DNA of 63,243 bases, filler included, from Folioceros fuciformis (taxonomy: Eukaryota), in the NCBI GenBank assembly GCA_049999805.1. It is 4 parts of 4 records of this genome, joined end to end, with 100 filler letters (N's around TTAATTAATTAA, not from the genome) between each part and the next. Parts side by side here need not be neighbours in the genome. Positions count along the whole stretch, not along the records: positions 25,148 to 37,058 come from JBNGIO010006234.1; 3 more parts are not named here. One strand, given 5' to 3'. Position numbers and translations under genes: made by a program. Positions 1-63,243 of this stretch are shown in pieces (position 1 is the first letter of the stretch; each line of letters starts with the position of its first letter). Below the pieces are notes generated by a model. It ran no database searches, was not told the origin of the DNA, and saw only the letters and a list, made by a program, of their open reading frames with translations.

Positions 1-1048
1 GCATAAGGCTGGCAGTGGGGACATGGATGGGAAGCCGTAAGATGAAAATGATTTGGGCGGAATTGAGATCCTCGCCAGCCTCAGGTCCGGCCAGCTGGAG
101 CAACCCATTGGCCCACAAACGCGTGAAAAGGCTCCGGCTGCGGCCTCGGCCGTGGGATATTGGCCTCTCTGTGTACCCAGAAATGGATGCTATTTCGCTG
201 TCCTTCACTCCATTTGCTGGAAGACAAACAGCAGCGGCAGCAACTGGAATCTAGATCTGCACCATTCATTAGATGCAGCCTGCCTCTTTCCTTCTCCTCC
301 TCAGCAGGAGGAAACTCGTGTAAAGCTGAACCCCATCGTTTCCTCGTGTAACGCACCAGGAGGTATATAGTCTACAAGTGTATGTATGCACAAGGACGGA
401 GGGAAGGGCGGAAAAAATGACCTCATCAGACTCCCGCACGGGCGTCATAGGTGTTAACAAGGAACAATATTCTAATAAGGCAACAGCCACAAAGGGGAGG
501 GGAGGACCTGGCCTGCTCTGACACAAGAAAAATGGAGTCGGTGATTTGCAGCATGTGCGCCTCCTCATAACCTTTACGTCGTCAGCCAGCATCTAATGTA
601 AGCAGCACAGGGAGAATACGAACTCTGCAGAAGTACAGTACAGTACATGATGTGTTGATAGGCGCAGCCCACCCACCAACGGGGGCTGCTAGTGCGAACC
701 TGCGCTTGCGGCATCAAAGCTTCCAGTATTTCCAGAGTTGACGGGTCGCCCTCCACCTGGACATAAGAACGGACACTGGCGGCACTGCTGCCCGTTCAAC
801 AGCTGGCTGTCAGCCTGACCAGGTTGCGCCACATGACGTGCAGTGCTCCTCACGGTCCCCACAATACGCAGCTAGCTGCCTCCCAACTCCAGCTCTCATC
901 GTGACAATCGGCAACGTCGCATTAGCCCGCCTAGGAAGCTGCGGAACCTGGGGAGCACCAGTTGCGTGGGAGACGCAGCTTGGAACTTCACGCTGTCATG
1001 GTCGTCACTTCAGTACGGAACAGCACTGCCCTGCGGAGCTTTCTTCGC

Positions 1049-3495
<2,447 letters not shown>

Positions 3496-3797
3496 CTTGC
3501 CTCGCGGCCTGCTGTATTCCGGTTATCCTTAGTTTGCGATGAATAAAACAGGAATCCAACAAGATAGCAAATATAGATCTCTGAGACGGTCGCCGAGTCC
3601 CAAAACAGGAGTCGTCTCGTGTACTCATTTAGGCTCACATCCATATATATACCTTAGCTTTGTAAAGCCTTCACTTCACCGCGGTTTAGGGCTCTACAAA
3701 CTTCTTTTTCGGGGCCTTCCAAGTTCGGACTATGTACATACTTTATGTAGACTAGATTTGTCCTTGGAAAAGTTCAATTCGATTGTGGAGCGTGAAA

Positions 3798-4853
3798 ATG
3801 CTGCTGTGTGCGAGCCTGCTTCCGGCAGGCCGGATCGTGGTCGTGTCGGGCGAGACGCAGCAGCAGCATCAACAACTGGATCAGCCGCGCAAGGAGGAAG
3901 GCTTCGTGGTCAAGCCTCGCCCACAGAAGAGGCGCCGCGCGCAATGGTCGACGGGCACTGCGCCGGGAGAATACGGCGGCCCGCCGCTGGATTTCAAGCC
4001 CACCAAAATGTGGGGAGGGAACAAGGCGGATCCGCTGCAGTCCACAGATGACTACATCTGGAAGAAGGACTGGCAGCCGCACGTCAGGCTGCAGGATGAG
4101 CCGGTCGAGGCGGCGCAGGACGAGGGCGACTCCGGCTTCCTCAGCCTCAACCGGGCGCTGGCGCTGGATTCCATGGACGTGGATTTGAGCCAGGAGCTGA
4201 TGAAGCCGTCGAGGGCGACGCTGGAGCGGCAGGTGCAGGCGGCCAGGGAGACGGCGGCCCTGGCGGAGCGGCGAGCCTCAAAGCCGAAGCCGGCCTGGAA
4301 TTTTGCGCCTACCAGGCGGGAGGAGGAGCGATGGGCCAGGGCCCGGAAGCAGGGAGTAAGCGGGTCCGAGACTCTGATACGGGAGGCGGAGATGGAGCAG
4401 GTGGACCCTGTGCTGGTCAGGGAGCGGGAAAGGAAGGAGTACCTGGAGCTGAAGCGGGATTTGCAGACGCTCACGGTCGGGATTGGCGGGCTTTGCACTG
4501 GGTTCGTGGTTTTGTACTACTCTCCTGAGGTGGCCGCTAGCTATGGCATCGGATTGCTGGGCAGCCTGGCGTACATCAGGATGCTCGGGGACAGCGTGGA
4601 CTCGTTCGGCCGCAGCAGCCTGGAAAGTGCTGTGAAGGGCGTTGCGGGGCAGCCTCGGCTCCTGGTCCCCGTGGCCCTCGTCATGCTCTACAACCGCTGG
4701 AACGAGCTGCTCGTGCCCCAGTACGATGTTGTGCACTTGGAGTTGATCCCTATGCTCATCGGCTTCTTCACCTACAAGGCTGCTACCTTGGTTCAGACCT
4801 TCAAAGAGCTTCTTCCAGTGGCGGAATCCAATCTGGAGAAGCCAAGCTCTTGA
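3798..4853 (+). CDS. CGL160: CGL160, chloroplast ATP synthase CF0 assembly factor (AtpI/UncI-like C-terminus), single exon
   Basis: Transit-peptide-like N-terminus; motifs APGEYGGPP, DDYIWKKDW, SGFLSLNRALALDSMDVDLSQEL; four hydrophobic segments and GQPRLLVPVALVMLYNRWN. First in-frame ATG at 3798. Confidence 0.92.
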   Translation: MLLCASLLPAGRIVVVSGETQQQHQQLDQPRKEEGFVVKPRPQKRRRAQWSTGTAPGEYGGPPLDFKPTKMWGGNKADPLQSTDDYIWKKDWQPHVRLQDEPVEAAQDEGDSGFLSLNRALALDSMDVDLSQELMKPSRATLERQVQAARETAALAERRASKPKPAWNFAPTRREEERWARARKQGVSGSETLIREAEMEQVDPVLVRERERKEYLELKRDLQTLTVGIGGLCTGFVVLYYSPEVAASYGIGLLGSLAYIRMLGDSVDSFGRSSLESAVKGVAGQPRLLVPVALVMLYNRWNELLVPQYDVVHLELIPMLIGFFTYKAATLVQTFKELLPVAESNLEKPSS

Positions 4854-5972
4854 TCTCTTCGTTGGGCAGCTATTTTTTACTGCTGTCGTACATGTAATTG
4901 GGATAGCAAGTGCGTTCTCGGGGCATTTTATGTGAGAAGATTCTGGCAGACTCTTGGCTATTGCCTAAAACGGGCTCAAGGTGATGCTATCTTTGCAGCA
5001 ATTTCCTTTGGTTATGATTCTTTGGGAAGAGTGGATACTATTAGGAGTCTTCGTGTTGAGCGAATGAACGGACTCCTCTGGTGGAGGATGGGAGAGGAAA
5101 GTAGAGGACCTTATCGTGTACATATCTTCCACAATGGAACCTATGGTTGAAACCGAAAAGACCGGAACGAGGACACGTGGCCTGGGTCTTGCTGCAGACG
5201 CAGGGAGAAGCAACAAATTTGCCTCCTCTTTGCCGAATCCACTGTCTCGGGAAGGGAGCGGAGCTACGCAGTGGGCTCGGGCCCTGGTGGGACGCTGTGG
5301 GCGGGGGCCCGAGCCGCGGTGGAGAAGATATTTGTGTCTGGACGGCCACGGATATTATTTCTGCAGCTGCCACGGGATTGGTGTGTGCCACGGGAGATGC
5401 CTGAAGCTGGCCGGCCTTGGGAATTGTGGGCCTCCACGACACTGCGCGGTGTCCGCCCTGGATGCGCAGCAGCAGGGCACATGTCGGGAAGGATTTGANN
5501 NNNNNNNNNNNNNNNNNNNNNNNNNNNNNNNNNNNNNNNNNNNNNNNNNNNNNNNNNNNNNNNNNNNNNNNNNNNNNNNNNNNNNNNNNNNNNNNNNNTG
5601 GCCGCCTCCAACTGTATTCTGCTGAAGGTGTCAGCAGGCAGGCTTTCTGGGCGGGATGTTTCTCGAGGTGGTTCCTTGCTTGATCACGGAGTGGGGCTGC
5701 AACGGAATTGCGTGCTGGGTGCAGCCCCTGGTGAAGTTGGGACGGGAGGCAAGCGTTGGGTGGAGTGTTTTGCGGTCGAGAATGGGAATGGGAGGAATTT
5801 GGGTGGTTTGAGGTGGAATCGTACCGTTTCTGTCTCGCGCGGGAAGAATTATGATTGTGCGGATGGTCATTTTCTGAGCTCCTCTGGACGCTACAGACTG
5901 TCCGTAGGATTTGTTGTGGGCAATTGTTCGGTTAGGGATTGCAATGTGCCGGGTAGGGGCGGGCAGCTTGCC

Positions 5973-8956
5973 ATGGCATGCCGGAGCTACGCTGGCTCTT
6001 GTGTCGGGACATTTTCAGCTGACGAGGTCAAGCGGGCTATGCTGCTTGGAGAGCTTGCATTGGGGAGTAGTGGTTTGTGGGGCAGGAAACTACATATATC
6101 GTGGTCGACGCCCCCGATATCACGTGTGGAGAGAACCCGGCGTGTTGATAGTGTACAGGTGAGAGCAGGGTATCAAGATTCAGGAGAACGGGGTGGGCTA
6201 CGCATGTTTTCTCATAAGATCAATTTGGATGAATATATGGTTACCTTGGAGAAGCCAATCGGCATCCGGTTCGCCCAGACTTTGAGTGGCAAGGTCTATG
6301 TTGAAGCTCTTGCGATGAATGTGAGTTGAACAGCATTTGTTCTTGCGATTCCTTCCTGCTGTCAAGTGTACTACTCTGGTCAAATTCAGGCAGGTCAGGA
6401 GCATCTGATGTAGCCACCAAGTAAGGTTGCTGCTATTTGAGCTTGGATGTGTCTCCTCCTTGCAGGGGAATGCCGCAAAGTCGCAGATGATTATGGTAGG
6501 AGATGTCCTGAAGAAAACAAGCGCTGTATTTGGTGACGGCATGTGGGATGTATCTGACTTTGGGCGGACCATGTAAGGGCCATGTGCTTCATCTAACAAA
6601 CCCAATGAGGAGGATTTATGTTGTGCAACTGTATTTGCTTCTTGTCATTTCATTCATTTATCTGGCTCGTGCCTGAGTATGAGAGCCAATTCCATCAATC
6701 CTTTCCACTGACCGTCACACGACGCCCTGCAGGCACGCAATTAAGGCCCGAAGTGGGTCGGTGAGCCTTGTGTTGGAAAGGTCACCAGCACCCCTGCAGC
6801 TCCAGCCCGTCATGGATAGCACTAAGGAGGTGTCATTCAATGCTGGGCGTGTTGCAGTCTCTACTTGGCATCCTCAGTACATGGTTTCAGCGTATCAGCC
6901 TTGGATAGGAGAAGAGGAATGTCGAGGTGGCGGAAATGTGGGATTTTCTATTTTTTCCTCCAAGTTTCTCATGCCAATAGCATTGAAGGCCTTGGCGAAC
7001 GTCACAGGAGGCACTGGTTGGACAGCTTTCTCTAATGATGAGGACTCTGACAGAGACACTGAATCGAAGGCACTTTCAGGTGGTGAGGCTCCTTCTGAGA
7101 TTATTGCCTCCTTTAGTGATGAAGAGTCAGAGGGAGACCTTGAATGGAGTCATGGCAACTTTCCACTGGAGGAGTACAATAGGGCCCTGGCTCGAGCCCG
7201 GTATGATTTAACCTACAACCATAGGCAAGGCATAAATTATAGCAAGGTGGGCACTGCTGCGAAATAGAAACTGGTCATGTTCTTCCCTCCTGTAATGAGT
7301 GCTGTTTAAGACTGTTCGTTAATACTGATGGATCTGCTATCATGTGGTCATGGTATTGCTTCAGGTGACTGAGCAGATTTTCGTGGGATCTTGTATCCAG
7401 TCTGAAGCTGATGTTCAAAATCTTGCCCAGACAGCGGTATGCATGCATAGTCCGGCTGGCTTTTCTTTTTCATCCTGGGTGTCGGAACAGAAAAGATTTC
7501 CAAGGCTACCAGCGCTGGCTGTGAACTCATTGGTTGCTGGTTTGGCACATAGGGGATAACAGCTATCCTCAACCTTCAGAGGAACAGCTCTTTTGTGAAC
7601 TGGTCCATCAATGCTGATGCAATTGAAAGAACTGCTCGGGAGGCTGGTCTGGTATATGTACAGTTCCCTATTCGGTGAGTGCTGCACTTTTGGCTGACCT
7701 CATTTAGATGGAGAGTTGGAGCATGCTAAGTGGCAATATGGGTATTCGCTGGCAGGGATGTTGACTCAGTAGATTTGCGGCGAAAGTTGCCTTTGGCGGT
7801 TGGAATTTTGTATAGACTATTGAGGAGGAGCCACAAAGTTTATGTCACTTGCACGACAGGTCTGGAGCACTCTCCTGCTTGTGCCATTGGGTATCTTCAC
7901 TGGATCCAAGATGTTGCACTAGAAGATGCTGTCGAGTTTGTGAACAATGTGCGCCCGTGTGGAGTGGACTTGTGAGTGACACCACGTCATTTCCAGAATT
8001 TCTGTTTGTAACTTACCTGTCGTTCATTATTCTGAAGCGAGTATTCAGGCAAGAGAACGTCTTGCCAGATATGGATTCATCGCTGATGTAAAAAGTCTCT
8101 GTGCAGGCCAGCTCTGGTTTGGGCCACGTGGGATATCATAGCAATGGTTGAAAAAGAGAATCATCAGGGGCCTCCGACACATTCGGTGCAGTTTGTTTGG
8201 AATCATGGGTGCAGAGATGTAAGTCCTTCGTTTGAAAACCTTTGAAGACATCATGCATGGTCTTCCATGGAAGGTCTTGCGGAGGAGCAGCAGGCTAACG
8301 TAAATCTGAAACCTTACTGTGTCACTATTGGTCAGGGCGAGGAGGTTTTGCTTGTTGGTGAGTTCCAAGGAGGTTGGAACGAACCTATCAGGGCAGTTCC
8401 TGCTAGTGGACCAAAGTACACGGTTGATCTTCGTCTCCCACAGGGCAAGTAAGTTTCAGAAGTGAAGTAGTTGTTTTGGTATCGTTGCTTGAGAACTGAG
8501 TGTGTTGTTCTGGTAATGCTGGCTCAAAATGATTTAAATTTCTGGATATGTCTGATTGTCAAAGTTTTTTCCTCACTTGCAGGTACCTGTATAAGTTCAT
8601 TGTTGGGGGCCAATGGAGGCACTCCAACAACCTCCCAACAGAGTCCGACAGATGGGGCAATGTGAATAACGTAATAAAGATTGGTGGTGAGGCCACAACC
8701 AAATTTGAAACACCAACTCGGGGTGGTGTGAAGGTAAAACCTTCCGACTCCGATTGTGCTCTGTAGTGTGCAAGTGTTGCGAGGCTGTGTTATTAACAGC
8801 CCAGTGTTGTGGGTGCAGGAACTCACAAGTATCAAAGTGATCCAGAGACCTTTGACAGAAGACGAAAGATTCATGCTTGCTTTTGGAGCCCGACGTATGG
8901 CATTTGCGGTGGATCCAGTTACATTTGCTCCTAAGTCAAACGTTAATTGTAACTAG
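5973..8956 (+). CDS. LSF1: LIKE SEX FOUR 1 (PDZ-like + dual-specificity phosphatase-like + CBM48 domains), chloroplast starch degradation, multi-exon
   Basis: KINLDEYMVTLEKPIGIRFAQ, GDVLKKTSAVFGDGMW (PDZ-like); INYSK|VTEQIFVGSCIQSE, VYVTCTTGLEHS (DSP); YLYKFIVGGQWRHS (CBM48); RPLTEDERFMLAFGARRMAF at the C-terminus. Start codon uncertain: ATG 5973 chosen, but the frame is open further upstream and a gap lies at 5499-5598. Confidence 0.93.
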
Positions 8957-9508
8957 ATCGACTGCCTGTTTAGGTGGTCTGATCAGAGAATTTTCCAGAT
9001 GTAGCTATTTATATATATATTAGCTCGTCTCCTCCTATCATGAGGGTCAGGTTGGACCACAGCTATGGAGCAGAAGCTAAACTTTTTGTGATGGTTTTGG
9101 TAGGGCAGATGCTACCTTTTTCCACCCTTATGATGGGCTGGCTGGAGTGTTTGAAGGCTCTGAAATTTTGTACAGCGCGATTTGGGACACCCAGATTGAT
9201 GAACCTAATGATCCTTCTCCGGCCCTGGCTCCCGCTCCCGAAGAGGGTGCCCTGGAGGATTTGCCTGAGGAGTTACTGTAACAACTAGGCGGAAAGACAT
9301 TGTTGTGTCCCTCACTGTGGTGTGGCAACTGTGGCCGTTTGGATATTTCTAGCAGTTGAGACAGTTGCTCAGTTACGGAGTACTGTAACAACGTGAGCAC
9401 TTGCTTATCAAGAGATATTCACAAGAGCGTCATCGGGTTGCTTTGTAAAGACGCTGTGCAAGTTGGAGCTGAATTTGGTCCCAGCAAAGAATGCTCAGCT
9501 TGATCGTC

Positions 9509-10322
9509 TTACGTATTATTACCCATGCTCCTCACGAAGTCAAATTGGTATAGGAACAGCACCAGGAACACCGCACAAACGGGCACAGGTATGGGACTGA
9601 CGAGCCACAGAAGCAAGGGAACCGCCATAATAAAGGTTCTGGTCCCAACCGTGTAAAAGTTGGAGGCTCGCGCAAGCAGGCTTGCAACGTACTCAGGCGT
9701 GACCACACCGCCGCACCTGGCCTCATGATCAGGCATCGGGACGTTGATAAGAAAGTTGACATGGTTACTGAACCTTATGGCCTGTGTATAGCACAGGAAG
9801 GAGAAGATAAAGCAGCAGCAAAGAATGATGACCTTGGCTGTTTCCGTAACATCATCCTCAGGTCCGAAGATGGTGCTGGAGAGCGGCCGTTTCAGTTGGT
9901 ACGAACTGCTTACAATTGCAGCCATTCCAGTGCTCAGCATCAGCGCTGCCGTTGCCATGAGAGTGGATACCATGATACTGTTCCTCAACGTCTGTACCGC
10001 GAGGACGGTTCTACCAGGATTGTCCTGCCAAACGGGAGCCAAAAGTAAGTGCCGCTGCTTTCTGCATCCTCACCGAGATCCGCCCCTGGCTCGACGAGCA
10101 GGCGGAGAAGGAGATGTCGCGTTCATTCACTGCATTGCGAGTAGAAGGGCGAACTCTTACATGCATAATGCTTAACACCCAGGCTCTTCTGGCAATGTGA
10201 TTCAGGCCGATACTTGTGGTGCCGGGCTCCGTCTTCACCTTGTGGTAGAGATAGCCATGATACACAAAAAGGAAGAGCATGGAAATTGGTACAAAAGACA
10301 AGTCCAAATAGTAGGGCTCCAT
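9509..10322 (-). CDS. DUF599 family membrane protein, two exons (10322-10161, 10024-9509)
   Basis: MEPYYLDLSFVPISMLFLFVYHGYL...IGLNHIARRAWV|...LAVQTLRNSIMVSTLMAT...QAIRFSNHVNFLIN...GTRTFIMAVPLLLW...LYQFDF; GT-AG intron. Confidence 0.88.
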
Positions 10323-10581
10323 AGCAGACTCTTCCCAATTGCGCCCCGCATGAAATCAAGCAGCTGTTTTGAGCCTGGAGCAACGACGGGCCACGGCAAG
10401 CCGAGACAAGACAGCACAAATTATCATTACCGATGTGGCCAGCACTCGGGTAATCTCAATGGGAAGACGACACCTGCCGCTGCCGCAGCCGCAGTTTGCA
10501 GCTCGTATGTATGTACGAATAATTCCCCGCATCATGGACAAAAAACTGAAAGAATCGCTTTTCTGTACACACCTACATGGT

Positions 10582-11091
10582 TCAAGGAAACGCGAGTGGC
10601 GACAGGTCGGGCAGCGAGCGCACCGGCGTCCGGCAGAGCGGGCAGGAGGAGTGCGCCTTCAGCCAGGCATCAATGCAGGAGCGGTGGAAGATGTGCCTGC
10701 ATGGCGGAAGCAATCGGAGGAAACCGTCTTCACGGTAGCTGCTCAGGCAAACGGAGCAGTGATCGGTGCCCATGAACGACATCTTGCTGCTCCGAAGCAG
10801 TGGCAGAGCCTGGATGTCGGCGAGATCTAGTCCCCGGCTGGAAGCCACGCCCTGACGCTGCACGATTGGCGTCGGCAGAGGGATGGAATTGTCTACTGCT
10901 GCCGCTGCTGCTGCTTCAAGATGAGAGCCCTGTGTTATCGGTTGATGTTGCGGCAGGCTTGTGCTCCTGCGCCTCATGCACGACGGCAGTATCTTGTATA
11001 AAAGTATCATGGTCGCCATGACGGCGACCGTGATGACTCCGATCCCTAGGACATTCTTTGCCAGTTCGCCGATGGTTCCCACCGCACCCAT
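10582..11091 (-). CDS. ATL-family RING-H2 E3 ubiquitin ligase, single exon
   Basis: N-terminal TM segment followed by basic residues; GLD motif ([12 protein letters not shown]); RING-H2 CSVCL...[29 protein letters not shown]. First ATG at 11091. Confidence 0.9.
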
Positions 11092-11479
11092 GGCTGCATA
11101 TGCTCCAGGTCCAGGACCAGTACCAGGACCGGAGTTCAACACTTTTCATCCGCCTGCGAGTTCAGAGCATAGGCGCGGGGATAGAATAGGCGGAGTGACA
11201 AGGGACCTTGGAGCGACAAGAGAGGCGGAAGCCTGGAGGTAGGACATGCTGTGGAGCCAAGAGGAAGCGAATCCGGCCAGGCCGGCCACACGAAAACGAA
11301 TATAATGTACACAGAGAAGTAGCACCTTCCAAGTAGCCGGGCAAGGCTGTCAAACCATCCGGATTGCTGCATTTCAAGGTACAGCGACTTGCTGCGTGTG
11401 GCAAAGTAGCCCTACAAGCTACAGTATTCAAGTTGGATTAACGCGTTGTTGTGAAGTTCCGACGATGTATGCTTTCAAT

Positions 11480-11578
11480 TTCCCTGCAGCTGCGACCATC
11501 TTTTTTCTTCCCTGCAGCTGCGACCATGTTTTGTCTTCCCTGGAGGTGCGACCATTTTTTGTCTTCCCTGCAGGTGCG
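11480..11578. repeat. 28-bp tandem repeat, about 3.5 copies
   Basis: TTCCCTGCAGCTGCGACCAT-like units start at 11480, 11508, 11536 and 11564. Confidence 0.85.
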
Positions 11579-11692
11579 GATGCCATTTGTAAGTTGTCGC
11601 CAGCTGAGGCCGGCCCGGCACTGGTGTTTTCTGATAACTGCTTGCAAGATAGAAAAATCTGCGAGATGACTAGGAATATCTTTAATTTTGCA

Positions 11693-11797
11693 AATGTAAT
11701 GAATTTATCCAAGCGGAGGAAAGTTTAATCACACAAACAAAGATATTGCTAATGTGATGAATTTATCCAGGGGAAGGGAAGATTTATCACACAAACA
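11693..11797. repeat. ~58-bp imperfect tandem duplication
   Basis: AATGT(A/G)ATGAATTTATCCA...ATCACACAAACA occurs twice in tandem. Confidence 0.7.
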
Positions 11798-12287
11798 GCG
11801 CATTCCTAGAAGCAAAAACGAGAAGCAACATCTGACGGAGAGGACGAAGAGGGAGATTGGAGTAAGATGTGCTAGATGGAGTACGTTCTGATAGACTTGA
11901 TCTCACAGGGTAGGAAGCTCATAAGATATAACCTTCGGTAGTGACGAGGAGTCACGATCCTCACGAAGTAGGCAAGGCGATGGTCATCACGAAGGCCTGC
12001 CTTGATCTCTCCTACAGCGAGCGAGCAACGTGTATGGCATACATTCATTAAGCCGTTGCTGTAGCGAAGTCTTGTCGAGATGGTGGTAGTGGGCCAGCAA
12101 AAAAGTTGGCAGACATGGCTCGAAATGAAAGCAGAACCTTGATATCCGGTCGCTGTTATTTGGCCCTGCTTTTATAACTGTGGGCAGTACACAAGGCATT
12201 TCAATGAAATGTGAAATTACCGTGCATTTGGAAGAGGGCTCGTACAATAGGGAGCTGCAGACAACCCAAGGAGGATGAGGGGGCTTC

Positions 12288-13426
12288 ATGGCGTCCAGTG
12301 TGTTGCCAGTGACAGGCGCAGCAGCCCTTTGCTGGGCACCGGCCAGAGTGAGAACGGTGACAGGGGTTCGGTGCTCTGTGGATCATGCACCCTCGACAGC
12401 GTTCCAAGTTCTTCCCAGCCGGGTGGCTATGGCGATTGTGGCGGGAGCAGCAGTGCTGCTCACGTCCTCAGCTCAGGTACGTACAATTCTTGCGAATTGC
12501 GTGGACGGGTTGGGGCAGCTCTCCTCTCCATTTACTGGGTTCCGTCTGGAGGGTGCAGGCGGATGCAAGTGCCATGTCCGGCATGAGCATGAGCAACTTT
12601 GTTCCCGCCAGGTACGCGGGCAGGTGGTTTGAGGTGGCCTCGCTGAAGCTGGGCTTCGCAGGTCAGGGCCAAGGGGACTGCCACTGCACCCAGGTACAAT
12701 GTGTGGAAAGCCCTAATCTTGGCGTGGTTGGATTGTGCGAGGTTGAGGTTGAGACTGGGGCCGCTGGTGTGGCAGGGAGTGTACTCGTTGGATGAGCAGA
12801 GCAAGGGCATAGAAGTGGACACCTTCTGCGTGCACGGCAGTCCGACAGGCTATATGACCGGGATCCGGGGCAAGGTGCAATGCGTGTCTGACGAGGAGCT
12901 GGCCAGTTTGGAAACGCCCCTGGAGAAGATGGAAATGATCCGGGAAAAATGTTTTCTGCGATTCCCCTCGCTACCTTTCATCCCCAAGGAGCCGTATGAT
13001 GTGCTGGCCACCGACTACGAAAACTACGCGCTGGTGTCGGGAGCCAGGGACACCAGCTTCGTCCAGGTCAGTTGAGTTGATGTCTTCTTTCCCGCCGACT
13101 GCTGGCTATGGTAGCTGCCAGCTTACATGCAAGGCGCGGCGTTGTAGATCTACTCGAGGGTCCCTGACCCGGGCCAGGAATTTATTGATAAGTACAAGGC
13201 TTACTTGGGAACCCTGGGCTACAATGCTGCCGCCATCCGTGACACTCCTCAGGACTGTGAGGTCATGTCCATGGAACAGTTGCAAGCGATGATGTCCCAG
13301 CCTGGTATGCAGCAAGCCATGACCAATGTGTTTCCAAGCGTGGAGCTGGAACAGGATGTGGAAATCCAACCGGTTGTGACTAGTGTGTGGGACACCATCA
13401 AGAACCTCATCAACCTGTACCTCTGA
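12288..13426 (+). CDS. CHL: Chloroplast (thylakoid-lumen) lipocalin, 4 exons (12288-12476, 12559-12693, 12776-13066, 13148-13426)
   Basis: RYAGRWFEVASLKLGFAGQGQGDCHCTQ|GVY...VDTFCVHGSPTGYMTGIRGKVQC...CFLRFPSLPFIPKEPYDVLATDYENYALVSGA...|IYSR...DTPQDC; bipartite transit peptide. Confidence 0.95.
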
Positions 13427-14032
13427 GTGAGCTCATTTCCATTTGGGACCAGGATACGCGCAGGGTACGTTCGAATAGCTTGAAACTAGGGGGGGAGAAT
13501 TTTCGGACATATGCTACTGAACTACAAATGCAGCTCGGAAGCGATGAGGAGTCTTGGCGCTGATACATGTTCCAGCTCTCCAAAGCGGCTATCAGGAGGT
13601 CCGTTTCCGTGTAGCACGGGGATGTCCATCTTGGTTTCCTTGTTTCCCCTCTTGTGGAGTGGTGGATCTTGAATTCGTTTTCGTTCGGGCTATGGCTTAC
13701 TGGGTACAGTACAGTCTTCTTTTTGTACTCCTGTCCGGTATTGGTTTACTTGGTTTGGCATCTTCGACTGGAACGCATGTTCAGACTACATTATCCCGCT
13801 GTGCCCCTCAGTTTTCGTGGAGGTCTCACGCTCCACCCGAGTGTTTCCTCAGTTTCCTCTCCTCCTTGTTTGGCCCCCTTAAAGAGCAATTCCGGCATCT
13901 CGCTTGTAACCTTGATCTGACTGTCACGGTATCATCACGGCATCTTGGATACATTAGAGGTGCTCGTATCGACGACAATGTGAAGAACCTCTACAAATAT
14001 TCAAGAAACGTCACTGAAAGTAATGTGAATAT

Positions 14033-15465
14033 GAGCGTTTAGAAAGTGTACAAGGCTACCAATCTATAACAAATGAATTTAATTATAACCACGCAAGAGG
14101 GTGGGTGGAGTCCCGGCCTAGGGTGGAATCAAAAGCCAGGGGTGTGTGGAGCTTTTGTGAGGAAGGTTAACTGCAGAGAGTTGAACTGAGTTGTGGAGAA
14201 GGTTAAGTGAAGAAAGTTGAGCTGAGTGCAACTAGAATTTAAGAGAAAATTATGAATATTGTTTGTATAAGAAACATGAATTCAAAATCTAAGAGACAAT
14301 TGTGACCGAGGCCTAGAGTTGATGTTTAGTGAATGTTCCTGTTATATAGCTCGAAGATTGTATTGAATTGAGCCAAGATGAGCGAAGAGAGTAATTCATT
14401 CAACCAAGTTGAGCGAAGGGAGGAAGATTCAAAAAAGCCAAAAAAGAAAACAGGTATTGTGTAGAGAATGTGAAGACTTTATTAGAAAAAAGAGATGGAA
14501 GTTCCATCTACCCCGTGGCAAGGGGAACAACCCACAATGAGGAAAAGCCAAGAAAGGGGCCTAACCCCCTCGTTTGTTTATTTTGTAACTCCCTATCGCC
14601 CCTAAGATGTCACATTTAAATATGAGGTATGGCCTACTTACCATCGGGGCCACTAAAGCCTCATCCACCGCACTTGATGTTGTCTGAAAAATTGCGTTTG
14701 CCAAGGCCTTTTGTAGTGCAATCAAAACCCGTTGCCAGAAAAATGCCACTGCGCCGAATAGGGGAAGCCCTACGCCGCTTCTTTTGAAGTGATGGGCCTT
14801 CGTACATGTCTTCAAAAACCTGGAAAATCCTTACCCATGGCCCCATGCATTTCAATAGCAAGGGGGATGAACAAGTGACCCTGCTGCATGGGCCTCTACT
14901 TGCAAGTCTTCTTTGTTGTGCTTCCTTCTGCCATCCAACCCGGGGGGTTGATAATGACATGCTTGCTGATGGTAAGGTCTGCGACCACCACATCCGCTAT
15001 AGAAACTTGGTCCTCCGTGGTCAAGAAAAAGGTTTGTAATGAGGGAGACGCCATTTAGCAAGGTATATAGGCACTCCTTGTAGGGGAAGAAGCCACCCTC
15101 CTTGGCCAAAGAAAACATAACATTTCTCACTACATTATGTGTGGCGATGTGCTACCTGCCGATAGGGCAAGGCAAGTGGCTCCTCGGGTTGTTGAGGGGG
15201 AACCCACAGCTACAAGAAGAGAGAGACCAGGCCAACGGTTGGACCAAGCCTAGGCAGAACCTCATCGCAGTAGAGAAAGAAGCTGGTGCGATTTGGAAAG
15301 CATAAATGCATGGACGAGCCAATAGCCAAGAGCCAACGCTCTTCCCCGAACAAGATCAAAGGCATGCCCGAGCCTGCTTGTCAATGGAGGAATCTAGCAT
15401 AAGGGCCTGCAACTCTTGCTTATAATCCATTTCCATGAGGATGGCCTGAAGCCCCCTTATGCTAA
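14033..15465 (-). mobile_element. 5'-truncated, decayed non-LTR retrotransposon with restriction-like endonuclease (CRE/SLACS-like)
   Basis: Minus-strand translation across stops and frameshifts: ARACL*SCSGKSVGSWLLARP...FSTAMRFCLGL...CSCGFPLNNPRSHLPCPIGR*HIATHNVVRN (CCHC finger)...IADVVVAD...KKTCK*...FIPLAIEMHGAMG...FFWQRVLIALQKALANAI (coding ~14561-15465). Candidate 7-bp TSD TGAATAT at 14026-14032 and 15466-15472. Confidence 0.75.
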
Positions 15466-17765
15466 TGAATATTAATGGTTTACGGCCGGGTTGAGCACTC
15501 CAGGTCGGAGGTTTTGGCCGGGTTTATCTTTAGGTACACCTGGATTTCTCAAATCCAGAGTACTCATCATGCCGATTGGTACCGTCTGAAATAACAGAAC
15601 GGCTTTATATACAACCCGGGCTGGATGTCATATAGGACCAGGAATCACTTGTTGTTTTGCCATTTCCATGACCGCTGCAAGTTGCCCTCTTTGCATGAAT
15701 CGTTCTAGCATTGAAGACAGGGCACGCTTGCATTGTATAGATGGACTCTTTTGTTCTGTTATCGACTTCAGCAAGACCCCCGCTTGGATTCAATGTGCCA
15801 AGCATACCTGGTAGGTATCAAGTGTGAAGCATGCTAGAAATTGTGAAGACATTGCTAACAGAAACGTGTATCAACCTCAACATTTGTCTTATGGTGTAGC
15901 TCTAGGTTTGAGCATGAGTGAGGGAGGAGGTCCTTTGCTCCTCCAAACCCACATTGGGGATAATGTAGCAGCACACTTACAGGGTCCTGGCTATTCCACA
16001 GCTTGGAGGCCACAATTTCAGACTGAGCTGGACAGCCAAGGTCCTCAAAACCCGTCTATGAATCCCAACCGTGCCAAGGGCAAGAACATCAAAGGACTCC
16101 ACCATCACTAGATTGGTGCCCATGGGTCGCGGGTTCATGGTCTTATCGTTGAAAATGGACATGAGTTGGATACGTTTCTGTGCAACCACGTTCTGCGGAT
16201 GTATGCTTCTCAACATCTATAAGCACTAAGATCATTAGATCTTATCCACTCCAAACCTAAGATGATATCATGGTCATCTATCTTCATGATTGTGAAACTC
16301 ACACTTCCTTACTACGCCTCAACTTGCAACTTTACTCCACGCAGTTTGCCCAAAAATTGCAAAGTCCCTTTAGCTTGATTAATTCCATATGGCATGAGAG
16401 TTTTAGTCCATTCAAGGCCAAGCTCTCTTGCCTTACGGAGTTACAAAATTGTGGGTGGCTGTAGAATCTAGCAACCTCTATATCATGGCCATTCATCTTT
16501 CCACATATGTACATTTGGTCTCCACCTTCCCTGGAAATAGTGTTTTTCTTGACATTAGATGACAAACCACATGTCTTCATAACATGTGGCCCCTGGTTGG
16601 ACTCTTTCTAGAAGTTCTTGGATCCCGGCTCGTAGAACAGGTGGATTAGTGGCAACCACACTCAAGTTGGGAGTTCCTGCATACAGACAATTCCTAGCAA
16701 ATTGTTCCTATTCTCCACAACGATAATACACACGGAAGGTAGGCATTACTCGTCGTCTTCTGCTTCCTTTGTTATCACCTCTACCTCGGCCTGTGCCAGT
16801 AGTATCATTAGTTCCACTATTCCTAGTGATGGTGGCTCATCCTCTGCCTCTAGATCTACCCTAAGATCTAGGATATCTTCCTCTTAAGACTGGAGCCTCC
16901 TGAACAAACATGTCTAGTATGGCATCTGCTACTGCCATAGCCACTTGTAGCGTTTGGGGATAAGTTAATGCTATCATGTTTTGAGCCCACCTCTTAAGGC
17001 CAGTTGTAAACTTGTGGATTTTGTGTTGTTCATGCATCTCTGGACATTGCAAGAAAATCGAGCTAAACTCACTTACATACTCCCTGCAAAGTTTCAATAT
17101 GCATGACATTGTAGAGCATCCTTCGCGCCAAACTCGCAGCATTAGCGGGTTGGAAACGGAGTTGTAGCACTTCCTTGAAGTCTGCCCATGTGACGATTGT
17201 GGCTCCACTATTGTCTTGCCTTACGCTCTCTACGTAAGTCCTCCACTAAGTAAGAGCATAATCCTCCAAGAAATTCCTAGTGTGCTTCAAGTACTTGTCT
17301 TGTGGCACCCCACATGACTCTAAGTACGCTTCCAAAGAGAAGACCAAGAACTGATTTTCTCTACGTCACGCTCACCTTTGTAATTCTTAGGGGCCTGAAC
17401 ACTCAGCCTCAACTTCTTGGACTTCTTGGCAACATTGGTCTCAAACTTAGGCTCCATTTCTTTTAGCTCTTGGTCTATGAGCCTTCATCTGCCTTTGATC
17501 TCTTGATCAATGGCATCAAGTTGCTTCATGATTTTTGGAGTTGGTCCTCTATGGTGGTGCTGGTTCTTTGTTATGAAGTTCCTTCCTCTGCCATTCTCAC
17601 AACTAGAGGATCTGCTTGTGGCTCTTCCATAACGACTTCAGAAAGCGAGGTCTTGTCTTTTCTACGGCATACTCGCTATGCTCTACTTGGCTCAGTAGGA
17701 TCTGCCATATGTAGCTAGCGTACTAGTCAAGGTGTCTTCAACTAGCGTACTAGTCTTCAATCTAT

Positions 17766-17777
17766 GCTCTGATACCA
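17766..17777 (-). promoter_or_regulatory. Primer-binding site (tRNA-iMet 3' end) of the gypsy element
   Basis: The + strand reads GCTCTGATACCA, the reverse complement of TGGTATCAGAGC. Confidence 0.9.
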
Positions 17778-18200
17778 CAAAGTAACACCTCCTTTAGGGA
17801 GGTGGGGCAAAACCACGCAGTTAGAAGCAAAAGCAAGAGTGATAGTTAAACGCTAGACACAGCACTAGGCCTCCAAGTAGCCCACCCTCCTCTTCTAGGA
17901 GGACTCGCAGCCAACACCCTTGTTGCTGCTCTTTATTTCAAAAGCACAAGTCAACAAGAACATACAAAGACAGAGGGTTAGAGAGAACTCCCCATCTTTG
18001 CCTAATCTAGAAGCTTAGTTCTCAAGTCTCTTGACCTCCTCCACAAGATCCTTCACAACANNNNNNNNNNCTTAGTTCTCAAGTCTCTTGACCTCCTCCA
18101 CAAGATCCTTCACAACATACCTCTCATGTGCTAGAGGGTTAGAGAGAACTCCCCATCTTTGCCTAATCTAGAAGCTTAGTTCTCAAGTCTCTTGACCTCC

Positions 18201-21200
18201 TGCGGAAGAAAATATTGTGCCTGGGGGCACCACAAGGTCCACACAAACCCTCTATGTCGTTGTAGCCGTGGGATTCGATCTAAGGGAATGATTTGTGCCA
18301 AGTAACAAATGTTTCTTCTAATATCGACTCTTACCTAGGTCAGGCCTTACCTACCACTAGCTCTACTACCTACAAGTTCAGCCACTACTACCCCTTAGCT
18401 AGTCTAGCTACCCCAGGCCTGCTCTCCAGCTCTAATCACTACCCCACAACCGAGGTAGGGGTCTCTATGACCGCTGGCCCCTCTACGACCGGTTGGGGTC
18501 TCTACGACCGGTTGGGGTCTCTACAACCGGTAGCGGATTCCACTACCATGGTGGGTCCCACCCAAAATCCTAACCAACACTCGACATCACAGGTACCATT
18601 GTGGACTTCTGCCCACGGGTCCCTACCCAGATTTCCCAAAACCGCGGGTCGGTTTTATTAAACACTCCTCAAAACCCCAGATACACACTTGGTCGGTCCG
18701 GCTCCGAGGCGTCCGCTCTCGACTCTTCACACCCACTCAGTACTTCTAGCACACACCCAGCTCTGGCGTACAGTCGCCCTCACAACTCACTTCCACTTCC
18801 AGCAATATCCACGTTTTCTTAAGCAGTTCTCAGCAGTCTCTTGTACCACACTTTGGACAATATTTCCAGCACTCAAAGTTCCGCCAGGAATTCTTTAGCA
18901 ACTTCATCACAGCCTTAACACTCTCCCAGTCACTCAGTCTTCACAGCACACCCATTCGCGGTTAGCAGTTCGGGAAATAAGGGAAGGAGAGACACTCCTT
19001 CCACTCCGCAGTCGGCGGATTCGTCTCCCTCTTTGCAGACACCTCGGTCTCACTTCTTCTTGTCTCGACTCACACACTCGCTCATTCGCTTCTCTCCTTC
19101 TCATACGATCACAACTCAAACACTCACTCACACCAATGCTAGGACCAGGTGGTAGCTGATAATCAGGAAATAAGGGAGGGATGAAATCTCCATCACTTCG
19201 CGATCGGTGGATTCGTCTCCCTCCTGCTTCTAGAACACTCAGCCAGCCTCTCCTCGACTCACTCCTCATCACAATATTTGAAGAGCAATTGAAACGTTAG
19301 GGGATAAGGGAAGTGGGTGTCCTGCTTCCACTCCACAGTCGGCGGATTCGTCCCCCTTTGCTCCTACTGCGACACACAACGCGAATTGCCGGAATAGTAG
19401 GGAAGTCTGCCTTCCACTCAGTGAGGTAAAGAAACCTCGCACACCACCACCCAGGAACACCGCACGCACTCACCTGCCCGGGTCTCCCTATTCGGTAGCG
19501 GCCGTCGCCAAGCTTCCTCGAGTTGGGAACATCGATTTCTCGCTGCTTCAGTGAGACGCCAACAGGCCTCTTGTACACAATGGAGGGCTCGCAGCTGCCA
19601 TTCATTCTGGTCCGCGGACAGGGAGCGCTCTTAATTATGAGAGGCAACAGGTCCAAGAAAAGCATATCCTCCAGATCCTGTAGTATTCTACTCTAAGATG
19701 CAATTACTATGGCCTATCTTATTGTCGCGCCCGCCTCCTGTCCGGTCGTCACGCTCCTCCTCTTGCCCACCAGCCTCGAGCCCTCCTCCCTTGCCGTTGG
19801 TCAGGCAAATCCTCCCAGAGGATTTCTACCTCGCCACTACTGCTTGACCTTTCCAGTGGCGAAGTAGGTGGGCCCCATCGAGGGGGACTCCTTCCTCCCT
19901 CTAGTCGTTTGTTGCGGAGGATCATCACAGGCTCTCGCTCAACTCACGCCCGTGCCTCCTCCTCTGTCAATTCTTCCAGGACTGCCTCTTCTACCTTGGT
20001 CGGGCTTTCCTCTACCAGCATGGTCTCTCTCCGACCGGTAGCCTCTTTGACTACCTCCAGCTACTTTGCCTAGCCTTGCCTTTTCCCTTCACTCGGCTCC
20101 GGGCTTCGTCCCGTTCCCGCTTGTACCTGTTCGCCAGTTTCTGCACTTTCTCCACTGTAGCCACCTCCTGTTCCTCTGCAGACCCTTAGCAATTCCTTCT
20201 GCATCTCCTAGTTGGTTCTATGGGCCTCTTTAAGTTGAGCCAGGAGCAATTCCTGCTGCTCCTTCAGTGTTTGCATTTCCTCCCGGGCTCGGCATGCTTC
20301 ATCCTCCGCGTGCTCCTTAGCTGCAATCAGGGTCCGTCGAATCTCCTCTAGCTATTGCCGACTTACTTCAACCTCAGTCAGCTTCTCTTGTGCCTCTACT
20401 TCCTTCTGCCTCTACATGCTCAACGAGGTCAGTGCTCTAGCAGCTTGGTTCAGCATATCCGATGCCTGCACCATGGCCGCAGTCAGGCCTGGTAAATCCA
20501 CCTGCTGCGATGCGTCTCTAGTGGCCATCCTTCTATCTAAATTTTGCCTTCCCAGCAGCATGCGCATTCTGGCCAAATCCTCCTCCTACAGCCTGGTCAT
20601 AAGAGGAACACTCTTGAAAATCCCTTCCCATCCTGGAAAAGGGTTCCTCCTCTTGCACTTGCTCTAACTCGCCCACCACCTCAGATGGGCCCGCTTCCTC
20701 TCCTGGCACCTTTTCTTGAGGTGCATCCAATGCCTTGTCATCCAGCTTTTGGACGACCTCCTTTGGCACTGATTCGCCCACAGCTTTGGCAACTTGGCCA
20801 CCGACCTTCCTCTTCTTGGCAAGAGTCTTCCGCCCTGCTCCTGCCTTCCGCTTTTTGCTAGTCAGGGCTTCCTTCTCTGAGCTCCCCGTGGCTCTTGATT
20901 CCCAACTGCTGGAATCGGCTTCTTCCTCTGGCTCCTTTGGCTTCCACTTCACCTCTCAGACTGGCTTCTACATATGCAAAGAGGTAACGACGTCAATCTT
21001 GGGTAAGCTATTAGCATGATAGTACAAATGAACAAGAAATGGTGAGATCATTGACGGGAGGGGAGTGGGAGAGGTCAGATTCTGCCTCTCCTCATTCAGT
21101 CGATCGTACAGGATTTCCCCCCAATCAACCCGATTGCCCTTTGACTACCTCGTGTAGAAACAGAAGCATGTGGTCGCACAGGTAGTCCTGCTTCCTGTTC

Positions 21201-21893
21201 TGTAGGAAGCATAGGAGCCACCTAGCCAGCCCCATGAGCTCGGCAGTCGCCATCTCCCGCGCCAACCAGCTGTTGGCTTCTCTCTCTGTTCCTGTCTTGA
21301 ACAACGCCGCCGCTGCTGCCGTGGTGCTGCGCTTCTTCAAGGACTCGATGACCAGTCCTCCTGCTTCCTCCGGGCTGTGCCCATACACCGTTCGAATCAA
21401 GTCCACGCTCCAGTCCTGTGGATTCCCCCTAATCCCTTCCTCCTTCGCCTGGCTTCTCAGGCGTCGTGCACACTTATGCACCAAAGCAGGTGCTGCGTGG
21501 TTCCACCGTTGGGCCATGAACCCGAGGCCTAGCTCCTCTACTAGCCCTCCGGCTGTGGCCTTCTAGTGGTCCATGTTCGGCCAAAGAGTGACCTCAACTT
21601 GAGGCACATGGACCTATTCCTTGTTCCGGGCCACACCTGCCGGCACTAGCTCTGCAGCAGATCTCTCCATCTTCATCTTCCTCAGTCTTCTCTCGCCTCC
21701 GCGCCTCCCCTTGGTTGCCCGTGCTGTCGCTGTCTTGCTCAGAAGCCGCTATGCCTGTCCGCCCTTCGCTTAGGTTGCGCGTCTCCCGCTCACGTCCCGA
21801 CCACCACTTCTGCTCCTTGACTCCTCAGCTGCGCTCCCTTTTCAAAATCACGCGTGGACTCTCCTGACCCTTACTTAGGGTTTTTTCTCTACA
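18201..21893 (-). mobile_element. 3.69-kb solo-LTR-like element nested in the gypsy LTR
   Basis: Ends TG(CGGAAGAAAA)...(TTTTTTCTCTA)CA; 5-bp TSD CCTCC at 18196-18200 and 21894-21898; removing it restores the host repeat GACCTCCTCCACAAG. Orientation is inferred. Confidence 0.88.
19720..21676 (-). pseudogene. Decayed ~650-codon ORF inside the solo-LTR-like element (retrotransposon accessory-protein-like N-domain, basic NLS-like segment, coiled coil)
   Basis: MKMERSAAEL...LGLGFMAQRW...IRGNPQDWSVDLIRTVYG...(fs)VDWGEILYDRL...SMISPFLVHLYYH...KKRKAGAGRKTLAKKRK...coiled-coil EEMQTLKEQQELLLAQLKE; interrupted by in-frame stops and frameshifts. 3' end approximate. Confidence 0.7.
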
Positions 21894-22249
21894 CCTCCTC
21901 CACAAGATTCTTCACAACACACCTCTCATGTGCTTACAGTACAAGCAACATATGCTCTTAAGATGTAGCCCAAACACCTAGTGTTCTCACATCTTTGAGG
22001 GGATACTCAATTGTCCTTAGCGCTTGGCTAGGTCCTCTTTTATACTCAAGCTCTAGTCACAGCTTAGCAACTACTTACTTATGCTCTAAGCTATTATTTA
22101 CTACCACACACTTCCTAGGGCTGTATGCTTGTTATTATTTACTACCAGACACTTCCTAGGGCTGTACGCTTGTTATGCTCTTAGTAAGCTGCTCTACTAA
22201 ATATACATCTACATGGAGCTTTCTTGCAGGGCACTCAAACCAGCTTTGT

Positions 22250-22425
22250 TACTATGTACCCACATATATGAAAGTGACACTCAAACTAGCTGTGGTACCT
22301 ACATATATGAATGTACCTACATATATGAAACGTCGAGCTTTCTTGCATGACACTCAAACCAGCTTCTTTACTCTGTACATATATGAAAGGTGGAGCTTTC
22401 TTACATGTACCTACATATATGAAAG
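22250..22425. repeat. Degenerate tandem repeats (TGTACCTACATATATGAA units) within the gypsy LTR
   Basis: At least five copies of an ACATATATGAA core. Confidence 0.7.
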
Positions 22426-22877
22426 ACGAAGACTTCATTATTCTGAAAGACGGGATGAGAGGAAATGGAGGGCAGTTAACAAGTAAGGGACTAGCCGGAC
22501 TGGCACACATAACGCCTTACCTACCCAACCATAGACCGGTATTGCCGGGCTGCAACCTATTATTACATTTCCTTCTTGCGGACCGTGCTTTTTCTTGTTG
22601 TGGCAGACAGTCGCTTTTGCTACACGCGATCTTCATATACACAAGACTTGACAGGTGCTATAGCAACCTGCCTCATCATCGACTTTCAATAGCACAGCGA
22701 GTTGGCCATACATCGCACTCTTGATTCACCCATCACAGCCAGGCAGTCTGAAAACGGGTACTTTGCACTCGGCCATGCACATAGAGAAAGGAGAAACCAT
22801 AGGAGATACATTTGTGCTGCAACTGAACCACCGACAACCTGTAAAATAGACCTCCAGACTAGAGATACATCCTACAA

Positions 22878-24725
22878 CTACCAATCGAAGGAGTGAACAA
22901 TCTTGGGCGTGGCCACCACTAACGGAGCCCCAGGGGAGCTCGTCGATGCGTAGCTCTCATGCATGAACTTGCTGTCCACAACTGATTCATTCTTGGGAAG
23001 CACTTTGTAACAGAAGCACTCCTTAAGCCGCTCTGCAGACGTTGCCTTGTGGTAACACTCATGATCTGACTTCACAGTCTTGAACTCCCACACGAGAGTG
23101 TGGTTGCCCACACTGGCTACCAGGTTGTGTTCCTGCTTCCCGCTATCCGTCACGAAAGAAAACTGACCCCCATGGAACTTGATGTTCCCTCCTGCCAGAT
23201 ACGTATCCAAGGCAGAGACCTTGAGCAGCCTGGGGGCCGCGACTCGGCTCCCCATCCGGCCAGTGAACCCAGTCTTCTGCTTCCCATCCTTGTCTATGAA
23301 AACAGTGCTGATCAGCAGCAGGTAGTTGTCAGTGGTGGCCAGAATCCACTTCCCGTCATATGTGACATCTATATGGGTGATGGGCAGACCCAGGCCCGGG
23401 AACGCCGTCTTGGCCTGCCGCATGGACGTGGTCCCGTACAGCCGCACCTTCCCGTCTCGGGATCCCACCGCCACGGCTCCGTCCCCGGTCGAAGCGAAGC
23501 ACTGGAAGTTAGTCCCTCTCGAGAACTGGTGCCCTTCAGACCAGTTCAACACCGGACTCGCCAAATCCTGAACCATTCCGTGCCGATCCCTCATATCCCA
23601 TCTGCACAGGCGGTTGTCATCAAGCCCCAAAAAGGTTGACGTAGATGGATCCAACTGCGCCCCTTTGCTGTCATTGGTCATGTCCCGCATCTGAATAGGC
23701 GTCCCATCCTTCTCAAACTTCCACTCCGACACCGTCTTGCCAGTCTCTATATCCAACTGACTCACCCCACTCGCATGCGGCTTCCCCTCCTTAGCCGGGC
23801 TCCAGAGCATGAGGTTGCTCTCCCCCCTGATGAGCATACCCTTCTTAGGTGTCGAGTAGGGATCGCTATGCTGCTGATACCTAATGGTGCTCGTGTTCTT
23901 CACCCCGGTTGCCATGTTCCTGAACACATCCACCCCAGAGTTCCCGACGAGAAAGCTGTGCTCTTTCGCCCCAATAGTCAAGCTCTGCACCCCTCCCCCC
24001 TTGGTCGGTTCCGTGTACGTCTCCCGGAAGTTCCGAATCCTGGCGGGCGGCTCGAACGTGTCCTCCGCATCCTCCCAGATGCTCTCGTCCGCTGCCTCCG
24101 GCTTCGCCCACCCGATAAAGTCCTTACCATACACCTTGATCTTGTTCGCGTCCGTGGCCTGCAACCCGTGCGTGTTCTCGAACAAGCAGTTCTGGTACTC
24201 CGTCACAAAATCCCTGTAATCCTCCGGGCTAGGAAACTTCATCGCCCACACTCCCTTGTACGCCACGTCCACCCGAAGCTCCTCCCCATGGAACTGCAGC
24301 GGCAGCCGGTCTGACACCGGCACCCGCACCCTCCTCCCCACCACCAGAGCCCAATTCTTGACGCCCCTCCGCTTCGCCGCTTTCCTCCCCTCCTCCTCGT
24401 CGTCCTCATCCTCATCCTCGTCGTCGTCCCCGGCCCTGTCAAAGGTCCATGTCGCAGCCTTCTCCACCACGACCCATCGCCCATTAGGCCCCCCCGACGT
24501 CACATGCTGGTACAGCTTCACCTTGGGCCCGGCCTCCGGCTTGCTGAGGCTCAGCCCCTGGAGCCTCTGATTGAGCAGCTCCGTCCTGGCCGCCGGCTCC
24601 TCCCGCACGATCGTGGCCTTCGGGGAGTGGAACCCTTCCGAGTCCTCATCTTCCTCCTCCTCCTCCAGTTCCTCCTCTTCGTCCGAGGAATCGAGCTTGC
24701 TGTCCCTGCTCTGCGACGTCCCCAT
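22878..24725 (-). CDS. CYPRO4 / DEFECTIVE EMBRYO AND MERISTEMS-like VID27-family protein, single exon
   Basis: MGTSQS (myristoylation-like) plus acidic tract; CLFENTHGL...[95 protein letters not shown] at 24725. Confidence 0.93.
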
Positions 24726-25047
24726 AGCTCCCCCTTCAGTCCCTCGGTCCTCACACGCCCACAAATTTGGCAAGCCCTGGCGGCGAGAGCGGGAGCGTGA
24801 AAAAGTGCTATAAGCAAGAAGCAGGTGGCGTATTGCCCCGCGGAGCCGTGAACACTCTCGCCACTTCGTTGCCCGCGCCGGACGAAACCGCGGCAATCCA
24901 AAATTCCGACCGTTCAAGTTTCCGCGCGTTACTCGAATTCGGAGGATTTCTCTTTTGCAAGCCAAGCAACGCGAGGGTGAAAAGCAAGGAAGTACTAGAA
25001 GTTTTTTTTACTGCGGAGAGGATTAAACTGAGCAAGGGAGGCATCAC

Positions 25048-25147
25048 NNNNNNNNNNNNNNNNNNNNNNNNNNNNNNNNNNNNNNNNNNNNTTAATTAAT
25101 TAANNNNNNNNNNNNNNNNNNNNNNNNNNNNNNNNNNNNNNNNNNNN
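25048..25147. other. Assembly join: N-gap with TTAATTAATTAA linker
   Basis: 100-bp N run with a central six-frame-stop linker. Confidence 0.97.
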
Positions 25148-28100
25148 CCTCATAACTCCTTTCATTGCCTCCCAATGCTTCCTGCCAGGGTTTGACATAA
25201 ACCTGCTAACCACTCCCATTGCAAAAGCAATGTCAGGACGTGTAGCAATCATTGCATACATCAAACTCCCTACAGCTGATGAGTATGCAACCTTTTCCAT
25301 TTGAGCTTGGGCAATCCTTGCTCGAAAGTTTCACATATGGAGGCAACGGAGTACTCAATACCTTCCCTTTCTCCATGTTGAAATGTTGAAGCACCCTGTT
25401 AATGTATTCAATCTGAGACAAGTAAAGCAAATGCTTCTGTCTGTCTTGACGAATACGCATGCCAAGAATATGGCTTGCCTCTCCCAAGTCTATCATGTGA
25501 AAGCGAGCATTCAACTTTGACTGCAACGCTGAAATCTCATCACTGCTTTTCCCAGCAATTAGCATATCATCCACATAGAGGACCAAAATGAGAAAGCTTC
25601 CATCCTTAGCTTGCTTCGCATAGAGGCAGTGATCTTCATCGCTACGTTTGTAGCCTTAAGAAAGCATAAATGAGTGGAACTTGTAATACCACTCCTTGGG
25701 TGCCTGTTTCAAACCATAAAGGCTCTTCTTTAATTTGCACACCAGATTCTCTTTGCCCTTCTTAATCAAACCCTCTAGTTGCTGCATGTATCCCTCTTCC
25801 TGGAGATCACCATGTAGAGATGCCGACTTCACATCCATCTGGACACGTTCCATGTCATTCCTCGCAACAAGAGCAAGAACACATCGCAAAGTGGTCATTT
25901 TGACAACTGGTGAGAAAATCTCATAAAAGTCAATACCTTTCTGTTGCTTAAAACCCTTAGCAACCAATCGTGCCTTGTACTTGGATTTGCTATAATGGGG
26001 TATGTCCTTCATCTTATACACCCATTTGCATGGCAATGCTTTCTTACGCCTAGGCAACCGAACCAACTCCCAAGTTTGGTTCTTATAGAGCGAATCCATC
26101 TGCGACTGCATCGCCTTCTCCCACTTGTCCTTATCAGTCGCTAACATGGCCTCTTGATAACAAGAGGGCTCCCCACAACTTGTCAGCATGACATAATCAA
26201 GAGATGCAACATACCTGTTAGGAGGACGTGAAATCCTTCCTGACCTACGAAGCACAGGCACCTCGACCGGAGCTGGTTGCATTCTCTTTTCTTCTACAAG
26301 TGAAGGAGCAGGTTCCTGTACATCACGACGTTCAACCTGCACAAGACGGTCAAGTCCATCCTTTTGGAAGACCACCCGTTGCACCTCCACAATTGGAGTA
26401 GGCTTCTTGTGCATCTTGGTCTCATTGAAGAACACATCACTGCTGCGAACAACCCTCTTGGCCTCTGGATCCCATAGGCGATATCCCATCTCCCCAAATT
26501 CACCATAGCGAAGAAAAATACATTTCTTGGACTTGGGTGCCAACTTGTCCCGAAACTCCTCTGGAACATGGTAGTATGCCTCGCAGCCAAACACTCATAG
26601 ATGCTTGTATGACGGCTTCTTTCCAAGCCACATCTCCTCTGGAACCTGCTCATCCACAGCCTTATTGGGAGATTTTTTAATTAGATGCACCGCAGTAACC
26701 ACTGCTTCTGCCCAAAATCCGTTAGGCAATCCAAAGTTTGACAACAAACTACGCATCCTCTCCTGGATGGTCCTGTTCATCCGTTTAGCCACACCACTAT
26801 GGGGAGGAGTATACGGGGCAACCATTCTCTCTTAATTCCCTTGGAATCACAGAATGATTGGAAAGCCTTCGAAACGTACTCTCTCCCATTGTTTATCCTT
26901 AGACACTTTAGTCGGAAGCCAAACTAATTCTCTATAAGGGTGACGAATTTCTGAAACACTGTCAGAACATCACCATTTTTCCTCAAAGGATAAACCCATA
27001 CCTTGTGTGAGAAATCATCAATAAAAGTGACAAAATAGGATGCACCGCCTAATGATACAGTGGGCATATGTCCACACACGTCACTGTGAACCAATTCAAG
27101 AGGTTTACTTTTGTGTTTACCGCTTGCTCCATATGGTGACTTCATCTGTTTCCCATACAAACAGTGCTCACACACGGAGAAATCGGAGAAGTCAAAAGCA
27201 CGGATGTAACCTAAACAAGATAAGATCTTCATTCCTTTTTGAGACATATGTCCTAACTGACAATGCCACAAGGAAACACTTGGCTATTCCGTTACACAAA
27301 TCACATGATCCTTGACAATGGTTATTAGAAGTGAGTACAAAGTGCCACACTTCGATCCATGAGCTAACACAAGAGAACCTTTAGAGATCTTCCAAGAATG
27401 ATCCCCAAACCAACAGTGGTAGCCAGCGTCATCCAATTGCCCTGCGCTAATCATGCTTTTTGTCAACTTTGGAACATGCCTAACATCCTTCAGTATGAAT
27501 GAAGATCCGTTGTCAAACATTAGCTTCACATCACCAACGCCTGCAATCTCGCATGTGTAGTTATTTCCAAGCCGAACACATCCTTTCCTAGTAGCATCAT
27601 AGGTGCTAAACCATTCCCTATGCGGAGTAACATGGAAAGATGCTCCAGAGTCAATTATCCAATTAGAGAATAAATGACTATCCATGGTTGTCAATTGTGC
27701 ATAATTGAAGGAAGAAGATATAAGAACATCTCCATCGTTAACAAAATTCACCTCGTCATGCTTGATACTCAGACTTGCCTTGTTGTCGCTCTGCTTCTCT
27801 TCCTTTCCTTTCTCCTTCTTGAACTTCTCATAGTCCCTTCTGATGTGACCATTTTTGTGACAACGGTAACACTCAACATTGTTACGACTACGAGATTTGC
27901 TACGGGAAAGACTTCGCTCCTTGTACTTCCCCTTTAATCTGGACCTTCCTCTCACCATGAGGGCATTGGAACCTTTCAAAGGTTCCATATTCTTCCTATT
28001 CACCTCTTCTGTTAACAGGCTACCTTCTACATTTACAATGGTGAGACCACTGGCAGGAGCGGAATTACTCAGAGCTGTACGAAAGGTGTCCTAACTCTTT

Positions 28101-29461
28101 GATAATGTGACCAACAGAAACATAGCTCTTACGGAATCTGGGAATGAGATACCTTGAGATGAGAGCTGGCTGAAAATGGTATTGAACTCATTCAAATGAT
28201 CGGACATCCTCGTCCCTTCCTTCATCTTCAAGTCCACCAGCTGTTTCAACCGGTACACCTGAGAAGCTGCACTTTGCTTCTCATATAGGTCACACAACTT
28301 CTGCCATAGCTCGTAATTTGTGGTCTTGTCTTTTACATTGAAGTAGACCGACTTCAACAATGTTAGCATGATGGTAGACCTAGCAAGCTCATATAGATCC
28401 TGCCACTCATCCTAAGTCATGCTAACAGGTTTCACTCCTAGCAACTTTATGGGCTTGATTTGCTTCTTCTGCACTAGAACATTATACACTTGTTCTTTCT
28501 AGAACAGGAAGTTAGTATCATCTAACTTCTTGATATTGAACATGACCTTTACTGAGGACGTCATCATTCAAAATCGATGCAAATCAAGCAAAAGGCTAGT
28601 TAGAAACTGTTGGAATGTAATGTAGATTTTGATAGTTACTCTCACACCTTGTTCTGAATCGGTTGTCCACAATTTAGGTCGACACGACAGGCCTAAATCC
28701 TCCGATCGAGATCTCTGATCCACCTCACGGCCGGGATCCTGCTAGTTCGCACTCACGTCGCCCGCGCCCCGGCGCCTGTGCCTCAGCGTCTTCGCATCGA
28801 TCACGCCTCGGTGCCCTCACTCGCGGCGTCCATGGCGCTCCGCGGCGCCCAGCGCTCGCCGCTTCGGTGCCGGCGCCAGCGCCAGCGCTCGTGGGGCCTG
28901 GCGCCCCAACGCCCGTGTCAGGTGCCTACGGAGCTCGGGGGGCCTAGCGCCCCCGAGGCACCTAGGCGACCTGACACCCCCTCCCCGGGGCGGCTGGGGG
29001 CTGGCAGCCCCTGCAGCAGGGGACCGCTGGGCTGGCGGTGCCCACGCTGGGGTCGGGCCTAGTGCCCCGCACCCGTGGCTGGTGCTTTGGCCCCCTTGGT
29101 GCCCGGTGCCCCACCTAGATGCCCATCCTCACAACCTTGCGCCTTTGTCCGCATCACCTGCAGCCAACACTATCTTACTCCACACCCACGCTTTGATATC
29201 CGTCGAAGGATCGATAGAGGAGCTACAGGGTGAAGGAGGAGAGGAGAAAGAGAGGTCTCACACTCTCACAATGTCTCTATTGCAAGGGAGCTCAAGGGGG
29301 TATTTATACCCTCTATAAGAGCTCCCAAGGAAGCTGCGCAAGAAGCTTCTTACAAATTACCTTAAGCTAATCTAAACAAATGATACTTAACTAGACACTA
29401 ATCTTAGACTAAACACATTAGTCTAAGCACATTGGGCTTTAATGACCCTACACTGTCAACA
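25148..29461 (-). mobile_element. Decayed Ty1/copia element (Tnt1/Tork-like), 3' part lost in gap
   Basis: 5' LTR ~29461-29201 (TGTTGAC..., TATAAATA); degenerate PBS GATATCAAAGC 29200-29190; gag ATG 28567; CYRCHKNGHIRRD; WIIDSGASFHV; LVHSDVCG; LYVDDML; YSSAVGSLMYAMIATRPDIA. Multiple stops and frameshifts. Confidence 0.92.
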
Positions 29462-31272
29462 AATCACAACATGATGTCTGACAAAAGGCGGAGAGTGTCA
29501 TTCATTGAGCAAGTCAGGTATCTTCGGGATGAACTTATTATAGCCAAGCAGGATGGCATGCAAATGACTATGGCATAGAAGTTCAACCTATACAAGGTAC
29601 TAGGCTTGATAGAGGATGATGTATACAAGCAAAATAAGGTGGATAATCAAATGCGCATCCTTTGCATAATGAAGGAGGAAGGCAAGGTTTGGGAGAATAT
29701 AGACAAAATATTCACCAGGTGGGAAACCAGAGAATTGCTAGAGCAAAAGAAGCATACCACAGTGGGCACCAGCAAAAAAAGGGAAGGGAAAGAGGAATCC
29801 CTTGGACGACTCAAAGCCGGTTGACTCACGATATGAGAAGCCCAAGGATATGCTGGCCAAGCCCTGGAAGTCTTTCCAAGGCATACCACCTGAACAATGT
29901 GGACAACATATATTGATCATGGCAACGGAAGAGGTGTTGGTGGGTATTATTGACTTGAAGGGTATGGACGATGACATAACGTTGCGGAAGAAATTTCACA
30001 TCATTCAAGTTGCAATGGCGAAGCATCTGGGGTGCAAGTCATTTGAGGAGGTATGGGCAGAGTATCCAAAGCACTTCACCGACGACATGCTGGTGAGGTT
30101 TCAAACGCAATTCGCTAGAAAGGTGAGTAATTTAGTTCCTGCACATTGGTAGATAGGGTTCTAGTGGCTGCACTTGGCTGAGGGCTCTGGCTGGCCAATG
30201 CCCTCCCTCACTTGCAGCTACTAATACCACAGGCTGGGCAGAGGGAAGGCCGGGCTGAGGGCGCCGGCCAACCCGGCTTTTTTAATTGCAAACTTGGCAT
30301 TGGCGCAAGGGCTTTAAATTCATATTCTCGTTTGTTGTTAATGTGTAGCAACTTAAAGATGTGGACAACTTGTCACGCTTGCTGGAAGCTTTCCAACAAT
30401 TCATTTTCAAAGTTAACAACTGGAAGGGTTTGGAGGAAGAGCAACGGGTTCTCGCCGACAAGGATTTGTAGGAAGGAATGTTCTCCTTCGCAATCCCCGG
30501 AGCTGATACTCAAGTATAGTATCAGGTGGTAAGTAAGAGTGTTATGAAGATGAAAGGATTTCTCCGACCAAGGAAATACTCCCTCCTTGTTAGGGATGTT
30601 CCAAGAGGCTATGACATGGGCCCTATGGACAAGTGTTTCGATGAGCCCATGATAAGCATAGCATTGGAAAGCTTTGTTGAGAAGATGACTTGTGATGAAT
30701 ATAGGTTAGTTGTTATGCATGGAGTGGAGGACGCCCATACAGTTAGATAGGCCCTTCAGAAATGGTGTCGGGTCAGAGGCGTGACCTCGTTTGTCTGGGA
30801 CAAGTCAAACGTGTCCAATGACAAGGGCAGATATGAGACTATGAAGTACATCATAGTGGCTTGGGGTGCAAAAGAGGGCAGTGGAAAAGATAGAGTATTC
30901 ATGCTTCTCAGAGTTTCCCATGCCCTATTCAACAGAGAGAGATCTATCATAGCCCATGACTTGGTTGTGAAGAAGCAAATCTATCTATCATAGGATAAAC
31001 GTGTCATATGCCCTTATCAGCGATCGTTGGGTCGTAGGATGAAACTTGTGCTTGCATTCTAGGAAGGAGGAGATTGGGTGGTGGATGCTTGCTCCATTAG
31101 TGAGACAACGACATTGGCAGGGCTGCTGTTGGGGAGAAATTGTATCTCAGTTGAGGCGGACTTGCAATGTGCGGCTTACATACCCCAACGGATCAATGGC
31201 CACGAGGTTCTTCTCGATGTGGAAGAGGAACTAACGTTTGATGTGCATCGTAGGGGCCCGTCCCAATTCTAG
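29462..31272 (+). pseudogene. Decayed intron-containing gene with a C-terminal beta-class DNA N6-adenine/N4-cytosine methyltransferase domain (N6_N4_Mtase-like)
   Basis: One frame 30349-31272 read through TAG stops: YSLLVRDVPRGY (motif IV, DPPY-like), FVWDK, KYIIVAW, ICPYQRSLGRRMKLVLAF*EGGDWVVDACSISETTTLAGLLLGRNCISVEAD (motifs X-I-II). A phase-0 intron 30123-30348 (AAG|GTGAGT...TGTGTAG|CAA) joins it to an upstream exon cut at the copia LTR. Confidence 0.75.
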
Positions 31273-31381
31273 GCAAGGGAAGTTTGCATTAGCAATACCA
31301 ATAGCGTGAAAGCCTAAGTCACGCCTCTCAACCGACGGAGCGCTCAACGCCCTCTCAGTACCTCCAGTGAAGTTGGGTAGA

Positions 31382-32600
31382 TGTGGGGGAGAATATTGCA
31401 CCTGGGGGTGTTGCGAGGTCCACACAAACCCTCTTTGTCGTTATAGCACTGGGATTCGATCCCAAGGGAATGATTCATGTTAAATAACATAGGTTTTCTC
31501 ACAAAGTCAATTACTACCCAGGGACAGTCTTTACTTACCTATTACTCGCCTACTTGCTGTTCAGCTACCTCGGCCTCCGTCGCGACTTGGCTACCTTGGC
31601 CCTAAACTACCTGACAGACGTACTCGGCTATTGGGGTGGGTCTCGTCAACTACCGACTCTCGGCTACCTCCGTTGTTTATCTACAACGGTCGCAGTTTCT
31701 ACTACCTCAATGGGACCCACTCTTTCTCTCTCTCTCCTCTCTCTACCCTAGGTCACTTACCTCTTCCAGTTAGGCTCAGGATTCACTTGGGGTCTCAGAG
31801 TTTCCTCACTACTGCCAGGACTCACCGCTAGACATCCACACACACCTCTTCACGTCGCCCTCTACGCATCTCATAGTCCGTTTACGTTTAAGGCCACGCA
31901 CTCCAACACCGCGCTCCCCTTGGGTCACGATCAGACACTACCACCCCCCGGTCTCACCTTCACTCTTCACCTCCAAACGACCTCCCACTAGAATCTCCCC
32001 ACGACCTTGGCTAGCAGCTCTCAGTCCACTAATATCACAATGCTCGTAGCGCTTCAGGCTATTCCCCACAACGTTCCCTACTCATGCATTTCAGTCAAGG
32101 ACTCAAATTGAGTTTCGACCACGATCCGCTCGCATCTCCATACCACACCCCGTCACTAACCCAGCGGGGTCCCACTGCTCCTTCACTTACGTCTGCTTCC
32201 ACAGCTCACTGAACACACAAACAACTAACCCATCCCCGTCTTCCAAGCACACACCCACAATTCCTCCCAGGTCACTCAGTTTCGCCAGCACTCCAGACAC
32301 CCCGCCGTCGCCTGCATCCGCGACTTCGTTCCCACACACGCAGTCCTCACAACAATGGCCACTTAGGGCCGCCTTCACATTTCACAAACATACACACGTT
32401 GACTCTCTCAGTCTCACATTCACGGCACACAGACGCTTCGCCCTCCGTCACTTCCCCATCGCCTACATCCACGACATCCTTCTCACATACTCAACTTCCA
32501 AACCATCAGCTACTCAGCCACGCACTCACATTTCTCAATCCACTCACGTCATTCAACTTCCTTCCTCCAACTCGCCCGTCCAGGGCCTTCTCCTCCTCTC
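31382..32600 (-). mobile_element. Truncated copy of the large solo-LTR-like family
   Basis: TGTGGGGGAGAATATTGCACCTGGGGG...GGTCCACACAAACCCTCTTTGTCG...GGGATTCGATCCCAAGGGAATGA matches the first ~100 bp of the element at 18201. Right end is approximate (interrupted). Confidence 0.75.
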
Positions 32601-32624
32601 TGTAATTGGGGGGAATGGTGGAAT

Positions 32625-35600
32625 TGTTAAGCATGATTAATGTTGATATTAATTAGTGTTAATCCAGCTTATTGAGTTTGTACTAATTAGTGGTAAGAGT
32701 GATTAAGGTTATGATTTATATATATAAATATATATAGCTTATTAGACTTTGCTATGTTGGGCAAAAGAAGTATTGTAGGGTTTGGTTGGGGTCATTTATC
32801 CCATATTGGGCACAAAATGAGAGTGCCACCCATAGGTCCATAAAAGAAGGGATGAACCCACTTAGTATAGGCAGTCTAACTCCCTCTTCACTTGTATTGT
32901 GTTGTTTTTGTAATTCTCCTTTTTATTTGAGTTTAAGAGCCTTGTTATAGTGCTCTTAGTTTTGGGATTCTGCATCTTGCTTCAACTAACTTGTTTTAAC
33001 CTCCTTTGAGCATGGCGGGGGTGACATCTCAACAGGTTATGGGCCCACACACCCAAGGGACCGTCACTCTACAAGTTATCTCAAAGTTTGGAGGTGACAA
33101 CTTCAACTTGTGGAAGTTCAAGATGCAAATGTTGTTGGCTGAAAAAGGCCTTTGGGGAATTGTGTCGGGGACCGAGGAGCGTCCAAATGAAGTGGAGAGA
33201 CAGCCCAAGTGGGATGAGCTTGCAGGCAAGGCCTTTGCAAATATTTGTTTCAACTTAGAAGATGCACAATTGATGCATGTGACCACTTGCAAATCAGCAA
33301 GAGAGGCTTGGTTGAAATTAGAGGCTTTGTATGAGAACAAGAGCCTTGTGAATCGCTTGTTCTTAAGGCGTAGATTCTTTTCCATTCAAATGGGTGAGAG
33401 TGATAGTGTGATTGAGCATGTAGACAAGGTGAGGAGTCTTTCCCAACAATTGGCAGTCATTGGAGCTCCTGTGACGGATGATGACCTTGTGATGACTCTT
33501 CTTGCAAGCTTGCCGGAGTCATATAACAATTTGATTGTTGCTTTAGAATCAAGAGTAGATGCTCTTACATTTGAGATTGTTGTGGGAAGACTACTCCATG
33601 AGGAGACCAAACGAAAGGAGAAGGGGAAGACATCGGAAGAATCAGCCTTTGTGACCAAGAAGATTGGCGATGGATCAGCCAACCTTGTGAAACAAACGGA
33701 GGCCTCTTCATTCACGGGGAGAAATCGTAGATCTAATCTCACTTGCAATTACTGTGGCAAGGTTGGACATTTTGCAAGGAATTGCTTCAAGAGAGATCGA
33801 GATGAGAAGACAAAGAGTCAAGGAAACTTCGTGGAAGAGTATGAGGAAGCTTTTGTGTGCACACATCATCCCTCCAAGCAAGTCGAAGAATGGTACATTG
33901 ATTCGGGAGCTACGGAGCACATGACCAATAGGCGTGAGTGGTTCCAATCTTTCAAGTCCATTGCTGCTACCAAGATCTATTTGGGTGATAATTCAATCCA
34001 AATGTGTGAGGGGGAAGGTGTTGTGGCAATGGATATGACCACACCTAACGGAGTAGTGCGTGGGATGTTGAAAAGGGTGCTATACGTACCAGGCTTGGGG
34101 AAGAACTTGTTTTCCGTGAGTGCAACCACCTCTCTAGGATTGGTAGTGAGATTTGAAGGATCTAATGTGTCTTTCACTAATGCGCACGGAGAAGTGAGGG
34201 CACAAGGAGAAAAGATTGGCAAGCTCTATTGCTTGAGTGGGAGCGTTGTCATGCCGAGGTCGAGCATCGAGGAGGCAAATGTGGTACAAAAGAACACTAA
34301 CAAGTTGCTCTTATGGCACCAAAGGCTAGGACATCTTGGCGTTCAAAACATCAAGCTCATGGATCGTAAGAAAATGGTGCAAGGACTCGATCTTGGTGAA
34401 GACGAAGACATTGGCGTTTGCAAAGGGTGTATTATGGGTAAGCAACACCGCCTTCCATTTCCAAAGCAAGGAAGTAGATCCAATCATTTGTTAGAGGTGG
34501 TGCATACAGACATCTGTGGTCCCATGAAGACCACATCCATAGGAGGTGCTAAGTATTTTCTTACCTTCACGGATGATAAGTCTAGATATACGACGGTGTA
34601 CTTTTTGAAATCCAAGGAGGCATGCTTCTCCAAATTCAAGGAGTACAAAGCATTTGTGGAGAACCAAATTGGGAGAAAGATCAAGACTCTACGAAGTGAC
34701 AATGGAGGGGAGTACATGTCCAAGGAATTTGAGATGTTTTGCAAGGAGCACGGAATTGTTCATCAATTCTCAGCACCTTATAGTCCTCAACAAAACGGAG
34801 TTGCAGAACGCAAAAATAGAACTTTGGTAGAATGTGCAAGAAGTATGTTGCACCATGGAGGATTGGGATATGAGTTTTGGGGTGAGGCTATTGCAACTGC
34901 TGTGTATCTAACAAATAGGAGTGTGACTGCATCATTGGAGGGCATCACACCCGAAGAGTGTTGGACCGGAAGGAAGCCTTCCATTGCTCATTTGCATGTC
35001 TTTGGGTGCAAGGCATTTGTGCATAAGTCCAAGGAGATAAGAACCAAGTTGGAGGCAAAGTCAGTGGAGTGTATTTTTGTAGGTTATGACTTGGAGAGAA
35101 AAGCTTTTCGATTGTATGACGAGGGAGCGAAGCGTGTCATAATTAGTAGGGATGTGATTTTTGAGGAAAATGGAGTTGCTATCACTAAGATTCCAAATGT
35201 GTCTATTGTGAATGATGATGATGACTTTACAGTGGCCCTAGAAGAAACAACAAGGGATGATGCTTCTATTGAAGAGAACAAGGGGATTTCTGATGAAGGA
35301 GAAGTAGAGGAGCAAGCACAAAGGCAAGAAACGCCTCCACCAAAGAGGTATCCGACAAGGGAGCGACGGCCACCTAAGGATTGGAGAGAAGGACCAGAGT
35401 TTGCTTCCATTGCTATGACACACGGAAGGGAACCATTGACTGTGGCTGAAGCTCTACAAGGGAAGGATTGCGAGCACTGGAAAGAAGCCATGGATGAGGA
35501 GATGAGGTCCCTTGAAGGTAATGATACGTGGATGTTGACAACATTGCCCGCAGGAAGGAATGCCATTGGGTGTAAATGGGTGTTTAGAATCAAGAGAAAT

Positions 35601-37058
35601 GCAAGTGGGAAAATTGATAGATTCAAGGCTAGGTTGGTGGTGAAGGGATACTCCCAAGAGGAGGGCATTGACTACAATGAGACATTTGCACCAGTTGCCA
35701 AGTTTGCATCCATCAGAACCTTACTTGCAGTGGGAGCAATGTATGATTTGGAGATTCATCAAATGGATGTGAAAACAGCATTTCTAAATGGGGACTTGGA
35801 GGAAGACATTTACATGGAGCAACCCCAAGGCTATGTAGTTATGGGCAAGGAGAACATGGTTTGCAAATTGAAGAAAGCTCTTTATGGATTGAAGCAGGCT
35901 CCAAGAGCTTGGTATCAAAAGATTAACTCATATCTTTTGGAGCAGGGTTTTCGGCAATGCACATCAGATGAGAGCATCTACATTTTTGAGGTCTCCCAAA
36001 GTAAGGTAATCTTAGCCATATATGTGGATGATCTTATCTTGTTGAGTCCATCTTTAAGCAGTATTGATAAAGTGAAGGAGATGTTGTCAAAGAAGTTTGA
36101 AATGAAGGACTTAGGGAACATCAACTATTGTCTTGGAATTGAAGTGCGGAGGGATAGGGCAGCACGTATCATCAGGCTTGGTCAGCAAGGGTATGTTGAG
36201 GGATTATTGGAGCGATTTGGAATGATGGATTGCAAGCCTATTGGGACCCCTCAAGACTTAGGCGTGAAGTTGTGTAAGGTTGACTACTCATCAAATGATG
36301 GGGAGGAGCATGAGATGAGTAACATCCCATATAGGGCAGCAGTTGGAAGTTTGATGTATGCCATGGTAGGAACACGTCCAGACATTGCAAAGGCAGTGGG
36401 AGTAGTGAGCCAATTTATGCAAAGCCCTGGAAAGCAACATTGGATTGCGGTGAAAAGGATCATGCGATACTTGAGAGGTACAAGTGATATGTGGTTGGAA
36501 TTCTCGGGTGGAATCAAATGCCATAATATTATTGGGTATTGTGACTCCGATTGGGGAAGTGATCTTGATGATAGAAGATCAACTACAGGATATACTTTTA
36601 TTTTAGGAGGAGGTGCCATTACCTGGAATAGTAAGAAGCAACCCACGGTGGCCATATCGACAGTTGAAGCTGAGTACATGGCATCCACACAAGCCACCAA
36701 GGAGGCCGTATGGTTGAGAAAGCTCATGGAGGAGATTGGTTATGAACAATTGCATCCGACCACTCTTAGGAGCGATAGTCAAGGAAGTATGGCCTTGATC
36801 AAGAATCCAGTGCATCATGCAAGGACAAAGCATATTGACATTCAACATCACTTTGTACGTGAGAAGGTGAAGTTATTGGAGGTTACCTTTGAATATTGCA
36901 ACACTGAGGAAATGGCTGCAGATTTCTTAACCAAGGCAGTGAGTAAGTTCAAGTTTGAGAAATGCAGGGGACTACTTGGACTGAAGCAAACTCAAGTGCG
37001 CTGAGTGGGAGTGTTAAGCATGATTAATGTTGATATTAATTAGTGTTAATCCAGCTTA
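32625..37058 (+). mobile_element. Intact, young Ty1/copia LTR retrotransposon (3' LTR runs into gap)
   Basis: 5' LTR 32625-33034 (TG...CA); PBS GGTTATGGGCCCA 33035-33047; PPT GAGTGGGAG 37003-37011; 3' LTR from 37012 is identical to the 5' LTR over all 47 visible bp. Confidence 0.96.
33012..37004 (+). CDS. Copia gag-pol polyprotein, uninterrupted (~1330 aa)
   Basis: Gag KFGGDNFNLWKFKM; CNYCGKVGHFARNC; protease WYIDSGATEHM; LWHQRLGH/CKGC; integrase VHTDICGP, RSDNGGEY, NGVAERKNRT; RT IYVDDLI; RNase H YCDSDW, EAEY, ADFLTK. Confidence 0.97.
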   Translation: MAGVTSQQVMGPHTQGTVTLQVISKFGGDNFNLWKFKMQMLLAEKGLWGIVSGTEERPNEVERQPKWDELAGKAFANICFNLEDAQLMHVTTCKSAREAWLKLEALYENKSLVNRLFLRRRFFSIQMGESDSVIEHVDKVRSLSQQLAVIGAPVTDDDLVMTLLASLPESYNNLIVALESRVDALTFEIVVGRLLHEETKRKEKGKTSEESAFVTKKIGDGSANLVKQTEASSFTGRNRRSNLTCNYCGKVGHFARNCFKRDRDEKTKSQGNFVEEYEEAFVCTHHPSKQVEEWYIDSGATEHMTNRREWFQSFKSIAATKIYLGDNSIQMCEGEGVVAMDMTTPNGVVRGMLKRVLYVPGLGKNLFSVSATTSLGLVVRFEGSNVSFTNAHGEVRAQGEKIGKLYCLSGSVVMPRSSIEEANVVQKNTNKLLLWHQRLGHLGVQNIKLMDRKKMVQGLDLGEDEDIGVCKGCIMGKQHRLPFPKQGSRSNHLLEVVHTDICGPMKTTSIGGAKYFLTFTDDKSRYTTVYFLKSKEACFSKFKEYKAFVENQIGRKIKTLRSDNGGEYMSKEFEMFCKEHGIVHQFSAPYSPQQNGVAERKNRTLVECARSMLHHGGLGYEFWGEAIATAVYLTNRSVTASLEGITPEECWTGRKPSIAHLHVFGCKAFVHKSKEIRTKLEAKSVECIFVGYDLERKAFRLYDEGAKRVIISRDVIFEENGVAITKIPNVSIVNDDDDFTVALEETTRDDASIEENKGISDEGEVEEQAQRQETPPPKRYPTRERRPPKDWREGPEFASIAMTHGREPLTVAEALQGKDCEHWKEAMDEEMRSLEGNDTWMLTTLPAGRNAIGCKWVFRIKRNASGKIDRFKARLVVKGYSQEEGIDYNETFAPVAKFASIRTLLAVGAMYDLEIHQMDVKTAFLNGDLEEDIYMEQPQGYVVMGKENMVCKLKKALYGLKQAPRAWYQKINSYLLEQGFRQCTSDESIYIFEVSQSKVILAIYVDDLILLSPSLSSIDKVKEMLSKKFEMKDLGNINYCLGIEVRRDRAARIIRLGQQGYVEGLLERFGMMDCKPIGTPQDLGVKLCKVDYSSNDGEEHEMSNIPYRAAVGSLMYAMVGTRPDIAKAVGVVSQFMQSPGKQHWIAVKRIMRYLRGTSDMWLEFSGGIKCHNIIGYCDSDWGSDLDDRRSTTGYTFILGGGAITWNSKKQPTVAISTVEAEYMASTQATKEAVWLRKLMEEIGYEQLHPTTLRSDSQGSMALIKNPVHHARTKHIDIQHHFVREKVKLLEVTFEYCNTEEMAADFLTKAVSKFKFEKCRGLLGLKQTQVR

Positions 37059-37158
37059 NNNNNNNNNNNNNNNNNNNNNNNNNNNNNNNNNNNNNNNNNN
37101 NNTTAATTAATTAANNNNNNNNNNNNNNNNNNNNNNNNNNNNNNNNNNNNNNNNNNNN
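37059..37158. other. Assembly join: N-gap with TTAATTAATTAA linker
   Basis: 100-bp N run with a central linker. Confidence 0.97.
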
Positions 37159-37387
37159 TGAAAGGCTGCAGCAGTAATGGCGCTCCAAGGCCGGCTGTAC
37201 AAGGGATGGGGTTGCGTCCCTCTCAATAACAATTCCAAGTGTGAACTTCTGTGTCTTGAATATGTGCGCTATGGGTTGGAGACATTCGATCGATAGAGGT
37301 CTAATTTTGCAAGTTGTCCCCTTGTCACAAGAGGACCAGGAAGATCCTTGGGGTGGTCGAGAGCTATGTGACCAGCTCCTTGATAGG

Positions 37388-37790
37388 TGTGGCTAGTGGA
37401 AGGGGTGTTCTGCACCTGTAAGGAAGAGAAATTTCTGCAGAAGGTCGGGGTGGGGAACGCGAGTTTTGAGAAACCCCCTAGAAAGCCGAGAGGGAGCGCG
37501 AGTTTCATGAAACTCTTGAGAGCTGGCCGACTGTGATTTTTCCCTTCCTCACTCCGTTGTCTAACCAAGTCGTGTTTAGATCTATGTGAGGAGTCTATGT
37601 GGCTTAAGGAGGAGTCTGTGTGGCTCAAGGAGAGGCTTGTGTGGCCTAAGGAGAGGCATGTTTGGCCTAGGAGGGGACTGTGTGTCCCAAAGGTTGGGGT
37701 GGCTAGTGGAGAAGAGTGCTGTGCACCGGGAGAAAGGGGGATTTCTGCAGAAGGTCAGGGTGGGAATGCGAGTTTCGCAAAACCCCTGGA
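37388..37790. repeat. LTR-like fragment with a ~90-bp direct repeat and internal ~21-bp tandem units
   Basis: GTGGCTAGTGGA...ATTTCTGCAGAAGGTC...AAACCCC at ~37388 and ~37700; GTGGC(T/C)(T/C)AAGGAG units at 37600-37670. Confidence 0.6.
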
Positions 37791-40700
37791 TAATGAAATA
37801 GTTAAGTCACCTAAAGTTAGGTTAACTAAGTGTTTGTGGTTTTATGAACAGTTATAACCACCTGCACAAACTTTGCATATATCTTTGGATTTCCCGTGAA
37901 ACTAATAACCGCTTTTATTCTTCCTTCACGTGCATGCTAGCACCGATGCTCTCTCAACCTCTCGTGCCCCTCGTGATCCACAATAACATTATGGTATCAG
38001 AGCCAGGTGATCGGAGCACGAGCTCAGATGCGCTGTCTTACAAGATGCCGAAGAGAGGGCCCGTAGCACGCGCGCCATGAAGGAGGTGTTTGTAGAAGGG
38101 GAACAAATCCCCGTGACAAGGAGAACCTTTGTGTGTCCAAGCTATTGGGAAGACGATCAATCTCCTATCCCGACATCCCGACACATCAAAAGATTGTTTC
38201 AATGGGAACGACTACAACACGTGGTCATTAAGGTTGACACAAATCTTTGAGAAAAATGAGCTTATGTCCGTGGTGGATGGGAGTGTGAGATGCCTTGCTG
38301 CACCAACAACCAATGCTGCCGACGTACTTGATTGGAAACGAAAGGGCAGGAGAGCACGTTCTATTCTCATTGCCTCACTGGACAGAAATATGATGCCTCA
38401 CACTCTTGGTGCTGACACCTCTGCAGCTGTGTGGCACAGTTTTGCCTAGATTTACAAGGATAAGAGCAATGCTTCCCAAGTCTTTGCACACAGGGACTTT
38501 TACGGCATGAGAATGAAGGATAGTGACTCTGTCGAGTCCTACATCAATCATTTCAGAACTGCACGTGCAACTTTGGCATATTGTGGTACTATTCACACTG
38601 AAGAACAAGCAGGAACGTGTCTGTTGGCTTCTTTACCCCAAGCTACAGCCACTTTATGAGCTCGCAGTTTGCTCAAGCCTTGTCTGCAACAACTAGAGGC
38701 CTGCCTGGTATAACCTCGGATGAACTAATTGGAGCTCTTTTAGTGGAGGAACGCACCAAGGGTTTCCACAAAGGAGTCAAAGGGGAATCACAGCAGCACT
38801 CCAGAGTTTTGTTTTCTGGTCGAGGCAGAGGGAGTTTTCGAGGACGTGGTCGTGGTGGACAAGGGTGTGGAGGCTACCCCACAGCTAAGCAACCGAACTT
38901 GCAAAGGAAAATCTTCACTTGTCATTGGTGTAAGATTCCTGGTCACTTTGAGAAAGACCCGGAAAAAGCTTGCTGGGGAGCCTCTTAAGGAAGGGACTTC
39001 TCATGAGTCAAACCTGACCACATCGAAGTCTCCAACCATGGCTAAGTCCCCTTCCATTTTAGCAGTCTGTCTATCTTCTCTGCAAATTTAGGCTGATATG
39101 TGGTTTTTGGACTCTTGTGCCACAAATCACATCTGCTATGATAGGAGAGCTTTTAGCAACTTTTCCTCTACTCCTGACAGTCTGCAGTTCGTTTTGCTAG
39201 GGGATGACAGTGGTCTGGCCATCAAAGGTTCGGGTTCAGTCACCATCGAGTTGCCTAATTCTGAGGTCATAACCTTGTCAAGTGTGCTTCATGTTCCAGC
39301 CATGACCAAGAACCTCATGTTGGTCATGAAGTTAGCAGAAGAGCACTCTTGTCGTATATGCTTTGATCACACGGGCTGCTCAATATCTCGCATACCTGGT
39401 TGGGATGACATTTTTTCAGGCACTCCCTTTAATGATCTGTACCTTTTAAATGTAAGAACTGTACCACACCAGCCCACTGTCCATATTAGTTAGTCTCCTT
39501 TTTTATCTCCAACGCAACTGTGGCACTGTCGCCTTGGCCATGTCAACTTCCAGAGGCTTTCAACCTTGGTTAACAACACTGTTTTTCATGATCAGTTGTC
39601 TTTTCCCTTTGATAGGCAAGACTTTTGTGACTCCTTCCAAGTTAGCAAGGCTATTTCCCAGCCCTTCTGAGATCAGACCCTATCAGGAGCCACTTCCCTG
39701 TTACATACAATCCATAGTGATCTATGTGGTCCAATGTCCACAGCGTCTTTTGGAGGTGCCCTTTACTTTCTTACCTTCATCAATGAAGGGAGTCGTTATT
39801 GTTCAGTCTATGTGCTGCATAGCAAGAGTGACACCTTCACCTATTTTCAAGACTATGTGGCCATGGCACAGCGATAGACAGGGTGCAAGCTTAAGATATT
39901 TCGATCCGACAATGGAGGGGAGTACATCAATCATGCCTTCTTTGATTTTTGCTCGACAGAGGGAGTTATTCATCAATTCACGGTTCCTTATACCCCTGCT
40001 TAGAATTCCTTTGCTGAACGCAAGAATAGGACACTCTAGGAAGCCACTCTTTGTAGCTTATCTTTTGCTGGTTTGACTCGTGGATATTGGGCAGAGGCAT
40101 TAGTGGCCACCAACTATGTACAGAATCGGCTTCCCACTAAGGAACTTGGTCTCATCAGACCTTACGAAAAGTGGACAGGCAAGAAACCCCGTATCTCTCA
40201 TTTGCGGATTTTTGGCAGTCTTGCATATGCCTTGGTTCCCTCTCAACTGCGAAACAAACTGGATCCCAAGGCAGTTCGACACACATTTGTGGGTTATGCA
40301 GAAGATGTGAAGGGTTACAAGCTCTTTGACCCAAGTACCCGTCAGCTTTCCTATTCCCGTAGTGTCATTTTTCCTTGTTACGACGTCATGATATCTTGCT
40401 TTCCCCCTCTTCTGTCTTGCCACCTACCACGATACAAGATGTTGATGATGAGCTTGATTTTGCCACTGACAAGGACATTGATGTTGCTATTTTTGATTTT
40501 GATGATCTCACTATAGGCCCTACTACTTCAGCTTCACGGGGGCAGAACATACAATCACCCTTCAACAGCAGTCACACTGATGTCACCCACAGTTCAGATG
40601 AGTTACCTGTACCTTGTTCTTCTAGTTCTCTTGCTGATCCTGTGACTGTTGTTGAACCTGTAGCAGTAGACCCTCCTGTCAATTTTCTGGTATATTTACC

Positions 40701-42622
40701 TCCTACTGGTGCTGGGCCCGATCCTTCTACCTATGTCGATGATCAGCCAACTTCACCAGTCCTTCGTAGGTCTTCTCGTCATCGTCTCCCAAGGCATGAA
40801 TGGAAAGAACCCCCTTTTGTAGCAGGCATAGCTTCCACACCTCCTAAACCCAACTTCAACACTCATGAGCCTTTGACCTACCTAGAAGCCATTACTGGTC
40901 CAGAGGCAGAATTATGGAAGGAGTCCATTCAGTCTGAATACGACTCACTCATAACTAATGGCACTTGGAAGCTGGTTGACTTGCCTGTAGGTCGGAAGCC
41001 AGTTTCCTGCAAGTGGGTTTTCAAGAAGAAACTCAACACAGATGGAAGTGTGGGTCATTACAAATCCAAACTTGTGGCAAAGGGTTATAGTCAGGTTGCT
41101 AGCCTAGACTATAATGAAACGTTTGCTCCTGTGGTTAAATCCACTTCCGTTAGGATATTGTTATCTCTGGCTGCTCATTATGGTTTGCATGTCCACCAAC
41201 TTGATGTAAAAACTGCATTCCTTCATGGTACTTTAGAAGAGGAAATCTATATGCAGCAGCCCAAAGGATTTGTCATTGATGAGGAGAAAGTATGCTTGTT
41301 ACTTAAAACATTATATGGTCTCAAACAATCCAGTCGAGCTTGGAATAAGACGTTTCATGCATTATTGATTGAGTTAGGATTTACTTGTTTGGATGCTGAC
41401 AATACCGTTTACATACTTTGGGACGGAGATGACTTCCTTATTCTGTCCGTTTATGTGGACGACAATTTTCTCTTTAGCACTTCTCTTGTTTTGATGGCTA
41501 GGGTTAAAAGTGCCCTCCTTTTGCGTTTTGACATGAGTGATCTTGGATAGCTTAGTTTTTCCTTGGGTGTTCAATTTCAGTTTTCCGAGGACAGACACAC
41601 TATTGAGCTGCATCAGGAGCATTTTGTGACACAGCTATTGCAGCGTTTCAACATGGAAGAGGCCCGTCCTGTTTCAACACCCATGTCCACCAGTGAGAAG
41701 TTATCCAAGGAGGATTGTCCTACTACTCAGGAAGAGAAGGATTTAATGACTACTCGTCCCTACAGGCAGGCAGTAGGTAGCCTTTTGTATTTAGCTGCTT
41801 GGACCAGGCTAGATATTTCAAGGGCAGTTAGCAATGTTTCGCAGTTCTTAGAAAATCTGGGTGAAGTGCATTGGTCAGCCGTGAAGAGGATATTGTGGTA
41901 TCTTAAGGGCACACCCCGACTTGGTTTGAAGTATACTAAGCAATCTTCTGGGTTGGAGCTTGTTAGCTACTGCGACGCTGATTGGGCAGGTGACCCTGAT
42001 TCACGACGAAGCATAGCAGCTTATTGCAATATTTTGGGAGGTGCAGTGGTATCCTAGTCGAGTAAGAAGCTTACGACCATCTACTTATCTTCTACTGAAG
42101 CTGAGTACAGAGCTCTATCTCAAGCTGCCCGTGAGGTCATTTGGATCCGTTCTTTCCTTCGAGGCCTTCAGCAATTGCCAGCAGGTGCTACAAGATTATG
42201 GTGTGACAATCAGTCAGCTATTGCACTTACAAGGAATCCAGTTTTTCACGCCGTTCTAAAGACATTAAGATCACTCACCATTTCATCAAGCAAGCTTATG
42301 ACACAAGTGAGGTTGATGTTCGCTATGTGCCTACTGGGGATAATGTAGCTGATGTATTAACTAAGTCATCACCAAAATTGCTGCACACTAAGCATGTAAC
42401 TGCAGCAGGGCTTAGCCAAATCTCTCTTACACATAAGCTAGGAACTGCCCACTAGCCTGCTAGTCTTCACAGCATGCTGATAGATTGATGTGGTATCCCT
42501 TGTCCTTAATCTTCTTCTTCAGACATTGCAACAACTGGTCTGTCTCCTTCAATTTTTCCAAGAGGGCTGCAGGTGTTCAGGCAAGGTGAGTATAAGTGAT
42601 GGTTGAAAGCATGCTTCAGAAG

Positions 42623-45600
42623 TGTGGAGTGATTTCTTGCACCCAAGAACCACCGAAGGACCACACATCCCCTTATTGTCGTTGCAGTCTTATGATTCGC
42701 TCCCAAGGGAGTGAACTAGTGCCAAGGAACACTACCTATCACACTTCTACCTATCAGCCGGTTTATAGGCCTGAGCATGCACACACAACAAGCAGGCCAG
42801 AAGCCTAGCCTATCCTCAAATCAGCTCACAACAACTCACACTCCAAATCTTCAGTCCTTCAACTCCTCATGATTCCCACTTCAGTCCTTTCTTCTTCACT
42901 TCAGCCCTTCATGATTCCCACTTCAGTCCTTTCCTCTTCACTTCAGCCCTTCACCCTTCACTTCAGCACACACTCCTGCACTTCAGCAACTCACCCTTCA
43001 CTTCTATGCATTTCACTCCAACTCTTCCTCTCTTTGCTTTAGCTATCCCCTGGAAATTGGAACACAACGGCTTCACTCCTTGCAGCCTTTAAGCATAGTG
43101 TGGATACTAGGACTGGATAGCCCTCCAGGCTCACGGTCCTGTCCCCTCACTTTAGCCAGCCTGCGAATCATTCAAGCCTTGCGGATCCGGCCACACGGAT
43201 CTTGACAGCCTTGGGATCTCTACGTTCCCCTAGTGGCAAGGGAAATCAGGACCTCGGTTCAGTCTCAATTGGCTCAGCGCCCTAAGCCAAGAGTTCTGCA
43301 CACAAGGTCCAGGGACATCGCACCGTAGACAGCCCCTCTCTCAATGGCAGGTCTCCCCTCTTATACTGCCTAGCCATTGTCTCTGTCTACTAGGGTTAAC
43401 CTGAGTCAACTACCTAACCATCTCTTTCTCTGACCTAAACCATCCTACATCCGGTTCTGACCAAAACCTAACCTACATCTGACCTAAACCTAACCTAGGT
43501 CTGACCTAGACCTAACCTATGTCTGACCTAGACCTAACCTATGTGTGACCTAACCCTAATCTAGGCCTGCCTAGACCTAACCTAGGTCTGACCTAAACCT
43601 AACCTAGGCCTGACCTATTCCCAACCCTAACTCTAACCTACCCCTGCTTCTAATTGCCCCTTAACACCGTTAGCTGCCCTTTGCCCCAAACTCATCAACC
43701 CCTCACAACTACCACAAATCAGGGGTGCTTATCTTTCCCCCTTCTCCTCTCCCGGATGGAATTATCTCCTGCCCTTCGACCATCCTGCATTCTTCAGAGC
43801 CTTCCATCTTTCAGGTTCCCCCTCCATTCTACCAACATAACCACCACTAGCTTCTCACCCACTAGCAGCACACCTGTACTAGACCTTCCGCCCAGCGGAT
43901 GGAAAGCCAAATGCCACTTATGTCATATATTTGGATGGGGTGGTATCCTTCAGTTTCGTCCGCACGCATTCTCTTGGCAGCCTTCGCCTCCAACCCTCGT
44001 TCAGGCCACCGTAACCCCCTTGCTCAAAGCTAGACTCGAACCAAAGCCAAACTCGAGCTGTTTCCACTCCCTATGTCCACTTTTAGGGGTCTGGCGGCTG
44101 AGATGGGTCCTTCTGCCTCAGCCAGCCACCATTTGCTTGGTTCTAACCCGAACCCGACCTTTACAGCTTGGCTGCCTGAGCCCCTCGTTCCCGCCTGGAT
44201 TCCATTGGCGCCCTGTTTGTGACCCTGTCACGACTGGCCATTAGCCGGGGTAGTACTGATCCAGCGCACTGCAACCGAAGCCCCCCACACCAGACTTTCC
44301 CTGGCTAGTTCCTCTATTGAAGCCACCTTCACTTGCCACTGCTTAGCAAAAACCCGCAAAAACCCACAAAAACCCGGGTTCCAATTCCGGCTCGGGCACA
44401 TCTAGAGAGAACAGGCTGACAAGCCTCCATCTCTTCCCCCTGGGCAGCCACCTACTCAGCTGTTAGACCTATTGGCTGCCCAACCAGCCATCTGGCCCGT
44501 CTTCGGTTGCTAGATCCGGTCGAGACCATTCTGTCCAGCCCAAAGGAACGACCATACAGAACCGCCAATGGGGTCAGTTGATATGCACTGCACCTGGTTT
44601 GACTGGGATTTGGAACAAGCCGCTCTCCTTGGTTTGCAGTGCACTAAGTGCAAGTCCGTCCGTGCCTGGATGCTCTTGGATTCAACCGCTTATCCTCAAC
44701 CGCCGTCTGGATTCGGCCAGCACGCCGTGACTCCCCTAGCTCTGCTTCCAGCAAAACTGCGACCATCCCAGCTGCTCGATCTCTAGTTGATCGGGACTGA
44801 ATTCAATCAGCTCGCCTGGTGCTGAGTCACCTGCCATTTTCCTGATTCAGCTACCTGGCTAGCCGACCAGACTCGACTGGCCAGCCTGCCTTTGCCTGTA
44901 TCTGGCCAGGCGGCCCGCCCGTAGGCCGCCTACTGCCCACTTGCAATTGGAGCGGGCTGGGTTGTTGACCAGACTCCTCACCGCCATCTCCAGCCAGCAT
45001 CCCCCTTGTTCGGCCAGCCGTCACGACTCATCTCGGTTGCTCGCGGCCGGCCATTCGCCTGGCTAAAACAGCTAGCCGGGCCACTAGCCCAACCCCCTTC
45101 AGATCCACTTGTCCCGCTTGCCCAACCAACTGGCTAGAGGCCCCTAGCTGCCAGGTTGCCCCAGCCAGTGGATCCGCACCCCTATCGGCCCCTGAGTGCC
45201 TGGCTGCTGCTCAGCAGCTGGTCGCTGCTGAGCCAGCCCCCCCTGCTACTCGTCCTGCCGATCCAACCAGGCGCCCACCTGCCATGCTGATGGGCCAGGC
45301 TGTCTGTCTGTTGGCTGACTGGCAGGATCTGCCTGCCATTCTGATTTCCACCCCTACTAGGCTGCNNNNNNNNNNNNNNNNNNNNNNNNNNNNNNNNNNN
45401 NNNNNNNNNNNNNNNNNNNNNNNNNNNNNNNNNNNNNNNNNNNNNNNNNNNNNNNNNNNNNNNNNCTTGTAGTGGCCCCAGCTAGCCGATCAGCCAGAAC
45501 GCTGCCTGGCTCTAGCCATGGCTAGCCGTTTCACCAGCCACCAACTTCCCTGGCTCGCTCTTGGCTAGATTTGATGCCCACTCGGCCTAGTTCCGACTCC

Positions 45601-46713
45601 GAGTTGCTACACCCAACCCGACTGATCACTTCACGAGAGCCCGGCTGCTTGACTAGCTTCAGGACCCGACCCCAACCGCCAACGCCTGCTGCTGCCTGAG
45701 AGCTGGCCAGGCCGTTGCCTGGATTCACCTTAGCCTGTCCACCAGTCAGGTAGTCGCCTCCCCGGATCCACCTAGCCAGTCGGCCTGCTGGATCCGGCCT
45801 GTAAGGCCGCATCCAGCCCGCCACCAACCAGCAGCTACGGCCAGCCGACTCTCTGTCTGGCTAAAACCAAATCCACCAGGACTGGCTGCCTTCCCCGGCC
45901 AGGCGGTTACCTGGCTACCCGGCTGGATCTGCCTACCAGCCAGGCCACACACCGCCCTCCTGGCCAATTCGCTTAGGCTGCCCACCTGCTTGGCGTGCTT
46001 GCGTTGGGCTGGACCAACCCCAGCCAACCCGGTTAGCCGACCAGCCGGCCAGCCTGCCTGGCTTCGGGATATGGCCCTGTCTGGCCTGCCGGTTCTGTTT
46101 ATCAGCTTGCAGATCCTCCCCGACCAAGATCCCCCTCAGCCAGCCAGCCTGCTCCTGCTACTTGCCAGGTTGGGCTGGGCTGTCTGGCGTTCCGGCCAGA
46201 CCCGCCTGGATCACCTGCCGGGCGACCTGCCTCTCAGCAGCCGCTGCCAGCCGCCTGGCCCAGCCACCTACCAGCCCTCCTGGAGCCTGCCGACCAGGCG
46301 GCCTCCCGTCCTAACTAACGCTTGCTAGGGGCCTAGGTGCCCTCCTGCTAGCCCCGATCCGGCTAGCCGCCATGACCGAGTCAACTCGAAGCGCCCGGAC
46401 CTGCTTGTTGCTCCTCAGTCCTCAGTCCACCCTGTTCCGGCTAGCCATCCTCATGCACTGCCTGCCTGCTCCATGGAACCCCACTTGCCTCCTACCCACA
46501 GATCTAGGGCTCCACACACACACCTGAACACCCTCACCAAGGGCACATATATCCGTGGCCTACCTACCGCACATCCCACCAAACCCCTATCGACCCACCG
46601 TTAATCTAACCTAATTTCTAACCACTCCTCCACAAATTTCAATCAGAAAACCAACCAAATAAAAACAAACTCTGTCATTTCTTAGGGGATCTACTCGTCA
46701 TGTGGACTCCACA
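42623..46713 (-). mobile_element. ~4.1-kb solo-LTR-like element (same family terminus as 18201 and 31382)
   Basis: Perfect 8-bp terminal inverted repeats TGTGGAGT...ACTCCACA; 5-bp TSD AGAAG at 42618-42622 and 46714-46718; GGACCACACATCCC...TGTCGTTG...GATTCG..CCCAAGGGA terminal homology. Contains a 100-N gap. Confidence 0.88.
43430..43640. repeat. 22-bp tandem array (CTGACCTAGAC-CTAACCTAGGT) inside the solo LTR
   Basis: Seven or more degenerate units of CTGACCTA(A/G)ACCTAACCTA(G/T)GT. Confidence 0.8.
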
Positions 46714-47451
46714 AGAAGTCAGCAGGGCACATTAGGGTAGGGTGGATGAAGAAGTCACGTACATGTAGGCGCATGTCCTTCATTGTCAGGGTCGTCGTAT
46801 CTTCTCTTTTTCCCTTTATCGCAAGCAGAGGGAGCTTCAACACTTGAACCAGGTATGTCAGTCATACGCATCAGAATTTGTTGCTCCTCCTTACTCAGGT
46901 GTTTCTCTACTCCCCAGAAAATGTGGTATTTGTAGTAGTAGTCCAGCTCCCCTTTTTCTTCTAGCATGGCTTTCATCATTGCAGCCTGGTACTCACTCCT
47001 TGACAATCTGCCCTCAAAGGATACTAGTGGTGAAGTATCGTAAGGTTGTGCCTTGTCTCCTATAGGAGTGAGGGTCTTCAGGTATACTCTCGCCCATTCC
47101 TTTTGAGCCTACTGCTCCTTTGTCTTGGGTGCATTGATGTCACTAGGGTGGTACTCACAAACCTTTTGGTGAAGAACCCACTGTCTGCTAGAGAACTTGG
47201 ATGCAGGGACCCATTCCCTGCCACAATGGAGGCACTCCACACCTCTGAGGACATGTTGTGTGGGAGGCTCCATCAACAGACAATAGTGCTTACACTTCAA
47301 TAGCCAGAAAGCCAGGCTAGCAGCTGCGCAACATATAGGTTACAGTATTGGAATGGAGTAGGGAGCGCTATGGTTTTATCCAGAGTATGAGGGAGCGTAA
47401 GATGTGAGCTGGATGAGCGCAAGGATTGAGCTTGAGCGTGAGCGGAGGACA

Positions 47452-47551
47452 NNNNNNNNNNNNNNNNNNNNNNNNNNNNNNNNNNNNNNNNNNNNTTAAT
47501 TAATTAANNNNNNNNNNNNNNNNNNNNNNNNNNNNNNNNNNNNNNNNNNNN
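47452..47551. other. Assembly join: N-gap with TTAATTAATTAA linker
   Basis: 100-bp N run with a central linker. Confidence 0.97.
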
Positions 47552-50500
47552 AAGCGTATAAGCTGGTCAACGCAGATACTGGGTCCATTGTGCTCGCAAC
47601 GCAGTGTGACCTTCCTTGAACCCGCAGTCCCAGCATCTGTTATGGACAACAACAGCTTACCCCAGATTTCTTCAGATGTGGATGCCCTTGCAGCCTCAGA
47701 TCTTGATGCCTGTGATTATCCTCTGGACGACATGGAGCAAGCTGTTCTTTTGCCTAACCACAGTTTACCTGCTCCAGATCCGAACGCAGGCCCTGCTCCA
47801 GTCCCTGTCAACCCTGGATTAGGCCATCAGCCTGACCTCTTTTTGCCTGACGACGAGGGGCCCTTCTAGATGCAGAGGGGGTGCCTAACTTGGGTGCAGT
47901 AGATGCTGCTGATGCTATCGATCCGCCTGATCCTGATCTTGAGCCTGATGACCCACAACTAGATGAGGCTGCACCCGAACCTGACCTAGGGCTCAGGAGG
48001 TCTACACGACGTCGGCCACCACCTGCAGAATGGGATGAACCCCGCTATCAGTCAGTGGATTTTAGAACACATCTTGTTCCAAGCCTTGCTGCGAGCACCG
48101 TTCTACCTGATGAGCCTACCAACCTTTCCCAAGCCTTCAATGGCCCTTAACATGTGCAGTGGAAGGTAGCAATGGAGGATGAATATCAATCGCTTGTGAA
48201 GAACAATACCTGGATTCTTGCTGACCTTCCACTAGGCCGCAAGGCCATATCCTGCAAGTGGGTGTTCAAGCTCAAGCTGAATGCAAAAGGGGAAGTTGCC
48301 CGTTTTAAAGCTCGACTTGTGGCCAGAGGGTTCATGCAAGTGGAGGGGCTCGACTACCAGGAGACATTCTCACCTGTAGTTTGCAGTCAATCCATCCGGT
48401 TTATACTTGCCTATGCCATAGAATTTGATCTCGATCTTCAGCAGATGGACGTGTGCACGGCTTTTCTGTATGGAGCTCTTGATGAAGAATTATACGTGCT
48501 CCAGCCAGAGGCCTGTGAGGATTCTGCACATCCCCACAAGGTGTTAAGACTCTTGAAATGCACATATGGTTTGAAACAAAGCGGGAGAGTGTGGTATATC
48601 ACCATGCATCTGTATCCACTCAGCATAGATTTTGTTCAGAACACAACTAATACCAATGTTTATAGCTTCTGGCTTTGTATGTGGATGATGTTGTCCTTGC
48701 CACAAACGATCAAGCATTGTTGTCAATAGCCAAGCAAAAACTTAACGACAAGTTTGACATGAAAAATATTGGCGAACTAAAGTTTTGCTTGGGTATACAG
48801 CTGCTAAGAGTCAGGGATGCAGGCTTGATGTTCATACACCAGTACAAGTATGTAAACGAGATACTTAAGAAGTTCAATCTCGATCAAGCACGACCAGCGA
48901 CCACACCCTGTGCAACTAGTACCAAGCTAACACTTTCAAAGTGCCCACAGACATCGGATGAGATCAAAGACATGGAAGACGTACCTTACAGGCACGCAGT
49001 TGGCAGCCTACTCTTCGTTGCCAACTGGACCAGGCCAGACATACAATATGCAGTCGGTACAGTTTCCCAGTTTCTTGAGAATCCTGGGAGAGCGCATTGG
49101 ACGGCTGTGAAGAGGATCTTCCGCTAGCTCAAGGGCACACATAAATATGGTCTCATGTATAAACGCAGTGGTGCATCCAACCTTACTCTGTCCGGATTTA
49201 TAGACGCTAACTGGGCCTCAGACCCTGACTCTCGGCGAAGCTTGTCGACATACTGTTTTCTCCTTGCTTCAGCTGCCTCAACTGGAGTAGTAAAAAACAG
49301 CCTTCCATAGCTCTGAGCTCCATTGAGGTAGAATACAAGTCTATGACCGAGGCAGCCAAAGAAGCTGAGTGGGAGCGTAGCTTCCTTGCTGATCTTGGCC
49401 AGGTTCAGCATCACCGTACTTTAATCCTCTGCGACAAGATGTCGGCACTCGAGTTAGTGGCCAAGCCTACCTTTCACGCCAGAACCAAACACATCGAGAT
49501 ACAACATCACTATATCCGTGAAGTTGTTGCTCGTGGTGTTATCAAGGTGGGATATATCTGCACAGATGACAATACCGCTGACATCTTAACCAAAGGGCTA
49601 CCCAAGCACAAGCATTATGTTCACATGCAAGGGTTAGGTGTTCATGATTTCTCTCCCCATATCGATCAATGAGGACACTTATCTATTTTGGTAGTGGGGG
49701 GGGGGGGGGGGGGGGGTGTACTGTTTTTGGTTGATGCTCCCTACATCCAACCAGCTAAGTTGTTAACTCCCTGCACAAGGAGACAGGCAACAGGTTAAAA
49801 ACAGCTCAGAATTGCTTTCCTGGGTCACAGCAAGTGGATGAAGCTCTCACGACGAACCTAATCATTTTGTTGGTGATTACCTCTTTTCTACTTGGGAGTT
49901 TTTAGCTGATACATCAGCCGAGAAGTCTCCCGAAGGTTCCTGATCAGCTCACTTCCATCCAAGCTCTCGGGATTGATGTCATTGTCTTGCTCTGGCCGGG
50001 TTAGGCGCCGTCCAAATCCTACCACCATTAAATCGCACCTTCAATCCTAAGGGGTGCAAGACTTGGCCGATGCTGACGTTGGGTTTGGAGTCCTGGCGGC
50101 TGCTGTCAGCTCCAGCAGATTCCAGCCGAACAGATGGCTGGTTCTGTCTTGCCCCTCTAGCAGGTTTAGGCGGCTGCTCGCAACTCGTGGTATCAACAAA
50201 GTACTTATGCCCGCTCTTTGTCATCATTGCTGTGCGCCACAGGAACTGCGCTACTGCGAGCAAAACGTTAGGGTTTGTTGTGTGATCAGTTGTTTAAGCT
50301 CGTCGAGGTTAAGAGGGGGTGTGCAGATATAAGTATATAACCTAATACTCGCTTAAGTACTAATAACATATATACGTTAGGGTTATGAAAGGTCATTTGG
50401 TGAAGCGACACTATGGCTAGTTTTAAGAAGTAGTTTAGACAAACATTTTTGTATTGTACATTATCTTATCAATCTAAGTTTCAGCTTTCTAGTCTCCAAC

Positions 50501-50570
50501 TCGTTACCTCACACAGTGCAACCCTTTGAGCTCGCTCTCGCGGATATAGCAATGGACATCTGGATATACA
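47552..50570 (+). mobile_element. 3' half of a decayed Ty1/copia element (integrase C-term, RT, RNase H, ~640-bp 3' spacer, 3' LTR)
   Basis: WKVAMEDEYQSL, RFKARLVARGF, LYVDDVV, ANWTRPDI, HARTKHIEIQHHYIRE; pol stop 49672; PPT AAGAGGGGGTG 50311-50321 then TGCAGA. LTR end approximate. Confidence 0.88.
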
Positions 50571-51268
50571 CTACCAAACCGGTGACTATTTGCGAAGTGA
50601 GGAAACCAACAATTTTTTAGAGTTAGGCAATCTGTCTGAGTGACATTGGTAAAATGTTTTGCCAACTTCTAAGACCATGCTTCTGCTTTTGAAATGGAAG
50701 CAATGTCGGTTTGATTCGCGGCTTTAGGGATAAGTCACAACTAATAGGGTGGGTGACAATGTGGAGGAGTACTTGATCCCTTCGATGAAATTCAAACTTG
50801 CTTACAAGTCGAGTCTACTACATTGTGACAGAAAACATTACGTGTCTGAACTAGCCATTATTGTCGAATGCTATTATTGGATCCATTGTTCTCCTACGTT
50901 TTGAACTTACGTTTTTTAGGGGATTGCTCCAAGCATTGGTGGTGGCAAGCGTGTGGCTCGTAGCATTGGGGCTCTTTCAACTTCAACAATACCAACTCAC
51001 AAGATTGGTTAAATTAAATGATGAATAACGATGTCTTCATCTCCAACTTTCACCTTGTAATTGATTTGTCAGAAACAATTGATGTTTGACAAAAGGAGGT
51101 CTCAAACTACAAATTCACTATGCTAAGTAGTGATATGGGTTGCAAGCATGATATGCAACTTTGGCCTTCTCCCTTTCGAGCTACTCAAGAACATCTCTTA
51201 GGGCAAAAGCCAGGTTGGTTGTAACATTCTTATATTTGCATAGTTTTTTTAAACGAGCTTTTGCTCTA

Positions 51269-53020
51269 TGTTAGGGGGATAGAAGTATGAATGCTTGAAA
51301 TTATAGACCAAAGCTCAAGGTGTGCATTATGTTTCAGGTTACATGTGGTCTGGATTGATGTGCACAGATGTGTGAATTTTTGCGTCTTACCTTAGAGAAT
51401 GTAGAGAAGGTACATAGTTCTTATGGTTTGACCACGCTTGGTGTGTAACCGTCTACTTTAAGTAACGTTTCGTGGTTGGCACAAAGCATGCCCTAATGCT
51501 AAGGACGCTACATATCTCAACACTCCCACTTAGCGTGCGTGCATTAGGTACTTAAGTTGTGATGCTAGTCTGGGCTAGCTACTAACTATTTTCCTCTATC
51601 TCTAATAATCTTCTCAGTCCCATGGAAGCGCAATGTTGTTGATGCTTGATGCAGCTAAGTGCCTTGGTCAGGATGTCTACCGTCATTTGCTCTGTTGGAC
51701 AATACACTTCTAATTTACCATGCTTAACTACTTTTCGAATGAAATGAAATTGCACCTCGATGTGTTTGGTGCAAGCATAGAACTAGGGATTATAGTTGAG
51801 TGAGATGGCGCCTTGATTGTCGCAAAAGAGAAGTCTTGGCAGTCATTGCACTTCTCCTAATTCTGAGAGTTGGAGTAGTTGCCAAAGTCCCTCTTTGCAA
51901 GCATGTGTTAATGAGCAGTACTATGCTTCTGTTGAGCTTAAGGCTATAACTTGTTGCTCAGCTAGTGGCTATCCCTCCTAGTGTGTATACATAGCTGCTA
52001 ATGCTCCTTTTGACGCAATGATCTCCTAGCCCAATGGGCTGAATCCTTGGAGTTGGAGAGGCTCACCTTGCTTGGTAGATGATTGGTATAAAAGTCCCAT
52101 GTTAGATGTGGATCTAAGATATCTAAAGATCCGCTTGATGGCCTTCCAGTGCTGTTGTGTACGGGATGAGAGGAACTATGAAAGAGCTCTGGCTGGAAAG
52201 GCGAGGTCCGGCCTGGTGCAAACCATTAAATACATAAGGCTACCACTTGCTAAGGAGTAAGGAAAGTCATAGGAGTTGAGATGTTCACTTGAGACTTCGT
52301 CTGCTTTAATGAGCTTGAGATTTACTTCCATTGGTGTGGATATGGGTTTAGACTATGACATATTGTACTTAGATAGGACCTCACGAATGTATTTGGATTG
52401 ATGTATTAATGTGCTTCTAGATTCCCTGAGTCCTGACTATCTAAATTCCTAGACAATAAGATACTTCCCTGCATGTGGTCATAGCAAAAAGTTTCAAAAG
52501 CATTGACCTGGTGTTTTCTAACAAAGACTTAGAATTGGACATAAGTACTATGTCATCTACATATACGGCAAGGAGAATGAAGTGGTTGTCTAATCTATTG
52601 ATATAGACATTGCTATTAGACTCTAGCCTGGAAAATCCCACTTCTAAGGTTTCATCTAACTTGGCATACCATTCCATAGTACTTTGTTTTAATCCATAAA
52701 GTGACTTGCTTCTAAGGTTTCATCTAACTTGGCATACCACTCCATAGTACTTTGTTTTAATCCATAAAGTGACTTGCTTCTAAGGTTTCATCTAACTTGG
52801 CATACCACTCCATAGTATTTTGTTTTAATCCATAAAGTGACTTCAATAATAATCCTTCATGTATCTCCATATATATATATATATATATATGGTATGTTAG
52901 AAGTCACCATATAAAAATGCAGTTTTTATATCCAATTGCATGAGCTCATAATTATGGTGAGAAGCTAGTGCTATGAAGGTTCTAAGTGAGGTGATCTTAA
53001 GTATTGGACTAAACGTCCCA
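51269..53020 (-). mobile_element. Decayed Ty1/copia RT-RNase H fragment with 3' LTR
   Basis: LMQLDIKTAFLYGD, GLKQ..MEWY, LAVYVDDIV, SLMYLMVCTRPDLA, CTKHIEVQFHFIR; PPT AAGTGGGAG then TGTTGAG at 51522; LTR ~51522-51269. Confidence 0.85.
52641..52843. repeat. 68-bp tandem triplication inside the copia RT
   Basis: CTTCTAAGGTTTCATCTAACTTGGCATACC...AAAGTGACTT starts at 52641, 52709 and 52777. Confidence 0.92.
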
Positions 53021-53514
53021 TCATCGGACAACATCAAGTGCGGCATACCTTATACCTGATTACTACATCGTCAAGACGATAAGGAGTTACAATCTAGGCG
53101 GATGAGGGGCTAATCTCATTGTGGGTTGTTCCTTTTGTCACGGGGTAGATGAAACTTCCCTATCTTTTTCTCTATAAAGTCTTCAGCACCTATTTCTCTA
53201 TAAAGTCTTCAGCACCTACCTGGACTGGAAGGGGGTCTTCAGCACCAACCTGGACTGGACGGGGTTATTTTGTAATCGATCCATAAATCAATTAAGGAGA
53301 GACCTAGTTGCACTCTCACAACTTTATTTATGCATGTCCAGTTGGGTGAACAATCACCAAATGGTACAGAGGCCTCTGTAATCGAATCAAACCACCACAC
53401 GCTAGTCTGCAAAACAATTCCCAGGTGTCACGCTTCGCCCTGCTTGTCGGATTCGGAATGGAATGGAAGGGAAGGCTGCTTTGAAAAAATCCGCCGACTT
53501 CTACTATCATCCCG

Positions 53515-56500
53515 CTACACTGTGTAGGCCTGCTGGATGGTGCTAATATCCAGATTCTTCAATCGTACAACGGATTCGACATGTCCTTTAAGAGTGAGCA
53601 GCTCCCGCAACCTGGAGAGAGCACAGTTTGGCGAAGACGGTCGGGTGAGATAAAAGCCACACTGCCTTGCACACCATCTTCAAAATAGAATAGGAGGGGC
53701 GAGGGGGAGTCTCACCTGGCGATTTCGGCCCGTCTTTTGGCTTGCTCTGCTATGTCTGACAGCTCCTTGTAGCTTCTTGAGTCATGGACCATCTTGGTGT
53801 CAGGTGGGTCTAGTCCATGGAGTGTGCGTTGCTTCAAAGCCCATTGTGCCTGGCGCTCGTCTTTTCCGAAGTTCTTTTGATTGGTGAATGCAGTCTGCAA
53901 CAACCAGCGGAAGGGGACGTGGTGAGAGTGTGTCTTCTGGCGGGTACTTTTGCCACAGCGTGCACGTCGACATGGTTGTTGGGACAGGTTACCTTGTGAC
54001 TGAACGCTTGGTCCCATGCTGCTCCACTCAACACGTAGCGAACGAATATTTTGAGGAAGTCCAGAGGAATGTAGAAGATGATGCTGTAAAGCCAGATCAC
54101 CCCAGCCCATCCCCACCCAATGCCTCTGATTCTTGCAAAACCCCAGACAGCATGGGCGGCCAGTGATGTGGCAATCTGCACAGCAAGTGAATGGGTTAGG
54201 TCACGGTGCTTGGGAGCCAAACAGGAGGGAGAGCAGGCTTGGTGTTATCGGCAAAAACTCACCAGCTGGGCCACGACAAATGCTGTGAGAAGAAGAGCTC
54301 CTGGTCTCTCTGTGTAGGAAAGGCCTCTAGACCTGGTGACGAAAATGAGGGCCTGGCTGACGATGCTCACTTGGAGATAGACTGCGGATGTTTCCATGCT
54401 CTTCCGACCCATGATGTGCTTCACTCCAAACACGTCCTGCACATGGAATAAAATGCATGAAGTCTAGTGAACAGAAGGTGCAGATTGTCGGACCACTTTA
54501 CCCTGCTCAACACCTCGAACTCAAAAGCCTTACAGGGAAGAAGGTTGTTTTGTGAATGAGATAGTAGAACAAGACAGTGATGAGGGCCATGTAAGTTCCC
54601 AGAACGACGCCAGTTGCAAAAATTTCTTTCAGCTTCCAGCTGTCAGGTAGTGGGGAGGGCTTCACGCGGTCCTTGGAAATTGTCATAATGGTACCTTGGG
54701 CCAAACATGACATGAAAGTGAGAGTGCGTCAGGCAGGCCACCATGTCTGAAGTGGCAGAAAAACCAGAACGGACATGGTGTGAGTATACAGTAGAGGCAG
54801 CCTCACCATCATTCAGAATGGCTATGATCAAAACCATGAAAGGAGAGAAGTCGAATCTCCAAATCAGCGTGAGAAGGAGAAAGCCGAGCTGCACCAGTAC
54901 AGTTTCCTCAGTTCACAGTCTAGTCATTGCCTGAGCAGATAATTTGATCCAAGTCTTCTTCTTCAGTCATGAAGAAGTGAGTTCTTACCACAATACGGAT
55001 GGTGATGGAGACAGCATAGATCTGTGAAAAAGGTTTTCCCAGATTCAGACTCTCTCCTTTTGACACCAACTGCATGTTTTCATACACGAAGTAGGCAACA
55101 ATCACGCGTGAATAGATACCCCTCTATCCTCTACTCAACGCGTACCGTATAGTTTTTCATCCTCTGGAAGATGGCTCGGCTTGTGAGCACTGCGCTGATG
55201 ATGACACTGAGTCCTGGCTCCGTGAGTACAATGTCAGATGCACTCCTGGCGGCGTCTGTAGCATCTGCCACAGCAATACCGATGTCTGCTTTCTTTAGAG
55301 CTGGAGCATCATTGACCCCATCTCCTGTCATGCCACAGATGTGCTTCAACTCTTGGAGACGCTTGACGATCTCGTACTTGTGCTCTGCAATGAGCAGAAA
55401 GTAAGCGCGTGCATGCACATACGCATGCCGCAGATGAAAAGAACCATGAAAACGGATTTCCGAGTAGATTTCAGTGGCATTTGAGCACATTACCGGGGAA
55501 CACTCCAGCAAAGCCATCAGCCTTCTCAATGAGCTCATCAATAGGCACTGCTCCAATGTCGTCTTTTTCGTTCCCCAGCAAGGATGAAGAAGGGTACATG
55601 TTGATTCCCATTCCCAAGCGTCTGCCCGTTTCTTTTGCAATAGCAAGCTGATCACCTGTCATCGTCAAGAACATGGCTGTAAGTTTGAGCTCTGTCCCGA
55701 CGTGATCTGGAAGTCCTGGCCAAGTTTGAATATGGTTCAATACCTGTGATCATCTTCACGTTTACACCCAGGTGGAGGGCTTGACGAATTGTTTCAGCAC
55801 TGTCGTGACGAGGCGGGTCGAAGAGGGGCATGAGACCACAAAAGGTCCAAGGTCCCCCTTCACTGTCCTTCGTCTTCTCAGGCACTTCCTGGGCTCGGAG
55901 GATAGAGGTCAGCGAGCTCGAGAAAAACATGGTGAGATGGAACAACACAGGCGCGCATGTGTTGAGGACTTGCCTGCCTGGCTACAGCAAGGGAACGGAG
56001 ACCGCGCTCCGCAAAGCTCTCGATTACAGTGTGGACTCTGGAGGCAATTTCGGCTTTGTTGGATGCGAGCTCCAGTATCTGATGGTACAATTGTCACCGC
56101 GTGATGTTTAATAGACAGTGATTGATTACAAAGAAGAAAAGCTCCCTGACCCACGACCTCTTCCTAATAAGGAGGCGTTCTAGTCTGGCCAATGTTTAAA
56201 GGGGAAGCTTGGAAACTGCGCTCACCTGCTCTGGTGCACCTTTGCTCGCTCGCCACCACTTCCCATCAGCGTCTATGTATGTGATGGCCGTCCGCTTGTC
56301 AGTGGGGTTGAAAGGAAGGAAATGCACTTCCTGAATGTCGGCACGTGCCTGGCACAATGATCCAACCACACAATCTTCTTAAGCAATGTTGGCTCAGAAT
56401 CCAGCTTGGAGTACAGGACGGTGACTTGACATCCTGCGTACCTCTTTTGGATCAGCCAACATGTTGACAATAGCACCATCGATAGCATCTTGGTTTTCGA

Positions 56501-58495
56501 TTCTGGAAGCTCTGGCTGCCAGCAGCACCACCATGTCTTGAGTGATTCCCTTCCCAAACACCTGCAGAAGAGACGAGTTGAACCTTTTCTTATACCTGAT
56601 CCCAAAACGCAGTAAGTCATGATCTACCGGCATGAGGACTCCCCTGGCAAGCCCACGAATTTGTCCTACCTCTATGAGGGTCTTGTCTACAGTTAGCTTG
56701 TTTAGCGTCAGTGTTCCAGTTTTGTCACTGCAGAGCACATCCATCCCAGCCATCTCCTCTATGGCTGTCATGCGCTTCGTGATGGCCCCCTGCTCAATTC
56801 AATCATCACCGAATCCGTCAAAGGTTAACGTTGAGAGTTGTGACTTCGGGATACAGGTTGTTTGTGTGTGCAGATGGTGGGTCGGGTACCTGCTGGGCTA
56901 GACGGTGAGAGCCAATGGCCATGGTGACAGACAGAACCGTTGGCATGGCAATTGGGATCCCGCCAATAAGCAGAACGAGGAGGTTGTCCAAGCCCTCCCG
57001 GTATCTTCGATGCTGAACGGCAAACATGACGATGATCTCGAAAAAAATGCCCACAGCAATTGACACGATGCAGAAGTTTCCGATGCTGGTGAGCACCTGC
57101 CACAGTTGAGCATATCAATCAGCGGAAATGTCTGTACGGCAACGAAATGTTCGTGTACCCCACGACACTGCAAAAGTTCCGCCATGATCATCAGATCGCC
57201 CAACCTTCTGGAAATGGCCAATTTGGTTCGTTGAGTCCACGAGATGCGCCGCCTTCCCGAAAAAGGTGTGCAGTCCAGTTGCGATGACGATGCTCTCAAT
57301 CTCTCCTTGCTTGCAGGTAGAGCCGGAGTAGACTTCGTCGCCGGGCTTCTTGGTTACCGGAAGAGACTCTCCTGTGAGGGCCGACTGCGTTCATGGTACG
57401 CGGAGGCGAATCGCGCATCAGTTCATGGCCATCAATTCGAAATTGATAAGATTGTGGATGGGTAAGCTGATATGTGATTACCTGATCGATCTTGAGAGGA
57501 TCTCCTTCCAGCAAGCGACCATCGGCAGGAATGATGTCTCCGAGCTTGATGCTGATGATGTCTCCCGGCACAAGAATTTGGGCATCACACTCCGCCCAGA
57601 TTCCATCGCGGAGAACCTGGACACGAGCGTTGTCCACAGCCATGATCCACAGTGCACAAACAAAACAAATGCTACCTACCGCAATTCACTCAGGCTAGCA
57701 AACTGCGAAAATCTGACCTTGGCTTTGGGTGCCAAGCGGGCCATGAGAGCCGCTGCCGCGTTCCCCGCATTGTTTTCCTCGATGAAACTGATAGTGGAGT
57801 TGATGACAAGAAGCAGAATGATACCCAGGAAGTCTTGCCAGTCGGGCGGTCGATGCTGCATTTGTTCGTCCAGTGCCACGAGATGTGAGGCCATGTATGC
57901 AGGTCTTCGTCTAAGATGAAATGCAGATGTTTGGAAATGCTCATGGAGTGCTTACTTGCCCATTGGCAAGAACGATGGCCATGATGGCGGCCGCTTCCAT
58001 AACCCATGAGAGCGGATTCCACATGAAGCCCAGGAATTTCAGAATTTTGCTCTCCTGTGTTCGAGTTTTACACACCCGTGAGGGCTTGATCAGACAGACA
58101 AGGTGTGCAGGATCTCCAAAATCTCTCGTATATTGTGCAGTGCGCACTTTACAATTTCAGCTATGACGCAACTGACCTTTTTCTCCTCGAGTTTGTTGTA
58201 GCCGAACAGTTTGATCCGGTTCTCTGCCTCCTCTGTGGTGAGGCCGGAGTGCGTACATTTCAGCTGTTCGAACACTTCCTCGATGGGGACGCGTTCCTGT
58301 TAGTGTACCCAGGATGGATCATGAAGGCATCCGTCATTCAAGGACCGTGTGAAACCCACCTTCACATGCTCAAAGCACTGTGGACGCTCTGAGGGTCTAA
58401 AATGTACAGCTCACCAGATCAACAAGTTCATTGTTGACGTCCTCCAAGCTGAGGCTCCTGGTCAGACCCTGCTCTACAGGCACCCCCACGGCCAT
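53515..58495 (-). CDS. AHA: Plasma-membrane P3A H+-ATPase, penultimate-Thr (14-3-3-regulated) type, about 20 exons
   Basis: [126 protein letters not shown]. Confidence 0.97.
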
Positions 58496-61400
58496 CGTGA
58501 TGGTTCTCCACTTACACTCTCGCAGAGTTGTGAAGGTGCAGAGGTGCCCCTGGTCTTGAATTCCTTGGGGTCGATGTGTTACGGCTGCTCAGGGCTGTGC
58601 TCCCACTCCCACGGCAAGCACCATTGTCCCGGCTTATGCTCCACATACTCCCGGGCCCGTCAACAACGAATCCATCGACTGAATGCCGGGCGCATTCCAG
58701 ATAAACGAAGAGCAGCAAGCATAGAGCGCCTCGTGTATGTCGCTGTCCAAGGGAAATGGAGGAGAGGACCGGGACCGAGGGAGTGCGTAGAGCCTGAGGA
58801 TGTCGAGGCTACTTATTTGAAATCGGCCAGGTGGGAGCAAATCCCAAGGCTCGAGGCCGTCCTTGATACTCCCTTGTGAATGTACTTTACCGGCTTTGTT
58901 GTCTGTGTTCTCCGTGTACTTGCCTGGTGCCAAGTGTGCTACTTTGGTGTCTTTATGTCCAGTGTAGATGAGAGAGAGATTTTACTATGGTGCAGTTGAT
59001 CTCACATAGTCTCTGTCCTGCGGCGACAGAATGTGTACCACACATGCCAGAAACTCGATTCCCAGGTACTCATGCTCCCTCCAGGGATTTCCTTTCCCTT
59101 CAATCTTGTAGTCTTAGATAGTGTGTAATACAAAATGATAGGACGGTAGAAAGTAGGGGTGGTGGGTTTGCAATGGAGTGTCAGCTGTGCACTGCTGGTT
59201 GTAGTTTGTCTGTTGGGTATCAACAAAATCAGTGCTGCTCCTCTGATTCGGCAGATTCACGATTTAGCAGAAAGCCAGTTGTGGTGATGGCGGTATTTCC
59301 CAAGGAGTACTGTAGGCCTGGTCCTGCAAGTGCCGCATTTCTGCTGCCTCCTGCTGGCAGAAGCCTCCCTATGCTGGGTTGTGAGAGCCTTCCTGCCAGG
59401 ATAACAGTTGCGGCCAGTAGCAGACGTTTTACATACATGTTGACATCTACTTTGAGAGTCCATGTCCGGTGTCCACGACGTCGTACAGCGGCAGGGGCAG
59501 CGGGAGCGGCATTGGTACTGCACATTCTTCGCTTGTGATGACACTCCTCTGACACGATGACCTGCAACGCGACCGGCGACAACGTTGGGCTGACGCTCTT
59601 TCCTATCGCCAACCTTTGACTCTACCATCGCCCGCAAGCAAACGAACTAATGCAAGTGCGGCTTTGTTGCAGCTGCTGCTGGATAAATGGATCTCGGAGT
59701 GGGGTGGGGCGTAGGTGGCAAGGAAGTGGCGGCCGAGGTGCTTCTGTGAGTTGGAGGGGATCAACGTCAGCATCCGATTTTGGGCCCTGGCTAGCTGGGA
59801 GTTGGGGTTCGTCTGCTGTTGCAACAGTAGGTAACCGAGCAGCCCCCACGCACCGGCCCGGGTGAAGGGGGGCAGGACGTAGCTGAGGATCGGTGGCCCA
59901 GGCGGAGCAGGGAGGAGGGTCGTGTTCGTCACGCCATGGTCATAGGCAGGGTGGGCATCTTGCCCACCCTGCGATCCCGACTAGTGGCCGCACAAGGAGC
60001 CATGGCTTCCGAGAAATTTTTAATTCCATTGCTGCAGGGCTTTGGGCGGTATCTGGTCGGACACGAAAGCACCCCGGGCGGGATCCAGCCGGCCCCGGCT
60101 CCGTCCGGCCCCGCCTTGTCCTGCTCTGCCTTCCCCGGGCTACTTAAACCCTACCGAAACACCTAACCCTACTTGAACACCTGGCGAGATCCGATCAGCA
60201 ACCAGAACGCCTGCAAGAGGGGACTACCCTGGTGCTGGAAAGTGCGCACCTAAACCGGTTTGTAAGAGAGACATTGACAGCCCCTGCTGCATTGTGCACC
60301 GTCCAAGGTTTCTATTTCAGTAGACCAGTGCGGGAGGCCGGAGAGCTGACGTAATGGCATCAGGAAACTCGACTTCTGGGCCGAATGGGAAATTCACTCC
60401 CCCGAATGGGAAAAGCTCTTTGAGGTATGCTCAGACAGGTGAGGAGCGTGCCGTGCAGCGCCACGCGCCAAATGGCCCAATCCCAGGCCTGTGAAGAAAC
60501 AAGGACAGCGGCTGGTGGGAAGGTGCAGACACGCTCACGGCTTCCCACATTCCGGCGCTCGGAGGTTTGGCAGATTCGTTTGGTTGTGTACACACACCTG
60601 GAACTTTGGAGCACTAATTAGGCTTTGGCTAAGGCTAGGGTGATGAGATCCGAACACAACATTTGTGACCTGGAAATGCGTGCAATGCAAATTTGCCGAA
60701 TTCCCCTTCACACATGCACACGTGGTGCCGTCAACGGTAAGAACTTCAGGAAGATGCATGTCCAGATGCGGCCGGTCTCTGAAGATATCTCGTCCACTGT
60801 CGTTCAGAAAGCACCTCACCAAAGCCCTTCCAGCCCCAGACCTCTCCCTGAGTGCTGCTACTGGACAACGGCCAACAAACACGGTCCGATGCCAATTCCA
60901 TCCCCGTGTCTGTCTCCGTTGAGGACAGCCTGAAGTGAGTGATGAGACAGACTGCACCAAACTCCTGACAGCGGCAAAGAGGGTTGCAAAGAAACAGGAC
61001 GGCAGCCTGTGCTGTGATGTAAGTCCATTTCGTGACGCCGAAGGTGGATCGCGATTCCCCAGTCATTGCTCATTACAGTTTCTTGGAAGCAACACCCTGC
61101 CGACAAGCTATCAGTACTCTACTAGCCCTACTCGGAACTGTCAGTCGTGATGGTTGATGAGGGACACCATGCGCAGCGTCCGGACACAGCACTGCATTCC
61201 GCTCGTATTGCGCATTGACATCAGTCAATCATCTGAGTACAAGGTGGGAACAGTTGGGAAGTGACTTGACGCAATCGAGTCGATTGCAGTTCGAGCGAGG
61301 GAGCGAGCGAGGGACGGCAATTCGCAAACAGAAAGGGATGGTAGAAGGAGTCTCTTTCGAGCGCCTCGAAATTCCTGTCTCTTCTAGGTCGTGCCTTGAT

Positions 61401-63243
61401 TTCCAAGTTAGATCCTCCCAATTCAAGGGTCTCAGTCCACACATCAGGGCAGGGCGCTTCTTGACGTCACGACTAAGTCTCATCACAGACCTAGTCTTCT
61501 GGAAGTCCAATGCATCATTGTGCTTTTCAAGAGCTCCCAGCCACTGAAATCCTGGTCCAAACGTCGGCACTGCTCGCTCGTCTGCCACTGCCACAGCTCA
61601 GTCACTCTTCTACCTTACCTGAAGCTTCTTCCGTTCCATCGTCTCCCTCCCTCTCGTCTTCCCGTCTGCACAGCGCTGTCCGGACCGGAGCACGTTTCAC
61701 TGATTCCTTACCACGCTCCCGACTCACGTCACATGTGGGCAGCGCACAGTGGACTGTGGGGACATGTGGATGAAGGATTCCCTCTCATCACTATGCCTGC
61801 CACTGGCATGTATGAAGTTGAGGTGTATGTATTTGCCATCGCAGGCACTACGCAATTCCCTAGTTTGCTTTTGCCTGTCTTATCTGAATGAAGTCAGGAA
61901 GGAACGGTCGGTCAAAAATGAGAGGCTCTCCATGCCCTTCTTGCTTTCTTTCATCCTTTCTTCAAACATTTGCATGTGTTGCTCCGGAACACATGCATGC
62001 GTCTTGACCGCTTGCTCTTGAAACCCACACCAATCGTCTTCCTTCACACTGGATATGCACACCAAGAGAGTTCTCCTGGAATTCGTACACTCCAAACCTG
62101 TCGTTCAGGCTTTCCCGCACAGTGGCCTGATATCCTCACACATTCACTGAAAGCACAAACCTACCCGAGTTCGTGGACTCGGACTCGGAACTCGGATAGG
62201 GTACCCCTTTTCCTTCTTTGTTGCTATCAGGCAAAAATGGAAATCACCCACCACCTTCCGCTTCTACCTGCACCACTGTTTTCTACTGCTCCTTATTGCG
62301 TGGAGAAAATGACTGTATCCGTCCACAAGGCAGAGACTTGTGAAGGACCGGTGAAAGAGCTGGAAGAGTCCTACAAAGGTTAAGGACTTAAACAACGATG
62401 GAATAATCGAGAGGGTCGTGATGGGTGGACCTGGTGGAGGGGGCTGGTCGAAAAGGGAGGCGTTCCTGGGCAGCGTGGGCGGCTTCATCAGAGGTGGGCT
62501 GGAACCGGAGGTAAAGGTAATATGGAAGAGGGAAAGTCTATGACCAACTTCCAGGGCAGTGACGCACAGCGAGGGGCCCAGGCGGTAGAGGTCGGGGGCG
62601 GGGACGGGGGCAAGGGTCGGGGTCGGGGCCGGGGCCGGAGGGACATGGACAGGCAGAGACCCCGCCCATGTGGGCCAGCCGTCTAGAGGGAATGGGCGCT
62701 CGCCGCTCGCCGCTCGCCATCCATCCCGCCACAGTGCGGAGGACAGACAGAAGGGGGAGAAAGTAGCCTGATAGCAGCATCGCCGGAGTAGCTGCCCCTT
62801 TGAGCTCAAATAGCGCCACTTCCCTCTTTCTCACCTCACCCGGACTGTTCGGTCCTGTGAACGGGACCCCCTCGGCCTCCGCTGTCAGGCCAGTGTGCCA
62901 TCCTTGCATCTCGCACATATACGCACACGCACGCTCTCAGCGAAACACACCATTCCGGCTTTCTTCAATTGCCTTCCGCAGCTGCCCGCCCCTTCATTCA
63001 TTCGTCTCGGGCGACTGCCCGGGGGAAATTGTGCCTGCCCGGCGCTCTACTTATTGGGGACGTCATGTGGTAGCTTTCTCTGATTGACTCTTCTTTTTGT
63101 GAAGCTTGCTGGGGCCTGGCCTTTCTCACGCACCGCGAGCGAGGTCCCAGTCGCTTCCGGCAATGGCGGACACCGGGGCCAAGGCGGGCGAGCTGGAGGA
63201 TCTCGACACCGGGCTCGTAGATCTGGTTCACCTTCTTCTGCGC

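Follow-up and report, generated by a model that had tools for sequence, protein, structure and literature searches.

The window analyzed here is a 63,243-nucleotide stretch of Folioceros fuciformis DNA (assembly GCA_049999805.1), joined from four parts, of which positions 25,148–37,058 come from record JBNGIO010006234.1. On the plus strand, between two retrotransposons, positions 29453–31272 very probably hold a 5′-truncated, decayed pseudogene of a dispersed, multi-copy streptophyte family with a C-terminal beta-class DNA amino-methyltransferase domain (probability about 0.9). The features of the locus are given below; residue numbers refer to P0001, the read-through product of exon 2 in which every TAG is written as X.

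29210–29452, minus strand: copia 5′ LTR, inner boundary approximate (contig depth, loose ends, minus-strand TGTAGGG)
29453–29776, plus strand: exon 1, first frame, with the tail of the N-terminal domain and linker; in-frame TAG at 29576–29578 (tblastn)
29774–29780, plus strand: frameshift site (+1) in a run of seven A (A7; tblastn frames)
29778–30122, plus strand: exon 1, second frame, stop-free, with the helical linker KPWKSFQGI ... AKHLGCKSFEEVWAEYPKH ... FQTQFARK
30123–30348, plus strand: phase-0 GT-AG intron of 226 bases (homology break and splice signals)
30349–31272, plus strand: exon 2, with a linker helix and a complete beta-class amino-methyltransferase domain (HMMER, PDB profile, Foldseek)
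30595–30612, plus strand: motif IV (catalytic loop), DVPRGY, residues 83–88
30793–30810, plus strand: VWDKSN, the conserved W-x-K-x-N block, residues 149–154
31012–31026, plus strand: motif X-like PYQRS (consensus PYQKP; K to R, P to S), residues 222–226
31075–31110, plus strand: motif I, SAM binding, WVVDACSISETT, residues 243–254
31132–31161, plus strand: motif II, GRNCISVEAD, intact, residues 262–271
31389–31496, strand not assigned: piece of an unrelated high-copy repeat directly 3′ of the gene, 80% identical to 18208–18314

Exon 2 carried in-frame stops at 30469, 30517, 30748, 30991, and 31060 and a terminal stop at 31270, every one of them TAG. An earlier reading of this DNA, made from the sequence alone (the sequence-only reading), had described the frame 30349–31272 as open except for these five internal TAGs; this was confirmed, and the translation reproduced the peptide strings quoted there. 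That reading had also proposed an upstream exon with one stop and one frameshift, and both were located, as TAG at 29576 and as a change of frame in the A7 run at 29774–29780. In tblastn, residues 184–275 of P0007 (Ginkgo) aligned with 29462–29725, the upstream exon opening with NHNMMSDKRRRVSFIEQVRYLR at 29462, and residues 241–355 of P0042 (Chara) with 29465–29821 (E = 4e-10); P0043 and P0044 behaved likewise. Residues 67–161 of P0036 matched 29775–30071 (E = 1e-13), residues 390–480 of P0042 matched 29838–30125, and residues 61–210 of P0167 matched 29697–30134 (E = 6e-18). The frame running from 29465 was replaced at the A7 run by the frame running from 29775. One contig each of runs X1 and X2 had one letter fewer at 29774, so that both exon 1 frames are continuous there. 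Neither Rfam nor ARAGORN gave a match.

Upstream, the coding homology meets the copia LTR. The summed contig depth at 29216–29527 was 2e4–9e4, compared with 8–10 at the single-copy positions 31712–31900, and diverse loose contig ends lay behind 29452 (27 contigs) and before 29205. Read on the minus strand, the LTR starts with TGTAGGG at 29452 and contains TATAAATA; contigs of run X4, guessed to be RNA, matched only the LTR, at 29387–29452. The gag-pol region of the element lies at approximately 25233–28411 on the minus strand, where gag and reverse transcriptase ORFs were seen. Near 29198–29209, the minus strand carries GGATATCAAAGC, which we take to be a degenerate version of a tRNA-Met primer site; the exact motif was absent beside the LTR and matched twice elsewhere. 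A search for the LTR pair as direct repeats of at least 80 bases within 20000–40000 found none, and a run of N at 25048–25147 adjoins the other side of the copia element, so that the partner LTR lies within the N runs or past them. On the 3′ side of the gene, the depth at 31400–31503 was 6e3–8.6e3, with loose contig ends behind 31495/31496. Joints from 29419/29450 to 31415 were also seen; these join two high-copy repeats, with a short side of only 20–26 letters.

The sequence-only reading had placed the start of the exon exactly at the LTR edge. The homology does meet the LTR, but the edge is at 29452 and not at 29461; coding homology may therefore start at 29453, the position where the alignment of the paralogue contigs begins. 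Its further claim, that the copia insertion separated the 5′ part of the gene, is consistent with the start of homology at the repeat edge; no piece of the N-terminal domain was found elsewhere in the window. The LTR cuts off the first ~230 codons. Such a separation fits the data, with the other flank placed beyond the N run.

The two exons are linked by the phase-0 intron that had been proposed earlier, with GT at 30123–30124 and AG at 30347–30348. The splice signals are GTGAGT at 30123 and TAG/C at 30346–30349, neither exon edge splits a codon, and homology ends at 30122/30125 and restarts at 30349. After removal of the intron, the spliced read-through product (531 positions, X at each break) aligned in one piece with intronless relatives. 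It matched residues 230–777 of P0010 (789 residues) with E = 4.8e-28 and P0167 with E = 2.5e-50, and it also aligned with P0014 (residues 1174–1708) and P0015. Because the alignment with P0010 starts at residue 230 of 789, ~230 N-terminal codons are absent from the window copy. The relative P0166 reads through the intron site (..FGGL/VSEF, compared with ..FARK/VSNL in the window), and P0167 is the exact join of residues 1–184 of P0166 and residues 14–229 of P0009. The same intron is spliced out in a relative. An intron-sized diverged segment is retained in a paralogue contig.

When P0001 was compared with 1.84 billion proteins by phmmer, 33 matches were obtained at E ≤ 1e-3, 13 of them at E ≤ 1e-10. 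The best match, P0004, covered query residues 2–295 (E = 2.9e-32), and the level of matching is, by these E-values, far beyond chance. P0001 alone scored 16.4 bits against PF01555 (N6_N4_Mtase; cut-off 26.7; E = 0.0093; residues 232–273), and this stretch around motif II was the only direct Pfam match of the window product. Because the window sequence lies below the Pfam cut-off, its family membership rests on intermediates. All 10 of the top relatives scanned passed the PF01555 gathering cut-off (27.3–65.7 bits compared with 26.7), and so did P0017, P0035, P0036, P0168, and P0041. The family profile matched 11 distinct PDB sequences at E ≤ 1e-3, and all 11 were DNA amino-methyltransferases. 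They included 5hek “DpnA” (2.8e-14), MboIIA, CcrM, the 8urk/9c3u methyltransferase (M.BceJIV by its name in the Foldseek list), TTHA0409, RsrI, and rotifer N4CMT (1.5e-7). In the PDB, the profile thus matched only the class of enzyme that had been named from the sequence, and no unrelated family.

Exon 2, read through its stops, was modeled with AlphaFold (pLDDT 77.9, pTM 0.77); for this model, Foldseek gave 179 matches in the PDB at E ≤ 1e-3, the best being CcrM (6pbd, 3.8e-13). Among the matches listed, ranks 1–30 were all beta-class enzymes, and the top matches (E = 3.8e-13 to 3.2e-8) comprised CcrM, RsrI, BceJIV, TTHA0409, MboIIA, HpyAVI, N4CMT, and PvuII. The predicted fold of exon 2 is that of a class I methyltransferase like the solved beta-class enzymes. 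Of the profile and structure matches that the sequence-only reading had called for, the structural one was obtained, but the direct match to PF01555 stayed below the cut-off. That the methyltransferase likeness is due to chance, or that the domain has a different fold, is practically negligible as an explanation. It draws on the sub-threshold Pfam match and on the direct PDB sequence search with P0001, which returned chance-level matches only, headed by Csm5 (E = 0.0045; DpnA 0.24), and it is refuted by the phmmer relatives, their Pfam scores, the PDB profile, Foldseek, and the one-piece alignment. A search for near-full-length protein homologues with P0001 found nothing at E ≤ 1e-3.

The permuted motif order of the beta class (IV, W-x-K-x-N, X-like, I, II) is present in exon 2. 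The same order and fold occur in the bacterial and phage enzymes M1.HpyAVI (“DpnA,” 5hek), CcrM (6pbd), M.RsrI, M.MboIIA, and M.PvuII; the E-values of the bacterial beta-class enzymes were 2.8e-14 to 1.2e-8 with the family profile and 3.8e-13 to 3.2e-8 with Foldseek. In contrast to these enzymes, the family has a eukaryotic host, an intron, and a long N-terminal extension, and the window copy is a pseudogene. The catalytic loop differs as well. Canonical motif IV is (D/S/N)-P-P-(Y/F/W), whereas the family carries D-hydrophobic-P-(Y/H/R)-G: the family consensus is D-hydrophobic-P-Y-G (D-x-P-Y-G in Chara, Riccia, and Adiantum), Ginkgo has D-I-P-H-G, the closest subfamily has D-L-P-R-G, and the window has D-V-P-R-G-Y. 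In a 16-sequence alignment, D83, P85, and W150 were invariant and G87 and N154 nearly invariant, and Y223, Q224, and K225 are conserved across the family.

The sequence-only reading had regarded both DVPR and ACSISET as degenerate. The second is real decay: the window has D-A-C-S-I-S-E-T, in which the glycines of the family motif D-x-C-S-G-S-G are gone, and the relatives read WVLDLCSGSGT or WIVDGCSGSGS. DVPR, however, is a conserved subfamily state, as D-[LV]-P-R-G is present in seven family sequences and invariant in 6/6 sequences of the closest subfamily. With the motif I glycines lost, the window copy is not to be filed as an active member.

The window copy is dead: six internal TAGs and a +1 frameshift break its reading frame, motif I is ruined, and its branch in the tree is long. 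It would be unable to make an enzyme. In the tree, it fell within the seven-row D-L-P-R-G clade (support 99/97), with a terminal branch of 1.78 compared with a median of 0.38. All six internal stops in 527 codons were TAG, with zero TAA or TGA. This uniformity would also be expected if the gene were still functional and its TAGs were read through or recoded. Such recoding is extremely unlikely: the neighboring CYPRO4-like ORF ends in TAG, which is therefore a real stop in this genome, and the frameshift, the missing ~230 N-terminal codons, the lost motif I glycines, and the branch length all stand against it. Moreover, the TAG-only pattern fits C-to-T change at CAG, by deamination at methylated CAG. 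In-frame CAG occurred 4 times compared with 20 for CAA, and the observed/expected ratio of CWG was 0.80 in the gene compared with 1.20 for the window. Among the 40 rows listed for the paralogue contigs (there are 627 more), no difference was seen at the TAG positions. The claim of a dead, spliced, multidomain beta-class relic is thus upheld by the HMM intermediates, the PDB profile, Foldseek, the one-piece alignment, and the relative with the intron removed.

Intact relatives are, by sequence, proteins of ~670–860 residues in which a helical linker joins an N-terminal domain to a C-terminal beta-class (PF01555) domain. Of the 30 matches looked up, 9 carried an organism name, in each case Chara, Riccia, Adiantum, or Ginkgo and never an angiosperm. 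Unstudied streptophyte members of the family include GBG86584.1, GBG66685.1, GBG75370.1, and GBG77312.1 of Chara braunii, KAL3685543.1 and KAL3699649.1 of Riccia sorocarpa, MCO5553878.1 and MCO5614432.1 of Adiantum nelumboides, and Gb_37443 and Gb_14868 of Ginkgo biloba. Direct HMMER searches place these streptophyte proteins in the same family as the window copy, with which they have the linker and the tail of the N-terminal domain in common. The Chara and Riccia proteins are named “DNA methylase N-4/N-6 domain-containing protein” or “hypothetical protein” in their sources, those of Adiantum only “hypothetical protein,” and those of Ginkgo only by a gene-model id. A neighbor gene in the window has its nearest counterparts in lycophytes and ferns. 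No description of the family was found in the papers searched, although supplementary tables of the cited papers may list members.

Within the same organism, the number of distinct contigs at one place reached 8 in X1 and 10 in X2, figures that are summed contigs of one sample and not a copy count, and the paralogue pieces were ~84–86% identical. Chara has eight gene models, and the length of the longest contig differs for every one of them. The copies in the same organism keep the intron and were therefore duplicated at the DNA level rather than via RNA. Several diverged, intron-keeping copies in one organism could mean that the family travels, as the sequence-only reading had thought probable, as cargo of a DNA-level mobile element, the window copy being a dead insertion, which would refine the pseudogene reading. 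The raised depth that reaches ~440 bases beyond the stop codon, to ~31711, points the same way, as do the eight dispersed gene models of Chara, many of them fragmentary or chimeric, and the unrelated N-terminal sequence of the Adiantum model P0168. On the other hand, the window shows neither a transposase nor terminal inverted repeats nor a target-site duplication, the 5′ end being lost behind the copia insertion. Only one methyltransferase copy was found in it by tblastn with 37 family proteins, and among ten further large ORFs there, Pfam identified just a CGL160 domain and a copia reverse transcriptase. We regard mobile cargo as a tentative proposal, well under even odds.

The spliced form in a relative suits a host gene equally well, and the locus may instead have arisen by duplication within an ordinary host gene family evolving by birth and death, and then have decayed, without a mobile element. 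The window copy shares its intron position with a relative despite a protein identity of only ~30%. In addition, D-L-P-R-G is kept among sequences 36–55% identical to P0004, pointing to selection for a host function. The same multi-copy evidence, and the position of the locus within a transposon-rich block, count against simple host duplication, which we consider credible at somewhat less than even odds.

The third origin considered was a remnant of an endogenized giant-virus or phage-derived insertion, as opposed to a long-resident plant gene. Among viral models, Foldseek found 34 matches at E ≤ 1e-3; pandoravirus and megavirus methyltransferases were among them, as was a phage ParB/Sulfiredoxin fusion. 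tblastn with P0010 matched 301 phage records, in which, among the matches listed, only residues 534–789 aligned, at 23–29% identity. PF01555 fused to a ParB-CTPase fold is reported to be enriched in phages (PMC12704722), and such fusions have the layout seen here, an N-terminal accessory domain followed by PF01555. Nevertheless, the viral matches were no better than the bacterial ones, the spliceosomal intron is common to distant relatives, the family ranges from Chara to Ginkgo, and no other viral genes were seen nearby. A viral remnant is accordingly a distinctly improbable origin. In metagenome scans, neither P0010 by itself nor the subfamily alignment A4 yielded a relative. A scan of bacterial and archaeal genomes (A5) found 20 loci, mostly Microbacteriaceae, in which ~44–75 residues from motif X to motif II were matched; none of them matched the N-terminal domain queries P0044 and P0167. 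This sample is biased by its single search pattern and is thus silent on origin.

The N-terminal domain of the family, of which the window retains only the last few residues, had no match in Pfam, PHROGs, or the PDB profile search. Its AlphaFold model was poor (pLDDT 53), and Foldseek with this model placed ParB/Noc at ranks 1–6 with E = 0.56–1.3 and a probability of at most 0.25. Atlas offered leads only, namely unnamed animal clusters, DUF3723, and ParB_N, the last at rank 12 (0.93) with only 136 shared features. A G-G-G-H-x-x-E-A block of the family presumably resembles the G-G-C-H-R block of sulfiredoxin/ParB. A ParB-like N-terminal domain is a weak lead.

The MpDN4MT1a/b sperm 4mC methyltransferases of Marchantia are, to our knowledge, the one studied plant case, and they are reportedly essential for sperm function. 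The preprint describes them as prokaryote-type beta-class amino-methyltransferases of a land plant with the catalytic motif TSPPY (bioRxiv 10.1101/2021.02.12.428880). Compared by this published motif only, they differ from the D-x-P-Y/H/R-G of the present family, and S-P-P-Y was absent from all family members examined. The bdelloid N4CMT, a laterally acquired eukaryotic amino-methyltransferase, has the same fold (8s9m/8s9n/8s9o, Foldseek ranks 19–28, E = 3.5e-9 to 1.3e-8); in contrast to the present family, it carries a C-terminal chromodomain and no such N-terminal extension (PMC8885841). Pfam detected no chromodomain in P0001 or 10 relatives. Few amino-type DNA methyltransferases are ascribed to land plants (Iyer et al. 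2016, PMC4738411).

In the intact relatives, the target base would be flipped and the methyl group of SAM transferred to an exocyclic amino group, that of adenine N6 or cytosine N4. The aspartate that opens motif IV favors adenine. In the D-L-P-R-G subfamily, arginine takes the place of the motif IV aromatic residue, and catalysis may therefore be changed or lost. The family might be functional and anciently acquired, with a possibly ParB/Srx-like N-terminal domain joined to the beta-class methyltransferase, and form a second plant lineage besides MpDN4MT1; as a whole, this is rather unlikely. The named relatives (9 of the 30 looked up) all come from lineages with flagellated sperm, and the family might therefore deposit 6mA or 4mC during gametogenesis or for transposon control and have been lost together with motile sperm. 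The D-L-P-R-G subfamily, in which motif I is intact, could have a new specificity or bind DNA without catalysis.

The window locus itself does nothing. It illustrates the death of a gene, which was cut by a copia insertion and afterwards gathered TAG-only stops, and its value is as a pointer to the family. This is a distinct beta-class family in charophytes, liverworts, ferns, Ginkgo, and Folioceros fuciformis. Its catalytic loop is unusual, its N-terminal domain unclassified, and its intron conserved, and one relative has a spliced form. Its intact members, if active, would be candidate writers of 6mA or 4mC in plants with large, transposon-rich genomes.

P0001, the read-through product of exon 2 of the methyltransferase relic (29453–31272, + strand) with TAG read as X, scored 16.4 bits against Pfam N6_N4_Mtase (PF01555; E 0.0093, residues 232–273), with the cut-off at 26.7, and a direct PDB sequence search with it gave matches at chance level only. 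Index-free HMMER of P0001 against 1.84 billion proteins returned 33 relatives at E≤1e-3, 13 of them at E≤1e-10, with P0004 as the best (E 2.9e-32, query residues 2–295). All ten top relatives scanned passed the PF01555 cut-off (E 6e-7 to 7.6e-18), as did five further relatives. The beta-class motif order is visible in a 16-sequence family alignment:

Motif order in the family alignment
1st: motif IV, D-x-P-x-G
2nd: W-x-K-x-N block
3rd: P-Y-Q-K-P block
4th: motif I, W-V-L-D-L-C-S-G-S-G-T
5th: motif II, G-R-N-x-x-A-V-E

At E≤1e-3, the profile of this alignment matched 11 distinct PDB sequences, every one of them a DNA amino-methyltransferase, including 5hek (2.8e-14), MboIIA, CcrM, 8urk/9c3u (M.BceJIV), TTHA0409, RsrI, and rotifer N4CMT. 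The AlphaFold model of P0001, made with the same alignment (pLDDT 77.9, pTM 0.77), retrieved CcrM (3.8e-13), RsrI, BceJIV, TTHA0409, MboIIA, HpyAVI, N4CMT, and PvuII in Foldseek, where MT-A70 enzymes did not appear before rank 39. The sequence-only reading had tied its call of a SAM-dependent amino-methyltransferase fold to such profile or structural matches, and given these PDB profile and Foldseek results the call therefore stands.

The gene model was reproduced as well. Frame 1 translation of 30349–31272 returned the peptides quoted in that reading and its in-frame stops at 30469, 30517, 30748, 30991, and 31060; the terminal stop at 31270 is TAG, like all internal stops. The phase-0 intron opens with GTGAGT from 30123 and closes with AG, its last base at 30348, and each exon meets it at a codon boundary. 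The upstream exon has the expected one stop and one frame change: its first frame starts at 29462 (NHNMMSDKRRRVSFIEQVRYLR...) and carries TAG at 29576, the frame switches near 29775, and the second frame runs from ~29775 to 30122 without a stop. One methyltransferase copy was detected in the window by tblastn with 37 family proteins. At looser settings, the upstream exon proved homologous over its full length to the N-terminal extension of long family members:

Matches of family proteins to the upstream exon (tblastn)
Ginkgo P0007, residues 184–275: window 29462–29725
Chara P0042, residues 241–355: 29465–29821, and residues 390–480: 29838–30125 (E 4e-10)
P0036, residues 67–161: window 29775–30071 (E 1e-13)

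A read-through product of the whole relic (531 positions, built by script, with X at each stop and at the frameshift) aligned in one piece with relative P0010, residues 230–777 of 789 (E 4.8e-28), and also with P0014 1174–1708 and P0015 249–684. Because the alignment starts at P0010 residue 230, ~230 N-terminal codons are missing from the relic. For relatives P0166 and P0009 alike, the longest contig measures 16,193 bases. P0166 reads FGGL/VSEF, entering the intron exactly at the splice place of the relic (FARK/VSNL), and P0167, found on a different contig, joins P0166 1–184 to P0009 14–229 exactly. Judged by these three sequences, the intron position is confirmed from outside the window. For the P0167 contig this leaves two readings, a spliced transcript and a processed copy. 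The match of P0167 to the relic product, with an E of 2.5e-50, crosses the frameshift as well as the splice site.

The DVPR of the relic had been taken for decay. This did not hold, as D-[LV]-P-R-G is invariant in a 6-sequence subfamily alignment, the members of which are 32–55% identical to P0004. The motif is present in 7 family sequences, which form a clade of 7 rows, relic included, with support of 99/97 in a 25-row tree; outside this clade D-x-P-Y-G is the family form, with D-I-P-H-G in the two Ginkgo proteins. This maximum-likelihood tree (255 columns) comprised methyltransferase-domain slices of P0001, P0004–P0011, P0013, P0015–P0017, P0019, P0020, P0024, P0025, P0041, P0043, and both P0014 units, and the whole sequences of P0012, P0018, P0023, and P0031. 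Short fragments (P0021, P0022, P0026–P0030, P0032–P0036) were left out, as were near-identical cluster members (P0037–P0040) and P0042, P0044, and P0045.

Contigs from Logan for this organism were aligned over 28800–31900. Their summed depth was 2e4–9e4 at 29216–29527, compared to 8–10 at single-copy 31712–31900, with varied loose contig ends both before 29205 and behind 29452. On the minus strand, the sequence from 29452 begins with TGTAGGG and includes a TATA box. These features mark a short high-copy LTR of a minus-strand copia; the gag and reverse transcriptase of this copia lie at 25233–28411. The exon does adjoin the LTR, as proposed, but its exact place was corrected: contig ends and TGTAGGG set the edge at 29452, nine bases before the one proposed. 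Paralogue contigs align from 29453 with 48 or 111 extra unaligned letters upstream, and other copies are therefore uninterrupted at this place. The other flank of the insertion falls in N runs (25048–25147), with a CYPRO4-like gene directly after; a 5′ part split off by the copia, as proposed, may therefore exist. Between the LTR and gag, a very GC-rich leader (28700–29200) had a depth of 0–12, below single-copy sequence.

Other features of the window
3756–4850 (+): ORF with CGL160 C-terminal domain (E 2e-56)
17766–17777 (−) and 37992–38003 (+): exact tRNA-Met primer-binding motif (0.35 expected by chance)
22881–24722 (−): intronless 614-codon ORF, CYPRO4/VID27-like protein (PF08553 and others among its matches)
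31389–31496 and 18208–18314: ~100-base repeat, 80% alike, summed contig depth 6e3–8.6e3
33000–37004 (+): intact copia gag-pol ORF, 1334 codons, ending in TGA
37005–37058: 54 bases directly after the gag-pol ORF, 96% match to 32618–32671
40363–41547 (+): copia-type reverse transcriptase (RVT_2, E 6e-65)

The best named matches of the CYPRO4-like ORF were Diphasiastrum (64%), Adiantum (61%), Selaginella (60%), Marchantia (60%), and Ginkgo (58%). These identities place the window in a land plant that has no closely related species among those sequenced. The 54-base pair probably represents LTR starts, and the 3′ LTR after the gag-pol ORF enters N runs at 37059. The primer-binding motif pair suggests starts of further LTR elements. 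The ~100-base repeat holds a tRNA T-arm-like GGGATTCGATCCC, and ARAGORN found no tRNA in it; the repeat is possibly a piece of a SINE or MITE. In sequencing runs X1 and X2 of one sample of this organism, single contigs join 29419 to 31415 and 29450 to 31415, from the LTR end to the high-copy repeat, skipping the whole relic. These joints, with a short side of only 20–26 letters, may be a repeat artefact.

The relic contains 6 internal TAGs in 527 codons, with neither TAA nor TGA; since the CYPRO4-like neighbour terminates in TAG, this codon does act as a stop in the genome. The frame shifts +1 within the A7 run at 29774–29780, where two of the runs have one contig apiece that is a letter shorter, leaving the frame unbroken. 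Motif I, rightly called degenerate (ACSISET), reads D-A-C-S-I-S-E-T, whereas relatives keep D-x-C-S-G-S-G, and P-Y-Q-K-P has become P-Y-Q-R-S. The relic branch measured 1.78 compared to a median of 0.38. In-frame CAG occurs 4 times versus 20 for CAA, CWG has an observed/expected ratio of 0.80 within the relic versus 1.20 in the window, and 5 of the 7 TAGs (terminal one included) have G next. From codon content, the TAG-only stops and scarce CAG suggest C-to-T change (deamination) at methylated CAG/CHG sites, with which they fit. In a third run of the sample, X3, C>T (132) and G>A (73) made up most of the differences over 28800–31900 and were fully penetrant within the contigs of that run; X3 has the appearance of a library converted by bisulfite or enzymes, from which methylation of the block could be read. 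The relic copy is a fossil, and relatives, profile, fold, gene model, and decay bear out the core interpretation of a dead spliced amino-methyltransferase.

The N-terminal domain of the family had no match in Pfam, PHROGs, or PDB profile searches, and among the tblastn matches listed for P0010, phage proteins matched the methyltransferase part only. The AlphaFold model of P0044, an N-domain query, was poor (pLDDT 53); its Foldseek search placed ParB/Noc at ranks 1–6 (E 0.56–1.3). In the Atlas, the N-domain drew unnamed animal clusters and DUF3723, with ParB_N in twelfth place. The G-G-G-H-x-x-E-A block of the family is presumably reminiscent of the G-G-C-H-R block of sulfiredoxin/ParB. A ParB-like N-domain is a lead.

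In the sections of the publications used here, MpDN4MT1 is described with TSPPY and set in a tree whose other enzymes are all prokaryotic (preprint, bioRxiv 10.1101/2021.02.12.428880), land plants are said to show few N6A-methyltransferases and the streptophyte family of the relic is not described (Iyer et al. 2016, PMC4738411), rotifer N4CMT is stated to be without eukaryotic homologues (PMC8885841), and ParB-CTPase/PF01555 fusions are reported to be enriched in phages (2025 survey, PMC12704722). A full-text literature search, partial in its sources and with supplements outside it, found no streptophyte PF01555 family besides MpDN4MT1.

Organisms were named for 9 of the 30 relatives looked up (33 matches): Chara braunii (4), Riccia sorocarpa (2), Ginkgo biloba (2), and Adiantum nelumboides (1). 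Angiosperms were not among these nine, which cover annotated proteomes only, where absence is no proof of absence; the CYPRO4 search shows the protein collection to be rich in angiosperm proteomes. The N-terminal part is also present in four further Chara models, bringing the Chara gene models to 8, no two of them with a longest contig of equal length. Chara P0014 (GBG86584.1, 1825 aa) holds two complete N-domain and methyltransferase units in tandem, with long low-complexity sequence between them; the 25-row tree places these units in sister clades. In the organism of the window, up to 8 (X1) and 10 (X2) distinct contigs cover one relic place, the summed depth not being a copy number. Among the pieces listed, paralogues were ~84–86% identical. 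Since one of them retains a segment the size of the intron, duplication took place at the DNA level. The interest of the fossil relic lies in the family that it reveals.

Follow-up and report, generated by a model that had tools for sequence, protein, structure and literature searches.

The decayed retrotransposon described here raises the question whether a copia element can carry an accessory gene of its own on the strand opposite to pol, interrupted by an intron, or whether the reading frame that suggests such a gene arose by chance, by capture of host DNA or outside the element altogether. The sequence analysed is a window of 63,243 nt from Folioceros fuciformis (GCA_049999805.1), in which scaffolds are concatenated and separated by linkers of the form N44-TTAATTAATTAA-N44. 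Unrelated scaffolds are thus stitched together at 25048-25147, 37059-37158 and 47452-47551, and any reasoning across these positions is invalid. The scaffold that carries the copia copy and the antisense ORF stops at 47451. As judged from sequence, the best explanation, to which we assign a probability of about 40%, is that the stretch of some 900 bp following pol bears a decayed, lineage-specific antisense ORF, of the class called aORF-3R or eORF-3'R, inside a copia copy. The positions of the features are collected in Table 1.

The assignment of the host element to Ty1/copia, made in the first-pass annotation, is well founded. Searches against Pfam located a copia-type gag domain (PF14223) at 38117-38446 and a Pol beta-barrel domain (Pol_BBD) at 39092-39490, SH3_retrovirus (40040-40513) precedes RVT_2 (40363-41547), and the copy is colinear with residues 30-1330 of an intact copia polyprotein of 1334 aa. 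Pol reaches its genuine C-terminus, with the stop codon TAG at 42453-42455, and it has accumulated at least eight stops in about 1100 aligned codons. An old, dead Ty1/copia copy occupies 37794-47451, with a length of about 5.56 kb when the nested insert and the 3' LTR are left out of account.

Table 1 Features of the copia copy and of the antisense reading (window coordinates)
Feature	Position	Strand	Remarks
Candidate 5' LTR	37794..37988	+	3' edge set by primer-binding site; 5' edge a guess
Primer-binding site TGGTATCAGAGC	37993..38004	+	Read directly from sequence
Decayed Ty1/copia gag-pol	38117..42455	+	At least 8 in-frame stops and at least 2 frameshifts
Putative last exon (exon 2)	42460..42566	-	2 nt plus 35 codons including TAG 42462-42460
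Putative intron, 3' half	42567..42622	-	56 nt, terminates CTGCAG
Nested insert	42623..46713		4,091 bp including 100-N gap 45366-45465; ends TGTGGAGT...ACTCCACA
Putative intron, 5' half	46719..46762	-	44 nt, begins GTACGT
Putative exon 1	46763..47273	-	ATG 47273-47271; 170 codons plus 1 nt
Region upstream of antisense ORF	47274..47451		Plus strand purine-rich, five GAGCG motifs; reaches scaffold end
Artificial linker N44-TTAATTAATTAA-N44	47452..47551		Sequence past it not genomically adjacent

The ends of this copy are less well defined than its coding part. A 5' LTR had been proposed at 37794-37988; its 3' edge is anchored by the sequence TGGTATCAGAGC, which we take to be the complement of the 3' end of initiator tRNA-Met, whereas its 5' edge was guessed and no second copy supports it. 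An alternative TG start is present at 37831, and base composition as well as contig depth shift near 37790-37850. Self-blastn, short-word blastn with 37700-38020 and a search for two start motifs detected no second copy of the candidate LTR in the window, and the matching 3' LTR that had been expected downstream does not occur within the scaffold. This absence is uninformative because the scaffold stops at 47451. Two LTRs and a target-site duplication bordering the whole element were likewise not found within the scaffold, a failure that stems from the extent of the assembly and does not argue against the assignment of the host element to Ty1/copia. Scaffolds of this assembly break within or beside LTRs, and the intact copia element at 33000-37004 terminates 54 nt past its stop. 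At the right-hand side, the scaffold contains no convincing polypurine tract or target-site duplication that closes the element; a weak purine-rich end, GAGCGGAGGACA, lies at 47440-47451, with no run of eight or more purines nearby.

The same missing features (3' LTR, polypurine tract and target-site duplication) would be in agreement with loss of the 3' LTR and with a position of 42456-47451 outside the copia element, as flanking DNA or as part of another repeat. Information on this point came from a related contig that was recovered from two runs (X1 and X2) of one sample, with a length of 1578 nt in X1 and 1561 nt in X2. Over the end of pol (41974-42523), this contig shares about 87% identity with the present copy. 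Three blocks, namely up to 42523, 46741-46836 and 47394-47451, are found in it with order and strand preserved, and the nested insert is absent. Both versions stop 1025 nt beyond position 42523. If the contig is colinear, its remainder past the equivalent of 47451 measures 193 nt, which is near the 195 nt of the LTR candidate; this figure was not used as evidence. The depth of the contig is 44 in X1 and 59 in X2, as compared to about 8-20 for seemingly single-copy contigs, and other diverged pol contigs are covered equally deeply (X1, about 40-47; X2, 52-59). The stretch after pol, some 900 bp up to the scaffold end, probably belongs to a repeated unit and not to unique flanking DNA. The earlier proposal that it is part of the copia element gains from the colinearity of the related contig at three blocks, whereas the 3' LTR that should close the element is missing from the scaffold. 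If the stretch were flanking DNA, the related contig would represent a segmental duplication, and the lower summed depth of related contigs on 46791-47451, with values of 27-36 (X1) and 52 (X2) as compared to about 95-250 for pol, would be in line with this. However, the contig runs through all three blocks at the depth of other diverged pol contigs, and the lack of an LTR carries no weight in a scaffold that ends where this one does. We regard an origin outside the copia element as quite improbable.

The joined antisense reading is obtained after removal of a nested insert. A 4.1-kb element with an AGAAG target-site duplication had been reported here, and it is indeed present, flanked by the 5-bp duplication at 42618-42622 and 46714-46718. 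Its ends are TG..CA, with a terminal inverted repeat of 8 bp, and the first 1.1 kb has a very high copy number. A Pfam search found no coding domain in the insert, which is a solo LTR or else a non-autonomous element of the LTR type. Excision of the insert together with one AGAAG copy restores a 100-nt interval that starts with GTACGT and ends with CTGCAG, as described before. A length of around 100 nt was considered typical for introns in this window, which is roughly correct: the gaps between consecutive Pfam-matching exons of host genes are about 145 nt (DUF599) and about 80 nt (RIO kinase).

Joining exons 1 and 2 across this interval produces a frame of 205 codons with a single internal TAG, located in exon 1 at 47111-47109. 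The ATG at 47273, the terminal TAG and its distance of 4 nt (42456-42459) to the pol stop were all confirmed. The longest stop-free part of the reading is 117 codons. Without splicing, the ORF terminates at a TGA two codons beyond the donor, the frame of exon 2 is open for just 38 codons, and upstream of the ATG the frame remains open to 47339. Exon 1 encodes a KGKKRR patch and the Cys/His motif C14-x2-C17-x17-H35-x3-C39-x2-H42, in which 17 residues separate C17 from H35 and not 15 as first noted. On the plus strand of 46719-47451, no frame exceeds 98 codons or matches a family, and an env-like sense ORF as in SIRE is not found there. The antisense reading itself does not contain an uninterrupted ORF of at least 250 codons, the minimum length applied by Neumann et al. 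(2019).

Whether the antisense frame is more than a chance product is equivocal, and it is well possible, though tentatively so, that the stretch is internal to the element and yet non-coding. The frame and the GT..AG interval would then both be accidental, and the stretch would represent either an extended untranslated region at the 3' side of the internal part or U3 sequence of a long 3' LTR, with truncation of the corresponding 5' LTR at 37794. Open frames of this size are frequent: a stop-free frame of at least 117 codons occurs in 64 of the 94 unannotated 900-nt windows of real sequence and in 187 of 2000 dinucleotide shuffles of the 900-nt stretch, and 22 of the 94 windows contain a run of at least 194 codons with at most one stop. 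There are also 36 GT..AG pairs that keep the frame to the same stop, of which the proposed pair merely gives the longest product. On the other hand, a run of this kind (194 or more codons, no more than one stop) appears in only 15 of the 2000 composition-matched shuffles, and in both exons it is the claimed frame that the codon score singles out. For the claimed frame this score is 0.082, which is the best of its six frames, lies inside the range of 0.046-0.186 covered by 13 of 14 verified ORFs and exceeds that of 90.6% of 96 unannotated ORFs; for exon 2 it is 0.169, again the best of six. The occurrence of one stop per 205 codons fits the level of decay seen in pol. The related contig points in the other direction, since most of exon 1 (46837-47393) is not covered by it at 80% likeness, while matches extend over the end of pol and the final 58 nt. 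A rapidly evolving non-coding spacer whose end beside the LTR is conserved would give such a pattern. The long-LTR version of this explanation is weakened by the absence of a purine tract after the pol stop and by the fact that 37159-37793 shares nothing with 46719-47451.

Homology searches were carried out with exon 1 (170 aa, the TAG entered as X) or with its stop-free part of 114 aa. No match at E ≤ 0.001 was found by phmmer among 1.84 billion representative proteins, a word-indexed protein search gave no match, and the 89 pattern matches in JGI metagenome contigs included none that could be confirmed. The ESM Atlas yielded no usable match, and the best hit among PDB sequences had an E value of only about 1. 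The ESM recognition score was 1475, against a level of 2300 that is reached by 91 of 100 known-family proteins, and a single-sequence prediction with AlphaFold reached a mean pLDDT of 36.8. The suggestion of a zinc-binding regulator finds no backing in a family or a confident fold: at the Pfam threshold no family was obtained, and the nearest candidate, zf-C2HC_2 (PF13913), scored 14.5 bits against a cut-off of 27 (E = 0.029), with 9 residues aligned. An antisense ORF without homologue, family or fold is also what the non-coding explanation would predict. For exon 2 alone, KCTD_C reached 17.7 bits against a cut-off of 27 and was treated as a chance match.

These searches also bear on a third alternative, in which the ORF is a host-gene fragment, consisting of the last two exons and one intron, that was captured in reverse by an ancestral member of this copia subfamily and persists as a passenger without function for the element. 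PMC7264820 deals with gene capture by LTR retrotransposons. A piece that is antisense and contains an intron is what a captured genomic fragment is expected to look like, and the extension of the open frame upstream of the ATG to 47339 is also compatible with it. However, no similar plant protein was detected among the 1.84 billion, whereas host genes of the window find land-plant relatives at 58-64% identity. Captured fragments usually exist in one or a few copies, according to that paper (PMC7264820), while the blocks that flank exon 1 are present in a multi-copy contig. We consider such a capture very unlikely.

If the stretch does carry a decayed antisense gene of the element, as we prefer to assume, an antisense transcript could run towards pol from a promoter situated either in the 178 nt that precede the ATG or in the 3' LTR next to them. 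Splicing would remove the 100-nt GT..AG interval, provided that this is a true intron, from the antisense transcript only, and the transcript would terminate inside the 3' end of pol. Sense genomic RNA would contain the splice signals in reverse-complement form, so that each round of retrotransposition would copy the interval. With splicing confined to the antisense transcript, the putative intron may have been retained, and the idea that antisense orientation lets an intron survive retrotransposition, which was put forward in the first-pass annotation, is logically sound. The product would have about 172 aa without splicing or 205 aa with splicing, and is predicted to consist of one Cys/His knuckle, a helical middle part, the KGKKRR basic patch and a charged tail. 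It might be a small nuclear protein that binds nucleic acid and regulates the element; another possibility is that siRNAs are made from the antisense RNA itself. A scan for promoters and terminators of the bacterial type, a method unsuited to a plant, found nothing. Among the runs recorded as RNA, none was listed as containing the stretch, and run X4, which is RNA only by guess, has no cover on 46791-47451; neither result provides evidence on expression either way.

Orphan antisense ORFs between pol and the 3' LTR form a described class (PMC7264820). In the Ty3/gypsy elements Grande (gene23), RIRE2 and Retand, the aORF-3R is located after pol on the opposite strand, as in the present copy, and encodes orphan proteins, for which the same source proposes a regulatory or nuclear role and a promoter of their own (PMC7264820). 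The present case differs from these in its superfamily, which is copia, in its shorter frame (172-205 codons) and in the need for a splice to obtain the longer form. According to Additional file 5 of the survey by Neumann et al. (2019; PMC6317226), reverse 3' extra ORFs occur in 86% of Retand, 60% of Ogre, 47% of Athila and 1% of SIRE elements, which agrees with the first-pass statement that antisense extra ORFs are found mainly in gypsy elements of the Tat/Retand type and that the extra ORF of copia elements is usually the sense ORF of SIRE. Within Ty1/copia, the eORF-3'R is likewise a reverse-strand extra ORF downstream of pol, but it is rare (PMC6317226). Bianca and Ikeros have extra ORFs in a few percent of elements, with an ambiguous orientation column (PMC6317226, Additional file 5), and the copia groups Lyco (lycophyte) and Bryco (moss) have no eORF-3'R in the survey. 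Only unspliced ORFs of at least 250 codons were taken into account there (PMC6317226), and the present spliced frame of 205 codons would therefore have been missed. SIRE elements, 74% of which possess the env-like eORF-3'F (PMC6317226), are also copia elements with an extra ORF after pol; their ORF differs by its sense orientation, its location in much longer elements (mean 9.9 kb) and the absence of similarity to the present one. A literature search on spliced antisense ORFs in LTR retrotransposons matched only papers on human L1, and the main text of a paper on Retand (PMC11963269) does not contain the word intron.

A wider reading would be that active copies of a copia lineage of a non-seed land plant all carry a conserved, intron-bearing antisense gene, whose transcription begins at the element's 3' end and which encodes a small nuclear Cys/His regulator or anti-silencing protein. 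This gene would then be the copia counterpart of gene23 of Grande and a plant retrotransposon analogue of retroviral antisense genes. Taken together, we consider these two claims unlikely. Antisense accessory genes have so far been documented almost only in Tat, Retand, Ogre and Athila gypsy elements, with no function assigned. Should the present gene be real, their occurrence would extend to copia elements of early-diverging land plants, surveys of unspliced ORFs of at least 250 codons would miss such genes, and the locus would offer a natural example of an intron that is shielded by its orientation from loss through retrotransposition. Otherwise, the locus is an ordinary decayed copia element with a long 3' spacer.

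Among retroviruses, HTLV-1 has an antisense gene of which the product is spliced and nuclear. Like the transcript proposed here, the antisense transcript of HTLV-1 begins at the 3' end of the retroelement, and its 3' LTR promoter is cited in PMC7264820. The two systems differ in that HTLV-1 is a vertebrate retrovirus and its antisense product a bZIP protein, with no sequence relation to the ORF described here.

At the level of the sequence, the antisense observation behind the proposed copia element with a spliced accessory gene lying tail-to-tail against pol holds. The nested element, open reading frame, interval and stops of the first-pass annotation were all recovered, and the Cys/His spacing, given there as x15, had to be corrected to x17. 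The annotated intron size of about 100 nt is plausible here, since consecutive domain-matching exons lie about 80 and about 145 nt apart in two host genes.

Coordinates of features read in the window
Feature	Position	Strand	Details
Linker N44-TTAATTAATTAA-N44	25048-25147, 37059-37158, 47452-47551		100 bases each; read in sequence
Primer-binding site TGGTATCAGAGC	37993-38004		read in sequence; presumed match to the initiator tRNA-Met end
Nested element	42623-46713		TG..CA ends, 8-bp terminal inverted repeat, AGAAG on either side
ATG of antisense frame	47273	minus	after in-silico removal of the nested element
Exon 1	47273 down to 46763	minus	putative exon; 170 codons plus one base
Putative intron		minus	GTACGT...CTGCAG, 100 nt; follows exon 1 once the insert is removed
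Exon 2	42566-42460	minus	putative exon; 107 nt, TAG at its end, four bases from the pol stop
Sole internal stop of antisense reading	47111-47109	minus	TAG
Copia pol fragment	25148-28408	minus	
Copia pol fragment	48112-49672	plus	
Copia pol fragment	51609-53016	minus	

The linker blocks are six-frame stop linkers of the type used for stringing scaffolds together. The window is thus a string of unrelated scaffolds rather than continuous genome, and it is unsafe to read across a linker, for instance to pair LTRs or to call copia copies neighbours. The antisense frame lies on the scaffold 37159-47451 only, which has an ordinary 100-N gap at 45366-45465; because this scaffold ends at 47451, no sequence past that position adjoins the frame.

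Downstream of the primer-binding site, copia-type gag, Pol beta-barrel, integrase SH3 and RVT_2 domains follow in the order of copia elements, and along its full length the region is colinear with residues 30-1330 of an intact 1334-aa copia polyprotein (33000-37004). The copy is dead: its gag-pol has eight in-frame stops and uses three frames across the aligned segments. The pol C-terminus, with TAG at 42453-42455, is genuine, and the nearest protein-library relatives of the reverse transcriptase are only 53-59% identical. For the 5' LTR annotated at 37794-37988, the 3' edge is fixed; the 5' edge is only putative, another TG start occurring at 37831. Neither LTR start, nor the segment as a whole, recurs in the window. 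The 5' flank (37159-37793) is a repeat of high copy number (15-19 contigs at one variant site) that contains an internal duplication (about 310 bp; 37431-37466 matches 37741-37776), and the copia copy was apparently inserted into it.

Whether the roughly 900 bp after pol belong to the element was judged from public contigs only, at a cut-off of at least 80% likeness, in two DNA runs (X1 and X2) of one sample. A single related contig was informative (1578 nt in X1, 1561 nt in X2). Its depth of 44.3 and 58.6 is level with other diverged pol contigs, as compared to 19.6 for the exact-match contig and about 8-12 for others, and it stands for a sister subfamily of several near-identical copies. It matches 41974-42523 (67 differences), then 46741-46836, then 47394-47451, as three separate blocks, and in both versions ends 1025 nt beyond 42523. 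The contig thus keeps the order of pol end, donor region and final 58 nt of the scaffold, with the 4.1-kb insert absent, which speaks for a repeated unit that includes the 900 bp. By the first-pass annotation, copies lacking the region would make it flanking DNA and refute the proposal; the related contig, with the blocks at 46741-46836 and 47394-47451, does not lack it. The 557 nt between these blocks, most of exon 1, are too diverged or replaced, being unmatched at 80% likeness, and the contig says nothing for conservation of the frame. If colinear with the window, it would extend some 193 nt beyond 47451, nearly the length of the 195-nt LTR candidate; this may be coincidence and is not counted as evidence. 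We consider it probable (roughly 0.7-0.75) that the post-pol stretch is part of the copia element.

Evidence that the antisense frame exceeds chance is mixed. In composition-matched shuffles of the 900-nt stretch, a stop-free run of at least 117 codons is unremarkable (187 of 2000), and a one-stop run of 194 codons is unusual (15 of 2000). Real unannotated 900-nt windows, which surely include some unrecognised genes or skewed repeats, hold a comparable one-stop run in 22 of 94 cases and a stop-free frame of at least 117 codons in 64 of 94, so that length alone does not single out the frame. Codon usage was scored as log-odds trained on 14 verified frames of the window, with leave-one-out tests. 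Exon 1 (0.082) and exon 2 (0.169) each rank top among their six frames; the verified frames score 0.046-0.186, with a single exception (-0.015), and 9.4% of 96 unannotated frames of at least 100 codons reach the value of exon 1. One stop in 205 codons is the rate expected from pol decay for a formerly open frame. That the stretch was ever a gene seems to us possible, at somewhat less than even odds. Since 36 frame-keeping GT..AG pairs lead to the terminal TAG, just 38 codons are open in the exon-2 frame and the unspliced frame stops two codons past the donor, splicing is possible but unneeded to explain the frame. That the 100-nt interval is a true intron is less certain still than that the stretch was a gene.

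The predicted product carries one C-x2-C-x17-H-x3-C-x2-H motif near its N-terminus, a KGKKRR patch that may be read as a nuclear localisation signal, and, at its C-terminal end, a charged tail encoded by exon 2. No relative was found in Pfam, a word-indexed search, JGI metagenome contigs, PDB sequences or the ESM Atlas (recognition 1475), nor by exhaustive phmmer against 1.84 billion representatives. A single-sequence AlphaFold model is unreliable (mean pLDDT 36.8), and the suggested role as a zinc-binding regulator is a guess.

Antisense frames between pol and the 3' LTR are described in PMC7264820 for Grande, RIRE2, Retand and PvRetro13, with proteins of unknown function and without database similarity, some of them nuclear. 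Extra frames of at least 250 codons are given for 582 copia elements in 45 groups in PMC6317226. Its Additional file 5 lists reverse 3' frames for Retand (86% of elements), Ogre (60%), Athila (47%) and SIRE (just 1%), a few percent for Bianca and Ikeros (where the orientation column is ambiguous) and none for the Lyco and Bryco groups. A spliced antisense frame of about 200 codons in a non-seed-plant copia, if true, would thus be a rare case of a known class and no novel type of system.

The nested insert gave no protein family match. Its plus strand is strongly C-rich, with 11/22-bp and 20/42-bp tandem repeats. Summed contig depth over its first 1.1 kb (42663-43694) is in the thousands and much lower over the rest, and the first 1.1 kb is also covered in a run guessed to be RNA. 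In X3, a third run of the same sample, differences on 37159-47451 are nearly all C>T (375) or G>A (519), the pattern of a bisulfite or enzymatic-conversion library, and this run could yield the methylation state of the copia copy.

The intact copia (33000-37058), with its uninterrupted 1334-aa gag-pol, may represent a young, possibly active family; after its stop come GAGTGGGAG, a run of purines, and next TGTTAAGC, likely the 3' LTR start, and the scaffold ends 54 nt past the stop. A weak Ty3/gypsy gag fragment lies on the minus strand at 16864-17220 (Retrotrans_gag and Ty3_capsid, E about 1e-4). Host genes elsewhere encode a RIO kinase, CGL160, DUF599, a RING-H2 protein and a VID27/CYPRO4 protein. 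A lycophyte (64%) and a fern (61%), followed by Selaginella, gymnosperms and liverworts (58-60%), have the proteins most similar to the VID27/CYPRO4 protein, which indicates a land plant with no near annotated relative in the library. The VID27/CYPRO4-like gene (22881-25007, minus strand) is a single intronless frame of 709 codons, and the nearby DUF599 and RIO kinase genes have short introns.
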